Shown: positions 1 to 64,000, counted from the stretch's first letter. The stretch: DNA of 64,000 nucleotides from Chloroflexota bacterium (GCA_002719295.1 PBHC01000005.1:32001-96000); one strand, 5' to 3'. The notes: generated by a model not told the origin, from the sequence alone. Made by a program: numbers and translations.

Positions 1-196
1 CCTCTAGGTTTGTTCTGACTTTTCTAAATAATACTTCATCACTTTTCCAAGTATCCCAAAGTATTTTAGGATCTACATTCCAATCATTCTCTTTAACAAA
101 AAGCTTAAATAAATCTATCCAGCTTGTTCTATCGTTTTCAACAATTGTTTCAAAGCAATCAAATATAATTATTGATGGAGTATCTTTTTTTATCAT
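1..196 (-). CDS. HAD-superfamily hydrolase, N-terminal part (runs off the window start)
   Basis: Not in the ORF track. Manual translation from ATG at 196 gives [33 protein letters not shown]..., with a HAD motif I-like FDxxxT. ATGA overlap with the hisF stop. Confidence 0.75.
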
Positions 197-948
197 AATC
201 TCACCTGAATTTTATTATTATTTAGAAAATCTTTTGCTTGTTTTATAGAAAATTCTCCATAATGAAAAATACTTGCTGCTAAAACAGCATCCGCATTTCC
301 AACAGATAAAGCTTCAACTAAATGTTCTAATTTACCTGCTCCTCCGGAAGCAATTAAAGGGATTGAAATTTTTTCATTGATTTTAGATAAAAGCTCTAAA
401 TCATATCCATCATAAGATCCATCTCTATCCATGCTGGTTAATAATACTTCTCCAGCCCCATTTTCTTCTACAATTTGTACCCATTCCATTACATCTATAT
501 CCGTAATATTTCTTCCTCCATGTGTAAAAACAATCCATTTATCACCTATTTTTTTTACATCTATAGCACTAACTACACACTGAGATCCAAATTCATTAGA
601 ACATTCTGTAATTAATTTTGGATTACTTATAGCTGATGAATTAATGGAAACCTTATCAGCGCCAGCCTCTAGCATTATTTTCATATCTTTTATTGCTCTT
701 ATCCCTCCACCAACAGTAAGAGGTATAAAAACTTGAGAAGAAACTTTTCTTACAACATCTATAAGTGTTTTTCTATCTTCGTGTGTTGCAGTTATATCAA
801 GAAATACTAGCTCATCCGCACCTTCTTTATTATAAAATTCTGCTAATTCTGAAGGATCACCTGCATCTCTTATATTAACAAAATTTGTTCCTTTTACAAC
901 TCTCCCACCATCTATATCCAAACAAGGTATTATTCTTTTACTTAGCAT
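193..948 (-). CDS. hisF: Imidazole glycerol phosphate synthase cyclase subunit
   Basis: [33 protein letters not shown] motifs. Confidence 0.98.
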
Positions 949-954
949 AGTTTT

Positions 955-1662
955 TTATTGATTTAGTAGCTTATTAAGGTCAATTTTACCAGTATAAATC
1001 GACATACCTAAAATGGCTCCATCAATTCCTAGGTTTTTTAATTTTGAAATATCATTTATATCTGAAATGCCTCCAGCTATATACAATTCTGATTCACAAA
1101 TTTTTCTTAAATCTGAAATATACTTAAAATTAGGGTGCGTTAAAGTCCCATCTTTTTCAATGTCAGTATAAATAAAGTTTTTACAACCGTTATCTTGCAA
1201 TTCAATTACAAGGTCTTTTACATCAATTCCTGCATCTTGCAACCAACCTTTTGTTTTCACTTTTCCATTTAATGCGTCAATACTTACAATTATCTGAGAA
1301 TTATATTTTTTTATTGCCTCTAATACGTCTGATTTATTTTCTAAAGCAGCAGTTCCAAAAATGATTTTACTTACTCCTAGGTTTAAAAAAGATTCAGCTT
1401 TTTCAAAAGTCCTAATTCCTCCTCCAACTTGAATCTTTAGGTTTGTGTTATTGATTATTTTTGTTATGTTATCTTTGACTGTAGAAATTCCATCTTTAGC
1501 ACCATCTAAGTCAATTATATGAACATATTTACTTCCAATATCTTCAAAATTTTTAGCGACTTTATATGGGTCCTCATTAAATACTACTTCGTTATCATAA
1601 TCACCTTTTATTAATCGGACACATTTGCCATTTCTGATATCAATTGCTGGAAATATTTTCAT
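955..1662 (-). CDS. hisA: ProFAR isomerase
   Basis: IFPAIDIRNGKCVRL, HIIDLDGA, QVGGGIR, TDIEKDGTL; position between hisH and hisF. Confidence 0.97.
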   Translation of the reverse strand: MKIFPAIDIRNGKCVRLIKGDYDNEVVFNEDPYKVAKNFEDIGSKYVHIIDLDGAKDGISTVKDNITKIINNTNLKIQVGGGIRTFEKAESFLNLGVSKIIFGTAALENKSDVLEAIKKYNSQIIVSIDALNGKVKTKGWLQDAGIDVKDLVIELQDNGCKNFIYTDIEKDGTLTHPNFKYISDLRKICESELYIAGGISDINDISKLKNLGIDGAILGMSIYTGKIDLNKLLNQ

Positions 1663-1663
1663 T

Positions 1664-2296
1664 CTAATTCTTTCTTGTTAAATTGATAAAATTTTCATAA
1701 ATTTTTAAACCTCTATTTGAGCTTTTTTCTGGGTGAAATTGTACAGCATATAAATTATTTTTTTCAATAGAAGCTACTATTTCATTAGAATAGTTGGTTT
1801 TTCCTGAAATTATGTTTGGATCATTTGGTATACATTGAAATGAATGCACAAAGTAAAAATCACTTTTATTTTCAATATTTGAAAAAAGATTAGAATTTTT
1901 TGAATTTTCTACTTGATTCCATCCCATATGTGGGATTTTATATTTATTTTTTTTCTTATCAAACTCAGGGATTTTGATAACTTTACCTTCAATAATACCT
2001 AATCCTGGCAAGCTGCCTTCTTCAGAACTATCAAATAATATCTGCATACCAACGCATATGCATAAAATAGGCCTTCCTAGTCCATAAAATTCTAATATAG
2101 TTTCATCTAGTTTAGATTTATATATATTCTTTAAAACAGTGTCTGTGGAACTAACTCCCGGGATAATTAGTGCTTTACTTTTCAAAACCTGATCTCTTGA
2201 AGAAGTTATAACATTATCTCTCTCAAATAAATCTACTGCTTTTTTTACACTATGAAAATTTGCTGATTTTGTGTCAAGGATTGAAATATTTGGCAT
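1664..2296 (-). CDS. hisH: Imidazole glycerol phosphate synthase glutaminase subunit
   Basis: ICVGMQIL nucleophile, PHMGWN, YFVHS, QFHPEKS. Confidence 0.96.
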   Translation of the reverse strand: MPNISILDTKSANFHSVKKAVDLFERDNVITSSRDQVLKSKALIIPGVSSTDTVLKNIYKSKLDETILEFYGLGRPILCICVGMQILFDSSEEGSLPGLGIIEGKVIKIPEFDKKKNKYKIPHMGWNQVENSKNSNLFSNIENKSDFYFVHSFQCIPNDPNIISGKTNYSNEIVASIEKNNLYAVQFHPEKSSNRGLKIYENFINLTRKN

Positions 2297-2299
2297 TAA

Positions 2300-2860
2300 T
2301 TATTCCGTAGCTTTAATATATTCATTATCTTTGTCTATGTATCTTGCTAGTATAAAGAGTAAATCGCTTAGCCTATTTAGAAGAATAAGGTTTAATTCAT
2401 TATTGAGTAGATTATTTCCTTTAACTTTCACGCATAACCGTTCAGCTTTTCTACAAATTGTTCTTGAAATATCAATATAAGAGGAGGTTTGACTTGATCC
2501 AGGTAGAACAAAAAAATTAATTTCAGGTGTATTTTTTTGAAAATAATCTATACTGTCTTCAACTTCTTTGATCATATCTTCAGATATATATCGATACTTC
2601 TTTTTCATCTCAGCATATTTATTTTTAGGACAAGCAATTTCACTTGAAATAATAAATAATTTTCTTTGAATATCCAGTATTGAATTTTCGACTTCTTGTT
2701 GGTTTTTATCATTTAGAATTGCCTTTGCTACTCCTAAGTTGGACATACATTCGTCAATAGCACCATAGCATTCAACCCTGATATCATTTTTTGAAACCTT
2801 TTCACCAAAAAGTAAAAAAGTTTCTCCTTTATCACCATTTCTTGTATATAATTTAGCCAA
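2300..2860 (-). CDS. pduO: ATP:cob(I)alamin adenosyltransferase, PduO type
   Basis: LYTRNGDKGET, YGAIDE, RTICRKAER, LNRLSDLLFILAR. Confidence 0.93.
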   Translation of the reverse strand: MAKLYTRNGDKGETFLLFGEKVSKNDIRVECYGAIDECMSNLGVAKAILNDKNQQEVENSILDIQRKLFIISSEIACPKNKYAEMKKKYRYISEDMIKEVEDSIDYFQKNTPEINFFVLPGSSQTSSYIDISRTICRKAERLCVKVKGNNLLNNELNLILLNRLSDLLFILARYIDKDNEYIKATE

Positions 2861-2960
2861 TTCTTTTATTTTTTATTAATTATTTATATAATAAATAGTA
2901 CATTTAAATTTCAAATAAATTATAAATTATTTATATATAAAAGCATTTCTTAAAAACAAA

Positions 2961-3308
2961 ATGGAAACAAACATACCAATCAATACAATAAAAATTTCTG
3001 AAAAAGCTTGTGAAAAAGTGAAGGAATTTGCCCATAATGAATCAAGAGATAAATTTGGATTGAAAGTTGCAGTTAAGGGTGGCGGTTGCTCTGGTTTGCA
3101 GTATGTTTTGGAAATTGTAGAAGGCCCTGATGATTCAGATAAAGTTATTTCTCAAAATGGCCTTGAAGTTTACATACCTAAAAAAGCATATGTTTACTTG
3201 GCTGGAACTTATTTAGATTATTCAGATGGATTAAATGGAAAGGGCTTTGAATTCAAGAATCCAAACGCAACATCTTCTTGTGGTTGTGGAGATTCTTTTT
3301 CTGTATAG
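2961..3308 (+). CDS. A-type Fe-S cluster carrier (HesB/IscA/ErpA family)
   Basis: GGGCSGLQY and C-terminal CGCGDSF. Confidence 0.96.
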   Translation: METNIPINTIKISEKACEKVKEFAHNESRDKFGLKVAVKGGGCSGLQYVLEIVEGPDDSDKVISQNGLEVYIPKKAYVYLAGTYLDYSDGLNGKGFEFKNPNATSSCGCGDSFSV

Positions 3309-4133
3309 ATGAAATATATAAATATTGATAAGTATAATTCTTCAATTTTTATTGACCAAAATTATAATTCCTTTTCTATGATTGGTGATGATGCTATTTC
3401 TTTTTTAGATAGGATGTCTACAAATAATATTTTTAAAATCAATTCTTCCCGAACCGCTATTACAGATAACAAAGGTTCAATAATAGATATATTAACCTAT
3501 AAAGTGATTAATGAAAAAAAAATAATTTTTGTTTCAGACATCAAAACAGATAGGTCTATCGAATATATGAAAAAATATATAATTATTGATGATGTAGAGA
3601 TAAAACATAATGGTAATTTAAATAAGATTGTAATTTATTCTAAAAAATCAGAAAATTCTATAGATTTAGAAAACTTTAGTTTAATTAGTACGTATGAATA
3701 TAAAGAATTTATGAGATATGAACTGTTTTCATCTGATGATGAGTTTAAAAAATTTAATAAAACTGATTATAAACAGATATCAATTGACGAAAAAAATACC
3801 TTAGATATTCAAATGAGATATATAGGTATTAAAGAATCAATGATTAAGGCTAACCCTCTTGAGTTAGGACTTTTAGATATAATTTCTTTTGATAAGGGTT
3901 GCTATGTAGGACAAGAAGTTATTGCGAGACTTCATAACTATAAAAAAGTAAGTAGGGAACTGGTTCCTTTTTCTACAAAGTCTGAGTTGGAAATCAATTC
4001 AAAAATTATTATAGATTCAAAAAATATAGGTAATGTTTTAAGTATTCATAAGAAAGCTGATGGATTTTTAGGTCTTTCTTTAATTAAGAAAAGGTTTTCT
4101 TATTTACTAACTGAAGAAATTATAAAAATTTAG
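3309..4133 (+). CDS. ygfZ: YgfZ/GcvT-like folate-binding Fe-S maturation protein
   Basis: Signature KGCYVGQEVIAR; abuts the A-type carrier gene. Confidence 0.88.
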   Translation: MKYINIDKYNSSIFIDQNYNSFSMIGDDAISFLDRMSTNNIFKINSSRTAITDNKGSIIDILTYKVINEKKIIFVSDIKTDRSIEYMKKYIIIDDVEIKHNGNLNKIVIYSKKSENSIDLENFSLISTYEYKEFMRYELFSSDDEFKKFNKTDYKQISIDEKNTLDIQMRYIGIKESMIKANPLELGLLDIISFDKGCYVGQEVIARLHNYKKVSRELVPFSTKSELEINSKIIIDSKNIGNVLSIHKKADGFLGLSLIKKRFSYLLTEEIIKI

Positions 4134-4882
4134 CTGAGTAATAAAGTATCTCCTCCATCAACTAATATATTTTGTCCTATTATCATTTCTGACTCTTCAT
4201 TACATAACATAACTGCAGCTTTGGCTATATGTTCTGTTAAAAGTTTTTTTTGAGTAGGATTTTTTCTTTCTAGTATTTTGCTTATATCAGATTGATTAGG
4301 AAAATGCTTTATGGCATCTGTTTCTAACATAGTTGCTGAAATAGAGTTTACTGTTATGTCTTTTTTTGCTAAATCAAAAGCCATGTATCTTGTGATGGAT
4401 TCTAATGCTGCTTTTGAAACCCCTATAGAAAAATAATTTTTTAGTACCTTAGAAGATCCTGGTGAAGATATATTAATTATTCTAGAATTTTTATTCATAA
4501 TATCTGATAGGTTTTTTGATAAGATCCATGGCCCTTTTGCATTTATTTGCATTGTCCAATCCCAATGTTTTTCAGTAGTTTCTAATGAATTTTTCATTAC
4601 TCCTGATGCTGCATTATTTATTAAGAAATCAAGTTTAATATTTAATTTTTTTATTTCATTACTAAATCTGTTGATATCCTCATTAGAGTTTAGATTTAGC
4701 TTTTTAGATATAACATCTACACCAAATTTTTCTAGTTCTTTTATTGATTTTTTAGCTTCAGTAGAGCTTCTTACATACGTAAAAATGATATTAGCGCCTC
4801 TTTTTGCGAACTCATAACATATTTTTTTCCCTAATCCTCTAGAGCCACCTGTCAGAAGTAAGGTTTTATTTTTAAAAATCAT
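4130..4882 (-). CDS. fabL: SDR, FabL-like enoyl-ACP reductase
   Basis: TGGSRGLG, NNAASGV, GVSKAALESITRY typical of FabL; directly downstream of fabG. Confidence 0.75.
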   Translation of the reverse strand: MIFKNKTLLLTGGSRGLGKKICYEFAKRGANIIFTYVRSSTEAKKSIKELEKFGVDVISKKLNLNSNEDINRFSNEIKKLNIKLDFLINNAASGVMKNSLETTEKHWDWTMQINAKGPWILSKNLSDIMNKNSRIINISSPGSSKVLKNYFSIGVSKAALESITRYMAFDLAKKDITVNSISATMLETDAIKHFPNQSDISKILERKNPTQKKLLTEHIAKAAVMLCNEESEMIIGQNILVDGGDTLLLS

Positions 4883-5622
4883 ATTGCCATTCCACCATCT
4901 ACTCTAATTATTTCTCCAGTGATATATCTTGCTTCTTCTTTGGATAAAAAAGCAGCTATAGGAGCAATCTCATCAGGTTCTCCAAATCTTTGCATTGGAA
5001 TCCATGACATAACTTCATTTTTAACTTTTTCTGAGAGTACATCTGTAGTTGCGGTTGAAACATATCCAGGAGCGATTACATTAACAGTGATATTTCTAGT
5101 TGCAACTTCCTTTGCAATTGATTTTGTGAAGGAATGTATACCTGCTTTTGATGCAGAATAATTTGATTGCCCTATATTTCCTCTTATTCCTACTACAGAA
5201 GAAATATTTATTACTCTTCCCCATCTATTTTTTATCATGTTGTTTATACATAATTTTGTGCAATAAAAAGTTCCTTTAAGATTGGTATCTATTACTCTAT
5301 CAAAGTCTTCTAGCTTCATTCTCATTAGTAAAGAGTCCGATATAATACCAGCATTGTTATATAAAATTTCAATGTTTCCTAACTTTTGTTCTACAGCCTT
5401 TATCATATCTTCTACTTCATTTATTTTTGATACATTTCCTTTGACTATAATTCCTTCAGATCCTAGTGATTCAATTTCTTTGAGGACGTTTTCAGCATCT
5501 TCTTTATGAGAGTTGTAGTTTATTGCTACTTTATGTCCAGATTCAGCTAGTCTTAGTGCAATTGCTCTTCCAATGCCTCTTGATGCACCTGTTATTAATG
5601 CCACTCTTGGTATATCTTCCAT
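4879..5622 (-). CDS. fabG: 3-oxoacyl-ACP reductase
   Basis: TGASRGIG, NNAGI, GNIGQSNYSASKAG, VDGGM; follows plsX. Confidence 0.93.
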   Translation of the reverse strand: MEDIPRVALITGASRGIGRAIALRLAESGHKVAINYNSHKEDAENVLKEIESLGSEGIIVKGNVSKINEVEDMIKAVEQKLGNIEILYNNAGIISDSLLMRMKLEDFDRVIDTNLKGTFYCTKLCINNMIKNRWGRVINISSVVGIRGNIGQSNYSASKAGIHSFTKSIAKEVATRNITVNVIAPGYVSTATTDVLSEKVKNEVMSWIPMQRFGEPDEIAPIAAFLSKEEARYITGEIIRVDGGMAI

Positions 5623-5625
5623 AAC

Positions 5626-6624
5626 TTAATCCTTAATTTCTGATCTAATTTTTTTAATTGCTTTTTGTTGTTTTTCAACCCAATCATTTTCTATAGTTAG
5701 CTTTGCAGTATTAATTGCGTTTACTATTGTTGAAACTTTTGATGATCCATGACCTATGATTGCAATTCCATTTATTCCAAAAATTGGGCCCCCTCCATAT
5801 GATTCGGATAAGACATTTGTTTTATTTAATATTTCATCTGATATTTCCTTATTTCCAGTTTTATCTAAAATTTCTTTAGAAATTTTTCTTCCTAAGCTTT
5901 CTGTAGTTTTTAAAAGAATATTTCCAACAAATCCATCGCATATAACTACATCTACTTTTTGTTCAAAGAGATCTTCTGGTTCTATGTTTCCAACAAAATT
6001 CAATGAACTTTTTGATAGTAATTGAAACGTTTCTTTGACTAGTAAATTTCCTTTTCCTTCTTCTGAGCCTACTGACAATAAAGCAATTTTTGGGTTTTCT
6101 TTATTGAACATCAATTGTGATACTTGATCACCTATTGCAGCAAAATCTGCTAATTGGGGAGCCTTTGTGTCAACATTTGATCCTAAATCTAAAAGAACCA
6201 TTTCAGGTGAATAACCAATAATTGGACCACCTATAGAACCTCTTTCGATTCCTTCCATAGTTCCAAATAAAATAGAAGCTGCTGCCAATGTTGCACCAGA
6301 AGATCCCATGCTTACAACTCCATCTGCATAGCCTTTTTTTACTAAACCTGCGGAAATAAAGATCGATGCTTTAGGTTTATTTCTGTATGCACTTACAGGA
6401 CTTTCTCCCTCATTAACTACACCTTCAGATGGAATCACTTTCATTTTTTCTGTTATTTCTTTTGGAAATTTAGAAAGTTCCTTCCCAACTTCGTCAGGAT
6501 CACCCACTAAAATTACTTTTATTCCAAAATCTTTTATAGCACTTATTGCTGCTGGTACAGTTACTTGCGGGCCATAATCTCCACCCATAGCATCTAATGC
6601 AATAACTCCTTCAAATTTCTCCAT
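5626..6624 (-). CDS. plsX: Phosphate acyltransferase
   Basis: IALDAMGGDYGP, GSEEGKGN, DVVICDGFVGNILLK, IIGHGSS. Confidence 0.95.
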   Translation of the reverse strand: MEKFEGVIALDAMGGDYGPQVTVPAAISAIKDFGIKVILVGDPDEVGKELSKFPKEITEKMKVIPSEGVVNEGESPVSAYRNKPKASIFISAGLVKKGYADGVVSMGSSGATLAAASILFGTMEGIERGSIGGPIIGYSPEMVLLDLGSNVDTKAPQLADFAAIGDQVSQLMFNKENPKIALLSVGSEEGKGNLLVKETFQLLSKSSLNFVGNIEPEDLFEQKVDVVICDGFVGNILLKTTESLGRKISKEILDKTGNKEISDEILNKTNVLSESYGGGPIFGINGIAIIGHGSSKVSTIVNAINTAKLTIENDWVEKQQKAIKKIRSEIKD

Positions 6625-6635
6625 GTTTTAATCTC

Positions 6636-7004
6636 CTATTTGAATAACAATGAAGCAGAAACAGCTTCATCACCATTATCTTTTTTACAAATAATATTAA
6701 TTTTTTCATTCGATTTTTCTTCTAAGTAAATTTTTATCTTTTCTTCAGAATATACCGGATTTTTTAATCTTGCTTCAAAAATAGTGTTTTGAAGCATTTT
6801 TTCCGAATAAACTTCATATAAATGCTCCATAATCAATGATAAAGTAAGCATCCCATGAGCTATCCTAGACTTGAATATTGACTTTGATGCAAATTCTTCA
6901 TCAATATGTATGGGATTAAAATCCTTTGATGCTTTTGCATAATCGTCAATCATTTGCTGAGTTATTTTTATTTCTAAATAATCTGAAATTTTATTCTCCT
7001 TCAT
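6636..7004 (-). CDS. MaoC-family (R)-specific dehydratase, catalytic hot-dog subunit
   Basis: Hydratase-2 motif YAKASKDFNPIHID...IAHGML. Confidence 0.9.
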   Translation of the reverse strand: MKENKISDYLEIKITQQMIDDYAKASKDFNPIHIDEEFASKSIFKSRIAHGMLTLSLIMEHLYEVYSEKMLQNTIFEARLKNPVYSEEKIKIYLEEKSNEKINIICKKDNGDEAVSASLLFK

Positions 7005-7374
7005 CTGTTATTAAGATTGTACTTATTGATTCTCCTAATTTATTTTTGGACTCATCAGAATAAGTAATCTTAATTTTTATAAAAATATTATTTCTTCTTT
7101 CTGTTTTAGATTCTATTTTAGGAATAGCATATATTTTTTGATTTTCATTAAACTGGTGTTCCCAATGAATTGATTGATTTAAATGGATAGCCCCTTCTTC
7201 TAGTTCCACATCAGCTAGGAGTTTTCCAAAAGACATAGAAACTATTGCAAATGGAGTATGACTATTTATGTCTCTATTAGTTACAGCTTTAGAGTATAGA
7301 CTTGATATTTTTTTATCTAGCAAAATTTCGTATGGTCCAAATTTATGCCCAGATTCAAAAGAATTAAAACCCAT
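6991..7374 (-). CDS. MaoC-like hot-dog protein, probably a non-catalytic partner
   Basis: GAIHLNQSIHWEH resembles the HxxQ strand of FAS1-like/MaoC N-terminal hot-dog domains; lacks DxNPxH; overlaps the catalytic MaoC gene. Confidence 0.65.
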   Translation of the reverse strand: MGFNSFESGHKFGPYEILLDKKISSLYSKAVTNRDINSHTPFAIVSMSFGKLLADVELEEGAIHLNQSIHWEHQFNENQKIYAIPKIESKTERRNNIFIKIKITYSDESKNKLGESISTILITDEGE

Positions 7375-7950
7375 TTATTTTTTTTCCTCTTCTAAAAGTC
7401 TAGAAATATATTTATCCAAAGATTTCATATCTAATGGTCCGTTTATTTTAAATGCAAAGCTTCCATCGCTTTTTACAAAAAATTTTTCTGGAACAGCTAT
7501 TACTCCAAAGTTTACGGCAGTGAATCCCTCTTTATCAATCAATATTTCATACTGAATATCATTATTTTGAATAAAATTCTCAATACTATTTTTGTCATCC
7601 CATATTGCAATGCCTACAAATTCTACTCCTCTAAAATTCCATTCCTTGTATCCATCAGCTAAAACTCCAGCCTCTTTGATGCATGGTCCACACCATGATG
7701 ACCAAAAGTCTATTACAACAGGTTTCCCTTTGAAATCTTCTAAATTTACTGTCTCTCCTTTTAAGTTTTTTAATGCAAATTTTGTTCCTTCGGGTGCAGA
7801 GATTCCAACTTCTCCCATAATAGTATTTACCCCTCTGTTTATTTTTGGAGCTTTTTCGCTTAAAGTTCCAAGAATCAAAAATACAAAAAACAATAAGAAA
7901 AATAAAATAGTTATTGATATTGAGATGTTTCTAATATTTAGTTTATACAT
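7375..7950 (-). CDS. Membrane-anchored TlpA/ResA/CcmG thiol-disulfide oxidoreductase
   Basis: N-terminal TM helix, FWSSWCGPC, cis-Pro VPE; downstream of ccmF. Confidence 0.92.
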   Translation of the reverse strand: MYKLNIRNISISITILFFLLFFVFLILGTLSEKAPKINRGVNTIMGEVGISAPEGTKFALKNLKGETVNLEDFKGKPVVIDFWSSWCGPCIKEAGVLADGYKEWNFRGVEFVGIAIWDDKNSIENFIQNNDIQYEILIDKEGFTAVNFGVIAVPEKFFVKSDGSFAFKINGPLDMKSLDKYISRLLEEEKK

Positions 7951-8704
7951 TTTTATTTCTTTTATTTTTTATATATCTGAGGCCAAAAAAAGCAACTATT
8001 ATATTCAACATAACTATTATTACAATTAAGTTAATTATTTGAAAATTTAAGGAATTCGAAAGTTTCTTTAAGAAACTAGATGGGATATTGACCATTTCAA
8101 GATTTAAGTATTCTCCATTTGAATATTTTTTACCTATGTATTCATCAAATTGTTTAGATGAAATTTGAATTTTTTTATCAAATGAAATTTTTTCTCCTTT
8201 TATTATTCCGGATCCTTCGGGAATAATAATTTTGAAAGATTCAGTACCGTGTGGAAAATGTAAAGGAAAATTAAATTGAGAAGATTTGTATTTTACATAA
8301 TAGCTAAAAATCAGATTAAAGTTTCCAGAAGGTATTTCTGAGGTAAGAGCAAATCCTTGAGGCATCTCTATTAAGTTTCCACTTGGTAAATCTGTCTCTA
8401 CATACAGATCATAAAAACCTTCAGGTAAGCTAAATCTTATAAAATTCATACCAGTCTTTGCGACTTCTGAAAAATTTGGAACAAAAGTATTCTGATTTTC
8501 ATTGGTAATTTTGACAGCTGTAATTATTGATAGAGACTGATCATTTTGGTCAACTGACAAAATAGACATATTATATTCACTTAATAGAATATCTTCTATT
8601 TTAACTTCAGATTCTGCGTTTAATAGATTACCTGAAGTAAAAAATATAAATAAAATTACATAAAGAATTGGAATTGAAATTTTACTTAATATTTTATTTT
8701 TCAT
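7943..8704 (-). CDS. Hypothetical exported protein with C-terminal membrane anchor
   Basis: Hydrophobic N-terminal signal, beta-rich body, C-terminal TM helix plus basic tail; lies inside the ccm cluster. Confidence 0.7.
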   Translation of the reverse strand: MKNKILSKISIPILYVILFIFFTSGNLLNAESEVKIEDILLSEYNMSILSVDQNDQSLSIITAVKITNENQNTFVPNFSEVAKTGMNFIRFSLPEGFYDLYVETDLPSGNLIEMPQGFALTSEIPSGNFNLIFSYYVKYKSSQFNFPLHFPHGTESFKIIIPEGSGIIKGEKISFDKKIQISSKQFDEYIGKKYSNGEYLNLEMVNIPSSFLKKLSNSLNFQIINLIVIIVMLNIIVAFFGLRYIKNKRNKNV

Positions 8705-8788
8705 TTTTATCTATAAATGGCTTTAATATTAAAACAGTAGATAGAATAGTTATGATTAAAAAAATTACTGAGAGTATTATTTCCATAA

Positions 8789-10735
8789 TTAATCTTTCCT
8801 TTGTCTAGATGGCCAAAGTGTAATAACTGTGCCTATTAATAGTATAGGACCTGAAGCCCAAATCCACCATGCTAAAGGGTTAACTGCTATTCTCACTGTC
8901 ATATTAGTTTCATCTATAAAATCTTTTGGAATGATGTATAAGTCTTCTATTGGATTACTCAATATGCCAGACCTAACACTTATCTGATTATAGTTGGGGT
9001 AATATGAATGCATTGCTTCTATTTTTCCAATAAATTTTTTATGCTCATCATAAATTGAAAACTTAGCTTTTGTAACAGAATTTCCATTTGTTAATTCTTG
9101 GTCTATATTTTCAAAATATATATTGTAGTTCTTAAAAGCTATTTCTTCTGAAATACTAATATTTGTATCAACTCTTTGGTCATAAAATTTTGTCCCAACT
9201 ACACCAAAAGCTAAAGCTAAAATAGCAAGATGAACTATGTAACCACCATTTCTTCCCCTGTTTGAAATTATCGTTTTAATGAATGCAGTCAATGGGTTCA
9301 TTGAGTTAGTCATTCTTGATCGGGTGCCTCCTATCCACTCCTTAAATATAATGGTTAGAACAAAGAATATTGAGCATAAAGAAATAATAGGAAAGAATTT
9401 ATTTATTCCTATTATTATTAAATAAATGAAAAATATTAATGTAAGTATTATAGATGGCAAAATTCTGGATATTGTTGCTTTGAAGCTAGTTTTTCTCCAA
9501 GATAGAATTGGTCCTATTCCCATTAATAGAATAATCGCTAATAAAATAGGTCCTGCTGTTTTGTTAAAATATGGGGCAGAAACACTTATCTCTGTTCCTG
9601 TAAATAGTATAGATACAACAGGAAATAAAACTCCCCATAATATAATTAAAGAGGTAAGAACAAGTAGTACATTATTTAATAAAAATGACGATTCTCTTGA
9701 TAAATAAGATTCAATTTTATTTTTACTTTCTTTAATATTTTTGTACTTGTAAATAATAGTAAAAAGACTGTATGAAGTCATCACTATCATGAATCCTAGA
9801 AATAAGAAACCTAGGGTCGAAGCTGCAAATGAATGTACTGAAACGACAGGTCCACCACGATTTATAAAAGTTCCTAATAATGCTAGAACGAATGTTAATG
9901 AAACAAGAATAATATTCCACAGTCTAAACATCCCTCTTCGTTCTTCTACCATTATTGAATGAATTAAAGCTGTTAATACCAGCCAAGGCATTAGACCTAC
10001 ATTTTCTATAGGATCCCAACTCCAATAACCTCCCCATCCAAGAATAGTATAAGCCCACCATGCTCCTATTAATAATCCTGCACCTAATAATGCCCAAGAA
10101 ATTAAACTCCATATTCTCAATAATCCAAACCAATTATTTTCTTTTTTAGAATCAAACAAAGCTCCTTGTGAAATAACAAAAGGGATTGATATTGATGCCA
10201 ATCCTGACATAAGTAATGGAGGGTGGATATACATACCAGGGTGTCTCAAAAGAGGATTTATTCCTTTCCCATCTGTGTGATTTAATTGAGAAACTTCAAA
10301 AGGATTTGCAAAAAAAAGTAATACAAAAATATAAAAGGAACTTATTAAGGAAAGAATTCCACACGAATAAGCTAAACTTGGTTTTATTTTTTTTGAAGAA
10401 AAAAATAACAAAAAACCACTTAGAATAGCGTGAACCAACAAAATATATAATAAAGAGCCTGCATTTCCAGCATAAAAAGCAACAAAAGTTAAAGCCCTAT
10501 TCATGTCTAAACTTGAATGATTAAATACATAAATATTAGAGAAGTCATTTGATAAAAATAGTGATATCAGTGAAATACAAGATATAAAAATCATTATTAT
10601 TGAAAGGTAATAACTTCTTGTTGCACTTTTTATTGTAATTTTATGTTCTTTGTAGAATCCTAAGAAAAACAGAATAGATGAATATAGAGATAGTATAAAT
10701 CCTAGTATAAGAATGTAGAATCCAAAAGTATTCAT
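8789..10735 (-). CDS. ccmF: Cytochrome c heme lyase CcmF/NrfE
   Basis: GINPLL, IHPPLL, WGGYWSWDPIEN (WWD motif), SVHSFA. Confidence 0.97.
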   Translation of the reverse strand: MNTFGFYILILGFILSLYSSILFFLGFYKEHKITIKSATRSYYLSIIMIFISCISLISLFLSNDFSNIYVFNHSSLDMNRALTFVAFYAGNAGSLLYILLVHAILSGFLLFFSSKKIKPSLAYSCGILSLISSFYIFVLLFFANPFEVSQLNHTDGKGINPLLRHPGMYIHPPLLMSGLASISIPFVISQGALFDSKKENNWFGLLRIWSLISWALLGAGLLIGAWWAYTILGWGGYWSWDPIENVGLMPWLVLTALIHSIMVEERRGMFRLWNIILVSLTFVLALLGTFINRGGPVVSVHSFAASTLGFLFLGFMIVMTSYSLFTIIYKYKNIKESKNKIESYLSRESSFLLNNVLLVLTSLIILWGVLFPVVSILFTGTEISVSAPYFNKTAGPILLAIILLMGIGPILSWRKTSFKATISRILPSIILTLIFFIYLIIIGINKFFPIISLCSIFFVLTIIFKEWIGGTRSRMTNSMNPLTAFIKTIISNRGRNGGYIVHLAILALAFGVVGTKFYDQRVDTNISISEEIAFKNYNIYFENIDQELTNGNSVTKAKFSIYDEHKKFIGKIEAMHSYYPNYNQISVRSGILSNPIEDLYIIPKDFIDETNMTVRIAVNPLAWWIWASGPILLIGTVITLWPSRQRKD

Positions 10736-11121
10736 TTGATTTTATCTCTTTTTATATATAAACCTAAAACCACAATTGAAAGTAGTACAGCAATAGCGGG
10801 AATTATATAAGCAATTGAGTTAAAACCAGTCATTTTAGGATAAGCTAGTACAGATTCTCCATATCTATTAATAAAATAAGTCTTAATCTGTTCTTCAGTG
10901 TACCCTTCTTCTATTTTCTTCTTTATTGTATCTTTCATATTGTTTGCAATTAATGATTGAGATTGGTCTAGTGTTTGACCGTCACAAACAGGGCACATTA
11001 TTTCTTTTTCTAATTTTATGTATAGACTATCTTCCGAATTATTTTGGGATGCAAAACATGCATTAATAGAAAAAACAAATATTATAACTAAGCCTATTTT
11101 AGGTAGATTATTGTAAATCAT
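10732..11121 (-). CDS. ccmH: Cytochrome c biogenesis protein CcmH/NrfF
   Basis: IMCPVCDGQTL, RYGESVL, C-terminal TM helix. Confidence 0.93.
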   Translation of the reverse strand: MIYNNLPKIGLVIIFVFSINACFASQNNSEDSLYIKLEKEIMCPVCDGQTLDQSQSLIANNMKDTIKKKIEEGYTEEQIKTYFINRYGESVLAYPKMTGFNSIAYIIPAIAVLLSIVVLGLYIKRDKIK

Positions 11122-11626
11122 CCCATATGTAATTTACGATTGCTTTAATTTCGTCTTCAGTAAGCATATTTTCGTAAGCTGGCATAAGGCCTGCTCCACC
11201 TTTTATAAATACTACAGCATTGTCCTTAGATAGTTGAGAAGTTAATAAATTAGCTGGATTTTTATGCTTTTCACCAGTAACTTTATACCAATAATTTTCT
11301 TCATCTGTAATTTTACTAGCAGCAGGTCCATTTCCATCAGCATTATCACCGTGACAAAATGCACAGTTTACAGTATATAAGTATGACCCATCATAGTCTT
11401 CAGATGAGTCTAAGTTCATATCTAAATTTTTATCACTTCCAACTTCAGAGAATGTTACACTGTCTGGATGTGCAGGTACTCTAGGAGGTTCTTGATATTT
11501 ATTAGATTGGTTGTAATGCATTTCACTGAAAATTTCTACGGGATAAGTGTTATTTTGCTGAACACAAGAAGTCAACATTACTACTAATAACGATAAAAGA
11601 ATTATTATTTTTTTATTTATCTTCAT
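11108..11626 (-). CDS. actE: Alternative complex III monoheme cytochrome c lipoprotein
   Basis: Lipobox LTSC, EMHYNQS motif, single CAFCH, distal LMPAY Met. Confidence 0.85.
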   Translation of the reverse strand: MKINKKIIILLSLLVVMLTSCVQQNNTYPVEIFSEMHYNQSNKYQEPPRVPAHPDSVTFSEVGSDKNLDMNLDSSEDYDGSYLYTVNCAFCHGDNADGNGPAASKITDEENYWYKVTGEKHKNPANLLTSQLSKDNAVVFIKGGAGLMPAYENMLTEDEIKAIVNYIWDDLQ

Positions 11627-11644
11627 ATTATTAATTTTACTAGT

Positions 11645-12145
11645 TTAACCCTCTTTTATTTCTTCAGAACCAGATTTTTCTAATATTTTTTTAGCTTTAC
11701 TAAAATCAGAATCCTCTACAGAAATTACTACACCTATATACCCTTCAGTAATCCTAGGATCATAAACTCCTGGAGCTATGTTTGGCAATCTTGATTCAAA
11801 GATTATTCCTATTACACTAAAAATCACAGCTGATAACATAGTCATTTCATACATAATGATTAACATTGCAAAAATAGAAAGAATAGGTTTTCCTCCAGTG
11901 ATTAATGGATATGCTAATTGTGTTGCAGTGGTTAAAAATAGAGATAAACTGAATCCTATAATTGCACCAAATGCTGGAAACCTAAATAACCTATGCTGGG
12001 GGACATGCTCACCAAATGCTCCTTCAGGATAAGGCGTTCCTGTTAGAACATCAAATGTCCCAACTTCAAAGCCTCCTTCTTTTAGTCCATCCATGGCGTT
12101 TGCGGCATCATTTGGATCTATATATAAACCTAATAAGCTTTTCAT
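11645..12145 (-). CDS. actD: Alternative complex III subunit D (DUF3341)
   Basis: Two TM helices, YPLITGGKP, MYEMTML, YDPRITEG. Confidence 0.9.
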   Translation of the reverse strand: MKSLLGLYIDPNDAANAMDGLKEGGFEVGTFDVLTGTPYPEGAFGEHVPQHRLFRFPAFGAIIGFSLSLFLTTATQLAYPLITGGKPILSIFAMLIIMYEMTMLSAVIFSVIGIIFESRLPNIAPGVYDPRITEGYIGVVISVEDSDFSKAKKILEKSGSEEIKEG

Positions 12146-12149
12146 TTTT

Positions 12150-13541
12150 TTACTCCTCTTCCTCTCTAAATATAGTAGGAACTGTTGCGCGACCTATTTT
12201 TATATCGTCGCTAAAAACTTCACTTTCTTTTTGTTCAAATAAAGGAACTAATGGGAAAATCCTAGAAAAAATTAACATTAATAAAGTAACCCAACAAAAT
12301 GACCAAAAAAGTACGTACCATTCAAACCAGCTCGGTGAGTATGCTTCCCATGTAAATACAAAAGGGGTCCTTCTAGCTAGGCCTGGAACAATGATCAAAA
12401 ATCTTTCAAGCCACATTCCTATATTTACTAATATTGAACTCCAAAACATTAATGCAATATTTGTTCTTATTCTTTTAAAAATCCACATTGGAACAGGCAA
12501 AATATATCCCGTTAGCAAGAAGGTTAAGAATAGCATATTCCATGGATACTGAAATATTTGCATTTCTCTAAGAGCTATTTCAGGTGCATCTAATCCATAT
12601 AAAGCAAATAAAAGTTCTAAAAATGTGAATCCTAACCAAGCAGTTGCAACCACAGTTAGTAATCTTGCAAGTGCATCAAAATGCTCAGGTCTAATAAATT
12701 CATTCCATCCCCACCCCCATCTCATTAATGCCATCATAGTAACTACTGCTGATACACCAGAGTGGACAGCTCCTATAACAAAATAAGGAGCAAAAATTGT
12801 TGAATGCCACCCTTCTACTGCAGTTGTAACTGCAAAGTCCCACGAAACAATTGAATGAACTGATACGAAAATTGGGAGCATTAATGCTGACAATAGAATT
12901 CCTCCAACAACTTGCATTTTCCATTGTCTAGGATTTCCTCTCCAACCTAATGCTAAAATTGTGTAGAATCCTTTTCTAAATCCTGTAGTTCTATCTCTCA
13001 ATACAGCTAAATCAGGAAGAAGTGCTACAAATAAGAAAAGTGTTGAACCTGTTAAATATGTTGATATTGCTATTGGGTCCATAAATAAAGGTGATCTTAT
13101 GTTAGGCCATATCCCTCTAGATGCGTCATATGGAATTAACCAGTAAACAATTCTCCATGTTCTTCCTGCGTGAATAAGAGGGAAAACTAGAGCAGTAGCC
13201 AAGGAAAATATAGTTAATATTTCCGCAGCTCTTGTTACGGGCCTTCTCCATTCTGCTTGAGTTAGCCTAAGTATAGCGGAAATCATAATTCCTGCATGAG
13301 ATATACCCACCCAAAAAACAAATGTAGTAATGTATAGGCCCCAATAAATTGGTCTATTAAGACCTGTAACTCCAAGTCCATACTTTATTTGAATTCCAAA
13401 AAGTACAAATCCAATAATTACAAAGAATCCTAACACTGATACAAGATATGGCCACCATCTAGGTGTTTGTAAAGTTCCGTTTAAAAGTACAGAGTTTGTA
13501 TACTCTTGACTTAATCTATTTTCATTATCTCTTTGCTGCAT
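12150..13541 (-). CDS. actC: Alternative complex III quinol-binding NrfD-family subunit
   Basis: WGLYITTFVFWVGISHAG, WRRPVTRAAE, IHAGR, SVHSIVSWDFA, GWHSTIFAPYFV, GMWLERF. Confidence 0.93.
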   Translation of the reverse strand: MQQRDNENRLSQEYTNSVLLNGTLQTPRWWPYLVSVLGFFVIIGFVLFGIQIKYGLGVTGLNRPIYWGLYITTFVFWVGISHAGIMISAILRLTQAEWRRPVTRAAEILTIFSLATALVFPLIHAGRTWRIVYWLIPYDASRGIWPNIRSPLFMDPIAISTYLTGSTLFLFVALLPDLAVLRDRTTGFRKGFYTILALGWRGNPRQWKMQVVGGILLSALMLPIFVSVHSIVSWDFAVTTAVEGWHSTIFAPYFVIGAVHSGVSAVVTMMALMRWGWGWNEFIRPEHFDALARLLTVVATAWLGFTFLELLFALYGLDAPEIALREMQIFQYPWNMLFLTFLLTGYILPVPMWIFKRIRTNIALMFWSSILVNIGMWLERFLIIVPGLARRTPFVFTWEAYSPSWFEWYVLFWSFCWVTLLMLIFSRIFPLVPLFEQKESEVFSDDIKIGRATVPTIFREEEE

Positions 13542-13553
13542 AATTCTCCTCTA

Positions 13554-14960
13554 TTAATCTGGCTTTGCAACCCTAACACCATGAGCTTTTATATACTTCA
13601 CGGGCTTAGCCAATAAATTAAACTGTTGAATCTCCCACACTCCTATAAAAGGTACTACCCTTGAGATGATTATCACAATAAGAAATACAGAACTCACAGC
13701 CCCTACTAAAACTAATATATCCCATATGTCTGGAAATAAAGTTTTAGGTATTACTTTCAACCATTTATCATGGATAAGTGAGGGGTCAACAGACCAAGCT
13801 GGAACATATAATCTTATTCTTTCAAAAAATACTCCTAAAATAGCTAATATTGCACCGTAAAAAGGGCCATTTACAGAGTTTCTCACTTTGTTCCATATCA
13901 ACCACCACCATGGAAAAATAAAACTAAATAGCATGCCTAATATAAATACATACATCATAGGTCCTCTAATTAATAAATCTAACCATGCTGTATCTGACAT
14001 TGATTTACCATACCAGAAAACAATAAATGCTGAGTAGAAAAAGTATATCCACATTAGACTTGCGGCAAACATTAGTCTACCCAAAGCCCAAAATTGATTT
14101 ATTGTAATGTAATTTTCGTAACCAAAATATTTTCTAACAATCCATGCAACTATAATTACAGAAGCAATCCCCCCTTGTATACCTCCCATGGCATGAGCCA
14201 TTGGATAAATTGCATCTCTCCAACCAGGAACCATACTTAAACTAAGATCGATTGAAATTAATGTATGGACAAAAATTAATGTAAAGAAATAAAATGTACT
14301 CATCATTCCAATTCTCATTCTAAGAGTACTCCACTGTACAGTTGATCCAATAAATCCTCTAGCTAAAAATTTTGCTATTTTTTGTTTTGCTCCGTTTGAG
14401 TTGTCTCTTATAGTAGCAAAATCAGGTAAAGCAGAAGAATATAATAAAGCAAGTCCAACTATTGCTAACATTATTAAACTTAATGTATCCCAAAAGTGAG
14501 GACTATAATTTGGAGCTTCAAACCAAATAGATCTCCTTCTAGCACCATCAACCATAAGAGGAGGTAGTACCCAAAGTAAAGGAATCATTATTATAATATT
14601 AATAATTCCAACCGCTCCAATAATATGAGCGATTCTTGATATGGGTCTGGCCCAATTGGCTTTTGCTATCAATGGCGCAACCGCTACCATTGGAGCACCT
14701 GAAGTTGTACTCAATATAAATGCTAAAACTGCAGCAATATACCCCCATTGTGTTTGATCATCGCTTTCTAAAAATAATTTACCTAAAAGTCCAACTATTC
14801 CTAAAATACTTAATAGTGTAAGAACCCAAATACTTTTCTTTATAAACTTTCCACCTCTATTTGTACTAGAGATAAGCTCATCCTTTACTACTTTTGGATC
14901 ACTAGGAGGCCAATGGAAATGTTCTTCGTTAGTGCTCATTGGTTTTAGCTTTCTCTCCAA
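13554..14960 (-). CDS. Second, divergent NrfD-family membrane subunit (ActF-like)
   Basis: About 10 TM helices; aligns by eye with the neighbour (WARPISRIA, VHTLISIDL, PGWRDAIYP, FERI) but lacks the SHAG/HxGR motifs. Confidence 0.8.
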   Translation of the reverse strand: MERKLKPMSTNEEHFHWPPSDPKVVKDELISSTNRGGKFIKKSIWVLTLLSILGIVGLLGKLFLESDDQTQWGYIAAVLAFILSTTSGAPMVAVAPLIAKANWARPISRIAHIIGAVGIINIIIMIPLLWVLPPLMVDGARRRSIWFEAPNYSPHFWDTLSLIMLAIVGLALLYSSALPDFATIRDNSNGAKQKIAKFLARGFIGSTVQWSTLRMRIGMMSTFYFFTLIFVHTLISIDLSLSMVPGWRDAIYPMAHAMGGIQGGIASVIIVAWIVRKYFGYENYITINQFWALGRLMFAASLMWIYFFYSAFIVFWYGKSMSDTAWLDLLIRGPMMYVFILGMLFSFIFPWWWLIWNKVRNSVNGPFYGAILAILGVFFERIRLYVPAWSVDPSLIHDKWLKVIPKTLFPDIWDILVLVGAVSSVFLIVIIISRVVPFIGVWEIQQFNLLAKPVKYIKAHGVRVAKPD

Positions 14961-15666
14961 AATTTTTATCTTTATATGGGTCTACAGTTGCCAAATATAC
15001 TACATTGGGATTTGTATTCAATTGAGGCATTAGAGAATATTTTCTGTCACTTTTTGCTAATATTGAAACTTCGCTTTCAGGATCATTTAGATCGCCAAAA
15101 GTTATCGCCCCTGTAGTACATGCTTCTTGACATGCTGTTTTTATTTCTCCATCTTGCAATTGATCTCCAGATTTCCTTGTACCTCTCTTAATCCTTTGCA
15201 TGCACATGCTACATTTTTCCATTATTCCTCTACTTCTAATAGTAACGTCTGGATTAAGATGGTTTCTAATTTCTTCTGGCCATGTAGGTTCCCAATAGTT
15301 GAACATTCTAACAATATATGGGCAACCATTTGCACAATATCTTGTTCCAACACATCTGTTATATACTTGGACATTTAATCCCTCATTATTATGATAGGTG
15401 GCATAAACGGGACAAACAGGTTCACATGGAGCATTTTCACAATGCTGACACATTATAGGAATAAATCTTGCTTTTACATTAGGGAATTCTCCTTCCCAGT
15501 ATCTTTCAATCCTGATCCAAGACATTACTCTTCCTCGTTCAAATTTATTTTGATCGTTTAGCGGAATATTATTTTCGACTTGACAAGCTGTAACGCATCC
15601 ACTGCAACCATTACATTTGTCGGTATCAATTACCATTCCCCAACTTCTATCTTTTTCAGCTACCAT
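14929..15666 (-). CDS. Alternative complex III iron-sulfur subunit (ActB2)
   Basis: CNGCSGCVTAC, CQHCENAPCEPVCP, CVGTRYCANGCP, KCSMC...ACQEAC. Confidence 0.93.
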   Translation of the reverse strand: MVAEKDRSWGMVIDTDKCNGCSGCVTACQVENNIPLNDQNKFERGRVMSWIRIERYWEGEFPNVKARFIPIMCQHCENAPCEPVCPVYATYHNNEGLNVQVYNRCVGTRYCANGCPYIVRMFNYWEPTWPEEIRNHLNPDVTIRSRGIMEKCSMCMQRIKRGTRKSGDQLQDGEIKTACQEACTTGAITFGDLNDPESEVSILAKSDRKYSLMPQLNTNPNVVYLATVDPYKDKNFGEKAKTNEH

Positions 15667-15684
15667 AATTATTCCTCTTTTGTT

Positions 15685-18051
15685 CTAATGAGAACTTTTT
15701 TCTTTATTTTCAGGCTTTTCTTCACCATGATCATCTCCATGTCCATCACCATGATCATCTCCATGTCCATGACTCTCTCTAAAATTTATAGATTCTTGAT
15801 ATTTATGATGATTCTCTTCCTCTGCTTCATGAGCTGTTTGCCCAGGTTTAACAACCAATACAGGAATCCCGGGTTCAACTGGGTATGCAGTTACATCACC
15901 TTCGAATTTAGGCATTGTTTTATTACCACCGGCTCTTTTTAATGACACTTTGGTTGATGCCCATGCAAAAGACCCAGATTTTTCATCTGTTAATCCAGAT
16001 AAAATCTTCAATACGTTTGATCCTCTATTCTCAGAATACCTTCCACCTTTTTCTGTCCCTTGTCCTGTAGGAACGCAAAGGGTTCCGGGTTGTACTGCAG
16101 GATGAGGATAGGCAAGGCATTTTATTTCTCCTGAATCAGATTTCAGATAAATAATATCACCTTCTTTAATTCCCATTTCTTCTGCCTGATGAGCATTTAT
16201 TTCTACCCATGTTTCCCATGCAGCAGTAGTTATACCGTCATAAGCTTCTTGAGCTAGAGGAACATTTGCATATTTCCCATCTCCCAAATTATTTGTGAAT
16301 GGAATCAAATGAAATTCTTCTCCATAATTTGTATCTGAGTTTGAAAACATATTTTTATTTTCAAATTCAAAAGCATTTTTTAATCTGATTTTTTTCTGAT
16401 CAGCTGTAATAGATTTATTCCAATATCCACCTCTTTGTTGAACACCGTTCATAAAAGAATTTTTATCATTTGCAATAATTGAACCAGAACTATTTGATTC
16501 TTTATATTCATTATCAAATATTTTCTTAACTAAAGACTTATTAGATCCACTTATTGATGGCTCTATATCAAGCAAAGTATCAACATAACTTATAGCTCCT
16601 GAAGCACCAGGCCCTTCTTTAACCACAACTGGTTGTTGTAGAGAAACAGTCATGTATCCAGGAAGAGGATTTGGAATTTCTGATCCCCATTCTTCAAAAA
16701 AAGTTGTATCTGGTACAACAATATCTGAAGCTTCTAATGTTTCATTCATCATGTTCCCAAAAGATATAACAGTTTCAACATTTTTCAGAGCCCCTAAAAC
16801 GTCTAGAGAATTTGGCATTGAGTAAGCCAAATCTACTCCTTTGATTATTACGGTATCAACGTATCCTGCTCTCCATTGAGCTAATTCTTCCTGCCACTGC
16901 TCGAGATTATTTGATTGATTGGAACCACCTATGTATTCTTTTTCAACTTCAGGGTTTATTATTATTCCGCCAGTTTTACCTACAGATCCAAGGAGGATAT
17001 TTAGAGAATATACTATATAAGTATTGAACTTTCCATTTGTGTATGCTGAAGTAGACCCACCTGCAAAAACTATACTATTTCCTTTAGAAATTTTGTGTGC
17101 AACTTCTATGATTTTTTCTTTAGAAACACCTGTTCTTTTTTCAACATCTTCTGGGTTGTATCCAAATTCGACTCTACCGTTAGGAAGTTTATTAAGAAAA
17201 TCATTGATTTGGTTGTCTGGAACAAGTTTTTCTTTGATTATTACATTTGCTATAGCTAGGGCTATATCTGCTTCTGTACCTGGATAAGGAGACATCCATA
17301 AGTCAGAATTTGCAGAAGTTAAAGAAAATCTAGGTTCTACGTGTCCAAAGAAGCCTCTATTACCTGAACGTAATTCACCGAAAGCAGTCCCAAATTGGGC
17401 AGGTGAAATCCAATTTTCTATCCAATCTGCACCAAAAGATAAAACGTTATCTGCATGAGCTATATCAAAATGCGGAATTTCATTCGTTTCAAATAGTTCA
17501 TATAATGCTTCGTGAAGGTTTGTTTGGTCTAAAGCTTCATAAGTTAGATATCTACCGCCTCTGCTTTCAGCAAATTTTTGAGAAATCCACCCTTCTGAAC
17601 TTCTAGAAGGGTTAGTAACTACTACAATCTTTTTTCCTTTAGCTGTTGCTTCTTTAATATATTTGTCCATTTCATCAACATTTGTATTTGCAAGGATCCC
17701 ATCTTTAGATCTTCTTAATTTTGGTTTATGCAATCTGTCAGGGTTGTAGTGAAGCTGAAGTGCAAAATCTAAGTTAGATCGTGCTCCTCCTCTGTTTACA
17801 GGATGGTCAGGGTTTCCTTTTAGTTTTTTTATTCTACCTTCAAGAATTCTAACTAAAACTCCATCTCCTGAAGCTCCTTCAGACCATGAAGTTGCATACC
17901 AAGAATCAATTCCTCTTACGAGATCTTCAGGCATATCGACAGGACTTTGAACAATTAGTTCCTTTTCAGGAATTGAACATGCAGCAAAAATTACAGCACC
18001 AGCTGCAGATTTTCCACTTAGTGATAAAAATTCTCTCCTGTTTATTTTCAT
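15685..18051 (-). CDS. Alternative complex III molybdopterin-oxidoreductase-like subunit (ActB1), Tat lipoprotein
   Basis: NRREFL twin-arginine motif plus FAAC lipobox; EGRIKKLKGNPDHPVNRG; no N-terminal Fe-S Cys motif; His/Asp-rich tail. Confidence 0.88.
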   Translation of the reverse strand: MKINRREFLSLSGKSAAGAVIFAACSIPEKELIVQSPVDMPEDLVRGIDSWYATSWSEGASGDGVLVRILEGRIKKLKGNPDHPVNRGGARSNLDFALQLHYNPDRLHKPKLRRSKDGILANTNVDEMDKYIKEATAKGKKIVVVTNPSRSSEGWISQKFAESRGGRYLTYEALDQTNLHEALYELFETNEIPHFDIAHADNVLSFGADWIENWISPAQFGTAFGELRSGNRGFFGHVEPRFSLTSANSDLWMSPYPGTEADIALAIANVIIKEKLVPDNQINDFLNKLPNGRVEFGYNPEDVEKRTGVSKEKIIEVAHKISKGNSIVFAGGSTSAYTNGKFNTYIVYSLNILLGSVGKTGGIIINPEVEKEYIGGSNQSNNLEQWQEELAQWRAGYVDTVIIKGVDLAYSMPNSLDVLGALKNVETVISFGNMMNETLEASDIVVPDTTFFEEWGSEIPNPLPGYMTVSLQQPVVVKEGPGASGAISYVDTLLDIEPSISGSNKSLVKKIFDNEYKESNSSGSIIANDKNSFMNGVQQRGGYWNKSITADQKKIRLKNAFEFENKNMFSNSDTNYGEEFHLIPFTNNLGDGKYANVPLAQEAYDGITTAAWETWVEINAHQAEEMGIKEGDIIYLKSDSGEIKCLAYPHPAVQPGTLCVPTGQGTEKGGRYSENRGSNVLKILSGLTDEKSGSFAWASTKVSLKRAGGNKTMPKFEGDVTAYPVEPGIPVLVVKPGQTAHEAEEENHHKYQESINFRESHGHGDDHGDGHGDDHGEEKPENKEKSSH
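15722..15770. repeat. Perfect 24-nt tandem duplication within actB1
   Basis: tcaccatgatcatctccatgtcca occurs twice in tandem, encoding GHGDDHG(D/E) twice on the minus strand. Confidence 0.95.
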
Positions 18052-18081
18052 AATTTCCTCAAAATATTTCTCTTCTTAGTA

Positions 18082-18816
18082 CTAATGATGGCAAGCTGCA
18101 CAATCAGTAGGTCCTCCATTTTTTCTATGGCAATTAACACATTGCCCCATCTTTAAAGGTTCTACCTGGTAGACCTTTTCCATGCTAGCCACATCACCAT
18201 GACAAGTTGAACATACCTGAGATGCAGGCACACTCTCTTTTCCTTCTAAATCTAGACGTTCTGGGACATTCCCAATTGCGGAAGGATGGTTAGTTAAATA
18301 ATTAATGTGTGCTGAGTGTACAAATCTTACATGATCAGGAAGCCTATGAACCCTTCGCCAGTTAATAGGGGATGCCATTTCTGAATCAACAACAACTTGT
18401 TTATCTTCAGCATTTTCAAAAATACCTGAAGCTTCTCTTAGTTTTTTTAAATCTTCACTTTCGTAACTTCCAACTGCTCTATGACAACTTGCACATAATT
18501 CCACTGCAGGGACATGAGCTGAAGATGCTTTAGCAACTGTTCTATGGCAAAAAGTACAATCCATGCCTAATCCACCTTCAGATACTGGAGCTGCATGTTT
18601 TGTATGAGGAAAATTAATAGGCTGATCAAATGTTTGTTCAAATCCAAGAACAGGTAGTGGCTGTCCTAGCCATGCGTTGAAAAGTCCTGCTAACAAAATT
18701 GAAAATATTGCAAGTGTGGTTAGCCCACCTAATCCTACTAAAGGAATAAGAACTTTTACCCATAGTGGAGTGGTTCTGTCTAATTCTTTTATTCTATTTA
18801 TAATTTTTTTTATAAT
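18082..18816 (-). CDS. actA: Alternative complex III pentaheme cytochrome c
   Basis: Five CxxCH motifs (CTFCH, CASCH, CSTCH, CVNCH, CAACH). The ORF track starts at TTG 18696, but the frame stays open upstream through a TM helix to ATT 18816, which follows GGAG; the start position is uncertain. Confidence 0.88.
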   Translation of the reverse strand: MIKKIINRIKELDRTTPLWVKVLIPLVGLGGLTTLAIFSILLAGLFNAWLGQPLPVLGFEQTFDQPINFPHTKHAAPVSEGGLGMDCTFCHRTVAKASSAHVPAVELCASCHRAVGSYESEDLKKLREASGIFENAEDKQVVVDSEMASPINWRRVHRLPDHVRFVHSAHINYLTNHPSAIGNVPERLDLEGKESVPASQVCSTCHGDVASMEKVYQVEPLKMGQCVNCHRKNGGPTDCAACHH

Positions 18817-18831
18817 TTTTTTTCTCCAATA

Positions 18832-19125
18832 TTATTGCCAGAATCTTGGATAAATTCTTTCTAGCACTGGATATATATTGAAAAAAGCCAACAGGAAGAA
18901 TGTAATAATTGATGCTAATCCGATAAATCCAATAATATAAAGTATTGGTCTAAGTTTATTAAACTTATTGCTTATAGTTTTTGAATCTACAGCAGATGGG
19001 ATAATTGCATGTGCTACTAATAAAATAGGACCAGTTAAAATAGCTGATACTAGTGCTAACGTTAAGAACGTTATTGTTCTAGCTATTTCGCTCCACTCTC
19101 CAGCTGTGGGTGCAAACGGATCCAA
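18832..19125 (-). CDS. Small two-TM membrane protein heading the ACIII operon
   Basis: AGGAGG Shine-Dalgarno 9 nt before TTG; two hydrophobic helices. Confidence 0.8.
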   Translation of the reverse strand: MDPFAPTAGEWSEIARTITFLTLALVSAILTGPILLVAHAIIPSAVDSKTISNKFNKLRPILYIIGFIGLASIITFFLLAFFNIYPVLERIYPRFWQ

Positions 19126-19284
19126 AGTAATAGCCCTCCTGATGTTTTTTCTGAATTACATTAATCTTAGATCATTCTACTATTTTTTTCTTTAAAAGGG
19201 ACCTTATTTTTATGCAAATATTTTAATTTAATTGCAATATTCTTTTAAAGGATTTTAAATTTATATATTTTTGAAAGGGATGTT

Positions 19285-20280
19285 TTGATTAATAAAGACA
19301 AATTGATATGGATTTATGAGACTATGTGTAGGATAAGACTTTTTGAAGAATCTATGCTTGAACAAACTTATAAAGGCAATTCTATGGGAGTCACTCATCC
19401 TTCAGATGGACAGGAAGCTGTTCCCACTGGAATATGTGCTCATTTAACAGAAAAAGACTGGATAGGGTCTACTCATAGAGGACATGGGCATTGCATTGCA
19501 AAAGGACTTGAAACAGATAAAATGATGGCAGAAATCATGGGGAAATATACGGGAAACTGCAAAGGCAAAGGCGGATCTATGCATATAGCTGATTTTTCTA
19601 AAGGAATGCTTGGAGCAAATGCTATAGTAGGAGCTTCTATTCCTTTAGCAGTCGGAGCTGCATTAACTGCTAAATATCAAGGAAAAGAAAAAGATTCTAT
19701 AGGTGTTGCATTTTTCGGTGACGGAGCCTCCTCTCAAGGAGTCTTGCATGAATCTATGAATTTAGCTTCTATTTGGAAATTACCTGTTATTTTTGCTTGC
19801 GAAAATAACCAATATGCAGAAGCTACACCTTCTTGGTATGCAGTTTCAGTTGAAGACATAGCTGATAGAGCAGCATCATATAACATTCCAGGTGTAATTG
19901 TTGATGGAATGGATGTTTTTCAAGTATATGAAGCAGCTGAAGAAGCCGTGTCTAGAGCTAGAAAAGGTTTAGGACCTACTCTTTTAGAGTTGAAAACATA
20001 TAGATACCATGGCCATTTTCATGCCGATCAGCCTGAAAAATATAGAACAGAAGCTGAAGAAAAAGTTTGGAAAAATAAAGATTGTATTAAAAGCTTTGAA
20101 AAAAAAGTCCTTGATCAAAAATTAATGACTAAAACAGAATTGAATACATTGAAAAAAAATATAGAAAAAGAAATAGAAAATGCAGTTGAGTTTGGACTTT
20201 CAAGTCCACTCCCACCCACTGAGACATTATACGAAGATGTATACGTAAATTATTCAAATGACTTAAAAGGATTAAGATAA
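19285..20280 (+). CDS. TPP-dependent dehydrogenase E1 alpha (acetoin/pyruvate dehydrogenase family)
   Basis: GQEA, STHRGHGH, GKGGSMH, GDGA...ENNQY TPP motif, TYRYHGH. Confidence 0.95.
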   Translation: MINKDKLIWIYETMCRIRLFEESMLEQTYKGNSMGVTHPSDGQEAVPTGICAHLTEKDWIGSTHRGHGHCIAKGLETDKMMAEIMGKYTGNCKGKGGSMHIADFSKGMLGANAIVGASIPLAVGAALTAKYQGKEKDSIGVAFFGDGASSQGVLHESMNLASIWKLPVIFACENNQYAEATPSWYAVSVEDIADRAASYNIPGVIVDGMDVFQVYEAAEEAVSRARKGLGPTLLELKTYRYHGHFHADQPEKYRTEAEEKVWKNKDCIKSFEKKVLDQKLMTKTELNTLKKNIEKEIENAVEFGLSSPLPPTETLYEDVYVNYSNDLKGLR

Positions 20281-20299
20281 TACTATTCAAGAGGAAATT

Positions 20300-21361
20300 A
20301 TGACTATAAATAACCTAAATGGATTAGGTCCTGGATTTGATGTAAAGGGATCTGAAATGAGATACAGAGATGCTTTTAATAACACGCTGAGATCAGAGCT
20401 TGAACATGATGAAAATGTGCTTATAATTGGAGAGGATATTTCAGGAGGATTTGATAAAAAAACTAAAGAGCCATTAGATGCTTGGGGCGGACCATTTGCT
20501 GCTACAAAAGGTCTTGTTCAAGATTTTGGTGTAGAAAGAATAATGGATGCTCCAATTTCTGAAGCTGGGTTTGTAGGGGCAGCTATAGGAGCTGCTTTGA
20601 CTGGTTTAAGACCAGTAGTAGATCTAATGTATTTTGATTTTACTACTGTAGCATTTGACCAATTGTTATCAAATGCTGCTAAGAGTAGATATATGTTTGG
20701 AGGGCAAACTAAAGTCCCTCTTACTCTTTTTGCAAGATCTGGGGGGGGTACTGGACATGCAGCTCAACACTCTAGCGCTTTTTATTCAATCTTAGCCCAT
20801 ATTCCTGGATTAAAAGTCGTTACTCCTTCAGACCCTTATTCAGTCAAAGGATTACTATCTGCAGCTATAAGGGATGATGATCCCGTATTTGTTGTAAATG
20901 ATAAAAAATTGATTAATATGACAGGATTTGTACCAGATGAAGATTATCAAATAGATCTAGGAAAAGGAAGGTACACTAAAGAAGGAAGCGATATAACTTT
21001 AGTTGGAATGAGCTATACTTCTATTGTTTGTAAAGAAGCTTCAGAAAAATTAGAAAAAATAGGTGTAAATGCAGAGGTTATAGATCTTTTATCTTTATCT
21101 CCATTAGATGAACAAATTGTTATTGATTCTGTAAAGAAAACCAATAGGATCGTAATAGTTGATGAAGATAATCCAAGGGCAAGTATTGCTAGTGAAATTG
21201 CTGCGGTTGTATCAGATAAGGCTTTTGATTATTTAGATGCTCCAGTCAAAAGAGTAACAGCTCCTCACACGCCAGTTCCATATAGTAAAGGCTTGGAAGA
21301 TGAATTCATGCCAGATAGTAATGATGTTTTTGAAACTGTCAAAAAATTATTAGATATTTGA
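20300..21361 (+). CDS. TPP-dependent dehydrogenase E1 beta (AcoB-like)
   Basis: GEDI, WGGPFAATKGL, DAPISEAGFVG, AAQHS, LDAPVKRV. Confidence 0.95.
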   Translation: MTINNLNGLGPGFDVKGSEMRYRDAFNNTLRSELEHDENVLIIGEDISGGFDKKTKEPLDAWGGPFAATKGLVQDFGVERIMDAPISEAGFVGAAIGAALTGLRPVVDLMYFDFTTVAFDQLLSNAAKSRYMFGGQTKVPLTLFARSGGGTGHAAQHSSAFYSILAHIPGLKVVTPSDPYSVKGLLSAAIRDDDPVFVVNDKKLINMTGFVPDEDYQIDLGKGRYTKEGSDITLVGMSYTSIVCKEASEKLEKIGVNAEVIDLLSLSPLDEQIVIDSVKKTNRIVIVDEDNPRASIASEIAAVVSDKAFDYLDAPVKRVTAPHTPVPYSKGLEDEFMPDSNDVFETVKKLLDI

Positions 21362-21700
21362 TTTTTTTATTTCTTCAATTAGTTCTTTTTTGGAATCACA
21401 AATAACAGCTTTGTCATTAATCGCGTAAGATAACAAACTGTTGTAAGGAAAGATTCCACTTTCATGTCCATCTGACCATAATGGTTGCAATGCATATTTT
21501 CCTACTATAAGATAATCAACTACTATTATGTCGTCTGGGACTTCAGTTACTTTCAATAGCTTTTTACCAGTTAATTCTTCCACACAATTAGCGCAGGCAC
21601 ATTGAAGTCTAAGATACTTATACGGATATATGCAAGAAATATCCTTTTGCCAAATAATTTCTAAGCCATCACTTAATCTATTTACAGCTTTTGGTTCCAT
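21350..21700 (-). CDS. DUF971 / gamma-butyrobetaine hydroxylase N-terminal-like metal-binding protein
   Basis: LRLQCACANC, VGKYAL, WSDGHESGIF. Confidence 0.88.
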   Translation of the reverse strand: MEPKAVNRLSDGLEIIWQKDISCIYPYKYLRLQCACANCVEELTGKKLLKVTEVPDDIIVVDYLIVGKYALQPLWSDGHESGIFPYNSLLSYAINDKAVICDSKKELIEEIKKSNI

Positions 21701-21800
21701 AAAATAATATGTTTCTAATATGATTTTCTAACATTTGAAATAATGTTACTGAAATTCTAAAAAAAAATTATACATAAAAAAATACATAATAGGTGAAAAA

Positions 21801-22862
21801 ATGAGCGATACTATAAAAGTTGGAATTGTTGGGGCTGGTGGAAATACTGTTTTGAAACATATCCCTCTTCTTCAAAAAATAGATGGAGTTGAAATTGTTT
21901 CTGTGGCTAATAGATCAATTAAGTCATCTAGTGCAGTAGCTTCACAATTTGAGATTAAGAATTATTATGATAATTGGCATGAAGTGGTATATGATAATGG
22001 GCTTGATGCAGTTGTAATTGGTACTTGGCCATATATGCACAAAAAACTTACTATTGAAGCTTTGCAATCTGGAAAACATGTATTATGCGAAGCTAGAATG
22101 TGTATGAACGCAGAAGAAGCTATGGAAATGTATGATTGCGCTCAAACATATTCTAATTTAGTTGCACAAATTGTTCCAGCGCCACACACCTTACCGATAG
22201 ATAAGACAATTATTAGGCTTATTTCATCAGGATATATAGGCGATTTAGTAAATCTTCGTGGAATGGTTACTGCAGGAAATGACTTTCCTAAAGAGAATCA
22301 AGAATTTCATTGGAGAAATAATAGAGACTTATCAGGAAACAATATAATGCAAATGGGTATTTGGTATGAAGCCATTATGAGATGGCTAGGTCCTGCAAAA
22401 TCTATCACAGCAAATGCTCAAACAATTATGAATCCTAGAGTAGATTATGATGGAAACTATGCTTACACTGATGTCCCTGATCATCTTGACGTACTTTGTG
22501 AAATGGTTAGTGGAGGAACAGCTAATTTACAATTTACTATGGTTTCAGGAATGGCTCCTGAGTCTGAAATGTGGATACATGGTACTAGAGGAACATTAGT
22601 AGTAAAAACTGAGACAACTGATGATCCTGGAGCTCCTGCATTAAAACTCTATGGTGCAGAACAAGGGCAAAAAAGATTAGAAGAAATAGAAGTTCCTAAT
22701 GAAGAGAAAGGTGCTTGGAGAGTAGAAGAAGAGTTTATAAATGCAATCAGAGGTGAAGAAATCATTACCCATACTAACTTTACAGATGGCGTAAAGTATA
22801 TGAAATTTACAGATGCTATTTTTGACTCGTATTCTACTGGACAAAAAATCTACTTAACCTAA
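21801..22862 (+). CDS. Gfo/Idh/MocA-family NAD(P)-dependent oxidoreductase
   Basis: VGIVGAG, GKHVLCEARM (EKP variant); first gene of the pxp-oad operon. Confidence 0.92.
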   Translation: MSDTIKVGIVGAGGNTVLKHIPLLQKIDGVEIVSVANRSIKSSSAVASQFEIKNYYDNWHEVVYDNGLDAVVIGTWPYMHKKLTIEALQSGKHVLCEARMCMNAEEAMEMYDCAQTYSNLVAQIVPAPHTLPIDKTIIRLISSGYIGDLVNLRGMVTAGNDFPKENQEFHWRNNRDLSGNNIMQMGIWYEAIMRWLGPAKSITANAQTIMNPRVDYDGNYAYTDVPDHLDVLCEMVSGGTANLQFTMVSGMAPESEMWIHGTRGTLVVKTETTDDPGAPALKLYGAEQGQKRLEEIEVPNEEKGAWRVEEEFINAIRGEEIITHTNFTDGVKYMKFTDAIFDSYSTGQKIYLT

Positions 22863-22863
22863 T

Positions 22864-23628
22864 ATGAACAAAATTGACTTAAATGCTGATATCGGAGAAT
22901 CTTTTGGTTCATACAAGCTTGGCTATGATGAAGAGATAGTAAAATATATTTCATCTGCAAACATAGCTACTGGATTTCATGCAGGAGATCATAATTGGAT
23001 AAAAAAGACTGTTGATTTATCAAAAAAATACAATGTAGCTATAGGTGCTCATCCATCTTATCCTGATTTAGCAGGTTTTGGAAGAAGAGAAATGTCTATG
23101 TCTTCTGATGAAATAGAAAACTTAATTAAATATCAGGTTGGTGCTCTTATTGGATTTGTTGGCATAGAAAATATTGAACACGTAAAACCTCATGGGGCTT
23201 TGTATAATAAGGCAGTAAATGATTCAGTTACTGCAAAAGCTATAATCAATGCAATTAAATCTATTAGCGATAAACTTATACATGTTGTTTTGGCAGGATC
23301 GTTATGGGAAAAAATAGCATTAGATTCAGGAGTTAAGGTTTCTAGAGAGACTTTTGCTGATAGAGAATTTATGTCAGATGGAACTCTATGTCCTAGATCA
23401 ATTGATGGATCTGTAATAGAAGACTCAGAAAAAATAGTAAATAGAACGCTTAAGATGATTAAAGATAAAGAAGTTGATACTTTTGAAGGGGATAAGATTA
23501 AGATTGATTTCGATTCAATTTGTTTACATGGTGACACTGAAGGGGCAGTAGAAATTGCTAGAAGTATAAATAATTCATTTCAAAAAAACAATATAATCAT
23601 TACTTCTATGTCGAATGTTATTTTATGA
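22864..23628 (+). CDS. pxpA: LamB/YcsF family, 5-oxoprolinase subunit A-like
   Basis: DLNADIGESFG, GFHAGD, GAHPSYPD, GFGRR, HVKPHGALYN, SICLHGD. Confidence 0.95.
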   Translation: MNKIDLNADIGESFGSYKLGYDEEIVKYISSANIATGFHAGDHNWIKKTVDLSKKYNVAIGAHPSYPDLAGFGRREMSMSSDEIENLIKYQVGALIGFVGIENIEHVKPHGALYNKAVNDSVTAKAIINAIKSISDKLIHVVLAGSLWEKIALDSGVKVSRETFADREFMSDGTLCPRSIDGSVIEDSEKIVNRTLKMIKDKEVDTFEGDKIKIDFDSICLHGDTEGAVEIARSINNSFQKNNIIITSMSNVIL

Positions 23629-24293
23629 AAAATTTTTTTGTTATAAATTTTCATGGTGACTCAACTTTAGTGATTAAACTTGGTGAAGAAATTGATATAA
23701 AAACTAATCAAATGCTTCATGAGATCGTTCATCTTCTAGAAATAGATTTAAAATTCAACGATTATATTGAAGATATTTACCCAACTTTTAATAGCATAAT
23801 TATTGATTATGATAATTTATTAATCGATTTTGAAAATTTAAAATCTCTGATTAATAAAAAGCTGTTATCTTTTATAAAAAAATATAAAACAGATTCTGAC
23901 GAGAAAAAAATTATAGAAGTTCCAGTAAAGTACGGAAGTGAAAATGGTCCTGACTTAAGTATGATGTCTGACAAACTTAAAATTTCTGAAGAAAAGATCA
24001 TAGAAATTCATACTTCTAGTTTATACAGAATATTTATGATAGGATTCATGCCAGGTTTTCCCTATTTAGGAGGACTAAGTAAAAAAATATCATTTCCAAG
24101 GCTTTCTACTCCTAGGATTTCTGTTCCAGCAGGCTCTGTTGGTATTGCAGGGATTCAAACAGGAATTTATCCTTTTGCATCACCAGGTGGTTGGAATATT
24201 ATTGGAAAAACTGAAAAAAAATTATTTGACATAAATTTAAATCCTCCAGCATTACTAGAGGCAGGAACAAATTTGAGATTTGTAAAAATATGA
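23625..24293 (+). CDS. pxpB: 5-oxoprolinase subunit B-like (AHS1/KipI; urea carboxylase CT subdomain homolog)
   Basis: IGFMPGFPYLGG, PRISVPAGSVGIAG, GIYPFASPGGWNIIG. Confidence 0.95.
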   Translation: MKNFFVINFHGDSTLVIKLGEEIDIKTNQMLHEIVHLLEIDLKFNDYIEDIYPTFNSIIIDYDNLLIDFENLKSLINKKLLSFIKKYKTDSDEKKIIEVPVKYGSENGPDLSMMSDKLKISEEKIIEIHTSSLYRIFMIGFMPGFPYLGGLSKKISFPRLSTPRISVPAGSVGIAGIQTGIYPFASPGGWNIIGKTEKKLFDINLNPPALLEAGTNLRFVKI

Positions 24294-25330
24294 TAAAAGT
24301 TATAAATTCTGGAATACTTTCTAGCTTTCAAGATAAAGGTAGATATGGACAAAAAAAATTTGGGGTGTCTAAATCAGGATCTCTAGATTCTTTTTCTTTC
24401 GAGTTAGCTAATAGATTGACAGGGAATGACATTGACGAACCATGCATTGAAACTTTAGGAGGTTTTTCATGTGTTTTTTATATAGAATCTATAGTTTCAA
24501 TTACAGGGCCAATTGAGTTTTTTTCTGTAAATAATAGCTTCATTTATAAAACCAATTCTTCTATAAAGTTAAAATCTGGTGATAAATTAGATATTCCAAT
24601 TCCTCAAAAAGGGAATATTTTTTATTTATCAGTATCAGGGGGATTCAAAATTGATAAAATTTTAGATTCTTACTCATATCATCAACCTTCAAATATAACT
24701 AATAATTTTAAGATTTCCTCAGGTGATGAAATAGAATTAAATCCAACAAAACAACAAAATTTATTCGTTTCAGAAACCTCTTTTTTCGAAAAAAGAATAT
24801 TTAATAATGAAAAAATTAAGATTATTTATAATGAAGAATCTAGGTCTGACAAAATTAAAAACTTATTCGAAAATAATGAATTTACAATTTCTGATCAATT
24901 TAGCCGACAAGGGATTAGATTAATTGGAAATCCAATAAGTATATTTAAGGATCAAAATGAGATTTCTTCAGAAGTTTCTCCTGGTACAGTTCAACTTCCT
25001 CCAGATGGTCAACCGATTATATTATTAAATGATTCTCAAACTACTGGAGGGTATAAAAAAATAGGAGTTATCCCTAGGTTTGAATTGTCAAAATTATCTC
25101 AAAAACCGATTTCCTCTAGAATAAAATTTTCAGAGATTTCATTAAGTGATTCTATAAATGAATTTCGTGAAATGAGAACGGAATTTGATAATATCAATAT
25201 TTATAATTACATAAACAGAGTACTTGAAATAAATGGTAGATTGATTTCCGTTCAAATTTTAGAAAATAATAGTATAATGTCGATATCTGATAATGAGCAA
25301 TTTGACATAATCGAGGAAAATTTTGAATAA
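24290..25330 (+). CDS. pxpC: 5-oxoprolinase subunit C-like (AHS2/KipA; biotin-dependent carboxyltransferase family) with C-terminal extension
   Basis: FQDKGRYG, ANRLTGN, GTVQLPPDGQPIILLNDSQTTGGY. Confidence 0.92.
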   Translation: MIKVINSGILSSFQDKGRYGQKKFGVSKSGSLDSFSFELANRLTGNDIDEPCIETLGGFSCVFYIESIVSITGPIEFFSVNNSFIYKTNSSIKLKSGDKLDIPIPQKGNIFYLSVSGGFKIDKILDSYSYHQPSNITNNFKISSGDEIELNPTKQQNLFVSETSFFEKRIFNNEKIKIIYNEESRSDKIKNLFENNEFTISDQFSRQGIRLIGNPISIFKDQNEISSEVSPGTVQLPPDGQPIILLNDSQTTGGYKKIGVIPRFELSKLSQKPISSRIKFSEISLSDSINEFREMRTEFDNINIYNYINRVLEINGRLISVQILENNSIMSISDNEQFDIIEENFE

Positions 25331-25700
25331 TTCTATATTAGATGGATTTAATTTATTTTGGATAGGTACAAGCGTAGTATTTTTAGTTTTAATAGTACTT
25401 TTGATATCAATAAAAATTCTAACTTTTTTTGAAAAAGAGTTTTTTCAAAAAGAATTAAAGAAAAGAAAGATTATTAATCATGAAAATGAAGATAATTTAA
25501 TAGATGTAGCTGCTGCCATTGCAGTTTCATTATTTAAAAAGAGTAAAATCCGAACTAATGAAATTGCTGCTGCTGTTGCTGTTTCAATGTATGAAAATAG
25601 CAAAAGTAAAACTATTATGAGTAATATAAATTCGTTCCAATCATCATGGATTACTATTAATAGATCAAGAATGATGAATAGAAAATCTAGAAGGATATAA
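25323..25700 (+). CDS. OadG/MmdD-like membrane anchor subunit of a Na+-translocating decarboxylase
   Basis: Single N-terminal TM (GTSVVFLVLIVLL), AAAIAV motifs, C-terminal SSWxxxxR. Confidence 0.85.
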   Translation: MNNSILDGFNLFWIGTSVVFLVLIVLLISIKILTFFEKEFFQKELKKRKIINHENEDNLIDVAAAIAVSLFKKSKIRTNEIAAAVAVSMYENSKSKTIMSNINSFQSSWITINRSRMMNRKSRRI

Positions 25701-25701
25701 A

Positions 25702-26163
25702 TTGAGTAAATATAAATTAAATATTAATGGCCAACATTTCGATGTAGAAATCTTATCTGAAAATAATAGTTCTTATGAGGTGATGGTCAATGGTGAGATT
25801 CTGATGGTAAACAAAGATGTTGATTCACAAATTCCTATTTCAAAACCTACTATACCTCAACTTCCCAAAACAAAACCTTTGCAAACTTCTACTCCAAATT
25901 CTGAAAAAAAACAAGAATCTAAGATTGAATCCTTAGACTCTAAGGTAGAGGGGAATTCAATTAAGGCACTAATGCCAGGTAAAGTTTTAAAAGTTTTAGT
26001 TTCAGAAGGAGAAAGCGTTGAATCTGGGACTCCATTATTAGTTATTGAATCAATGAAAATGGAAAATATCATCTCTTCCACTAAATCCGGAAAGGTAAGT
26101 GCCGTTCATGTAAAAATTGATGATAATGTTCAGTATGATCAACCTTTAGTTGAAATAAATTAA
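25702..26163 (+). CDS. Stand-alone biotin carboxyl carrier subunit (MmdC/GcdC-like)
   Basis: N-terminal KYKLNINGQHFDVEI, Pro/Ser/Thr linker, MPGKV, IESMKMEN biotinylation motif. Confidence 0.93.
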   Translation: MSKYKLNINGQHFDVEILSENNSSYEVMVNGEILMVNKDVDSQIPISKPTIPQLPKTKPLQTSTPNSEKKQESKIESLDSKVEGNSIKALMPGKVLKVLVSEGESVESGTPLLVIESMKMENIISSTKSGKVSAVHVKIDDNVQYDQPLVEIN

Positions 26164-26180
26164 ATCTTGAGAAAATATTT

Positions 26181-27380
26181 ATGATTGATTACATAGAACC
26201 ATTAATTGAAGGAATCAATGATTTAATTTCTAACCCCAAAATGATAATAATGTGGATTATTTCAGCTTTTCTTTATTATGTAGGTATTTATAAAAAGAAA
26301 GAACCTTTATTGTTGGTACCTATATCAACCGGAATTTTACTAGCAAATCTTCCTATGGGAGAATTGATTAGAATTGGAGGGAATGGAGAACCAGATGGGT
26401 TTCTAAGGATTTTTCAAAATATTGGTATGACAAATGATCTTCTTCCGTTATTAATATTTTTAGGGATGGGAGCTTTGACTGATTTTGAACCAGTTCTATC
26501 TAACCCTAAAACTTTACTTTTGGGTGCAGCTGCTCAAGTTGGAGTATTTGCAGCTTTGTTAGGAGCTTTATTTATAAGCCTAACTCCATTTTTTGATTTT
26601 GGTCTTCTAGAGGCGGCTTCTATAGGTATTATAGGGGGAGCTGATGGTCCTACTACAATATTCATTTCAACAAGAATGAGAGAATTGGGCAATTCTTTAC
26701 CTTTATATAATATGAGTGATATTGTGGGTGCAACTGCAGTTGCGGCATATTCTTATATGGCTTTAGTTCCTATAATTCAGCCTCCATTAATTAGACTTTT
26801 TACAACAAAAAATGAACGTAGAATTAGAATGGATTATTCAGAAAAGAAGATTTCTAAGAGAACTAAAATAATTTTTCCAATACTGACTATTTTAATAGTT
26901 AGTATTTTGGTTCCAGATGCATCTCCTCTTATTTCAATTATGATGTTTGGTAATATTTTGAGAGAATCAGGAGTTGTTGATAGATTGGCAAAAACTGCTC
27001 AAAATGAGTTAATGAATGTAGTTATAATTTTACTAGGATTATCAGTTGGTGCAACAATGCCTGCAAGTGTATTTTTGAAAGTAGAAACAATATCCATTTT
27101 TATTCTTGGATTAATCTCTTTTGTATTTGCTACTATTTCTGGGATTTTACTTGCAAAAGTGATGAACTTGTTCTTAAGTAAACCTATAAATCCAATGATT
27201 GGAGCTGCAGGAGTTTCCGCAGTACCTATGGCAGCAAGAGTAGTTCAAAATGAAGCATTTAAAGAAGATCCAAATAACTATATTCTGATGCATGCAATGG
27301 GTCCTAATATAGCAGGTGTTATTGGAACAGCTACAGTGGCTGGTGTTCTTTTAGCAGTTGTTCCACAATTGGTGGCATAA
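26181..27380 (+). CDS. oadB: Na+-translocating carboxybiotin decarboxylase beta subunit
   Basis: LLGAAAQ, IGIIGGADGPT, AAYSYMALVP, NPMIGAAGVSAVPMAAR, HAMGPN. Confidence 0.96.
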   Translation: MIDYIEPLIEGINDLISNPKMIIMWIISAFLYYVGIYKKKEPLLLVPISTGILLANLPMGELIRIGGNGEPDGFLRIFQNIGMTNDLLPLLIFLGMGALTDFEPVLSNPKTLLLGAAAQVGVFAALLGALFISLTPFFDFGLLEAASIGIIGGADGPTTIFISTRMRELGNSLPLYNMSDIVGATAVAAYSYMALVPIIQPPLIRLFTTKNERRIRMDYSEKKISKRTKIIFPILTILIVSILVPDASPLISIMMFGNILRESGVVDRLAKTAQNELMNVVIILLGLSVGATMPASVFLKVETISIFILGLISFVFATISGILLAKVMNLFLSKPINPMIGAAGVSAVPMAARVVQNEAFKEDPNNYILMHAMGPNIAGVIGTATVAGVLLAVVPQLVA

Positions 27381-27383
27381 ATA

Positions 27384-28139
27384 ATGGAGTACTCTTTATA
27401 TATTTATTTGATCTTATCTATTATTTGTTTATTAATTGGCTTCTTAGGAGGGTTTTTAGGAATAGCGTTAGGAGCAGTAAGATTGCCTATAATAATTATT
27501 TTAGGGATTGAACCTATTATTGCAGCATCTACAAATTTGCTTGCTGTTATCTTTGGTTCATTTGCCGGTTTAATACCCGCTATAAAACAAAACAGAGTTC
27601 CTATAAAAGCATCTATTAGAATTGCTATACCATCAATGATTGCCGCATTCTTAGGTGGGTATTTTGCATTTCAAATCCCTGAATTATATCTATTAATAAT
27701 TATGATTTTTTGTCTTGTTGTATCAGGCTTAGTCATGACTTTTTACAAAATAAGTGAGTTTGAAGATAAGCCTTCAAACAAAAATTCTTTATATGAAGTT
27801 ACTGTGGGTATTCTTATATCTTATTTCGGAGGTACTGTAGGCTTGGCTTTAGGAGTTCTAAGAGTTCCTGCTTTTGTATATTTCTTAAGGATGAATATTA
27901 AGAAAGCTGGTGGTATAAACCTATTTTTGTCTATTTTAGTAGGTATTTCAGCTTATGCAGGACATTCGTTTTCAGGAGGATTTGATTATTTTCTAGTATT
28001 AACTATTGTTTTTCCTACAATAATTGGGATGTATTGTGGATCAAGATTTGTAAAAATTGCTAATGATAATCAGTTACGTAAAATTTTAGGAATTACTTTG
28101 TTGGTACTATCCCTAGTTTTATTAATTAGAGAGCTTTAG
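27384..28139 (+). CDS. TauE/SafE (TSUP) family permease
   Basis: About 8 TM helices in two repeats with GGxxGxAxGxxRxP motifs. Confidence 0.85.
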   Translation: MEYSLYIYLILSIICLLIGFLGGFLGIALGAVRLPIIIILGIEPIIAASTNLLAVIFGSFAGLIPAIKQNRVPIKASIRIAIPSMIAAFLGGYFAFQIPELYLLIIMIFCLVVSGLVMTFYKISEFEDKPSNKNSLYEVTVGILISYFGGTVGLALGVLRVPAFVYFLRMNIKKAGGINLFLSILVGISAYAGHSFSGGFDYFLVLTIVFPTIIGMYCGSRFVKIANDNQLRKILGITLLVLSLVLLIREL

Positions 28140-28165
28140 GCAGAATCTATTTGACCCTGCCTAAA
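28135..28165. terminator. Hairpin between convergent tauE-like gene and sodN
   Basis: tttaggcag-N13-ctgcctaaa inverted repeat; no downstream U-tract on either strand. Confidence 0.45.
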
Positions 28166-28172
28166 AAAATAA

Positions 28173-28598
28173 TTATTTTTTAGTTTCCCAAAAAATATCC
28201 CCTATTTCTTCTAATGCTGCTTTAAACTCTTTAGCTTTTCCAAGGTCTACATTAACTTTTACAAAAGATCCTAGCTTACATGCATTCCAAACTTTTTCAT
28301 GTAAATCAGGGTATTTTTCTAAATGTTCTGGTTTGAAATAATCAGTCCATATAACCAAAATGTCATCTTTTGCTTTTTTTGCGTGCTCTTCTTTTGCAGC
28401 AACATATCTAGCCATTGAATTACCTAGACTTGCAGATGGTCCTTTTGAATAATCTAGTTCTTCAAGCAATTCCGTCATTCTGATCACTGTTTGAGCCGCC
28501 TGTAGTGCATCATGTGGATCATAAATTCCACACGGGATATCACAGTGACTAGTTGCTTCATGTACATTGAATACTTTTTCAAAAATATTATTTAACAT
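28173..28598 (-). CDS. sodN: Nickel superoxide dismutase precursor
   Basis: Nickel-hook HCDIPCGIYDP after a 17-aa leader; WTDYFK; FWETK. Confidence 0.97.
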   Translation of the reverse strand: MLNNIFEKVFNVHEATSHCDIPCGIYDPHDALQAAQTVIRMTELLEELDYSKGPSASLGNSMARYVAAKEEHAKKAKDDILVIWTDYFKPEHLEKYPDLHEKVWNACKLGSFVKVNVDLGKAKEFKAALEEIGDIFWETKK

Positions 28599-28645
28599 TT
28601 TTTCTCCTTGTTTAATTTTTTTCTTGTGGTTGTAGAATATATATT

Positions 28646-29110
28646 ATGATAAATTTACGAAGTTTGATAATACCTTTTGTTAAAAATTTATTGAATATAC
28701 TATTTTTTCCAAAAAACTACATGATTTTCAAAATAACTGAAATGAATAGTAATAGTATGGAACCAAATTTTCATGAAGGTTCCTATTATTTGGTAAAAAA
28801 AATATCTGATTTTTCCTCAATAAAAAGATTCGATGTAATTATTTATTTTTGCAAAATCCACTCATTAAATCATATAAAAAGAGTAGTTGGGCTACCCAAT
28901 GAAACATTAAATGTGTATGACAATTCAATTTTTGTTAATACCAAAAAAATCGATAATATTTCTATTCCTGATTCAATAAACATTGAATGTAAAATTAGAT
29001 CAATTGAATATTTTTTATTGTCAGATAATATATTTTTATTAGGAAAATCTTGCGATTCAATAAAGAATGGCCCAATAAAAAAAGAAAATATTATAGGTTC
29101 AATTATTTAA
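28646..29110 (+). CDS. S26-family peptidase, probable SodN maturation protease
   Basis: NSMEP catalytic Ser, IKRVVGLP Lys, DS..GPI...IIG; divergent from sodN; no clear TM anchor. Confidence 0.7.
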   Translation: MINLRSLIIPFVKNLLNILFFPKNYMIFKITEMNSNSMEPNFHEGSYYLVKKISDFSSIKRFDVIIYFCKIHSLNHIKRVVGLPNETLNVYDNSIFVNTKKIDNISIPDSINIECKIRSIEYFLLSDNIFLLGKSCDSIKNGPIKKENIIGSII

Positions 29111-30389
29111 AATAATTGTTAATTAGTTTTTTCGAAGACAATGCTGCTGTTTCCATAGTGTTTGGTAAACTATTTATAGTCCAATCTCCTACATAATATA
29201 GATTTCTACTTTTATGATTCAGATTGATTTTTTTTGTAGATATTTGTGTTGCCTTTGGAGATCTTATTACAAGAGACCTTATGTTTTTTATGTTTTCAGA
29301 AATATTCAATTCTTTTCTTAATATTTTTTCATATTCTTGAATTAATTTTTGATTAGTAACCTTTAATAGATTCCCAACTGCACTTAGAGAAATTACGATT
29401 CTATATTCTTTATTTGATTTTCTAAATTTATTATCAGAAAATACCCATTCTAATTTTGAATTAGTAAAACTAATAAAATCTTCGTTGGTTACCTTTTTAT
29501 CAAACCAAAAATAGATATTGATTATTCCATCAGTTCTTAAATTATTATTTTGGGTCTTATTATTTGTGGGTGAATCGAAACTTTTTATCCCCCCAATAGT
29601 AGTCGCTATTATGACTTTGTCATACACATAATTTTTATTTTTGCTCATTAATGAATATTTTTTTTGAGAATATTTTATATTTTCTATTTTTTCTCCTAGA
29701 TATAAGTTTGATTCATTTTTCTTTATGTAATTTTCAAAATTTTTATTTAGAATTTTGCTAAAAGGTTTTTTGAAATAACAAATTCCTATATTTTTTTTAT
29801 AATTGAAAATCATAATCTGAAATAAATTTATCGCATGATTCATTGTTATTTCGTTAAGTTTAGAATTAAAAGCCGGAACACAAATTATTTCCCAAAACTT
29901 TTTTATCATGTCATTATTTTGACCATTTTTTTCTAACCATGATTTGAAGGAAGTTTTAGAATTATAATCTTTTGATTTTGATAATTTATATAAACCTAAA
30001 ATTATCTTTAATCTTTCATTGAATTTTAAGTTTTTGTAGTTTAAAACAGAAAAAATTAAATTTAGTGGATATAAAGGAATGCTTGATTTAATATAGTGAG
30101 TTTTTGAGTTATCTTGAACTGGAATATTAATTTTCTTTTTTATAGATAAATATTGCTTAACATTTAGTTTTTCTAGGACTTCTAGAAAATTTTTATATGA
30201 AGGTAAAAATATGTGCTGTCCTATGTCTACAGTAATATTTTTGTTTTTTATAGATCCAGCTCTCCCCCCTAAAGTTTTTTTTGTTTCAAAAATATCTACT
30301 TTATAACCTTTTTCAATAAGAAATACTGATGCAGCTATTCCTGAAATTCCTCCCCCAATTATTGCTATTTTTTGATTTTTGTTTTTCAA
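29103..30389 (-). CDS. hpnE: Hydroxysqualene dehydroxylase-like FAD oxidoreductase
   Basis: IIGGGISG, LGGRAGS, DIGQHIF, GDWT..LPNTMETAALS; next to hpnC. Confidence 0.8.
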   Translation of the reverse strand: MKNKNQKIAIIGGGISGIAASVFLIEKGYKVDIFETKKTLGGRAGSIKNKNITVDIGQHIFLPSYKNFLEVLEKLNVKQYLSIKKKINIPVQDNSKTHYIKSSIPLYPLNLIFSVLNYKNLKFNERLKIILGLYKLSKSKDYNSKTSFKSWLEKNGQNNDMIKKFWEIICVPAFNSKLNEITMNHAINLFQIMIFNYKKNIGICYFKKPFSKILNKNFENYIKKNESNLYLGEKIENIKYSQKKYSLMSKNKNYVYDKVIIATTIGGIKSFDSPTNNKTQNNNLRTDGIINIYFWFDKKVTNEDFISFTNSKLEWVFSDNKFRKSNKEYRIVISLSAVGNLLKVTNQKLIQEYEKILRKELNISENIKNIRSLVIRSPKATQISTKKINLNHKSRNLYYVGDWTINSLPNTMETAALSSKKLINNYFK

Positions 30390-31345
30390 TTTTTGTGTAA
30401 ATAAGATTTTAAAATAGATTTGATTATTATAATGATTTTTTCCAATGAATTAGTTTTAGGTTTTTTTAAAAGTATATTTGATTTATTTTTACTAATTTTT
30501 TTTAATATACTTTCACCAGAACTTATAAAAATTTGTATTATAGTCGCATCTTTCTTTTTAAGGTAGGATGTAAGATTTTTCCCATCCTGATATAACGTTT
30601 TATTTATATTAACTAGTTCAGTAATTAGATTTTCAAATTGTTCCTTGTACGTATCATTATCTAAAATCTTTTTGTTATTCAGTTTTGATAGATCAACTTT
30701 GTGTTTTTTTAAAAATTCACCTGGGATATAAGTCCTCCCTTTACTTAAATCTATTTGTATATCTTGAATGAAATTAGTAATTTGAAGTGCTGTGCAAATA
30801 TTATTAGAAAGATTTACTAGGTTTTTATCTCTATATCCCATAATATTTAATACAATCTCTCCAACAGGATTGGCAGAATGTTCACAATAATAATAAAGTT
30901 CCTCTAATGAATTATAATTATGTTTTGTTTGATCTATAGAATTTGCTTTTATTAATTTTTCAAATGGTAGTTTAGGTAAATTGTATTTTTTTATTGTTTT
31001 TTGTAGAGCTATAAAAACTGGATTTGTAGCACTGTTTTTATAAGCAAGGTCTAATTCTTTTTGCCAAATTTCTAATCCATCAAAAATGCTTTCTTTAGAA
31101 AGTTCATCTCCTATAAAATCAATTCCTCTAGAAAAAGCATATATACTTGCAAAGTCATCCATAAGATTTTTTTTAATAAAAAACATATAAATAGGAAAAT
31201 TTTCATAATTCCTATTTATGATTTCATAGCATGTCTTTATAGATTCTTTGTAATTTAATTTTTTACCAGATTGAAGGAAAATTAAATTTTTCATATTATC
31301 TGATTTTTGAAAACTCATAGAATAATTTTTTTTCAAATATTTCAT
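30386..31345 (-). CDS. hpnC: Squalene/phytoene synthase family, HpnC-like
   Basis: YENFP, IYAFSRGIDFIGDE, YCEHSANPVG, CTALQITNFIQD, GRTYIP. Confidence 0.85.
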   Translation of the reverse strand: MKYLKKNYSMSFQKSDNMKNLIFLQSGKKLNYKESIKTCYEIINRNYENFPIYMFFIKKNLMDDFASIYAFSRGIDFIGDELSKESIFDGLEIWQKELDLAYKNSATNPVFIALQKTIKKYNLPKLPFEKLIKANSIDQTKHNYNSLEELYYYCEHSANPVGEIVLNIMGYRDKNLVNLSNNICTALQITNFIQDIQIDLSKGRTYIPGEFLKKHKVDLSKLNNKKILDNDTYKEQFENLITELVNINKTLYQDGKNLTSYLKKKDATIIQIFISSGESILKKISKNKSNILLKKPKTNSLEKIIIIIKSILKSYLHKN

Positions 31346-31952
31346 TTTTGATTTTTTTTGTTTTTATTTTATGAAAATATAATTCTCTTAAGAATTCATT
31401 AAACTTATTCCAAATTGTAGGATTTAAGTTGTTTGTGATTGGAAAGCTTGAATTAATTATTCTGATTATTGATATGTTAAGTGAGTTTTTTATCATAAAT
31501 TCATTTAATCTTGAAGAATAGCTATCTATGAAAATTCCATTTAGATTATCATTTATCCATTTTTTAGCATTTGATCTATGATGTATATTATGAGCATTTT
31601 CTAATTCAATGCCTGAGCCTACATAATGTTCAAATGTTAATTTTTCTAGAATATCGCAAATTGATTTATTTAATTCTTCAGAAGTATCGAACCATCTGTC
31701 TTCTCTGGGCACAGACCAATTGATTGGTTTAGAATTCATGCTTATAGTTTCTTTTGCTACAATAATACTTCCATTTTCTATATGCTTTATAGTTTGGAGG
31801 GCGAAATCTAAAGAAATAATATTTTTTGGCTTTAAATCATCTATTGTTTTTTTTAAATCAATAAAATCATCATTTTTTTCTATGGAGTAAAAATAAAAAT
31901 TATTGTTTATGGCTTTCTTTTTGAAGTATTTATTACTAATTATTAAGTTCAT
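31296..31952 (-). CDS. Degenerate nucleoside phosphorylase-like protein (HpnG-like)
   Basis: PKNIISLDFA...GSIIVA, IDSYS and IIRII resemble the ISxGFAG...GDxVV, DMES and VRxISD segments of PNP/MTAN-fold proteins; hpn context. Confidence 0.5.
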   Translation of the reverse strand: MNLIISNKYFKKKAINNNFYFYSIEKNDDFIDLKKTIDDLKPKNIISLDFALQTIKHIENGSIIVAKETISMNSKPINWSVPREDRWFDTSEELNKSICDILEKLTFEHYVGSGIELENAHNIHHRSNAKKWINDNLNGIFIDSYSSRLNEFMIKNSLNISIIRIINSSFPITNNLNPTIWNKFNEFLRELYFHKIKTKKIKNEIFEKKLFYEFSKIR

Positions 31953-32971
31953 TATTTTGTACGATGCATTAAGAAAAAGTTTGTATCTAAAAGCATACTT
32001 TTATATTTATCGGAAATATCTAATTTTTCAATTAATGATATCGTATCATTGTATTTGTCATTCAAAATTGAATCACAGTAAGATTTGATTTTATATTTAT
32101 TCATTAAGTCCAATATTATCTGTTTTTCTTTTTCATTTATTTCTTCATTAAAAATTTCATTTATTAATTCTTTATCATTGGAATCGCAAGTTTGGATTAG
32201 CTGCAATATTGGAAAAGATTTCTTTTTCTTTAATATGTCGCTCCCGATAGGCTTACCAAATTCGCTATTTCCCCATATTCCTAGTACATCGTCTTTTATT
32301 TGAAACATATGTCCAAATGTATTCCCGATTTCTGAAAATATATCAGTGGTTATTTTATTATTTGATTCAAGAATTGAACCCAAAATTACAGATGTCTTAA
32401 TTAATGCCCCTGTTTTCCTTTCTATCATTTGTAAGTAATCTTCGACATTTATTTGTTTTCTACTTTCAAAATCTATGTCTAAATATTGTCCTTCTATAAC
32501 AGCTATGCATGTTTTATTTATCAATTTTCTTAGCTCTATAAGTTTAAGTTCATCTTTGGAATTGATTTCTTCTAGAGCTTTACTTGCTAAAGCATGCATT
32601 GAACTTCCAGAAATAATTCCTACATCTTCACCCCAAATTTTCCAAACAGTTTTACGATTTCTTCTCATTTCGTCCCTATCCTCTATGTCATCGTGTATTA
32701 ATGAAAAATTATGGAATAATTCTATGGACATTGCTAGCGGTAAAATATTTTTTTCTTTCCCTCCTAAAGCTTCATTTATAAGCATCATAATTGAAGGTCT
32801 GAACGCTTTACCTGTAGTGTCATCATCGTGTCCATTTTCATCTATCCAGCCTAAAAAGTACCTGTGTGTTCCATACAAAGGATCTTTAAGCTTTTTATAA
32901 AATTCTTTAGTGAATTTATTTAGAGAAGTTTGATATTTATTAAATTTTAAAGGTAATTCTGGTTTTCTCAT
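31952..32971 (-). CDS. Polyprenyl diphosphate synthase (FPP/GGPP)
   Basis: GKAFRP, FSLIHDDIEDRDEMRR, GQYLD, KTGAL, FQIKDD. Confidence 0.95.
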   Translation of the reverse strand: MRKPELPLKFNKYQTSLNKFTKEFYKKLKDPLYGTHRYFLGWIDENGHDDDTTGKAFRPSIMMLINEALGGKEKNILPLAMSIELFHNFSLIHDDIEDRDEMRRNRKTVWKIWGEDVGIISGSSMHALASKALEEINSKDELKLIELRKLINKTCIAVIEGQYLDIDFESRKQINVEDYLQMIERKTGALIKTSVILGSILESNNKITTDIFSEIGNTFGHMFQIKDDVLGIWGNSEFGKPIGSDILKKKKSFPILQLIQTCDSNDKELINEIFNEEINEKEKQIILDLMNKYKIKSYCDSILNDKYNDTISLIEKLDISDKYKSMLLDTNFFLMHRTK

Positions 32972-33130
32972 TTTGAATAAATTATATGTGTTTCTAAATT
33001 ATATATCTCTATAAAGTTTTCGAAAACTATTTAATTATCTTATATGTTAGTTATAAGATAATCTTAGTCTGGAAATACATATTATGTATATATTATGCTA
33101 TAATTTTATTATACGAGTAGAGGTAATATT

Positions 33131-33484
33131 ATTAGCTTTTCTAGAGAAGAACCAGTTTATGCAATAGGGATTGTTTCTAAAATTGTAGGATTGCATCAGC
33201 AAACCTTGAGAAATTATGAGAGGTGGAACCTAGTTGTACCTTTTAGATCACCAGGAGGCACTAGGTATTATTCCGTTATAGATATTGAAAAAATAGAAAA
33301 AGTTAAAGATTGGATTGAGAAATTTGGTATTAATAGAGCTGGAATTGAAATAATTACTGATTTACTTAAACAAATTAATGAACTCGAGAAGAAAAACAAT
33401 TTTCTTGAGTCTGAATTGATTAGATATAGAAGCAGGGGATCTGTAAAAGAATTGCCTGAAAATATAAGCAGGAGGAGTTTATGA
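33131..33484 (+). CDS. hspR: HspR-like MerR-family heat-shock repressor
   Basis: EPVYAIGIVSKIVGLHQQTLRNYER, PFRSPGGTRYYS, GINRAGI. The ORF track start (TTG 33191) falls inside the HTH; the likely start is ATT 33128/33131 after GAGGT. Confidence 0.85.
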   Translation: MSFSREEPVYAIGIVSKIVGLHQQTLRNYERWNLVVPFRSPGGTRYYSVIDIEKIEKVKDWIEKFGINRAGIEIITDLLKQINELEKKNNFLESELIRYRSRGSVKELPENISRRSL

Positions 33485-36030
33485 TTTCAACAGAAATTTG
33501 GTCTAGAGATATTATGGATAAAGAACTTTTAGAAGTTTTTGATCAAGCGGAACATCTAGCAACTAGTGCATATAGAGAAGAATTTTTTACTATAAATCAT
33601 CTTATGTTGTCTCTTTTAAGAACAGATTCAGTAATTAATATTCTAAGCAATTTAGTTACAGAATCCTCTCTAAAAAATTGGGAAACAGAACTTATGAAAG
33701 GATTCAATGACAATAAGTTTCCTATTCAAGAAATTAGATATGAAAATCCTATGCAAAAGCTCTACTCAATTTGTTTAGAACTTGCGAATGCAACTCAGAG
33801 TGAAAAAATAAAAATCATTCATGTTTTACTAGGATTAGTTGAGCTAGCAAATAAAGCTCCAATCACAAGAGTGATAAATAGAAGATCTCTCCAAGAATAT
33901 AGAACAACTAATAATATAACATTTGATTTATTCTTGAGTAACAGACTGACCGTTGATAATGTACAGTTTGCATATTTGGTAGCTAATCCAAATTCCGAAC
34001 TTAAGACAAAAAAAGAAAATATTGATTTTTCTGAACAAAAATCAAATGAAGATCAGGATATAAAAGAAAAATCTAAGTACGAATTTCTGGATAAATATTC
34101 TGTTGATTTGACTAGCCTAGCAAAGCAAAATTTAATTGATCCAATAATAGGAAGAGATTCTGAAATTAAAAAAGTTCAGCAAATATTGCTACGAAGAACA
34201 AAAAATAATCCTGTACTTATTGGAGATGCAGGTGTTGGTAAAACTGCAATAGCTGAAGGCTTGGCTTTAAATATTATAGGTGGTAATGTTCACCCATTTT
34301 TAAAAGATAAAAAAGTTTTATCTCTTCAGCTAGGGCAATTATTAGCTGGAACTGGAGTTAGAGGTGAATTTGAAGAAAGAATGCAAACAATTATAAAAGA
34401 AATGGAAGATTCTCAAGGAGAGATAATTTTATTTATAGATGAAATACACACAGTAGTTGGTGCTGGATCAGGTGGTGGTGCATTAGATGCTTCAAATATG
34501 ATGAAACCCGCACTTGCGAGAGGTAAATTACAAACCATCGGAGCTACTACTCCAGATGAATACAGAAAATATATTGAATCCGACCAAGCTCTAGAAAGAA
34601 GATTTTCTCCTGTCTTTATAAATGAACCGACAAAAGAGGCATCAATTAAAATGCTTCAAGGATTAAGATATAAATATGAAAAACATCATGAATTGAAAAT
34701 TTCAGATGAAGCGATAGAATCCGCTGTGACATTATCAGATAGATATATAAAAAATAGATTTTTGCCTGATAAAGCTATAGATTTAATGGATGAATCACTA
34801 TCAAGAGTAAAAATTGAAAATCCCTTAACCCCTGATCAGATTTCTGAAATTGAAAATGAAATCAATGTGCTTAAAGAAGAAGAAAATAAACTTTTTCAAG
34901 AGGGCAATAAATCAGATTCAGAAAAAATAGTAGAAAAAAGATACCAAAAAGAAGAAAACTTAAGGTTACAAAGAGAACAGTGGGGATTTAGCGAAAAACA
35001 AGTTGAAATAGTTGAACCTAAGCATATAGCGAAAGTTATTTCTGAAAAAACAGGTATACCTATAGATAATTTAATTCAAAGTGAATCAAAAAAATTATTA
35101 AAACTTGAAGAAGAATTGCATAAAAGAGTTATTGGTCAAACTAAAGCTGTTCAAGGAATTTCAGATTCAATTAGAAGAAGCAGAGCAGGGTTGCAAGACC
35201 CTACTAGACCTATAGGATCATTTATATTTTTAGGTCCAACTGGTGTAGGAAAAACTGAACTTGCTAAATCATTAGCAGAATTTTTATTTGATGATGAAAA
35301 CAATATAGTTCGAGTTGATATGTCTGAATATAGAGAAAGTTATTCTATGGCAAGATTAATTGGAGCTCCTCCAGGCTATGTTGGGTACGATGATGCTGGA
35401 CAATTAACAGAAGCTGTAAGAAGAAATCCATATAGTGTTGTTTTATTTGATGAAATAGAGAAAGCTCATGATGATATTTTTAATGTATTGCTTCAAGTTT
35501 TGGATGATGGAAGGTTAACTGATGGGCAGGGAAGAACTGTTGATTTTACCAATACTATTATAATAATGACTTCAAATTTAGGTAGTGATTTTATAAATAA
35601 AGAATCAATTGGTTTTGTGCAAGATTCTGATAAAAAAAATGAAGAACAGCATAATAATGTATCAGAATCATTGAAATCACATTTTAGACCAGAATTCTTA
35701 AATAGGATTGATGAAATAATTATTTTTGAGTCTTTATCTAAAGAAGATTTGTTATTGATTGTTGATAAAGTATTTGATGATTTGACGAATAAATTAAAAC
35801 AAAAAAAAGTTCAATTGAAAATAAATAAAAAAGTTAAGGAATTTATTGCTGAACAGGGATTTGATAAATATTATGGAGCTAGGCCCTTAAGGCGATTGCT
35901 GCAAAAACAAATTGAAAACAAGATTTCAAAAATGATTATATCTAATGAGATAAAAAATGGAGATATTTTGAAACTAACTATGAAAGAAAATGAAATAATG
36001 ATTAAAAGGAATAAAAATAATAATAGTTAG
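33481..36030 (+). CDS. clpC: Hsp100/Clp ATPase, ClpC-like
   Basis: Two AAA+ modules ([16 protein letters not shown]), short middle coiled coil, SIGF ClpP-docking loop; divergent N-domain. Confidence 0.85.
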
Positions 36031-36032
36031 TT

Positions 36033-37184
36033 ATGAAAAAAACTGATAAAAAAGTTTCAGCAATATTACTTGCTGCTGGAAAATCAAAAAGATTTGAACA
36101 GGATAAAACTTTTTATGAAATTGATGGGACTCCTATAGCAATAAAATCTTTATTAACTATACTATCAATTAAATTTATTGAAAAAGTTTTCATAGTTTCT
36201 TCTAAGGATAACTTTATAAAATTTAAAGATTTTATAAGAGGTAAAGATTATGAAGAAAAAATTGTAATCATAGAAGGTTCAAACACTAGGTCAGCATCTT
36301 TTTTAAAAGCTGTAGATCATATAAATGATAAGAATATTCATATAGATTATTTGATTATTCATGACGCTGCTAGACCATATGCTACAGAAAAAATTTATCT
36401 AAAAGGTTTAGATTTATTAGAAAAATATGATGCTGTTATTCCAGGCTTAACTCCTACTGATACTGTAAAAGTTATAAATGAAGATGAGTTTGTAACCAAA
36501 ACTTTGGACAGATCGAAACTTATTAATGTTCAAACTCCACAATTTTTTAATAAAAAAGTTTTTTTTGAAAATATAAGGAATATTAATCCTTCTGAAATAT
36601 ACACAGATGATTCTTCCTTACTTGATAATACTTCAATAAATATAAAAACAATTCCAGGCGAAATAAACAATATAAAAATAACTACAAAGAATGACATAGA
36701 AAATAATTTGATTTATTATGGCACTGGATTTGATATACATGAACTTGAAAAAGGCTCTCCTCTTAGATTAGGAGGCTTAGATATAGATTTTCAATATAAG
36801 CTTAAAGGCCATTCTGACGGGGACGTTCTAATACATTCAATAATCGATTCCATTTTAGGAGCGGCATCATTAGGAGATATTGGAAAATTTTTTCCATCTA
36901 CTGATAATTCTTTAAAAGATATAGACTCTACATTAATGTTAAAAAAAGTTTCAGATTTAATTACTGAAAAAAAATTCAGAATTGTTAATTTAGATAACAC
37001 GATAATTGTTCAAAAGCCAAGAATGTCGAAATATATTGAAAATATGAAGTCTATTATTTCTAAAATCTTAAAAATTGATATAAAACTTATAAATATAAAG
37101 AGTACTACTACTGATTTTATTGGTATTATTGGTTCAGAAAAAGCTATAGCATCTCAATCAATTTGTAGTTTGAAAAAAAATTAA
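36033..37184 (+). CDS. ispDF: Bifunctional IspD/IspF (MEP pathway)
   Basis: LAAGKSKRF, IHDAARP, QTPQ; GFDIH, GHSDGDVLIH, LGDIG. Confidence 0.93.
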   Translation: MKKTDKKVSAILLAAGKSKRFEQDKTFYEIDGTPIAIKSLLTILSIKFIEKVFIVSSKDNFIKFKDFIRGKDYEEKIVIIEGSNTRSASFLKAVDHINDKNIHIDYLIIHDAARPYATEKIYLKGLDLLEKYDAVIPGLTPTDTVKVINEDEFVTKTLDRSKLINVQTPQFFNKKVFFENIRNINPSEIYTDDSSLLDNTSINIKTIPGEINNIKITTKNDIENNLIYYGTGFDIHELEKGSPLRLGGLDIDFQYKLKGHSDGDVLIHSIIDSILGAASLGDIGKFFPSTDNSLKDIDSTLMLKKVSDLITEKKFRIVNLDNTIIVQKPRMSKYIENMKSIISKILKIDIKLINIKSTTTDFIGIIGSEKAIASQSICSLKKN

Positions 37185-37185
37185 T

Positions 37186-38520
37186 ATGTATTTGTATAAC
37201 ACTTTAACTAAGCAAAAAGAAAAAATAGAAAAAAAAGAAATAAAAATGTATGTATGCGGTGTTACTGTTTATGACAGACCACATTTAGGGCATGCTTTGT
37301 CTACTATAACTTTTGATGTTCTCCATAGATTCCTTGAATACACTGGTTTCAAAGTAAAAAGAGTTCAAAATTTTACAGATGTAGACGATAAAATAATTGC
37401 TAAATCAAAGGAATTAAATATTTCCCCTAAAGAAGTAGCTGAAAAATACATAAAAGCTTTTTTTGAAGACATGGATAAATTAGGTGTAAGGAGAGCAGAT
37501 GTTCATCCTAGAGCTACAGAAGACATGAATGAAATAATTGAATTGATAAAAGATTTGATTGAAAAAAATGCAGCTTATGAACTTAATGGAAGTGTATACT
37601 TCGATGTTGGATTTTCTAAAGATTATGGAAAGCTTTCAAGAAGAAATTTAGAAGATCTTATTGAAGGAAATAGAATAGAAAACGAACCTGAGAAAAAAAA
37701 TCACGGTGATTTTGCTCTTTGGAAACATGCTGAAGAAGACGAAACTCATTGGGATAGTCCATGGGGAACAGGTAGACCAGGATGGCATATAGAATGCTCT
37801 GCTATGGTCAAAAAACATCTTGGTACTTCAATTGATATTCATGGAGGAGGATTAGATTTAGTGTTTCCTCATCATGAAAATGAAATTGCTCAAAGTGAAT
37901 CTTCAACAGGCAATAAGCCTTTTGCTAAAATTTGGGTTCATAATGGTTTGTTAAAGCGTTCTGGGGATGAAAAAATGAGTAAATCTTTAGGAAACTCTCT
38001 TGATGTTATAGATGCTTTAGAAAAATATTCAGGAAATTCTATCCGATTATGGATTCTGCAAAGTCATTATAGACAACCAAGTTCGTTAGATGAAAATTCA
38101 TTAGAAATTGCTCAAAAATCTATACAAAGAATTGAGAGAACGCTTATATTAAGTGGAGAATCAGGTTTTGATGTAAAGGATTATAAAAATAAATTTTTAA
38201 TTGCAATGGAAGACGATCTTGCAACTCCTAAAGCTATAGCGATTATATTTGATTTAATTCATGAAATAAATAAAGCAAATGATAATAATAAAAAAATCAA
38301 TGAAGGTATATCTTTACTCAGAGATCTATTAAGTATTTTAGGTTTTGAATTTAATGACAGAAATCAAGATGATTCTGAAATTATAGAATTGATTAATAAG
38401 AGAAATAAATTAAGAGCAGAAAAAGAATATGATAAAGCTGATCAGATAAGAAATGATTTATTGTCTAAAGGAATTGAAATTCTTGATTCAAAAGATGGAA
38501 CTACTTTTAGAAAAATTTAG
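37186..38520 (+). CDS. cysS: Cysteine-tRNA ligase
   Basis: YVCGVTVYD, HLGH, GRPGWHIECS, FPHHENE, KMSKS. Confidence 0.98.
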   Translation: MYLYNTLTKQKEKIEKKEIKMYVCGVTVYDRPHLGHALSTITFDVLHRFLEYTGFKVKRVQNFTDVDDKIIAKSKELNISPKEVAEKYIKAFFEDMDKLGVRRADVHPRATEDMNEIIELIKDLIEKNAAYELNGSVYFDVGFSKDYGKLSRRNLEDLIEGNRIENEPEKKNHGDFALWKHAEEDETHWDSPWGTGRPGWHIECSAMVKKHLGTSIDIHGGGLDLVFPHHENEIAQSESSTGNKPFAKIWVHNGLLKRSGDEKMSKSLGNSLDVIDALEKYSGNSIRLWILQSHYRQPSSLDENSLEIAQKSIQRIERTLILSGESGFDVKDYKNKFLIAMEDDLATPKAIAIIFDLIHEINKANDNNKKINEGISLLRDLLSILGFEFNDRNQDDSEIIELINKRNKLRAEKEYDKADQIRNDLLSKGIEILDSKDGTTFRKI

Positions 38521-38729
38521 AATCTGACGTTTAATACGGCTACTCCAACAAACAAAATTATCAATAATATTGTCAATCTAAATAGTATTTGCTCTATTCC
38601 TCTTCTTGACCGGTATGATCCATCTGATTGTCCAAATAAACCTGCACTGCTTCCTCTTGTTTGCAAAAGTATTATAGCAATTATTATTACTGCAAAAACC
38701 ATCATCAATACTGAAAAAAGTAAATCCAA
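38517..38729 (-). CDS. secG: Preprotein translocase subunit SecG
   Basis: Two TM helices, ILLQTRGSSAGLFG, RRGIEQILFRLT. Confidence 0.92.
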   Translation of the reverse strand: MDLLFSVLMMVFAVIIIAIILLQTRGSSAGLFGQSDGSYRSRRGIEQILFRLTILLIILFVGVAVLNVRF

Positions 38730-38743
38730 AATTTCCTCAATTT

Positions 38744-40192
38744 CTATTTTTTTGTTTGTAAAATTTTATTTATTAATTCGCTTGAAATTTTAGGGTCTGC
38801 TTGACCTTTAGTTTCTTTCATCACTTGTCCTAATAAAAACTTTTGAGACTGCTCTTTTCCTGCTTTGTAGTCCTCAACAGCTTTAGGGTTACTTTCAATT
38901 ATATTACTTATTGTATCTTCTAGTTCGTTTGTATCAGATATAATTACTAGATTTTTTTCATTAATAATATCATCAGGCTTAGATCCAGTATTCCACATTT
39001 CTTCTAAAACTATTTTTAAAATTTTGTTATTTATTTTTTTTTGAAAATAAATTTCTACTAATTCAGATAGGTCCTCTGGTTTAAATTTCAATTTTTCATA
39101 ACTAGTAGACTCTAAGTTTAGCAGTCTACTAAAATCTCCATTCATAAGATTTGCGATATATTTTATAGATTCATTGTTTTTATTATGAGATTCAATTGTT
39201 GCTTCAAAGAAATTTGAAAAATTAATATCTCCTGTTAATAATTCGGCATCATAATCGCTAAGTTGATATTCATTAATATATTTTTCTTTCCTAGTTTTAG
39301 GTAACTCTGGCAAAATGCTTTGAATTTGATTAACCCAATCTGAGTCAATTTCTAATGGAGGAATATCTGGTTCAGGAAAATACCTGTAGTCATTTGACTC
39401 TTCTTTTGTTCTTTGAGAAATTGTTATAGATTTTTCATCTGACCATCCTCTGGTTTCTTGGATGATTATTTCATTATTTTCTTTAGATTTAATTTGTCTT
39501 TTTATTTCATAATCAACTGCATCTGCTACTGCAGATACACGATTCATATTTTTGATTTCTACTTTTGTTCCTAATTCTTTAGATCCTTCTTCTCTTATAC
39601 TTATATTTGCATCACATCTAAAAGAACCTTCTTCCATGTTTGCAGATCCAACTCCAATATATCTTATAATTTTTTGCAAATTCTCTATATATTCAATTAC
39701 CTCTTTAGAAGAACTTAAGTCTGGTTCTGTAACAATTTCCATTAAGGGTGTTCCTGACCGATTAATATCTAGTAAGCTGTAATTAGAATCTCTGGTATTT
39801 ATATGAGTCAATTTTGCAACATCTTCTTCCATGTGAACTCTGTTGATTCTTATTTTTTTATTTGATGAAAGTTCTACAAATCCTTCATAACATATAGGTT
39901 CATCAAATTGAGAAATTTGGTAGCCTTTCATCAAGTCTGGATAAAAATACTGCTTTCTATCAAATTTTGTTTTATTTGAAATACTACAATCAAGTGCTAG
40001 TCCAATCATAATGGCACTTTCCACAGCTTTTTTATTAACAACAGGTAGAGCTCCAGGTAATCCCATTGATGTAGGATCTACTATTGTATTAGGGTCTTGA
40101 TTTTGATATTTAGCACTTGAAAGACTAAACATCTTAGAGTTTGTATTTAGTTGCACATGCGTTTCTAAACCAATTACTGCTTCATAGTTCAT
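38744..40192 (-). CDS. gatB: Asp/Glu-tRNA amidotransferase subunit B
   Basis: IGLETHVQL, FDRKQYFYPD, HMEED, YRYFPEPD; ATG at 40192 preferred over TTG 40207. Confidence 0.97.
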   Translation of the reverse strand: MNYEAVIGLETHVQLNTNSKMFSLSSAKYQNQDPNTIVDPTSMGLPGALPVVNKKAVESAIMIGLALDCSISNKTKFDRKQYFYPDLMKGYQISQFDEPICYEGFVELSSNKKIRINRVHMEEDVAKLTHINTRDSNYSLLDINRSGTPLMEIVTEPDLSSSKEVIEYIENLQKIIRYIGVGSANMEEGSFRCDANISIREEGSKELGTKVEIKNMNRVSAVADAVDYEIKRQIKSKENNEIIIQETRGWSDEKSITISQRTKEESNDYRYFPEPDIPPLEIDSDWVNQIQSILPELPKTRKEKYINEYQLSDYDAELLTGDINFSNFFEATIESHNKNNESIKYIANLMNGDFSRLLNLESTSYEKLKFKPEDLSELVEIYFQKKINNKILKIVLEEMWNTGSKPDDIINEKNLVIISDTNELEDTISNIIESNPKAVEDYKAGKEQSQKFLLGQVMKETKGQADPKISSELINKILQTKK

Positions 40193-40294
40193 ATTTTCTA
40201 ATCTCAAAATTAATGTGTTTTTATATTCTATCTTAGTCGAATAAAAAGATATAATATTAAATATATAGATAAATATAAATTATTAGGAGAATTT

Positions 40295-41761
40295 ATGCCT
40301 ACCCCAGATAGCATATCACGTGATACAGATTTATCAGGAATGGACGAATATAAATGGGGCTTTACAACTGATGTTGAAACTGAGCTAGCACCAAAAGGTC
40401 TAGATGAATCAATTGTAAAATTGATTTCTAGAAAAAAAGAAGAGCCTAAATGGCTTCTTGAATGGAGATTGAAAGCATTCAGGCATTGGGAAAAATTACT
40501 TGAAAATTCTAAAGAACCGGATTGGGCGAAAGTTAAGTATCCACCTATTGATTTTCAAAATATTTATTATTACGCAGCTCCTAAATCTATGACAGAAACT
40601 CCAAAATCTCTTGATGATGTTGATCCTGAGATGCTTGAAACATTTGAAAAATTAGGTATTCCTATAAATGAGAGAGAAAAATTGGCAGGGGTGGCTGTAG
40701 ACGCTGTTTTTGATTCAGTTTCAGTTGCAAATACACTTGATGATCAATTGAAAGATATGGGTATAATTTTTTGCTCCTTCAATGAAGCTGTGAAGAAACA
40801 CCCTGATTTAGTAAAAAAATATTTAGGTTCAGTGGTCCCTTACTCGGATAATTTTTATTCAGCATTAAATTCAGCAGTTTTTAGTGATGGATCTTTTGCT
40901 TATATTCCTCCTGGAGTAAGATGTCCAATAGAATTAATGACCTATTTTAGAATAAATACAGAAGGATCTGGGCAATTTGAAAGAACATTGATTATTGCTG
41001 ATGAAGACGCATATGTATCATATTTAGAGGGCTGCACAGCACCTTTTAGGAAAACTTCACAATTGCATGCAGCTGTGGTTGAACTAGTAGCTATGAAAAA
41101 TTCTGAAATTAAATATTCTACTGTTCAAAACTGGTTTCCTGGAACAAAAGATGGTGAAGGTGGGGTTTATAATTTTGTTACTAAAAGAGGAAAAGCATTA
41201 GAAAATTCTAAAATATCTTGGACACAGGTTGAAACTGGTTCAGCAATAACATGGAAGTACCCATCAGTCATACTTCAAGGAGACAATTCTACAGGAGAAT
41301 TTTATTCTGTAGCTATGGCTAATAATTTCCAACAAGCAGATACTGGAACTAAAATGATTCATATTGGTAAAAATACTAAATCTACAGTAGTTTCTAAAGG
41401 TATTTCTGCTGGGCAAGGTCAAAATACATACCGAGGTCAAATAAAAATTATGCCAACTGCTGAAGGTGCAATGAATCACACTCAATGTGATTCTCTATTA
41501 ATTGGAGATAAATGTGGTGCTCATACAGTCCCATACATCGAAGTAAGAAATTCTTCCGCTAGGCTTGAACATGAAGCTTCTACATCAAAAGTTTCAGAAG
41601 ATCAACTTTTTTATCTTATGTCTAGAGGATTGTCCGAAGAAGAAGCAAATCATATGATTATCACAGGTTGGAGTAAAGATGTAATAAAAGAATTGCCTTT
41701 CGAATTTTCTTTGGAAGCAACACAATTATTAAAAGTCAGCTTAGAAGGTGCTGTAGGATAA
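40295..41761 (+). CDS. sufB: Fe-S cluster assembly scaffold SufB
   Basis: [45 protein letters not shown]. Confidence 0.98.
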
Positions 41762-41774
41762 ATTAGGAGAGAAA

Positions 41775-42533
41775 ATGCTTGAAATCAAAAACTTAAAAGC
41801 TCAAGTTGTGGATAGTGAAGACTTAATATTAAGAGGTATAAACTTATCAATCAACCCTGGAGAAGTTCATGCCATTATGGGTCCGAACGGTTCAGGAAAA
41901 AGTACATTAGCTAATGTACTAGCTGGTAAACCTGATTATGAAATTACTGAAGGTGAAATACACTTTATGAAAGAACTTTTAAATGATCTTCCTCCTGATG
42001 AAAGATCTCATTTAGGAATGTTTTTGGCTTTTCAATATCCAGCTGAAATCCCTGGAGTAAGGTCATATCAAATGTTGAAATCTTCATTGGATTCAAAAAA
42101 CGAATATTTTAAAAGAGAAAAACTTTCTGTAAGAGAATTCTCTAAGTTTTATGATCAAAAAGTTAAGGATATGGGTATTGATACAGAGCTAACTAAAAGA
42201 TCATTAAACTTTGGTTTTTCTGGAGGAGAGAAGAAAAAAAATGAAATTTTACAACTTTCAATTTTAGAACCAAAATTAGCTATTTTAGACGAAACGGATT
42301 CAGGCCTTGATGTAGATGCTTTAAAGGCTGTTTCTGATGGAGTTAATCTAATGAGGTCTGAAGAAAGGTCATTCATAATTGTTACTCATTATCAAAGAAT
42401 TCTGAACTATATTGAACCTGATTATGTCCATATTTTAGTAAATGGTGAGATCGTAAAATCTGGAACTAAAGAATTAGCCCTCGATATAGAAACCAATGGT
42501 TATGAAAAAATAATATCTGGTCTTGGTAAATAA
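41775..42533 (+). CDS. sufC: Fe-S assembly ATPase SufC
   Basis: GPNGSGKST, FSGGEKKKNE, LDETDSGLD, THYQRIL. Confidence 0.98.
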   Translation: MLEIKNLKAQVVDSEDLILRGINLSINPGEVHAIMGPNGSGKSTLANVLAGKPDYEITEGEIHFMKELLNDLPPDERSHLGMFLAFQYPAEIPGVRSYQMLKSSLDSKNEYFKREKLSVREFSKFYDQKVKDMGIDTELTKRSLNFGFSGGEKKKNEILQLSILEPKLAILDETDSGLDVDALKAVSDGVNLMRSEERSFIIVTHYQRILNYIEPDYVHILVNGEIVKSGTKELALDIETNGYEKIISGLGK

Positions 42534-42534
42534 A

Positions 42535-43839
42535 ATGAAAGGCATTGAATTTAACAACATTAGTGATATAACTAGACCTTCAGGATTTTCTAACAAAAAT
42601 GTAAATAAAGTTAATAATTTAGGTTGGAAAAATTTTACTAAAAATGGACTTCCTCCTAACCCTAAGACTTCAGAATTGTGGAAATATACAAATTTCCATA
42701 ACTTGAGTAAAACTAACTTTTTTTTGCCTCAAAAAGAATCTTTAGATCTAAAAACTAATCCAGAGGTTTTTTCAAGTAAAAAATTTCAAACTATATATAT
42801 AGTTGATGGCTTTTATAATTCAGAAAAATCTTTCCATTCTGATAATATAACTGTAGAAAAATCTAATGAATTAAGCGCACTAGAAACTCTATCAGAAAAG
42901 TTTGGTGAAATAGCATCTAATGATGAAAATGAAATGATTGCTTTAAATTCTGCTTTTATGCTAGATCCTATCTTTATTTCTATAGACGATTCTAAAAAAG
43001 AAAATAATTTAAATATTGTTTTTGTTACAACTAATAATAAAAATAATATATCTTCTTTCCCAAGATTGTTTGTTCAAGTAAATTCTAAATCTCAAACAAA
43101 TATTCTTGAATCTTACTTTAATCTATCTTCAGACAAGAAGAATAATTTAGTGGTTCCAGTGATTGAATATCTTTTAGAGAAAGGAAGTAATGTTTCTCAT
43201 AAAAGAATGCAAATAGATTCAGGGAATTCATTTTTCTTTCAGTTTGATAGAGTGCTTCAAAAAGAAGAATCAAAATTTATTTCAACTTCTTTTTCTCTAT
43301 CAGGATTGGTTTCAAGATATGATATTCATAGTGATTTAGTTGGAATAAACTCTGAATGTAATTTTCATGGATTGTACATAACAAATAAAAATCAGCTTCA
43401 AGAAAATGAAATATCTATAACTCATTCTGTAGAAAAATGTTCTAGTGATCAAATGTTTAAGGGAATTTTAGCAGGTAAATCAAAAGCTGTTTTTAGTGGG
43501 AAAGTTTTAGTAAAGCAAGATGCGCAAAAAACAAGGGCATTTCAAAAAGATCTAAACTTCTTACTATCAAAAGACTGTGAAGTAGATACTAAACCTAGTT
43601 TAGAAATATATGCTGATGATGTTGAGTGTAGTCATGGAGCTACTGCAGGTAATATGGATAAAAATATGTTATTTTATCTTCAAAGTAGAGGAATAAATAA
43701 CGAAGATGCAATGTCAATGTTGATTAGAGGTTTTGCTCAAGAAATTATCGATGAATTTGAGGATGATGAAATAATAGAATATTTAGAAAATTCAATTGAT
43801 AATTCTATTCCCTCATTAGATATCCAAGGGATTTTGTAG
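42535..43839 (+). CDS. sufD: Fe-S assembly protein SufD
   Basis: ELWKYTN, DAQKT, KPSLEIYADDVECSHGAT, FYLQSRGI; ATG 42535 preferred. Confidence 0.95.
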   Translation: MKGIEFNNISDITRPSGFSNKNVNKVNNLGWKNFTKNGLPPNPKTSELWKYTNFHNLSKTNFFLPQKESLDLKTNPEVFSSKKFQTIYIVDGFYNSEKSFHSDNITVEKSNELSALETLSEKFGEIASNDENEMIALNSAFMLDPIFISIDDSKKENNLNIVFVTTNNKNNISSFPRLFVQVNSKSQTNILESYFNLSSDKKNNLVVPVIEYLLEKGSNVSHKRMQIDSGNSFFFQFDRVLQKEESKFISTSFSLSGLVSRYDIHSDLVGINSECNFHGLYITNKNQLQENEISITHSVEKCSSDQMFKGILAGKSKAVFSGKVLVKQDAQKTRAFQKDLNFLLSKDCEVDTKPSLEIYADDVECSHGATAGNMDKNMLFYLQSRGINNEDAMSMLIRGFAQEIIDEFEDDEIIEYLENSIDNSIPSLDIQGIL

Positions 43840-43841
43840 AT

Positions 43842-44291
43842 ATGGTAAACGATGAATTAAATGAGATGTATGAAGAAATTGTGATGGATCATTATCATAA
43901 TCCTAGAAATACTGAATTATTAGAAACCCCAGATTTTGAAGTCGAAAAAAATAATCCTTTCTGCGGAGATGAAATTAAGATTCAATTAAACGTTTTAGAA
44001 GAAAATAAAGTTTCTATAGCCGTTACCGGTAGAGGTTGTGCCATATCTCAAGCTTCTGGATCTTTATTAGCTGAAAAAATCAATAATATTGATACTAAAG
44101 ATTTGCAAAATACGGTGGATCTTTTCAGAAAATTGATAAAAAGTGAAGAGCTTAGTGAAAATGAGCTTGACGTATTAGGTGATATTTCTGCATTATCAGG
44201 AGTTAGAAAATTTCCTGTAAGAATTAAGTGTGCAATGTTATCTTGGGTGGCATTGGAAGAAATAATCAAGCAATCTGAATCTAAAAATTAA
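43842..44291 (+). CDS. sufU: SufU-type sulfur transfer protein
   Basis: MDHYHNPRN, NPFCGD, GCAISQAS, RIKCA with the SufU insertion. Confidence 0.93.
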   Translation: MVNDELNEMYEEIVMDHYHNPRNTELLETPDFEVEKNNPFCGDEIKIQLNVLEENKVSIAVTGRGCAISQASGSLLAEKINNIDTKDLQNTVDLFRKLIKSEELSENELDVLGDISALSGVRKFPVRIKCAMLSWVALEEIIKQSESKN

Positions 44292-45186
44292 CAGTTTTTT
44301 CTATTCCATCAACAATATTAGTGAACTGACTATAATTAGTAATGCTTATTAATTCTGAATTATCAAGAACAATATTTTCTACTTCGCCTTTTCTTTTTTC
44401 TTTAAATATTGGATTTAATTTATAGTTTAATTTTTCCTTAAGTATTTTATATATATCGATTATTTTAACTTCGTAATTTGAAGAGAGGTTAATTTTAGAA
44501 CTAATTTTTTTTGTACAAAAAAGATTTATTATATTAACCAGATCATCAATGTATATATAATCTCTTGTTGAATTTCCATCTCCATAAATAATAATTTTAT
44601 TATTCTTCAACATTTTATTTATAAAAATAGGAATTACATTTTGACTTTTTTGTTTTGGTCCATATATGTTTGAAGGTCTTAAAATTGAATATTCTATTTT
44701 TGATTTATAAAGTAATTTTGAAACTATTTTTTCTCCTTCAAGTTTGGATTTTCCATATTCTGAAATTGGGTTAGCTGAATGCTTTTCATCAACAGGTAAA
44801 TATTTAGGTTCTCCATAAATTGCTCCTCCAGACGAAATAAAAGTAAAATAACAACCATCTAATTTTTTTATCTCGCTTACAAGATTATTTGTCCCTTCAA
44901 TATTTATACTTTTTGTTTTTTCTGGGTCTTTAATTGAATCTATGACACTAGTTTGTGCTGCGCAATGAATGATTGAGGTAGGCTTAAATAGCGAAATGAT
45001 TTTTGAAATTTTTTCACTTCTAATATCTATATTTTCTATTTCAACATTAGGACTTGTCTTAATTTGATATGGATTTGAATTTTCGATATCTAAAATTAAT
45101 ACTTCATTTAATTCAGAGAAAAAATTTGTTAAATTAGAACCTACGAATCCTAGTCCACCTGTAATTAAAATCTTTTCCTTTTTCAA
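44281..45186 (-). CDS. NAD-dependent epimerase/dehydratase (GalE-like)
   Basis: TGGLGFVG, SSGGAIYG, YGKSK, RDYIYIDD. Confidence 0.92.
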   Translation of the reverse strand: MKKEKILITGGLGFVGSNLTNFFSELNEVLILDIENSNPYQIKTSPNVEIENIDIRSEKISKIISLFKPTSIIHCAAQTSVIDSIKDPEKTKSINIEGTNNLVSEIKKLDGCYFTFISSGGAIYGEPKYLPVDEKHSANPISEYGKSKLEGEKIVSKLLYKSKIEYSILRPSNIYGPKQKSQNVIPIFINKMLKNNKIIIYGDGNSTRDYIYIDDLVNIINLFCTKKISSKINLSSNYEVKIIDIYKILKEKLNYKLNPIFKEKRKGEVENIVLDNSELISITNYSQFTNIVDGIEKTVNF

Positions 45187-45190
45187 TTTT

Positions 45191-46078
45191 TTAGTCCTCT
45201 GAATATAAAACTACATCATCTTTTGAGTAGTTTTTACTTATAAGATTTGAAAATTGAAATACTTCTATTGCTTTTTGATATTCAATGTCACTTATTTTTG
45301 TATCTGAATCCCATGTACCTAACTTTTGATAATCTTTTATAGCATTTGAGACAGAATCTAGCTCAAAATCATTAAAGTATGAATGAACACTTTTCGCTAC
45401 ATCCATTGAATCTGAATTTTGAACCCATTTTTTAGACTTTTTAAAAGCATCTGAAATTTTTTTCCCTATATCTGATTTAATTGTTTTTTCTTCTGCGCAT
45501 AAGGTTGAAAATGCTACTGGCCCAATAATATCACCGATTGAAGCAACTATCTTGCCATGACCGTCTAATTGTAATTGATGGGGATAGCTCCCTTGTTCAT
45601 GAAAAAACCCAGAATTACCTTGAGAAAATAAATCATACATTTCTTTAGTATTTAAAGGATTTTTTGAGACTAATTTGATTTTATTTATGTCTATATTTTT
45701 TTTATCTAATGCATATTTCAACATTGCCTCTGGTTGTCCACCTCTTACATAATAAAAGGGACCTTTGTACAAGTCTTCCCATTCAAATCCCTCCTTATTT
45801 TTAGAGTTTATAAAGAAGCCATCAAAAGAGTTTATTAATGCAAAATGTTTTATAGAAGAAGGGATATTCTTTTCTATGAAGTTCCAGCTTTGTGAAACAG
45901 CAGATTGTGCAAAATCAATTTCTCCGTTTGATATTTTTTCGTAAACATTAATGCCTGGATTTGGAATATGATATTCGCCTTTTAATCCTTCATTTTCCAA
46001 AAAACCTTGACTTACTAAAGCAATTAATGGGCTGTAAAAAACAGCATGTCTAGAAGCAGTTAAGTTAATAGTTTTCAT
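45191..46078 (-). CDS. NMT1/SsuA-like substrate-binding-fold protein without signal peptide
   Basis: HAVFYSPL...GFLENEGL N-terminus, GGQPEAML; no hydrophobic leader. Confidence 0.7.
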   Translation of the reverse strand: MKTINLTASRHAVFYSPLIALVSQGFLENEGLKGEYHIPNPGINVYEKISNGEIDFAQSAVSQSWNFIEKNIPSSIKHFALINSFDGFFINSKNKEGFEWEDLYKGPFYYVRGGQPEAMLKYALDKKNIDINKIKLVSKNPLNTKEMYDLFSQGNSGFFHEQGSYPHQLQLDGHGKIVASIGDIIGPVAFSTLCAEEKTIKSDIGKKISDAFKKSKKWVQNSDSMDVAKSVHSYFNDFELDSVSNAIKDYQKLGTWDSDTKISDIEYQKAIEVFQFSNLISKNYSKDDVVLYSED

Positions 46079-46174
46079 AATTCACCTTTTTTTATCAATA
46101 AATACATATATTAGTAGTTTTTTGAATACATTTTATAATAGAATTCAGGACATAATTTATTTGAAAAGTACTAA

Positions 46175-46948
46175 TTGTCAAGATATTCAAGAAATAAAAC
46201 AAACCTTAGACAGATTGAAGGAAGGCATTCAGTAATTGAAACTTTATTGTCAAACAAAAGAGTTGCATATATTGATCTTTCAGATTCTAATGATAAAGGT
46301 CCCCAAATCGAGAAAATTATATCCCTTGCTAATTCAAAAAACATAAGAATTAATACAATTGACAAAAAGGCCATAGAAAAAAAATCAGCAACAAAAAAAT
46401 CCCAAGGAGTAATTTTATATCTTGATGACAATTATCAATCTTCAGTTGAAGAGATGATATTTTCAGCAGATAGAAAAAAAGAAATTCCTTTATTGATTTT
46501 TCTTGATAGAGTTCAAGATCCTCATAATTTGGGAGCTATTGCGAGAACAGCTGAAATATTTGGTGCACATGGATTAGTTGTACCAGCTAAAGATTCAGCA
46601 AAAATTTCTCCTGGTGCTATTAGGGCTTCAGCTGGAGCTTTGGAACACATGGAATTTACAATAGTGAACTCTATATTAAAAACCTTAGAATATTTAAAGA
46701 AAATGAATTTTCAAATTTTCTCCTTAGATATGGATGGGGAAAATATTAGAGATTCCAAAATTGATAAAGAAAAACCAACTGCACTAGTTGTGGGTTCTGA
46801 ACATGATGGGGTTGAGGAAAAAATAATTAAAGTTTCCGATAAAATTTTGTCTATTCCTATGAGAGGAGAAATTTCTTCATTGAATGTTTCTGTAGCTACA
46901 GGAATCACTTTACATGAACTTTTTTACAAAAGGAATTTAAATGGATAA
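46175..46948 (+). CDS. rlmB: 23S rRNA Gm2251 methyltransferase
   Basis: EGRHSVIE, SQGV, DPHNLGAIART, GSEHDG, SLNVSVA. Confidence 0.92.
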   Translation: MSRYSRNKTNLRQIEGRHSVIETLLSNKRVAYIDLSDSNDKGPQIEKIISLANSKNIRINTIDKKAIEKKSATKKSQGVILYLDDNYQSSVEEMIFSADRKKEIPLLIFLDRVQDPHNLGAIARTAEIFGAHGLVVPAKDSAKISPGAIRASAGALEHMEFTIVNSILKTLEYLKKMNFQIFSLDMDGENIRDSKIDKEKPTALVVGSEHDGVEEKIIKVSDKILSIPMRGEISSLNVSVATGITLHELFYKRNLNG

Positions 46949-48344
46949 AAAATTATTTTTAATTGTTTTTCCAGTAGTTTTTACTGCAAATATTTTTCTT
47001 CTCGATTTCAACACAACAATTATTGCTATGCCTGCTATAATTGATGAATTTGATTTATCCCTTAAATTAGCATCATGGATAATACTTTCCGCATCTATTG
47101 TTATGACAGCCTTACTTATGCCAATAGGAAGAATGGCAGATCTAATAAATAGAAAAACATTTTATATTTTTTCTTTAATTCTGGCTTTAATAGGAATAAT
47201 TTTTGCAAGTTTTGCAACTAACGTTTATATCCTGATTTTGTTTAAGACTATCTCAGCTATTGGTACGACAGGGACTTCTATAATGATGTTTGTTATCGTA
47301 ACTGTTACATTTCCTAAAAAATATCAAGGTTTAGGGTTAAGTATAATTACAACTTCTGTTGCTCTTGGAATGATGATAACTCCTTTTATAGGAGGGCTAA
47401 TGTTAGATAATTACGGTTGGAGATATGCTTATAGAATAATAGGATTTCTAGGTATTTTTACTGTTCTTATGACTTTCTTATTTGTCCCCAAAATGGAAAA
47501 ATTAGAAGTTGATAGACATTCTTTAGATCTAATAGGAATGGTGTATTTTATTTTTATAATGACTTTGTTTGTATTTATAATAAATGATCCTATTTCTTTT
47601 GGATTCTTTTCAATTTTGCATTTTTTGATGATAATAGTATTTCTGACTCTAATATTTTTATTCTATAAGCATGAAAAAAAACAAACTCAGCCGATCTTAA
47701 ATTTTTATAATTATAAGAAACCTTCATATCTTTGGGGGTCAATTTCTAGAATGACAGGTTTTGTAGGTTTTTCTGTGTTAATGTTCTTAAATCCAATTTT
47801 TTTGCAAAAAATAATTGGCCTTAGTGAAACTTCTGTTGGAATTATACTTTTATATTCTGGAATAGGTACTGTAATCGCCTCTTCTATTTCCGGGAGATTG
47901 TCTGATAAATTTGGTCATAAAATTTTTACTGTAATAGGAATGATTTTCTCAGCATCAGCAAATTTATCTTTATCATTTTTAGCAAATAATTTTAATTTGA
48001 ATATATTTACGATATTGATGTTTATAAATGGTTTTGGAATAGGAATGTGGATGGCTCCAAATATGAGTGCTGTTTTAAGTAGTATAAATAAAGATCAATA
48101 TGGTTCTGTAAGTGCATATTTAAATTTAATTAGAAATGTAGGAACCACTATAGGACAAAGCTTTGCAGCAACTATTTTAGTTATATTTTTAACTACAGGT
48201 CCTATCACTGCTCAACTAAGCGAAATAAATTCTAACTCCTCGGATGAGATATTGTCCTTATTTATCAATGGATGGCGAACAACTTTAATTATTTCTAGTA
48301 TTATAGTTTTTATATCTAGTTTTGCTTCATTCAAAACAAAATAG
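46941..48344 (+). CDS. MFS transporter, 14-TM DHA2-like
   Basis: GRMADLINRK and GRLSDKFGHK loops; about 14 TM helices. Confidence 0.9.
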   Translation: MDKKLFLIVFPVVFTANIFLLDFNTTIIAMPAIIDEFDLSLKLASWIILSASIVMTALLMPIGRMADLINRKTFYIFSLILALIGIIFASFATNVYILILFKTISAIGTTGTSIMMFVIVTVTFPKKYQGLGLSIITTSVALGMMITPFIGGLMLDNYGWRYAYRIIGFLGIFTVLMTFLFVPKMEKLEVDRHSLDLIGMVYFIFIMTLFVFIINDPISFGFFSILHFLMIIVFLTLIFLFYKHEKKQTQPILNFYNYKKPSYLWGSISRMTGFVGFSVLMFLNPIFLQKIIGLSETSVGIILLYSGIGTVIASSISGRLSDKFGHKIFTVIGMIFSASANLSLSFLANNFNLNIFTILMFINGFGIGMWMAPNMSAVLSSINKDQYGSVSAYLNLIRNVGTTIGQSFAATILVIFLTTGPITAQLSEINSNSSDEILSLFINGWRTTLIISSIIVFISSFASFKTK

Positions 48345-48355
48345 AAGGAGATTTT

Positions 48356-49099
48356 ATGAATATTTTAAAAGATAAAGTAGCAATTGTAACTGGTGGTGGA
48401 ACAGGAATAGGAAAAGCCATTGCAAAATTATTTTCATTAGAGGGGGCTAAAGTCATAATAGCATCAAGAAACCAAGAAAATTTAATTAATGCTGTGAATG
48501 AAATTAGGCAATCAGGTAATGAAATAATCGATTATTATAAAACAGATGTCACGAATACAGAAGATGTTGCAAATTTGTTTTCCTTTGCATTCAATAGATA
48601 TGGATCTGTCGATATTCTTGTAAATAATAGTGGAGTAATGGCAGGGAGTCCTATTGATAAAGTTTCAGATGATCAATGGGAACAAGTAATTTCTGTAAAT
48701 GTTACAGGAACATTTAAGTGTACTAGAGAAGGGTTCAAGTATATGAAATCCAAAGGTGGAAAGATTATAAACATAGGTTCTATAGCTGGTGATTCTCCAA
48801 GAATGTTTTCATCTCCATATACTACGAGCAAACATGCAGTTAGAGGATTGACAAAATCTGCAGCATTAGATGGTAGAGAATATGGAATATCTGTTAGTTG
48901 TTTAAATCCAGGGAATACTATGGTTGAAAGAAGATCTGATGGCAGATCAGGAACAGGTAAGGATGAAGGCCCTGAAATTCTTATTGATGCTAATGATATA
49001 GCTAGAACTGCTCTTCTAATGGCATCATTACCACAAGGAACCAACATGCTTGATGCAACAGTATTACCTGTAAAACAAGAATTTATTGGTAGAGGATAA
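48356..49099 (+). CDS. Short-chain dehydrogenase/reductase
   Basis: TGGGTGIG, NNSG, YTTSK. Confidence 0.93.
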   Translation: MNILKDKVAIVTGGGTGIGKAIAKLFSLEGAKVIIASRNQENLINAVNEIRQSGNEIIDYYKTDVTNTEDVANLFSFAFNRYGSVDILVNNSGVMAGSPIDKVSDDQWEQVISVNVTGTFKCTREGFKYMKSKGGKIINIGSIAGDSPRMFSSPYTTSKHAVRGLTKSAALDGREYGISVSCLNPGNTMVERRSDGRSGTGKDEGPEILIDANDIARTALLMASLPQGTNMLDATVLPVKQEFIGRG

Positions 49100-49142
49100 T
49101 AAAAAAAATCGTATAATAATAAAAAAATGAAGGGGAGCTAAA

Positions 49143-49841
49143 ATGTACATATTAATGGTAAGACTAAAAGTTAAAGAAGAAAAAATTGAAGAATTTATTA
49201 AGGAATCAATAGGAGATGCTGAAGGTTCTGTTAAGAATGAACCTGGTTGTAGAAGATTTGATATTATACAAGATTCTTCCGATCCCACTTTGTTTGCTTT
49301 TTGCGAGATTTATGATGACGAGGATGCATTTAAAGCGCATACGACATATGATCATTTTAAAGTTTGGGCTGAGAATACAAAAGATTTTTATGCATCCGAA
49401 ACTGAAGTATCTTTTTGTAAGCCTGTTTATCCAAATAAAAATGTTATTTGGGACTCTGCGAGAGAAAATGCTTCAAACCATGACTACTTTTCTAATTCTT
49501 CTTTAATGGTCATTGCAGCTCCACAATATGTAAAAGAAGAGAATATAGATGAATTCATAAAATCTATTACATTAGATAGCATTGGATCCACTAACGAAGA
49601 GCCAGGATGTTTAAGATTTGATGTTTACCAAAATCTAAATGATCCTACTGAACTTTATCTATATGAAGTTTATTCTAACGCAGATGCATTTGAATATCAT
49701 AGAGGTACTCCACATATTAAAAATTGGCAAGATACTGTAAAAGATATGTATGATGAGTCTAGAAAAGGACAAAACGGTAGAAGAGGAAAAAATATATGGC
49801 CACCTGATAATTGGGAATGGAACTCAGGGCAAAGAAAATAA
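49143..49841 (+). CDS. Tandem ABM-domain protein (LsrG/quinol monooxygenase-like)
   Basis: Two repeats: EPGCRRFDI...EIY...AFKAH and EPGCLRFDV...EVY...AFEYH. Confidence 0.88.
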   Translation: MYILMVRLKVKEEKIEEFIKESIGDAEGSVKNEPGCRRFDIIQDSSDPTLFAFCEIYDDEDAFKAHTTYDHFKVWAENTKDFYASETEVSFCKPVYPNKNVIWDSARENASNHDYFSNSSLMVIAAPQYVKEENIDEFIKSITLDSIGSTNEEPGCLRFDVYQNLNDPTELYLYEVYSNADAFEYHRGTPHIKNWQDTVKDMYDESRKGQNGRRGKNIWPPDNWEWNSGQRK

Positions 49842-49853
49842 TTTGAGGTAAAA

Positions 49854-51035
49854 ATGAAAGTAACAGGGGTAAAAACATACGTAATAGAAAATGAGTCTGC
49901 ACCACGTTCAGGCGGAGGTGAAGAAACTGGTAATTGGTATATAGGAGGGAAGTATTTTCTTATTCTAGAATTATCAACTGATGAAGGAATTATAGGTCTA
50001 GGCGAAAAACTTACAGGAAGTTCTTTTACAGGAAATATGACTTGGAAAGATTTTAAGTCCCAAATTCAATTAGTTCATGAAACTGTAGAAGCATTCGTAG
50101 TTGGTAAAAATCCCTTTGATATAGAAAAAATTTACTATGATATGTATGCTGGAAGACATGATTATAGACTGCCTAGCTTACATTATGGAATGGTTTTGTC
50201 AGGAATCGAAATGGCGCTATGGGATATAGTTGGAAAAGCAACTAATCAACCTATATATAATTTACTCGGCGGGAAATGCTGGGATAAATTGAGAGCTTAT
50301 GCGTATATGCCACCTATCCCAGAAGGAAAACCTGAAAATGCTGGTTCTGTTGCAGAACAATTGTTAAGAGAAGGAAATACTGCTTGTAAGTTTGATCCTT
50401 TTCACCCTATAACAGGTGTTCCTAGAGATATTAGTTTAAAAGAAATAACTTATACGGAAAACATATTTAAGAACATACGGTCTGCTGTAGGCAATGAATT
50501 AGAAGTTGCTTTAGGTACCCATGGTCAATTGACAACTTATAGTGCTATCAGGGTGGCTAAAGCTATAGAGCCTTATCAACCTTTTTGGTTTGAAGAGCCT
50601 GTATCTCCCGAAAATATTGATGAAATGGCAAGAGTAGCTTCACATACTAGCATTCCTATTGCAACAGGAGAAAGACTAGCTACTGTTTTTCAATTCTCCG
50701 AATTATTAAAAAAACAAGCAGCTCAAATAATTCAGATTGATATTGGTCAAGCTGGTGGTATATTGGTGGGTAAAAAAGTAGCGGCAATGGCAGAGGCAAA
50801 TTATGCAGTTATAGCTCCACACATGTATTGTGGACCGGTTGCAGCAGCAGCAGCTTTACAGGTAGCTACTTGTGCTCCTAATTTTATGATAGCTGAAGCT
50901 AACCAAGGTCCTCTTCATAAAAAAATATTTAAGGATCCAATTGTATTTGAAAATGGTTTTATAGAAATACCAGAAGGACCAGGTTTAGGAGTTGAATTTG
51001 ATCCTAAAGTACTTGAGAAGCATATAGTTAGCTAA
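49854..51035 (+). CDS. Mandelate racemase/galactonate dehydratase-like enolase
   Basis: TDEGIIGLGE, ALWDIVGK, KFDP, WFEEP, ATGER, APH, PGLG. Confidence 0.93.
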   Translation: MKVTGVKTYVIENESAPRSGGGEETGNWYIGGKYFLILELSTDEGIIGLGEKLTGSSFTGNMTWKDFKSQIQLVHETVEAFVVGKNPFDIEKIYYDMYAGRHDYRLPSLHYGMVLSGIEMALWDIVGKATNQPIYNLLGGKCWDKLRAYAYMPPIPEGKPENAGSVAEQLLREGNTACKFDPFHPITGVPRDISLKEITYTENIFKNIRSAVGNELEVALGTHGQLTTYSAIRVAKAIEPYQPFWFEEPVSPENIDEMARVASHTSIPIATGERLATVFQFSELLKKQAAQIIQIDIGQAGGILVGKKVAAMAEANYAVIAPHMYCGPVAAAAALQVATCAPNFMIAEANQGPLHKKIFKDPIVFENGFIEIPEGPGLGVEFDPKVLEKHIVS

Positions 51036-51728
51036 TTATAAATCTATAGTTGCAAAACATGGTTTTCCCATTAGAGTATTACTGTGTAATTTTCCTCCAA
51101 AGTTGGCGTCAGAAATCCACATTTTATTTCCTTTTATAGACATTCCGTGAGGATAAGGGTCATCTTCATCAAATTGAATCGTGTCTAAAATGGAACCATT
51201 ATTAATATCATACTTTATTATTTTTTTAGTTGATGTATGGGCGCACCATATACCATCATCTTGCCTAGCAAGTCCATGTAATCTTTCTTCATCAACAACG
51301 AATTTTGATACAATTTCATAAGTCTCAGCTTCAATTTTATAAATTGCTTTTGGATTAAATGCTGTTACCCATATAAATCCATCATCCCATTCAATTCCGT
51401 GAATTCCTCCACCATCAGGAGTTGGGATTTTATCTATATAATCTCCTGTTTCTAAATCCAATTTATATATTAATCCTTCGTGAGTATCAGTAGGCTTAAA
51501 ACTTCTTGCCTGTGTTTCACCATTGGAAGCTGTCCATATGAATCCTCCTCCTACGGTAATTCCTGAACCATTTTCAGTAATAGTTTCATATTTATGTTTT
51601 ATATTCCCTTTTTCATCTAATACGTAAACATCATCTAATTCTTGATCCATTACGTATAATCCTTTTGAAGTCCATTGCAATCCATTAGGATGTTTACAGG
51701 GGGATTTAAATACTTCAGTAGTAATCAT
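51036..51728 (-). CDS. Beta-propeller protein (glutaminyl cyclase/NHL-like) of unknown function
   Basis: Repeated PNGLQW, GSGIT, IHGIEWD, LHGLA, PHGMS blades. Confidence 0.65.
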   Translation of the reverse strand: MITTEVFKSPCKHPNGLQWTSKGLYVMDQELDDVYVLDEKGNIKHKYETITENGSGITVGGGFIWTASNGETQARSFKPTDTHEGLIYKLDLETGDYIDKIPTPDGGGIHGIEWDDGFIWVTAFNPKAIYKIEAETYEIVSKFVVDEERLHGLARQDDGIWCAHTSTKKIIKYDINNGSILDTIQFDEDDPYPHGMSIKGNKMWISDANFGGKLHSNTLMGKPCFATIDL

Positions 51729-51822
51729 TTTAACCTCGTTTATTTTTATAGCTGTGATGAAATTAAAAAAATGTCATCATATACAAATAAAATTTATTTA
51801 TATATTATTACAAATACATATT

Positions 51823-52464
51823 ATGTTTTCCATATTTAATCGAAAAAAGAAAGTAATGATTTTTATAGATGGTTCAAATCTATATCATGTTCTGTTAAGA
51901 AATTGTGGCAGAAGTGATCTAATGTTTTCATCGTTTGGTGAAAAGCTAACAGGCAGAAAACGATCATTAGTTAAGATATTTTATTACAACGTAAGACAGG
52001 AATTAGAAGGTAAAATTAAGATTCCTGATGAACAAAAGAAATTTTTGGCTAGCTTAAATAAAGTAGAAAAAATAGAAATAAAGTTAGGTATTTGGAAAGA
52101 ACAAAATGGCTCTATTGTAGAAAAAGGAGTAGATGTATTATTAGCTACTGACTTAGTTTTAAACGCTGTAAAAAATAATTATGATCATGCAATTATTGTT
52201 AGTGGAGATGGAGATTTTTTCCCTGCTATTGATGCAGTTAAGAAAGAAGGAAAAAGAGTTGAAGTGGCAGCTTTTGAATCAAATATTTCTAAGGAAGCTA
52301 GTGAGTCAGCAGATAGAGTCTTAAAGTTAAAAAAATCTTTTTTTAATAATTTATGGATGCCAAAAAGAAATTCACGAAAATATTCAGATAAAAATAGAAA
52401 TTCTTCTGAAAAGAAAAACTCAAAAACTAGAGGTTCTAATAAAAGAAGAAAATTACTTGTGTAG
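51823..52464 (+). CDS. NYN/LabA-domain (PIN-like) protein
   Basis: FIDGSN, EKGVD, SGDGDF; basic C-terminal tail; ATG 51823 preferred over GTG 51754. Confidence 0.92.
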   Translation: MFSIFNRKKKVMIFIDGSNLYHVLLRNCGRSDLMFSSFGEKLTGRKRSLVKIFYYNVRQELEGKIKIPDEQKKFLASLNKVEKIEIKLGIWKEQNGSIVEKGVDVLLATDLVLNAVKNNYDHAIIVSGDGDFFPAIDAVKKEGKRVEVAAFESNISKEASESADRVLKLKKSFFNNLWMPKRNSRKYSDKNRNSSEKKNSKTRGSNKRRKLLV

Positions 52465-52478
52465 TATATTAGAACCAA

Positions 52479-53705
52479 ATGAATCTATTCAAAATACCTA
52501 GGCAGATAACATATACGATTATCCCGTTGAGTTTGATTATTATGGGAGATAGTATTCTATATGTAATATTACCTACAAACTATGAATTTTTTGAAATTAA
52601 TTCATATTTAAGTTTGCCTTATGAATTTTGGATAGGTTTTATTCTTTCTATTAATAGGTTTATTCGTTTTTTTTCAAATATTTTTTCTGTAAAAATATTT
52701 AAGTTTTTTGGATTTAGAAACACTATATATATAGCATGTTTTTTAGGTGCAGGTTCAACATTATTTTATGCATTATTTAAAGGTGTACTTCTATTAATAC
52801 TTGCTAGAATAATTTGGGGATTTTCATATTCTTTGTTTAGGCTTGGCTATCAATTAAAAGTATTTAGTTTTTCTGTAAATAATTATGGAAAATATCTAGG
52901 TTACTGTTTAGGAATACAAAGAACGGGTAGCTTTTTGGTAGTAACTTTGGGTGTATTGATTTCAATAAAATTTGGAATTTATTTAACTTTAATTCTTTTA
53001 TCATTATTGATAATTCCTGCATTAATAATTTCTTATTTTATTAAAAATCTAGAAATGTCAAAATATACTCCCGGTAAAATAAATTGGAACTTAATTTATA
53101 ATGACCAAAAAAATAATATTAGAAATAAAATAATAACTATTTCTTTTTTTAAATTTACTTCTTCTTTTACATCAAACGGCTTAGCAATAGCTACAATCAC
53201 TCCTTTTTTATTATCAATAAATAAAGATCTATATAATGTTGAAACTATAATAGCAATTGCAGGATTCGTTGTTGGATTTAGATGGATAGCTGATATATTC
53301 TTTGGGATTATTTTTGGAACGATTTCAGATAAATTTGGTAGAAAAATAAATATTTTATTTAGCTCGTCGCTCATGATAATTTGCATTTTGTTTTCTATAA
53401 GTGGAATAAGTTTTTATTTAAGTATAATTTCTTTAGTTCTAATGTTTTTCTTTAGCGTTTCTTTAGAAACTTCATTAGATGCTTTATTGGGAGAAATATC
53501 ACCAGAGAATCAAAAATCTTCCATAATTTCTAGGTACTCTACGTGGCAGGACTTAGGTGCAGCATTGGGGCCTATGATTGGTTTTATTATTGCTAGTGGT
53601 CTTGGGATTTCTTTTGGATACTATTTGTCTATTTTTATGTTCTTTTTATGCATAATCCCTTTTCTAAGGTTATTTACCAATCAAGAAAAACAAAATTATC
53701 CTTAG
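52479..53705 (+). CDS. MFS transporter
   Basis: About 12 TM helices, GTISDKFGRK, DLGAALGP. Confidence 0.88.
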   Translation: MNLFKIPRQITYTIIPLSLIIMGDSILYVILPTNYEFFEINSYLSLPYEFWIGFILSINRFIRFFSNIFSVKIFKFFGFRNTIYIACFLGAGSTLFYALFKGVLLLILARIIWGFSYSLFRLGYQLKVFSFSVNNYGKYLGYCLGIQRTGSFLVVTLGVLISIKFGIYLTLILLSLLIIPALIISYFIKNLEMSKYTPGKINWNLIYNDQKNNIRNKIITISFFKFTSSFTSNGLAIATITPFLLSINKDLYNVETIIAIAGFVVGFRWIADIFFGIIFGTISDKFGRKINILFSSSLMIICILFSISGISFYLSIISLVLMFFFSVSLETSLDALLGEISPENQKSSIISRYSTWQDLGAALGPMIGFIIASGLGISFGYYLSIFMFFLCIIPFLRLFTNQEKQNYP

Positions 53706-54690
53706 AATTTAATATAATCTCTTGAGAAGAACCATTTGGCTTCATCTGATAAATATCAGAATTATTATATGCATTAGAGGTAAATAAAATACTTTTATAT
53801 CTTTCTGACCAAACTATATTGCTTTCGTCTACTTTATTATTAGTGAGTCTTTCTATCTTTTTTGATTTTATATCCATCATGTATATTTCTTTGTCATTTG
53901 GAAGGTTATTTATATATAAAATCTTATTTCCGCCAAATGCCCATGTGTATTCACTGATATTTACTTTTTGATTTTCATGAATATTCTCGCCAAAATAATC
54001 GTTTTTATCAATTTCTTTTCCAGTTTTCTTAACAACCTGATCAATGTCTTTATAAATCCAAATTGATTGAAGATCCTTATCGACCCGGCTAAAAACTAAG
54101 TATTCTCCATTTGGACTCCATTTTGGATTATTTCCTTTAGTAATAAAAATTTCATTAACACCCTTTGGATTTGATAAATAAATTGAATCTTCTGTATTGA
54201 AAACTATCCATTTACTATCTGGTGACCATGATCCTAATTTTGCTTCTTTATCAGGTCTAGTTATTGGAAGAAAACTTTTTAAACTTAAAGAATATAAAAA
54301 TATATTAGCTTCATTATCAATGGGTTTAAATTCAATTGCAATTTCTTTTGAATTTGGCGCCCATTCAAATCTATTAATATCTCTATTTTTATGATTTGCT
54401 ATCTCTAGTTCTGTTCCTTGATCATTTGATATCCATAATGTTTTTTGGTTATTTCGTTCTTTTATAAAAGCGAAGTTCTCTTTGTTAGGTGACCATTGTG
54501 GATTTATAGATTTTGATTCTAAATCAGTTATAAACTTGAATGATGGATTTGAAGTTGTGTTAATAAGTACAATTCTTGAGTAATCTCCAATTTTTTGTTC
54601 TGCCAAAATAGCTTGATTTGAGTTAAAAGAACACCCTGAAAACAGAAAAACTGTAAGGCATAATATTTTTATTATTATTGTTTTATTCAC
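53674..54690 (-). CDS. TolB-like/PD40 beta-propeller lipoprotein
   Basis: Lipobox FSGC; repeated PxWSPxG/S. Confidence 0.85.
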   Translation of the reverse strand: MNKTIIIKILCLTVFLFSGCSFNSNQAILAEQKIGDYSRIVLINTTSNPSFKFITDLESKSINPQWSPNKENFAFIKERNNQKTLWISNDQGTELEIANHKNRDINRFEWAPNSKEIAIEFKPIDNEANIFLYSLSLKSFLPITRPDKEAKLGSWSPDSKWIVFNTEDSIYLSNPKGVNEIFITKGNNPKWSPNGEYLVFSRVDKDLQSIWIYKDIDQVVKKTGKEIDKNDYFGENIHENQKVNISEYTWAFGGNKILYINNLPNDKEIYMMDIKSKKIERLTNNKVDESNIVWSERYKSILFTSNAYNNSDIYQMKPNGSSQEIILNSKDNFVFLDW

Positions 54691-54796
54691 TATAAATTTA
54701 TTTAGTGGTTTTTTTTTATTAGTTTAATGATTATAATCAAAATCAAATTTCTAGGCATTTATAGAATTTTACAGAAATATATCTTAGGAGGTATTA

Positions 54797-55972
54797 ATGA
54801 AGTTTTCTTTTTTTTCAATGCCCTTACATTTGCCTAATGAAAACCCTGCACTAGCTTTTAAAAGAGATTTGGAATTAATAAAAAAAGCTGAAGATCTTGG
54901 ATTTGATGGTTTTTTTGTAGGAGAGCATCATACTGCTGCCTGGGAAAATATTCCTTCTCCCGAGTTGTTTTTATCAAAAGCATCTGCTTATACAAAAAAT
55001 ATTCAGTTAGGTTCTTCTTTAGTCAGCTTGCCCTTTCACCACCCTTTTAATGTGGCAGAAAGATTTGCATTTCTTGATCATTTGACTGAAGGAAGAGCTG
55101 TTTTAGGAGTTGGTCCTTGTAGTTTGCCCCCTGATGTCAAACTATACAATGTCCCTGCTCAAGAATTAAACCCTATGATGAGAGAATCTTTACAAATTAT
55201 TGATTTACTCTTAACTTCAGATGATCCAATTAGTTATTCAGGAAAATACTGGGATATAAAAGATATGTTTATACAATTAAAATCATTTCAACAACCTAGA
55301 ATCCCTTACGCAACAGCTTCAGTAGGATCTGAAAGATCATTAGAATTTGCTTCAATGTATAATATGCATCTTTGGTCATTGGCTTTAGAAAATACACCTC
55401 CTAATGGAATTCATTGGTCTAAACAATGGCAAAAAACAGAAGAAATTTCAAAAAAACTAGGAACGAACCCCTCAAAAGATGATTGGAGAGTCGTGACTTA
55501 TGTACATCTAGCCGAAACAAGTAAGCAAGCTTGGGACGAAGTAGAGAAAGCGATTGAAAGAGATATCCACGAATATTTTTATGTTATTGGTGGCCATGAA
55601 GGATGGTTATTAGATAAAGAACAAGATCCTTACTCATTAACTGCTAAAGAAATTGTCGAATCAAGAAACTGGATTATAGGTACACCTGATGAGGCTATAA
55701 AGAAAATTAATCAAATGAATGAGAAAGCAGAAGGATTAGGAGGTTTGATGTTTACTACACATGAATGGACTAATCAAAATTCTATAAATAATTCATTAGA
55801 ACTTTTTGCAAGATACGTTATGCCGGAATTTAAGGGACATACAAAATCTATCAAAAAAGCATGGGATCTGACAAAGGAAGACAGAAAAAATAACAAGATT
55901 CCTTCTTTATCTTCTAAAGATAAACCTCCAGATATAGATGATCATAAATCTAATCTATTTATAAACAGATAA
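54797..55972 (+). CDS. Luciferase-like (LLM) flavin-dependent monooxygenase
   Basis: FSMPLH, VGEHH, LPFHHP, LDHLTEGR, FARYVMP; AGGAGG SD. Confidence 0.93.
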   Translation: MKFSFFSMPLHLPNENPALAFKRDLELIKKAEDLGFDGFFVGEHHTAAWENIPSPELFLSKASAYTKNIQLGSSLVSLPFHHPFNVAERFAFLDHLTEGRAVLGVGPCSLPPDVKLYNVPAQELNPMMRESLQIIDLLLTSDDPISYSGKYWDIKDMFIQLKSFQQPRIPYATASVGSERSLEFASMYNMHLWSLALENTPPNGIHWSKQWQKTEEISKKLGTNPSKDDWRVVTYVHLAETSKQAWDEVEKAIERDIHEYFYVIGGHEGWLLDKEQDPYSLTAKEIVESRNWIIGTPDEAIKKINQMNEKAEGLGGLMFTTHEWTNQNSINNSLELFARYVMPEFKGHTKSIKKAWDLTKEDRKNNKIPSLSSKDKPPDIDDHKSNLFINR

Positions 55973-55984
55973 TATAGGAGCCTT

Positions 55985-57355
55985 ATGAAAAATACAGATT
56001 TAATAACACTTATTGATGAAATAGATCAGAATTCTGATGAACTTGTTAATTTACATCAAAGTTTAGTAAAAATTGAGTCAGTAAATACAGGGTATATGCC
56101 TACTGGAAACGAGACCAAAGTAACTGAATTTTGCGCCAATTGGTTAGGTAAATATGGAATAGAATCTAGCCAACTATCTAGAGTTAAAGAGAGGGGAAAT
56201 ATTATTGCCAAATATCCATTATCTGGTGATAGGAAAAAACTTTTGTTGATGTCTCATACAGATGTAGTCCCTGTTGAAAATTATGACAAATGGGAATTTG
56301 AACCTTTTAGTGCTGAATTAAAGAATGGAAAAATTTTAGGAAGAGGATCTTCAGATTGTAAGGGTTTATTAGCTTCTCAAATGATGGCAATGGCTATATT
56401 GGCTAAAAATGAGATTGAATTTCAAGATAATTTTACATTAATCTCAGGTGCAGATGAGGAACATGGTGGAAGATATGGATTTGGCTGGTTGCTTGAAAAT
56501 CACCCTGATGAGTTAAGATTTGAGTATGCAATTAATGAAGGAGGAGGGTCTCCTGTTACTATTGGGAATAATTTATATTATCTTTTAGGAACAGGAGAAA
56601 AAGGTAGGCTTGAAATTAATATAAAAATTAAAGGAGAAAGTGCTCATGCATCAGTTCCATGGTTAGGGGAAAATGCTATGGGATCAACATCAAAAGCGAT
56701 AGACAAAATATTAAATTATATTCCAGATTTAGATTGTTCAACTGATATATTTAACTACTTAGGTTTGTTTGGAATAGAAACTAAACCTTCAATAAAAAAT
56801 TTGGATTTAATAATTAACGAAGCTTATGAAAAAAACTCTAATCTTGGAACTCTTTTAAAAGCTTTATCTAGAATGACTATTACTCCTACAATTATTAAAG
56901 GCGGTATAAAATCTAATTCGGTTCCAGAATTTATTGAGTTAGTGCTTGATGTAAGAACATTGCCAAATCAAAATGACAAAGAAGTTGAAATTCAATTGAA
57001 TAAAATATTCGAAGGGATTCCAAATCTTACTTATGATATTGATTATATGGCAAAGCCAAATTCCTCACCTTTTAATACAGAGCTGCTCAATGCTATAAAA
57101 AAATCACAAGCATTGAGTGTAGGTAGAGACGATATTCAATGGATTCCTTCTGTTTCAACTGGTTTTACGGATTCTAGATTTACAAGAGAATTGAATGTGA
57201 TTACCTATGGATTTAGAGGAACTCATCCAGATGATAATCCTGATTCAGAGAATGTTCATGGAACTAATGAGAACTATGGTATTAAATCATTAATTAGCTC
57301 ATCAAAAACAATGCTTGGAACTATATGGGAGATGTGTAAGCCTGTTACCCAGTAA
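55985..57355 (+). CDS. M20 family metallopeptidase/amidohydrolase
   Basis: [40 protein letters not shown]. Confidence 0.93.
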
Positions 57356-59042
57356 CTGCTCCTTCTGAGGCAGGTTGAACAAGTTTTATATATTTTCCTA
57401 AAGTCCCTTTCTCATATAGTGGCTTTCTTGGCTTCCAACTTTTTAATCTTTCAGTTATTTTTTCAGAAGGGATCATTAAATTTAGTTCAAATTTATCTAA
57501 GTTTATTTCTATTGTATCTCCATCTTCTACAGCTGCAATTGGACCTCCTACAGCAGCTTCTGGGCCTAAATGTCCAATTATTGCTCCTGTAGAACCTCCA
57601 GAAAATCTACCGTCAGTAATTAAGTAAACACTTTCACTTAGACCTTGTCCAACTAAAGCTCCAGTTATAGATAACATTTCTCTCATTCCAGGTCCTCCTT
57701 TTGGACCTTCATACCTGATTATTACTACATCTCCTGCTTTAATTTCTCTTTTTCTCAAAGCTTCCATTGCTTGTTCTTCTTGATCAAAAACTTTAGCAGG
57801 ACCTGTAAATTTTTTACCAAAATCGTGACCTGCAACTTTTAAAACACAGCCATCAGGTGCTAAGTTTCCAAATAAAGTTACTAATCCACCTGTTTTAGAA
57901 ATAGGATTATCAATAAGTCTAACGATTTTATTTTCATTAGGATTTATATCTATATCTTTTAAATTTTCTTCTATTGTTTTACCCGTTACGGTCATTTGAT
58001 CTCCATGAAGTAATCCACCTACTAAAAGTCTTTTCATTACAAGTTGAACACCTCCAACTTTATCTAGATCAAACATAACATATTTTCCTCCTGGCTTCAT
58101 ATCTGCAAGTAGTGGAGTCCTCATCGATATATCATGTATTTCTTTCAATGTAAGTTTTATACCCATTTCATTAGCAATTGCTGGAAGATGCAAAGCTGTG
58201 TTAGTAGATCCTCCCATGGCAACAACAAGAGTGACAGCATTTTCAAAAGCCTTTTTTGTTAATATGTCAGAAGGCCTAATGTTTTCTCTAACAAGATTCA
58301 TTACAGCAGCTCCTGCTACTTTTGAAGAGTCTTTTTTTCTCTGGTCTACGGCAGCTTCTGACGCTGATCCAGGGATACTCAATCCTAGAGCTTCTCCAAT
58401 ACTAGACATTGTATTTGCTGTGAACATACCACCACAAGATCCTGGCCCAGGACATGCATGAGTTTCAATTGCTTTTAATTGTTCATCATCTATTTCTCCT
58501 GCTTGTCTTTTTCCTACTGCTTCAAAAGCACTTATAATAGTAAGATCTTCACCATTAAGATGCCCTGGCAAAATTGATCCACCATATACAAACACGCTAG
58601 GTATATTTAATCGAGCCATAGCCATCATGGCTCCAGGTAATGATTTGTCACATCCAGCTATTGCTACCAGTCCGTCATATCTTTCTGCAAAACATACAGT
58701 CTCTATAGAATCAGCAATAATTTCTCTAGATACTAATGATCCCTTCATACCTTCTGTACCCATTGAAATTGCATCTGATACAGTTATAGTCCCAAATTCA
58801 AATGGTGTTCCTTTTGAAGATCTGATTCCTGCTTTTACTTCATCAGCAAGAGGTTTTATTCCTGAATTACATGGGGTAACTTCATTATGAGTAGAAGCTA
58901 CTCCAATAAAAGGAGCATTTATATCGTCATCATTCAACCCCATTGCTCTCATCATTGATCTATGAGGGGCTCTTGCAACTCCTTCTGTAGTTTCCCAACT
59001 TCTCCATTTTCCTTTTTGTCTTTCTTCTTTTTTTCTCTTCAT
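57345..59042 (-). CDS. ilvD: Dihydroxy-acid dehydratase
   Basis: [43 protein letters not shown]. Confidence 0.97.
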
Positions 59043-59160
59043 TTAATCCTCAACAATTTGTACAGATTTAATTAATCTTTTTATAACTATTTAGTATATA
59101 ACGGTATAGTATTTATAAGAGTATACTATTTCAAGAAATTATAAAATTATGAGGTTTTTT

Positions 59161-61668
59161 ATGACAGAAAAATTAGAAAATTTTAGATTACCAAAATATG
59201 CATCTCCAACAAAATATAATATTGAACTATCACCAGATTTACAAGAAAAGAAATTTTTAGGCAATGTTGATTTGTCTATAAATATTTTGGAAAAAACAAA
59301 TGAAATTTCATTAAATGTTGCTGAGTTGCAAATTAGTTCTATAAATATAAATTCAGATCAAAATAAAAATTTGAAGGTTATAAATTGGGATATAGATGAC
59401 AAATATGAAATCATGAAAATAAATTTTTCAGATATTTTAGACCCAGGAGAAATCAATTTATCTATTTCATACACAGGAATATTAAATGACAAATTAAGAG
59501 GTTTTTATCACTCTACATTTGATGATTCTGATGGAATAACACAATCAATTGCAACTACTCAATTTGAGTCTACGGATGCTCGGAGGGCCTTTCCATGTTT
59601 TGATGAGCCTGAGTATAAATCTGTTTTTTCAGTTTCATTGATTGTAAATAAAGATCTATTTTGTGTTTCAAATGCATCGATTAAGAATGTTGATGAAAAT
59701 TATACAAATGAATTAAAAAAGATTGATTTTGAAAATACTATTCCAATGTCCACTTACTTAGTTGCTTTTATTGTCGGTCCTTTTGAAGCTTCTAAGGCTA
59801 TTAATGTTGCAGGAACAGATTTGAGAATTATATATCCAAAAGGAAAAGGTCACCTTTGTGATTTTGCCCTTGAATTGGGAAAATATTCTTTAGATTATTT
59901 TTCTGATTACTATAAAATTCCATATCCTGGAGATAAGTTAGACATGATAGCTATACCAGATTTTGCTTTTGGAGCAATGGAAAATCTTGGATGTATTACT
60001 TATAGAGAAGCTTTATTGTTAGTAGATGATAAAGAAGCAACTTCCAACGAATTAATTAGAATTGCTGATGTTATCGCTCATGAAATTGCTCATATGTGGT
60101 TTGGAGATCTTGTTACTATGAAATGGTGGAATGGAATTTGGCTTAATGAGGCATTTGCTACTTTTATGGCAACAAAGGCAGTTGCAGATTATAAAGAGGA
60201 ATGGAATAGATGGGCTCAATTTTCTCTAGAAAAATCTATGGCAATGGATATAGATTCTTTGAACACTACAAGGCCTATAGAATACCCGGTTATTTCTCCT
60301 TCTGATGCTGATGGAATGTTTGATTTGATTACCTATGAAAAAGGAGGTTCTATACTTAGAATGCTTGAACAATTTTTAGGTGAAGAAATTTTTAGAGATG
60401 GTGTATCTTTATACCTTAGTAAACATTCGTACGGTAACACAGAAACAGATGATTTATGGGATTCATTAGAAAAAGTGTCTAATCAACCAGTAAAAGAAGT
60501 AATGGACTCTTGGATTTTTCAAGCAGGTCATCCGATGATTACATATTCTTATAAAGATGGAAATCTAGTTGTTTCTCAAAAAACTTTTAGATACTTGAAA
60601 ACTTCTGATAAGACCAAATGGGGAGTTCCTTTGTTTATAAAATATTCTTCTGGTAGTCAAAATAAAGAAATGAAATTTCTATTAACTACTCTAGATCAAG
60701 ACATTGATTTAGGAAAAAATGTAGACAATGTTTTTCTTAATTCTAATGCTTTTGGTTTTTACAGAACTGATACTAAAGATTTAGACCTTTTATTTAATAT
60801 TAATGAGTTGTCGTCTGAAGAAAAATATTCAATTTTGGATGATTATTGGGCATTATTATTAAATGGTTCTAAAAAAGTTGATGACTTCTTAGGTTTTTCA
60901 GAACAATTTTCTGATGAATATGACCCTGATATTTTAACATTACTTTACTCATGTTTTAGTAACTTAAACAGAAATTTATCTGATAAAACGTATTTGCAAA
61001 CTGTTGTAGAAAAAGTTTTTAGTAAAACATTAAAAATCCTGGATAATAAAGTCCAAAGATCTATTAGAGAAGCTCAAGCGCTTTCTGTCTGTTTTAGGGC
61101 AATGGCTACAATCAGCAATGACTCTGATATTATTAGCAAATCTAAAAATATTCTAAAAGATTACTTAAGTGGTAAATCAGAATATGAACCGGATATTATA
61201 TCCACTGTAATATCTATTAATGCTTATAATGGTGATTCAAGTTTGTTTCAAGATTATGTGAATTACATGAATAATGCAAAAACACCGCAAGATGAAGTAA
61301 GATTCCAAAGATCTTTATCTTTATTTAAGGGAGATAAGGAGATAGAAAAATTATTTAATCTTATTTTAGAAAATAAGATAAGATCACAAGATTCACCTTA
61401 TCTTTTAGCTTCTACTCTAAATAATGAAGCAGTTGGATGGAAAACTTGGAAATTTATAGAAAAAAATTGGGAAGACTTAACAAAGAGATTCCCAGAAAAC
61501 TCTATAGTAAGAATGTTGTCAGGAATAAGATCTCTTAATAAAAGGGATTACTTAAACCACCTTAAAGCTTTTTTTGATGAAGGAGATAAAATAAAACAAG
61601 GTAGACTTCAACTAGATCAACATCTTGAGAAATTGGAGATAAATGTAAACTTTAGAGAAAGTTTATAA
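59161..61668 (+). CDS. pepN: M1 family aminopeptidase (puromycin-sensitive/PepN-like)
   Basis: GAMEN, HEIAH...WLNE, YEKG; ATG 59161 or 59149. Confidence 0.95.
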   Translation: MTEKLENFRLPKYASPTKYNIELSPDLQEKKFLGNVDLSINILEKTNEISLNVAELQISSININSDQNKNLKVINWDIDDKYEIMKINFSDILDPGEINLSISYTGILNDKLRGFYHSTFDDSDGITQSIATTQFESTDARRAFPCFDEPEYKSVFSVSLIVNKDLFCVSNASIKNVDENYTNELKKIDFENTIPMSTYLVAFIVGPFEASKAINVAGTDLRIIYPKGKGHLCDFALELGKYSLDYFSDYYKIPYPGDKLDMIAIPDFAFGAMENLGCITYREALLLVDDKEATSNELIRIADVIAHEIAHMWFGDLVTMKWWNGIWLNEAFATFMATKAVADYKEEWNRWAQFSLEKSMAMDIDSLNTTRPIEYPVISPSDADGMFDLITYEKGGSILRMLEQFLGEEIFRDGVSLYLSKHSYGNTETDDLWDSLEKVSNQPVKEVMDSWIFQAGHPMITYSYKDGNLVVSQKTFRYLKTSDKTKWGVPLFIKYSSGSQNKEMKFLLTTLDQDIDLGKNVDNVFLNSNAFGFYRTDTKDLDLLFNINELSSEEKYSILDDYWALLLNGSKKVDDFLGFSEQFSDEYDPDILTLLYSCFSNLNRNLSDKTYLQTVVEKVFSKTLKILDNKVQRSIREAQALSVCFRAMATISNDSDIISKSKNILKDYLSGKSEYEPDIISTVISINAYNGDSSLFQDYVNYMNNAKTPQDEVRFQRSLSLFKGDKEIEKLFNLILENKIRSQDSPYLLASTLNNEAVGWKTWKFIEKNWEDLTKRFPENSIVRMLSGIRSLNKRDYLNHLKAFFDEGDKIKQGRLQLDQHLEKLEINVNFRESL

Positions 61669-61675
61669 TATTTAA

Positions 61676-62527
61676 TTAGTTATCCTCTAAGTCTTTAAGA
61701 AAATTTTCAATTTCAGGAGGCAGATCAATTTCTTCTTTTTCAGAAGCTTCTATCTCAAATTGTTTTATCATTTCATTAACTTGATTGTTATTTTGTAGAT
61801 TTTTGTGTATTTCAATATATTGATTTTCACCTTTTTTTCTTTCGGGAAAATCTTTTGAGAATTTATATATATGAGATAAGCTTTCTAACAATCTAGATGT
61901 AGCTAGAAAATCATCTTCTAGTTTTACATAAAGAGGGATATGTACCATTAGGGATAATGTTTCTAAAGAGAGATCATTGTGTAAAATTTGTGATAACTGT
62001 GAAGTCATACTTGTTGGTCCTGTATAATTTGATTTGTTTTTTAATGTTTCATTTAATGGTTCAGGTGGAATCCATCCTTTATAGCTTCCAGTGACGGGTA
62101 AAGGTTTAGTATGAGGTACAGAATCAAACATTCCTCCTATAGAAATATATCTTTTACCTTGAAGATTTTTAATTAAATCAACAATAGCTAAATTAAATTC
62201 CTCTGCAAAATTATGAGGTTCCAAAAGATATAGTAAAAAAATATTTTGATCAGATTGATTTTTACTTCCGAAAATAACAGTATTAGGAATTCTGATTTTT
62301 CTTTCACCATTTTCATTTAATAGTTCAGGTCTATAACGAGTCATATCATAATATTTACTAGGGTTCTTAAGCTTTCCAATTTCTTCAAGATTAAAAATTT
62401 TTACTAATCTGCTAATTGTATGGTGACCAACATTCCCAACATTTATCCAAGGCCTAAGAATACTTATAAAATGACTATTTTTATAGTTTGATATAGGTAT
62501 ATTTAGTTCAAATTCTTTAATATTCAA
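61676..62527 (-). CDS. PAC2 (proteasome assembly chaperone) family protein
   Basis: PWINVGNVG, YYDMTRYRP, LEPH, VPHTKP, YTGPTS, VHIPLY. Confidence 0.8.
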   Translation of the reverse strand: MNIKEFELNIPISNYKNSHFISILRPWINVGNVGHHTISRLVKIFNLEEIGKLKNPSKYYDMTRYRPELLNENGERKIRIPNTVIFGSKNQSDQNIFLLYLLEPHNFAEEFNLAIVDLIKNLQGKRYISIGGMFDSVPHTKPLPVTGSYKGWIPPEPLNETLKNKSNYTGPTSMTSQLSQILHNDLSLETLSLMVHIPLYVKLEDDFLATSRLLESLSHIYKFSKDFPERKKGENQYIEIHKNLQNNNQVNEMIKQFEIEASEKEEIDLPPEIENFLKDLEDN

Positions 62528-62614
62528 TTTATTTTATTTAATTCTTTTTTTAAAAATTTTACATATTTATATAATAAAAATAAATGTATCAAAAATAAAA
62601 AATAAAAAAAGTTA

Positions 62615-62643
62615 TTGAAATAATTTTTTGATATCACTATTAT
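62615..62643 (+). promoter_or_regulatory. Sigma70-type promoter
   Basis: TTGAAA-N17-TATTAT; the AT-rich background lowers specificity. Confidence 0.55.
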
Positions 62644-62649
62644 TTAATT

Positions 62650-62823
62650 GTAATGCTTATGCATTATTTAAATTTAAACAAGTATGAAAGGAGGATATTT
62701 TAATTGGAAACGAATAATAAGCGAGGTGCTCTTAACTGAAGGCGCCAAGAGGGTTAAGATACCTCCACTAAGAGTGAAATTATCCGGTAAGGTTTCTCCT
62801 TACCCGATAATTTCACTCTTAGT
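62650..62823 (+). ncRNA. Candidate structured small RNA or leader with a short ORF
   Basis: 5' hairpin taatgc-ttat-gcatta; AAAGGAGG; hairpin 62723-62765; 26-bp stem 62767-62823; higher GC than the flanks. Confidence 0.5.
62767..62823. repeat. Long inverted repeat (26-bp arms, one C.C mismatch, 5-nt loop)
   Basis: actaagagtgaaattatccggtaagg-tttct-ccttacccgataatttcactcttagt. Confidence 0.95.
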
Positions 62824-62844
62824 ATTTAAAAAGAGATAAAAAAA

Positions 62845-63327
62845 ATGATTAGACATTTTACTTCTACTGTTTTTGTAGTATTTGAAAATAAAATAGCTTT
62901 GCATTGGCATGAAAAGGTCAACATGTGGTTACCTCCAGGTGGACATGTTGACAATAATGAAGATCCCATTCAAACAGCAATTCGTGAGTGTAAAGAAGAA
63001 ATGGGAATTGATATATCTATATTTTCTGATAGCTCTTATAAATTTACTGATGATAATTTGAAAAATATTTATCCACCAGAAACGATACTTATAGAAAACG
63101 TAAATGATAATAAAACAGGACCACATCAGCATATCGATTTTATTTATTTTGGTTATCCTAACTATTCTAAGTTCGATTTAAATTCTGAATGGATTTGGGT
63201 AAATAAAAAAGATTTAATTAATGAAGTTGAATTTAAGAATCCATACTCGAAATATTTTCCACCACCTAATGATGTTAAAATTTTAGGTATTGAGGCGTTA
63301 CTTAAATTAAAAAATCTGAACAAATAG
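62845..63327 (+). CDS. NUDIX hydrolase
   Basis: GGHVDNNEDPIQTAIRECKEEMG Nudix box; HQHIDFIY. Confidence 0.93.
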   Translation: MIRHFTSTVFVVFENKIALHWHEKVNMWLPPGGHVDNNEDPIQTAIRECKEEMGIDISIFSDSSYKFTDDNLKNIYPPETILIENVNDNKTGPHQHIDFIYFGYPNYSKFDLNSEWIWVNKKDLINEVEFKNPYSKYFPPPNDVKILGIEALLKLKNLNK

Positions 63328-63360
63328 TTATTACTTGCTCAGATTTTTTAATTTATTGTT

Positions 63361-64000
63361 CTAGTGTTTTTTTATTTCAACATCAGCTAATTCTTCAACA
63401 TGTTTTGCTATAGCTGAGTGATCGCTTTTTCCTTCACCTTTTGTTACCAAACTTGTTAGAACTTGTTGTAAGTTTGCAGTAACTTGCAATGGTATATTTA
63501 AATCTCGTGCAGCTTCCATTGCATTATTAATGTCTTTATAGTGTAATTCAATTCTGAAACCAGGTTCAAAATTCCTGTCTACCATCATAGGAGCTTTTGC
63601 ATTTATAACGTTTGATCCTGCTAAGCCTCCCTGAATAGCTTTATAAACTGTTTCAGGGTTAACTCCAGCTTTTGCAGCAAGTGCTAATGCTTCTGCTAGT
63701 GCATGAATATTTGCACCAACGCATATTTGGTTAGCCAATTTTGTTATTTGGCCAGCACCGTGTTCTCCACATAGTATTGCTGATTTTCCTAATATGTCAA
63801 ATAATGGTTTAGCCTGCTCAAAATCATCAGCAGCTCCTCCTACCATTATTGCTAAATCACCAGATATCGCAAAAGGTTCTCCCCCAGAAACAGGTGCATC
63901 TAAAAAGTTGATACCTTTTTCTGAACAGCCTTTTCCAATTCTTTGTGAAACACCAGGAGCAATAGAGCTCATATCAACAACTAAATGTCCTTTAGATGCT
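63361..64000 (-). CDS. 2-hydroxy-3-oxopropionate reductase / beta-hydroxyacid dehydrogenase (5' end beyond the window)
   Basis: VDMSSIAP, FLDAPVSGG, GAGQITKLANQ, FEPGFRIELHYKD. Confidence 0.9.
   Translation of the reverse strand, partial: ASKGHLVVDMSSIAPGVSQRIGKGCSEKGINFLDAPVSGGEPFAISGDLAIMVGGAADDFEQAKPLFDILGKSAILCGEHGAGQITKLANQICVGANIHALAEALALAAKAGVNPETVYKAIQGGLAGSNVINAKAPMMVDRNFEPGFRIELHYKDINNAMEAARDLNIPLQVTANLQQVLTSLVTKGEGKSDHSAIAKHVEELADVEIKKH

What the first reader, a model, noticed from the sequence alone, without database searches (positions are those of the whole stretch)
21801..28139. PxpABC joined in one operon with a Na+-translocating decarboxylase that lacks its normal alpha subunit: candidate new ion-coupled (de)carboxylase
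Seen in sequence: gfo-pxpA-pxpB-pxpC-oadG-bccp-oadB-tauE are co-oriented with junctions of +1, -4, -4, -8, +1, +17 and +3 nt. There is no OadA/MmdA/GcdA-type carboxyltransferase and no ATP-grasp biotin carboxylase in the operon or the window. OadB keeps its functional motifs (GGADGPT Asp, YSY, NPxIGxAGVSAVPMAAR). Established: Na+-pumping decarboxylases need a carboxyltransferase to load biotin; PxpB/PxpC are homologous to the two carboxyltransferase subdomains of urea carboxylase; PxpA (LamB/YcsF) is tied to lactam ring opening. Inference: PxpBC is the missing carboxyltransferase. Either an N-carboxy substrate (allophanate/carbamate-like) is decarboxylated to pump Na+, or the pump runs in reverse so the Na+ gradient rather than ATP carboxylates biotin to activate 5-oxoproline or another lactam/urea-type compound for hydrolysis by PxpA. 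I do not know of a characterised system like this.
Basis: partly seen in the sequence, partly recalled or inferred. Interest (0 to 1): 0.9.

Follow-up and report, generated by a model that had tools for sequence, protein, structure and literature searches.

The report
Sodium-driven biotin module with PxpABC
A small marine Chloroflexota genome keeps its only biotin carrier in one operon with a sodium-pump subunit and oxoprolinase-like genes and has no ATP-using biotin carboxylase, which suggests that the sodium gradient rather than ATP loads CO2 onto biotin.

Summary
In detail: gfo-pxpA-pxpB-pxpC-oadG-bccp-oadB-tauE lie on one strand with the stated junctions, and the window holds no alpha-type carboxyltransferase or biotin carboxylase (BC). 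The interpretation needs revising. Elsewhere the genome has an MmdA-type and a short OadA-like carboxyltransferase, so "lacks its alpha" is true only of the operon. This BCCP is the cell's only biotin carrier.

In 151 genomes of the order, 73 have OadB and no BC, 47 have BC and no OadB, 26 have both and 5 have neither. PxpC lies within 10 kb of OadB in 56 of the 80 genomes that hold both. A free-standing BCCP sits beside oadB in 25 of 26 sampled PxpC-containing genomes, against 1 of 13 without PxpC.

In the window's own family (12 genomes), the same pxpABC-BCCP framework carries either oadG/oadB (8, all BC-less) or no oadB with a BC in the genome (4). All tested members have fatty-acid synthesis genes and one MmdA-type transferase. 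None of the 11 searched has methylmalonyl-CoA mutase.

Best reading: OadGB stands in for BC as a Na+-coupled generator of carboxybiotin, which feeds malonyl-CoA synthesis and probably PxpBC/PxpA. It is uncharacterised and I rate it a new variant of a known kind.

The parts
21801..22862 (+). gfo: Gfo/Idh/MocA-family NAD(P) oxidoreductase, first gene of the co-oriented block
   Evidence: PF01408 81 bits and PF22725 54 bits. It lies 1 nt before pxpA. It sits upstream of pxpA in family members, but it is not part of the pxp/oad neighbourhood in other families of the order.
22864..23628 (+). pxpA: LamB/YcsF-family protein (5-oxoprolinase subunit A type), the presumed hydrolase
   Evidence: PF03746 305.9 bits; NF003814 332 bits against a cut-off of 226.
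23625..24293 (+). pxpB: carboxyltransferase subdomains C-D (KipI / PxpB type)
   Evidence: PF02682 212 bits; TIGR00370 212.6 bits against 145.55. Nearest solved structures are 2PHC, 2ZP2 (KipI), 5DUD_B (YbgJ) and 9YX5_W.
24290..25330 (+). pxpC: carboxyltransferase subdomains A-B (KipA / PxpC type), fast-evolving in this genus
   Evidence: PF02626 179 bits; below the NCBIfam cut-offs. Nearest solved structures are 5DUD_A YbgK (1.7e-92), 3VA7 urea carboxylase (5e-71), and 9YX5_V / 3MML_A MSMEG_0435 (about 5e-67). It is 22-48% identical to the 11 other PxpCs aligned.
25323..25700 (+). oadG-like small membrane subunit of the Na+ pump (TTG start)
   Evidence: PF04277 26.0 bits against a cut-off of 27. 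Orthologues in sister genera score 33.4-33.5 bits. It overlaps pxpC by 8 nt.
25702..26163 (+). BCCP: free-standing biotin carboxyl carrier, the only one in the genome
   Evidence: PF00364 64.6 bits. The E-S-M-K-M-E motif has an invariant Lys. The only other Biotin_lipoyl matches in the genome lie in open frames of 428 and 397 aa. Each of the 11 family genomes has exactly one small carrier.
26181..27380 (+). oadB: Na+-translocating decarboxylase beta subunit, the only copy in the genome
   Evidence: PF03977 469 bits; TIGR01109 459.7 bits against 190.6. All nine residues reported as essential in the Salmonella beta subunit are conserved in the alignment to 6IVA_A: Glu40, Asp203, Tyr229, Arg304, Asn311, Asn373, Gly377, Ser382 and Asn412.
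27384..28139 (+). tauE/SafE-family anion permease, last gene of the block
   Evidence: PF01925 139.8 bits. It lies downstream of the BCCP or oadB in both the OadB version and the BC version of the family operon. An RNA-library contig bridges oadB and tauE.

Best explanation
The operon holds the cell's single biotin carrier (BCCP), flanked by the membrane subunits OadG and OadB and preceded by pxpABC.

In this lineage the ATP-grasp biotin carboxylase has been lost. OadGB takes its place by working as a reversible, Na+-coupled interconverter of biotin and carboxybiotin. In a marine cell, Na+ flowing inward through OadB would carboxylate BCCP-biotin.

The carboxybiotin then has two uses:
(a) The unlinked housekeeping MmdA-type acyl-CoA carboxyltransferase uses it to make malonyl-CoA for type II fatty-acid synthesis.
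(b) Probably, PxpB/PxpC uses it. This is the split homologue of the urea-carboxylase carboxyltransferase domain. It would N-carboxylate a lactam or amide, with 5-oxoproline as the default candidate, so that PxpA can hydrolyse it and the carboxyl group leaves as CO2. This would be an ATP-free analogue of urea amidolyase.

Shown here: the gene content, the conservation, the complementarity of OadB and BC, the single BCCP, and an OadB that is intact by sequence.

Inferred: the direction of the pump, the use of this BCCP by MmdA, the biotin dependence of PxpBC, and the substrate.
For: 1. No BC in the window's genome or in 4 relatives that are 95-97% complete, one of them closed. This was checked by family search, by tblastn and by protein search, which hit only CarB-like proteins of about 1,100 aa and one 381-aa ATP-grasp protein.

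2. Order sample of 151 genomes: BC-/OadB+ 73, BC+/OadB- 47, both 26, neither 5.

3. Family sample of 11 genomes plus G142: OadB is found in exactly the 8 BC-less genomes, BC in the other 4, and none has both or neither.

4. The family framework gfo-pxpABC-BCCP-...-tauE is the same in both versions. BC-less genomes have oadG and oadB around the BCCP. Three BC+ genomes have pxpABC-BCCP without oadB. G157 has BC-BCCP-tauE.

5. Each of the 11 family genomes has exactly one small biotin carrier, the one in this operon.

6. Demand for carboxybiotin: 2 KAS genes in 5 of 5 family genomes tested. FabD is in G036, G116 and G142. One MmdA-type carboxyltransferase is in each of the 5 family genomes of the order sample.

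7. Other sources are missing. Methylmalonyl-CoA mutase was found in 0 of 11. OadA-type carboxyltransferase was found in only 4 of 11, and not in G142.

8. The essential OadB residues are conserved.

9. Precedent: in vitro carboxylation of pyruvate and acetyl-CoA by reversal of these Na+ pumps (Dimroth and Hilpert 1984). I saw this only as a citation and title in PMC13147460 and PMC7274780.

10. The Pxp link: PxpC and OadB lie within 10 kb in 56 of 80 genomes. A BCCP sits beside oadB in 25 of 26 PxpC+ genomes against 1 of 13 PxpC- genomes, whereas the MmdA type is near-universal (141 of 151) and so cannot explain that pattern. BC is embedded in pxp clusters of unrelated bacteria (7 of 80 loci, plus G049). 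PxpC/PxpB homologues bind BCCP-biotin in a cryo-EM structure (PMC13012033).

11. RNA-library contigs at 99% identity or more cover parts of gfo, pxpA, oadB and tauE, and bridge the bccp/oadB and oadB/tauE junctions.
Against: - No experiment bears on the direction of the pump.
- The window's own genome has an OadA-like protein of 507 aa with no biotin domain. Oxaloacetate could therefore supply carboxybiotin by transcarboxylation, without reversing the pump.
- 26 genomes of the order have both BC and OadB, so the two are not strictly alternative.
- Genomes are related. Within the family, the tree is compatible with as few as one switch between the OadB and BC versions.
- 12 BC-less OadB+ genomes have no PxpC, and four genomes of one family have pxpABC without OadB. 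Pxp and the pump can each exist alone.
- OadB-linked PxpCs do not form a lineage of their own.
- The canonical PxpABC is described as ATP-dependent, with ATPase activity in co-purified PxpB/PxpC (passages in PMC13274462 and PMC8453981). That argues against a general need for biotin.
- PxpC here scores below the NCBIfam cut-offs.
- The window genome is 81% complete, and FabD was not found in it.
Confidence: 0.5

Rival explanations
1. This is an ordinary forward Na+ pump whose alpha subunits are encoded elsewhere. OadGB and the BCCP work with the OadA-like and/or MmdA-type carboxyltransferase. Oxaloacetate loads biotin. The carboxyl group then goes either to acetyl-CoA (a transcarboxylase-like route to malonyl-CoA) or to OadB, which expels Na+. 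PxpABC is a normal ATP-dependent 5-oxoprolinase that merely shares a neighbourhood, for example because glutamate feeds the TCA cycle.
For: - An OadA-type carboxyltransferase co-occurs with OadB in 62 of 73 BC-less OadB+ genomes.
- In G021, mmdA and a full-length oadA with its own biotinyl domain form a cluster with icd and mdh.
- The window genome has an OadA-like and an MmdA-type gene.
- Pxp-less families have oadG-oadB without a BCCP.
- The canonical PxpABC is described as ATP-dependent.
Against: - G116, G142, G152 and G153 have OadB, the BCCP, an MmdA type and fatty-acid synthesis, but no OadA-type protein, no BC and (in the three searched) no mutase. That leaves no donor for carboxybiotin.
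- This reading does not explain why the free-standing BCCP tracks PxpC.
- It does not explain why pxpABC-BCCP stays linked in the BC versions of the family.
- It does not explain why OadB and BC exclude each other within the family.
Confidence: 0.25
2. PxpB/PxpC act here as a regulator of the biotin hub rather than as an enzyme that uses it. As reported for MSMEG_0435-0436 in mycobacteria, they would bind the BCCP and sequester its biotin, throttling carboxybiotin flow to the MmdA-type transferase under some conditions.
For: - The cryo-EM structure and a roughly 50% drop in propionyl-CoA carboxylase activity reported in PMC13012033 (passages read).
- pxpABC is linked to the sole housekeeping BCCP in all 12 family genomes, whatever the carboxylating device.
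- There is no distinct PxpC lineage.
Against: - PxpA, the presumed hydrolase, is always kept with PxpB and PxpC in these loci. That points to an enzyme.
- Translational coupling of pxpC, oadG and bccp (overlaps of 8 nt and a gap of 1 nt) implies production in fixed proportion, which is unlike a conditional inhibitor.
- In the paper, the mycobacterial proteins accumulate in stationary phase under their own control.
Confidence: 0.15
3. One reading: PxpBC takes a carboxyl group from an N-carboxylated substrate (allophanate- or carbamate-like), loads it onto biotin, and OadB decarboxylates it to pump Na+ out.
For: Only the gene order and the homology of PxpB/PxpC to a carboxyltransferase.
Against: - I know of no abundant N-carboxy substrate, and none is suggested by the neighbouring genes.
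- This reading leaves the BC-less cells without carboxybiotin for the MmdA-type transferase only if the substrate is absent, so lipid synthesis would depend on that substrate.
- BC-containing pxp clusters and the BC versions within the family can only run in the carboxylating direction.
Confidence: 0.05

Closest known systems
Oxaloacetate decarboxylase Na+ pump OadA/OadB/OadG (Klebsiella, Salmonella, Vibrio; PDB 6IVA/6IWW)
   Same: A beta subunit with all tested essential and Na+-binding residues conserved, matching 6IVA_A at 9e-104. A small gamma-like membrane subunit. A biotin carrier with the MKM motif.
   Different: No alpha subunit in the operon. The biotin carrier is a separate protein, not the C-terminal domain of OadA. 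The OadA-like gene of this genome is unlinked and has no biotin domain. The stretch of the Salmonella chain between about residues 60 and 116 has no counterpart here. pxpABC sits in the place of the alpha gene. The likely physiological direction is reversed (inference).
Methylmalonyl-CoA decarboxylase MmdABCDE (Veillonella, Propionigenium) and its in vitro reversal (Dimroth and Hilpert 1984; seen as a citation only)
   Same: The same parts list if the unlinked MmdA-type carboxyltransferase (779 bits to TIGR01117) is counted: a free-standing BCCP, a beta subunit and a small anchor subunit. By its title, the reversed enzyme carboxylates acetyl-CoA in vitro, which is the reaction proposed here.
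   Different: mmdA is on another contig and scores below the equivalog cut-off (779 against 998.8). No methylmalonyl-CoA mutase was found in 11 family genomes, so there is no evident methylmalonyl-CoA supply. Here the reversal would be the normal and essential mode.
PxpABC prokaryotic 5-oxoprolinase (B. subtilis, E. coli YbgJKL, C. glutamicum)
   Same: The three gene families in the order pxpA-pxpB-pxpC. The nearest solved structures are E. coli YbgK and YbgJ.
   Different: It is translationally coupled to oadG-bccp-oadB. There is no PxpT/YcsG-type transporter; a TauE-family permease is present instead. PxpC scores below the NCBIfam cut-offs. The ATP dependence reported for the canonical enzyme may be replaced here by carboxybiotin (inference).
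[quoted passage not shown]
   Same: They are PxpC/PxpB homologues, at about 5e-67 and 1e-43 to the profiles built here. In the paper they bind BCCP domains and hold the biotin in a pocket 'positioned to participate in a carboxylation reaction'.
   Different: There the partner is an ATP-dependent carboxylase and the reported effect is inhibition. No substrate is known. The genes are not in an operon with the carrier.
Urea carboxylase / urea amidolyase (PDB 3VA7, 5I8I)
   Same: Its carboxyltransferase domain equals PxpC plus PxpB. The chemical logic proposed here, N-carboxylating an amide so that it can be hydrolysed, is that of urea amidolyase (established knowledge).
   Different: It is a single polypeptide with its own BC and BCCP, and it uses ATP. 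Its hydrolase is an amidase-family allophanate hydrolase, not a LamB/YcsF protein. The residues needed for urea could not be checked because the paper is not held.
pxp clusters that contain an ATP-grasp biotin carboxylase (Clostridia-type MAGs, Cupriavidus, and a second cluster in G049); uncharacterised
   Same: pxpB-pxpC, then a gap the size of a BCCP gene, then BC, then pxpA, in 6 loci. In a 7th locus, BC lies farther away. G049 has pxpA-BC-pxpB-pxpC. The place that oadG/oadB occupy here is taken by BC there.
   Different: Those clusters use ATP and soluble proteins, with no membrane subunit. No literature was found on them.

Membership tests
Na+-translocating decarboxylase (OAD/MMD/GCD type) | A beta subunit of the OAD_beta family with the Na+-binding and essential residues | tested here: met
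   PF03977 469 bits; TIGR01109 459.7 bits against 190.6. Glu40, Asp203, Tyr229, Arg304, Asn311, Asn373, Gly377, Ser382 and Asn412 of 6IVA_A are all conserved.
Na+-translocating decarboxylase (OAD/MMD/GCD type) | A small gamma/delta membrane subunit | tested here: inconclusive
   PF04277 26.0 bits against a cut-off of 27; TIGR01195 24.2 bits against 36.05. Orthologues at the same position in sister genera score 33.4-33.5 bits.
Na+-translocating decarboxylase (OAD/MMD/GCD type) | A biotin carrier with the biotinyl-lysine motif | tested here: met
   PF00364 64.6 bits. ESMKME with an invariant Lys in 12 of 12 aligned sequences.
Na+-translocating decarboxylase (OAD/MMD/GCD type) | An alpha-type carboxyltransferase (OadA, MmdA, GcdA) encoded with the pump | tested here: not met
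   None in the operon or the window. The genome's only PF01039 match is on C8 and its only PF02436 match is on C1. No MmdA or OadA homologue lies within 3.5 kb in 16 related loci.
Na+-translocating decarboxylase (OAD/MMD/GCD type) | Decarboxylation coupled to Na+ export as the physiological direction | not testable with these tools
   The distribution data argue for the reverse direction. This needs proteoliposome assays.
PxpABC 5-oxoprolinase | PxpA (LamB/YcsF), PxpB (CT_C_D) and PxpC (CT_A_B) in one cluster | tested here: met
   PxpA and PxpB score above the NCBIfam cut-offs. PxpC scores below them (205.9 against 230.2; 167.7 against 500).
PxpABC 5-oxoprolinase | ATP-dependent, biotin-independent hydrolysis of 5-oxoproline | not testable with these tools
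   The context points to a link with biotin: the sole BCCP lies downstream of pxpC in 12 of 12 family genomes. The founding paper, PMC5625064, is not held.
Urea-carboxylase-type biotin-dependent carboxyltransferase | Carboxyltransferase subdomains A-B and C-D | tested here: met
   The split form PxpC plus PxpB. Matches to 3VA7 at 5e-71 and 3e-17.
Urea-carboxylase-type biotin-dependent carboxyltransferase | An ATP-grasp biotin carboxylase in the same enzyme or operon | tested here: not met
   No Biotin_carb_C match in the genome or in 7 other family genomes. tblastn and the protein search found only CarB-like ATP-grasp proteins.
Urea-carboxylase-type biotin-dependent carboxyltransferase | The catalytic residues defined for urea carboxylation | not tested
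   The paper that lists them (PMC3308809) is not held.
Transcarboxylase (12S + 5S + 1.3S) | 12S-like and 5S-like carboxyltransferases plus a small biotin carrier, with no BC | tested here: inconclusive
   All three kinds of gene exist in this genome, on three contigs. The 5S-like gene is missing from G116, G142, G152 and G153. Assembly into one enzyme cannot be tested here.

The most novel reading that the evidence does not exclude
A large part of an order of marine Chloroflexota (Dehalococcoidia-type) has given up the ATP-dependent biotin carboxylase. These cells would run the OadGB 'decarboxylase' backwards as their normal, essential way of making carboxybiotin. The Na+ gradient would then pay both for malonyl-CoA synthesis (lipids) and, through PxpBC and PxpA, for the uphill opening of 5-oxoproline or a related lactam. 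That would be a biotin-dependent, ATP-free amidolyase.
Probability: 0.35. Interest if true: 0.9.

Novelty: new variant of a known kind. Interest (0 to 1): 0.75.

Why it matters
Biotin carboxylase is regarded as the universal entry of CO2 into biotin enzymes and as essential for bacterial fatty-acid synthesis. Here 73 of 151 sampled genomes of one order, several of them closed, have fatty-acid synthesis genes (where tested), an acyl-CoA carboxyltransferase and a BCCP but no biotin carboxylase. They carry OadB instead.

If OadB works in reverse in vivo, this would be the first physiological case of ion-gradient-driven carboxylation replacing an ATP-dependent housekeeping enzyme. Such reversal has been shown in vitro (1984) and proposed only hypothetically for autotrophs (PMC13147460).

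It would change energy budgets for abundant streamlined ocean bacteria. It would also give a concrete test system for the unresolved mechanism of PxpABC and for the role of the PxpB/PxpC homologues that bind BCCP in mycobacteria.

Tried and rejected
- **Taxon guess.** I first assumed the order was Flavobacteriales because of the low G+C and the OadB context. This was wrong: the named loci with the same layout are labelled Chloroflexota/Dehalococcoidia.
- **Complex prediction.** PxpB + PxpC + BCCP residues 82-153, each with a 12-row alignment, scored 0.00 against a mark of 0.32. The controls were not run and there is no verdict either way.
- **Order-wide Biotin_lipoyl search.** The listing was cut (478 matches not shown) and could not give adjacency. 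I replaced it by fetching OadB loci.
- **Rfam.** No match at E up to 1 in 18000-30000, so no riboswitch hints at a substrate.
- **Promoter and terminator scan.** Promoter-like sites are at chance level (45 against 41.7 expected). The + strand terminator-like hits all lie inside genes, so they say nothing useful about transcript ends.
- **RNA-library contigs.** In four runs of one study, none lay on pxpB, pxpC or most of oadG. Contigs cannot show absence, and no contig bridged gfo/pxpA or pxpC/oadG.
- **PxpC tree (FastTree, 110 rows).** I looked for an OadB-specific PxpC clade and found none. The window's family sits on long branches.
- **PxpA+B+C tree of the family.** It is too poorly resolved to count OadB/BC switches; 1 to 3 are compatible.
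- **The unknown 455-aa protein beside mmdA as a possible BC substitute.** It was found only in G000, G036 and G085, so it does not track BC loss.
- **Papers not held.** Niehaus 2017 and Fan 2012. I therefore could not check whether the purified PxpABC assay excluded biotin, nor which urea-carboxylase residues matter.
- **Literature searches for this system.** Searches found no paper linking pxp genes with oadB, and none describing BC-less Dehalococcoidia.
- **Earlier findings.** Nothing for this genome or for the search words.

Full report
**1. The observation**

Pfam and NCBIfam give:
- a Gfo/Idh/MocA oxidoreductase;
- PxpA (LamB/YcsF) and PxpB (CT_C_D), both above their NCBIfam cut-offs;
- PxpC (CT_A_B), below its NCBIfam cut-offs;
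- a weak OadG (26.0 bits against a cut-off of 27);
- a free-standing BCCP;
- a strong OadB (469 bits);
- a TauE-family permease.

The OadG assignment is backed by the orthologues at the same position in sister genera, which score 33.4-33.5 bits.

The BCCP has ESMKME with an invariant lysine.

The OadB translation holds GGADGPT, YSY and NPMIGAAGVSAVPMAAR. In an alignment to the solved Salmonella beta subunit, all nine residues that the structure paper reports as essential are conserved.

No alpha-type carboxyltransferase and no biotin carboxylase lie in the window.

**2. The rest of the genome**

The assembly is 1.27 Mb in 20 contigs and 81% complete. It contains:
- one MmdA-type carboxyltransferase of 518 aa on C8, between folK/DHPS and mdh;
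- one OadA/5S-like protein of 507 aa on C1, with no biotinyl domain;
- one OadB;
- three Biotin_lipoyl matches, of which only the operon's BCCP is a small carrier;
- no biotin carboxylase (BC), whether by family search or by tblastn with two BC proteins of the same order.

It has two KAS genes. So the pump does not lack canonical partners in the genome, and the operon's BCCP is the only biotin carrier the cell has.

**3. Who it is**

Named public loci with the same co-oriented layout are labelled Chloroflexota or Dehalococcoidia. My first guess, Flavobacteriales, was wrong.

**4. Conservation in the order (151 genomes, 61 families)**

| Feature | Genomes |
|---|---|
| OadB | 99 of 151 |
| PxpC (above cut-off) | 91 of 151 |
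| Both OadB and PxpC | 80 |

Of the 80 genomes with both, 56 have the two genes within 10 kb: 51 divergent, with a typical gap of about 2.1 kb, and 5 co-oriented. All five co-oriented cases belong to the window's family. Eleven more have both genes on the same contig but farther apart, and 13 have them on different contigs.

The usual layout is pxpC-pxpB-pxpA on one strand facing oadG-oadB-bccp on the other. The family layout is gfo-pxpABC-oadG-bccp-oadB-(DHDPS-like)-tauE. None of 16 loci has an MmdA or OadA homologue within 3.5 kb.

**5. Biotin carboxylase against OadB**

BC is found in 73 of 151 genomes.

| | OadB+ | OadB- |
|---|---|---|
| BC+ | 26 | 47 |
| BC- | 73 | 5 |

The MmdA-type carboxyltransferase is near-universal: 141 of 151 genomes, and 96 of 97 high-quality ones. 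It is therefore the housekeeping acyl-CoA carboxyltransferase whatever the source of carboxybiotin.

An OadA-type protein is in 62 of the 73 BC-less OadB+ genomes, against 10 of 26 and 13 of 47 in the other classes. In G021 it is full-length with its own biotinyl domain and sits in a cluster mmdA-oadA-icd-mdh. A canonical alpha therefore usually co-occurs with OadB, unlinked.

**6. The free-standing BCCP tracks PxpC**

| Group sampled | BCCP gene beside oadB |
|---|---|
| Pxp-adjacent loci | 15 of 16 |
| Genomes with pxpABC elsewhere | 10 of 10 |
| Genomes without PxpC (about five families) | 1 of 13 |

Since MmdA is everywhere and OadA often has its own carrier, this pattern is best explained by a tie between this BCCP and PxpABC.

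PxpC also co-occurs with OadB: 80 of 99 OadB+ genomes against 11 of 52 OadB- genomes. But 12 BC-less OadB+ genomes lack PxpC, and four genomes of one family have pxpABC without OadB. Each can exist without the other.

**7. The natural experiment inside the family**

The sample is 11 genomes from 10 genera, plus G142 from the order sample.
- OadB is found in exactly the eight BC-less genomes. BC is found in the other four. None has both or neither.
- Every one of the 11 has exactly one small biotin carrier, and it lies downstream of pxpC.
- G152, G153 and G154 have pxpABC-(oadG)-BCCP-oadB.
- G151, G155 and G156 have gfo-pxpABC-BCCP without oadB, with BC elsewhere.
- G157 has BC-BCCP-tauE, about 5 kb after pxpC.

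Other family data:
- Methylmalonyl-CoA mutase was found in 0 of 11.
- An OadA-type protein was found in 4 of 11, and not in G142.
- KAS was found in 5 of 5 tested.
- FabD was found in G036, G116 and G142, but not in the incomplete window genome.

In G116, G142, G152 and G153 I therefore see demand for malonyl-CoA, one carboxyltransferase and one carrier, and no donor of carboxybiotin other than OadB or Pxp.

The family tree is too poorly resolved to say whether the OadB/BC alternation reflects one event or three.

**8. Outside the order**

Of 80 PxpC loci from many phyla:
- 5 have BCCP-oadB downstream, and all are labelled Chloroflexota;
- 7 have an ATP-grasp BC next to or near the pxp genes (Clostridia-type MAGs, Cupriavidus, and one Bacillus locus where it lies farther off).

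G049 also has a second cluster, pxpA-BC-pxpB-pxpC.

On the PxpC tree, BC-linked and OadB-linked forms are scattered among stand-alone ones. The linkage is therefore a matter of genome organisation, not of a visibly distinct paralogue.

**9. Literature**

- PMC13012033 (passages read) reports that MSMEG_0435-0436, homologues of PxpC and PxpB, bind two BCCP domains of an acyl-CoA carboxylase and hold one biotin 'positioned to participate in a carboxylation reaction'. They lower propionyl-CoA carboxylase activity by about half and show no urea carboxylase activity.
- PMC13274462 and PMC8453981 (passages) describe PxpABC as ATP-dependent, with ATP hydrolysis by co-purified PxpB/PxpC. The mechanism is stated there as an assumption.
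[quoted passage not shown] It cites Dimroth and Hilpert 1984, whose title names carboxylation of pyruvate and acetyl-CoA by reversal of the oxaloacetate and methylmalonyl-CoA decarboxylase pumps. I saw that paper only as a citation.
- Seven searches found nothing on pxp genes linked to oadB or on BC-less Dehalococcoidia.
- Niehaus 2017 and Fan 2012 are not held.

**10. Expression**

Four marine metatranscriptome runs from one study hold contigs at 99% identity or more. They cover parts of gfo, pxpA, oadB and tauE, and bridge the bccp/oadB and oadB/tauE junctions. This is weak support for expression. DNA carry-over cannot be excluded, and contigs do not prove a single transcript.

**11. Reading**

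The module is best seen as the cell's biotin hub: the sole BCCP, the device that loads it, and pxpABC as a constant companion. The device is OadGB in BC-less lineages and BC in their cousins.

I put 0.5 on OadGB working as a Na+-coupled carboxybiotin generator that feeds the MmdA-type transferase and, probably, PxpBC/PxpA.

The main rival (0.25) is a forward pump, with oxaloacetate loading biotin through the OadA-like protein and an unrelated ATP-dependent oxoprolinase next door. This is possible for the window genome itself, but not evidently for the family members that lack OadA.

**12. Novelty**

All parts belong to known families. The combination, the loss of BC and the implied direction are not described in the literature I could search. 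I rate it a new variant of a known kind, with high interest because it makes Na+-driven carboxylation in vivo directly testable.

Noticed in passing
G000:C8:46657-48021 (L007:8658-10025, + strand), outside the window: A 455-aa protein with no Pfam or NCBIfam match lies between mmdA and mdh, where other families carry oadA and icd. It is 84% and 80% identical in G036 and G085, and was not found with this query in 8 other family genomes. Those three are among the four family genomes with an OadA-type match (the fourth is G154).
   Followed up: partly
window 21350-21700 (- strand): A small gene of the GBBH-like_N (DUF971) family, 64.7 bits, lies divergent from gfo. It is conserved at the same place in G036 and G085 (62% identity to the G085 copy). 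Its function and any link to the operon are unknown.
   Followed up: partly
L017:8279-9175, L018:6335-7219, L015:6879-7883: A DHDPS/NAL-family gene lies between oadB and tauE in three sister genera and is absent from the window's genus. Together with gfo and tauE it might point to a substrate pathway.
   Followed up: no
window 28173-29110 and 29103-30389: A Ni superoxide dismutase gene (sodN) with its signal-peptidase-like partner, and an HpnE-like amine oxidase gene, lie directly downstream. The sodN gene has by far the highest word depth of the laid stretch in the RNA-library contigs.
   Followed up: no
G012, G069, G105 (one family of the order, no OadB): These genomes hold 10 to 13 PYC_OADA matches each, in open frames of about 490-555 aa, together with three BC copies. 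This is a large paralogue expansion of OadA/5S-like carboxyltransferases.
   Followed up: no
L111:4983-6251 (G077): In a closed genome with OadB but no BC, OadA type or PxpC, a 422-aa ORF with no Pfam match lies directly upstream of oadB, and no BCCP is beside it. How biotin is carried and loaded there is unclear.
   Followed up: no
L108 (G021:C2:256000-268000): A cluster of mmdA, a 78-aa ORF, oadA with a C-terminal biotinyl domain, icd and mdh, unlinked to oadB. It looks like a transcarboxylase-type pair of carboxyltransferases set among TCA-cycle genes.
   Followed up: partly
L105 (G049:C2:1408000-1422000): A second, divergent pxp cluster in one genome has the order pxpA-BC-pxpB-pxpC, in addition to that genome's OadB-linked pxpABC.
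   Followed up: partly
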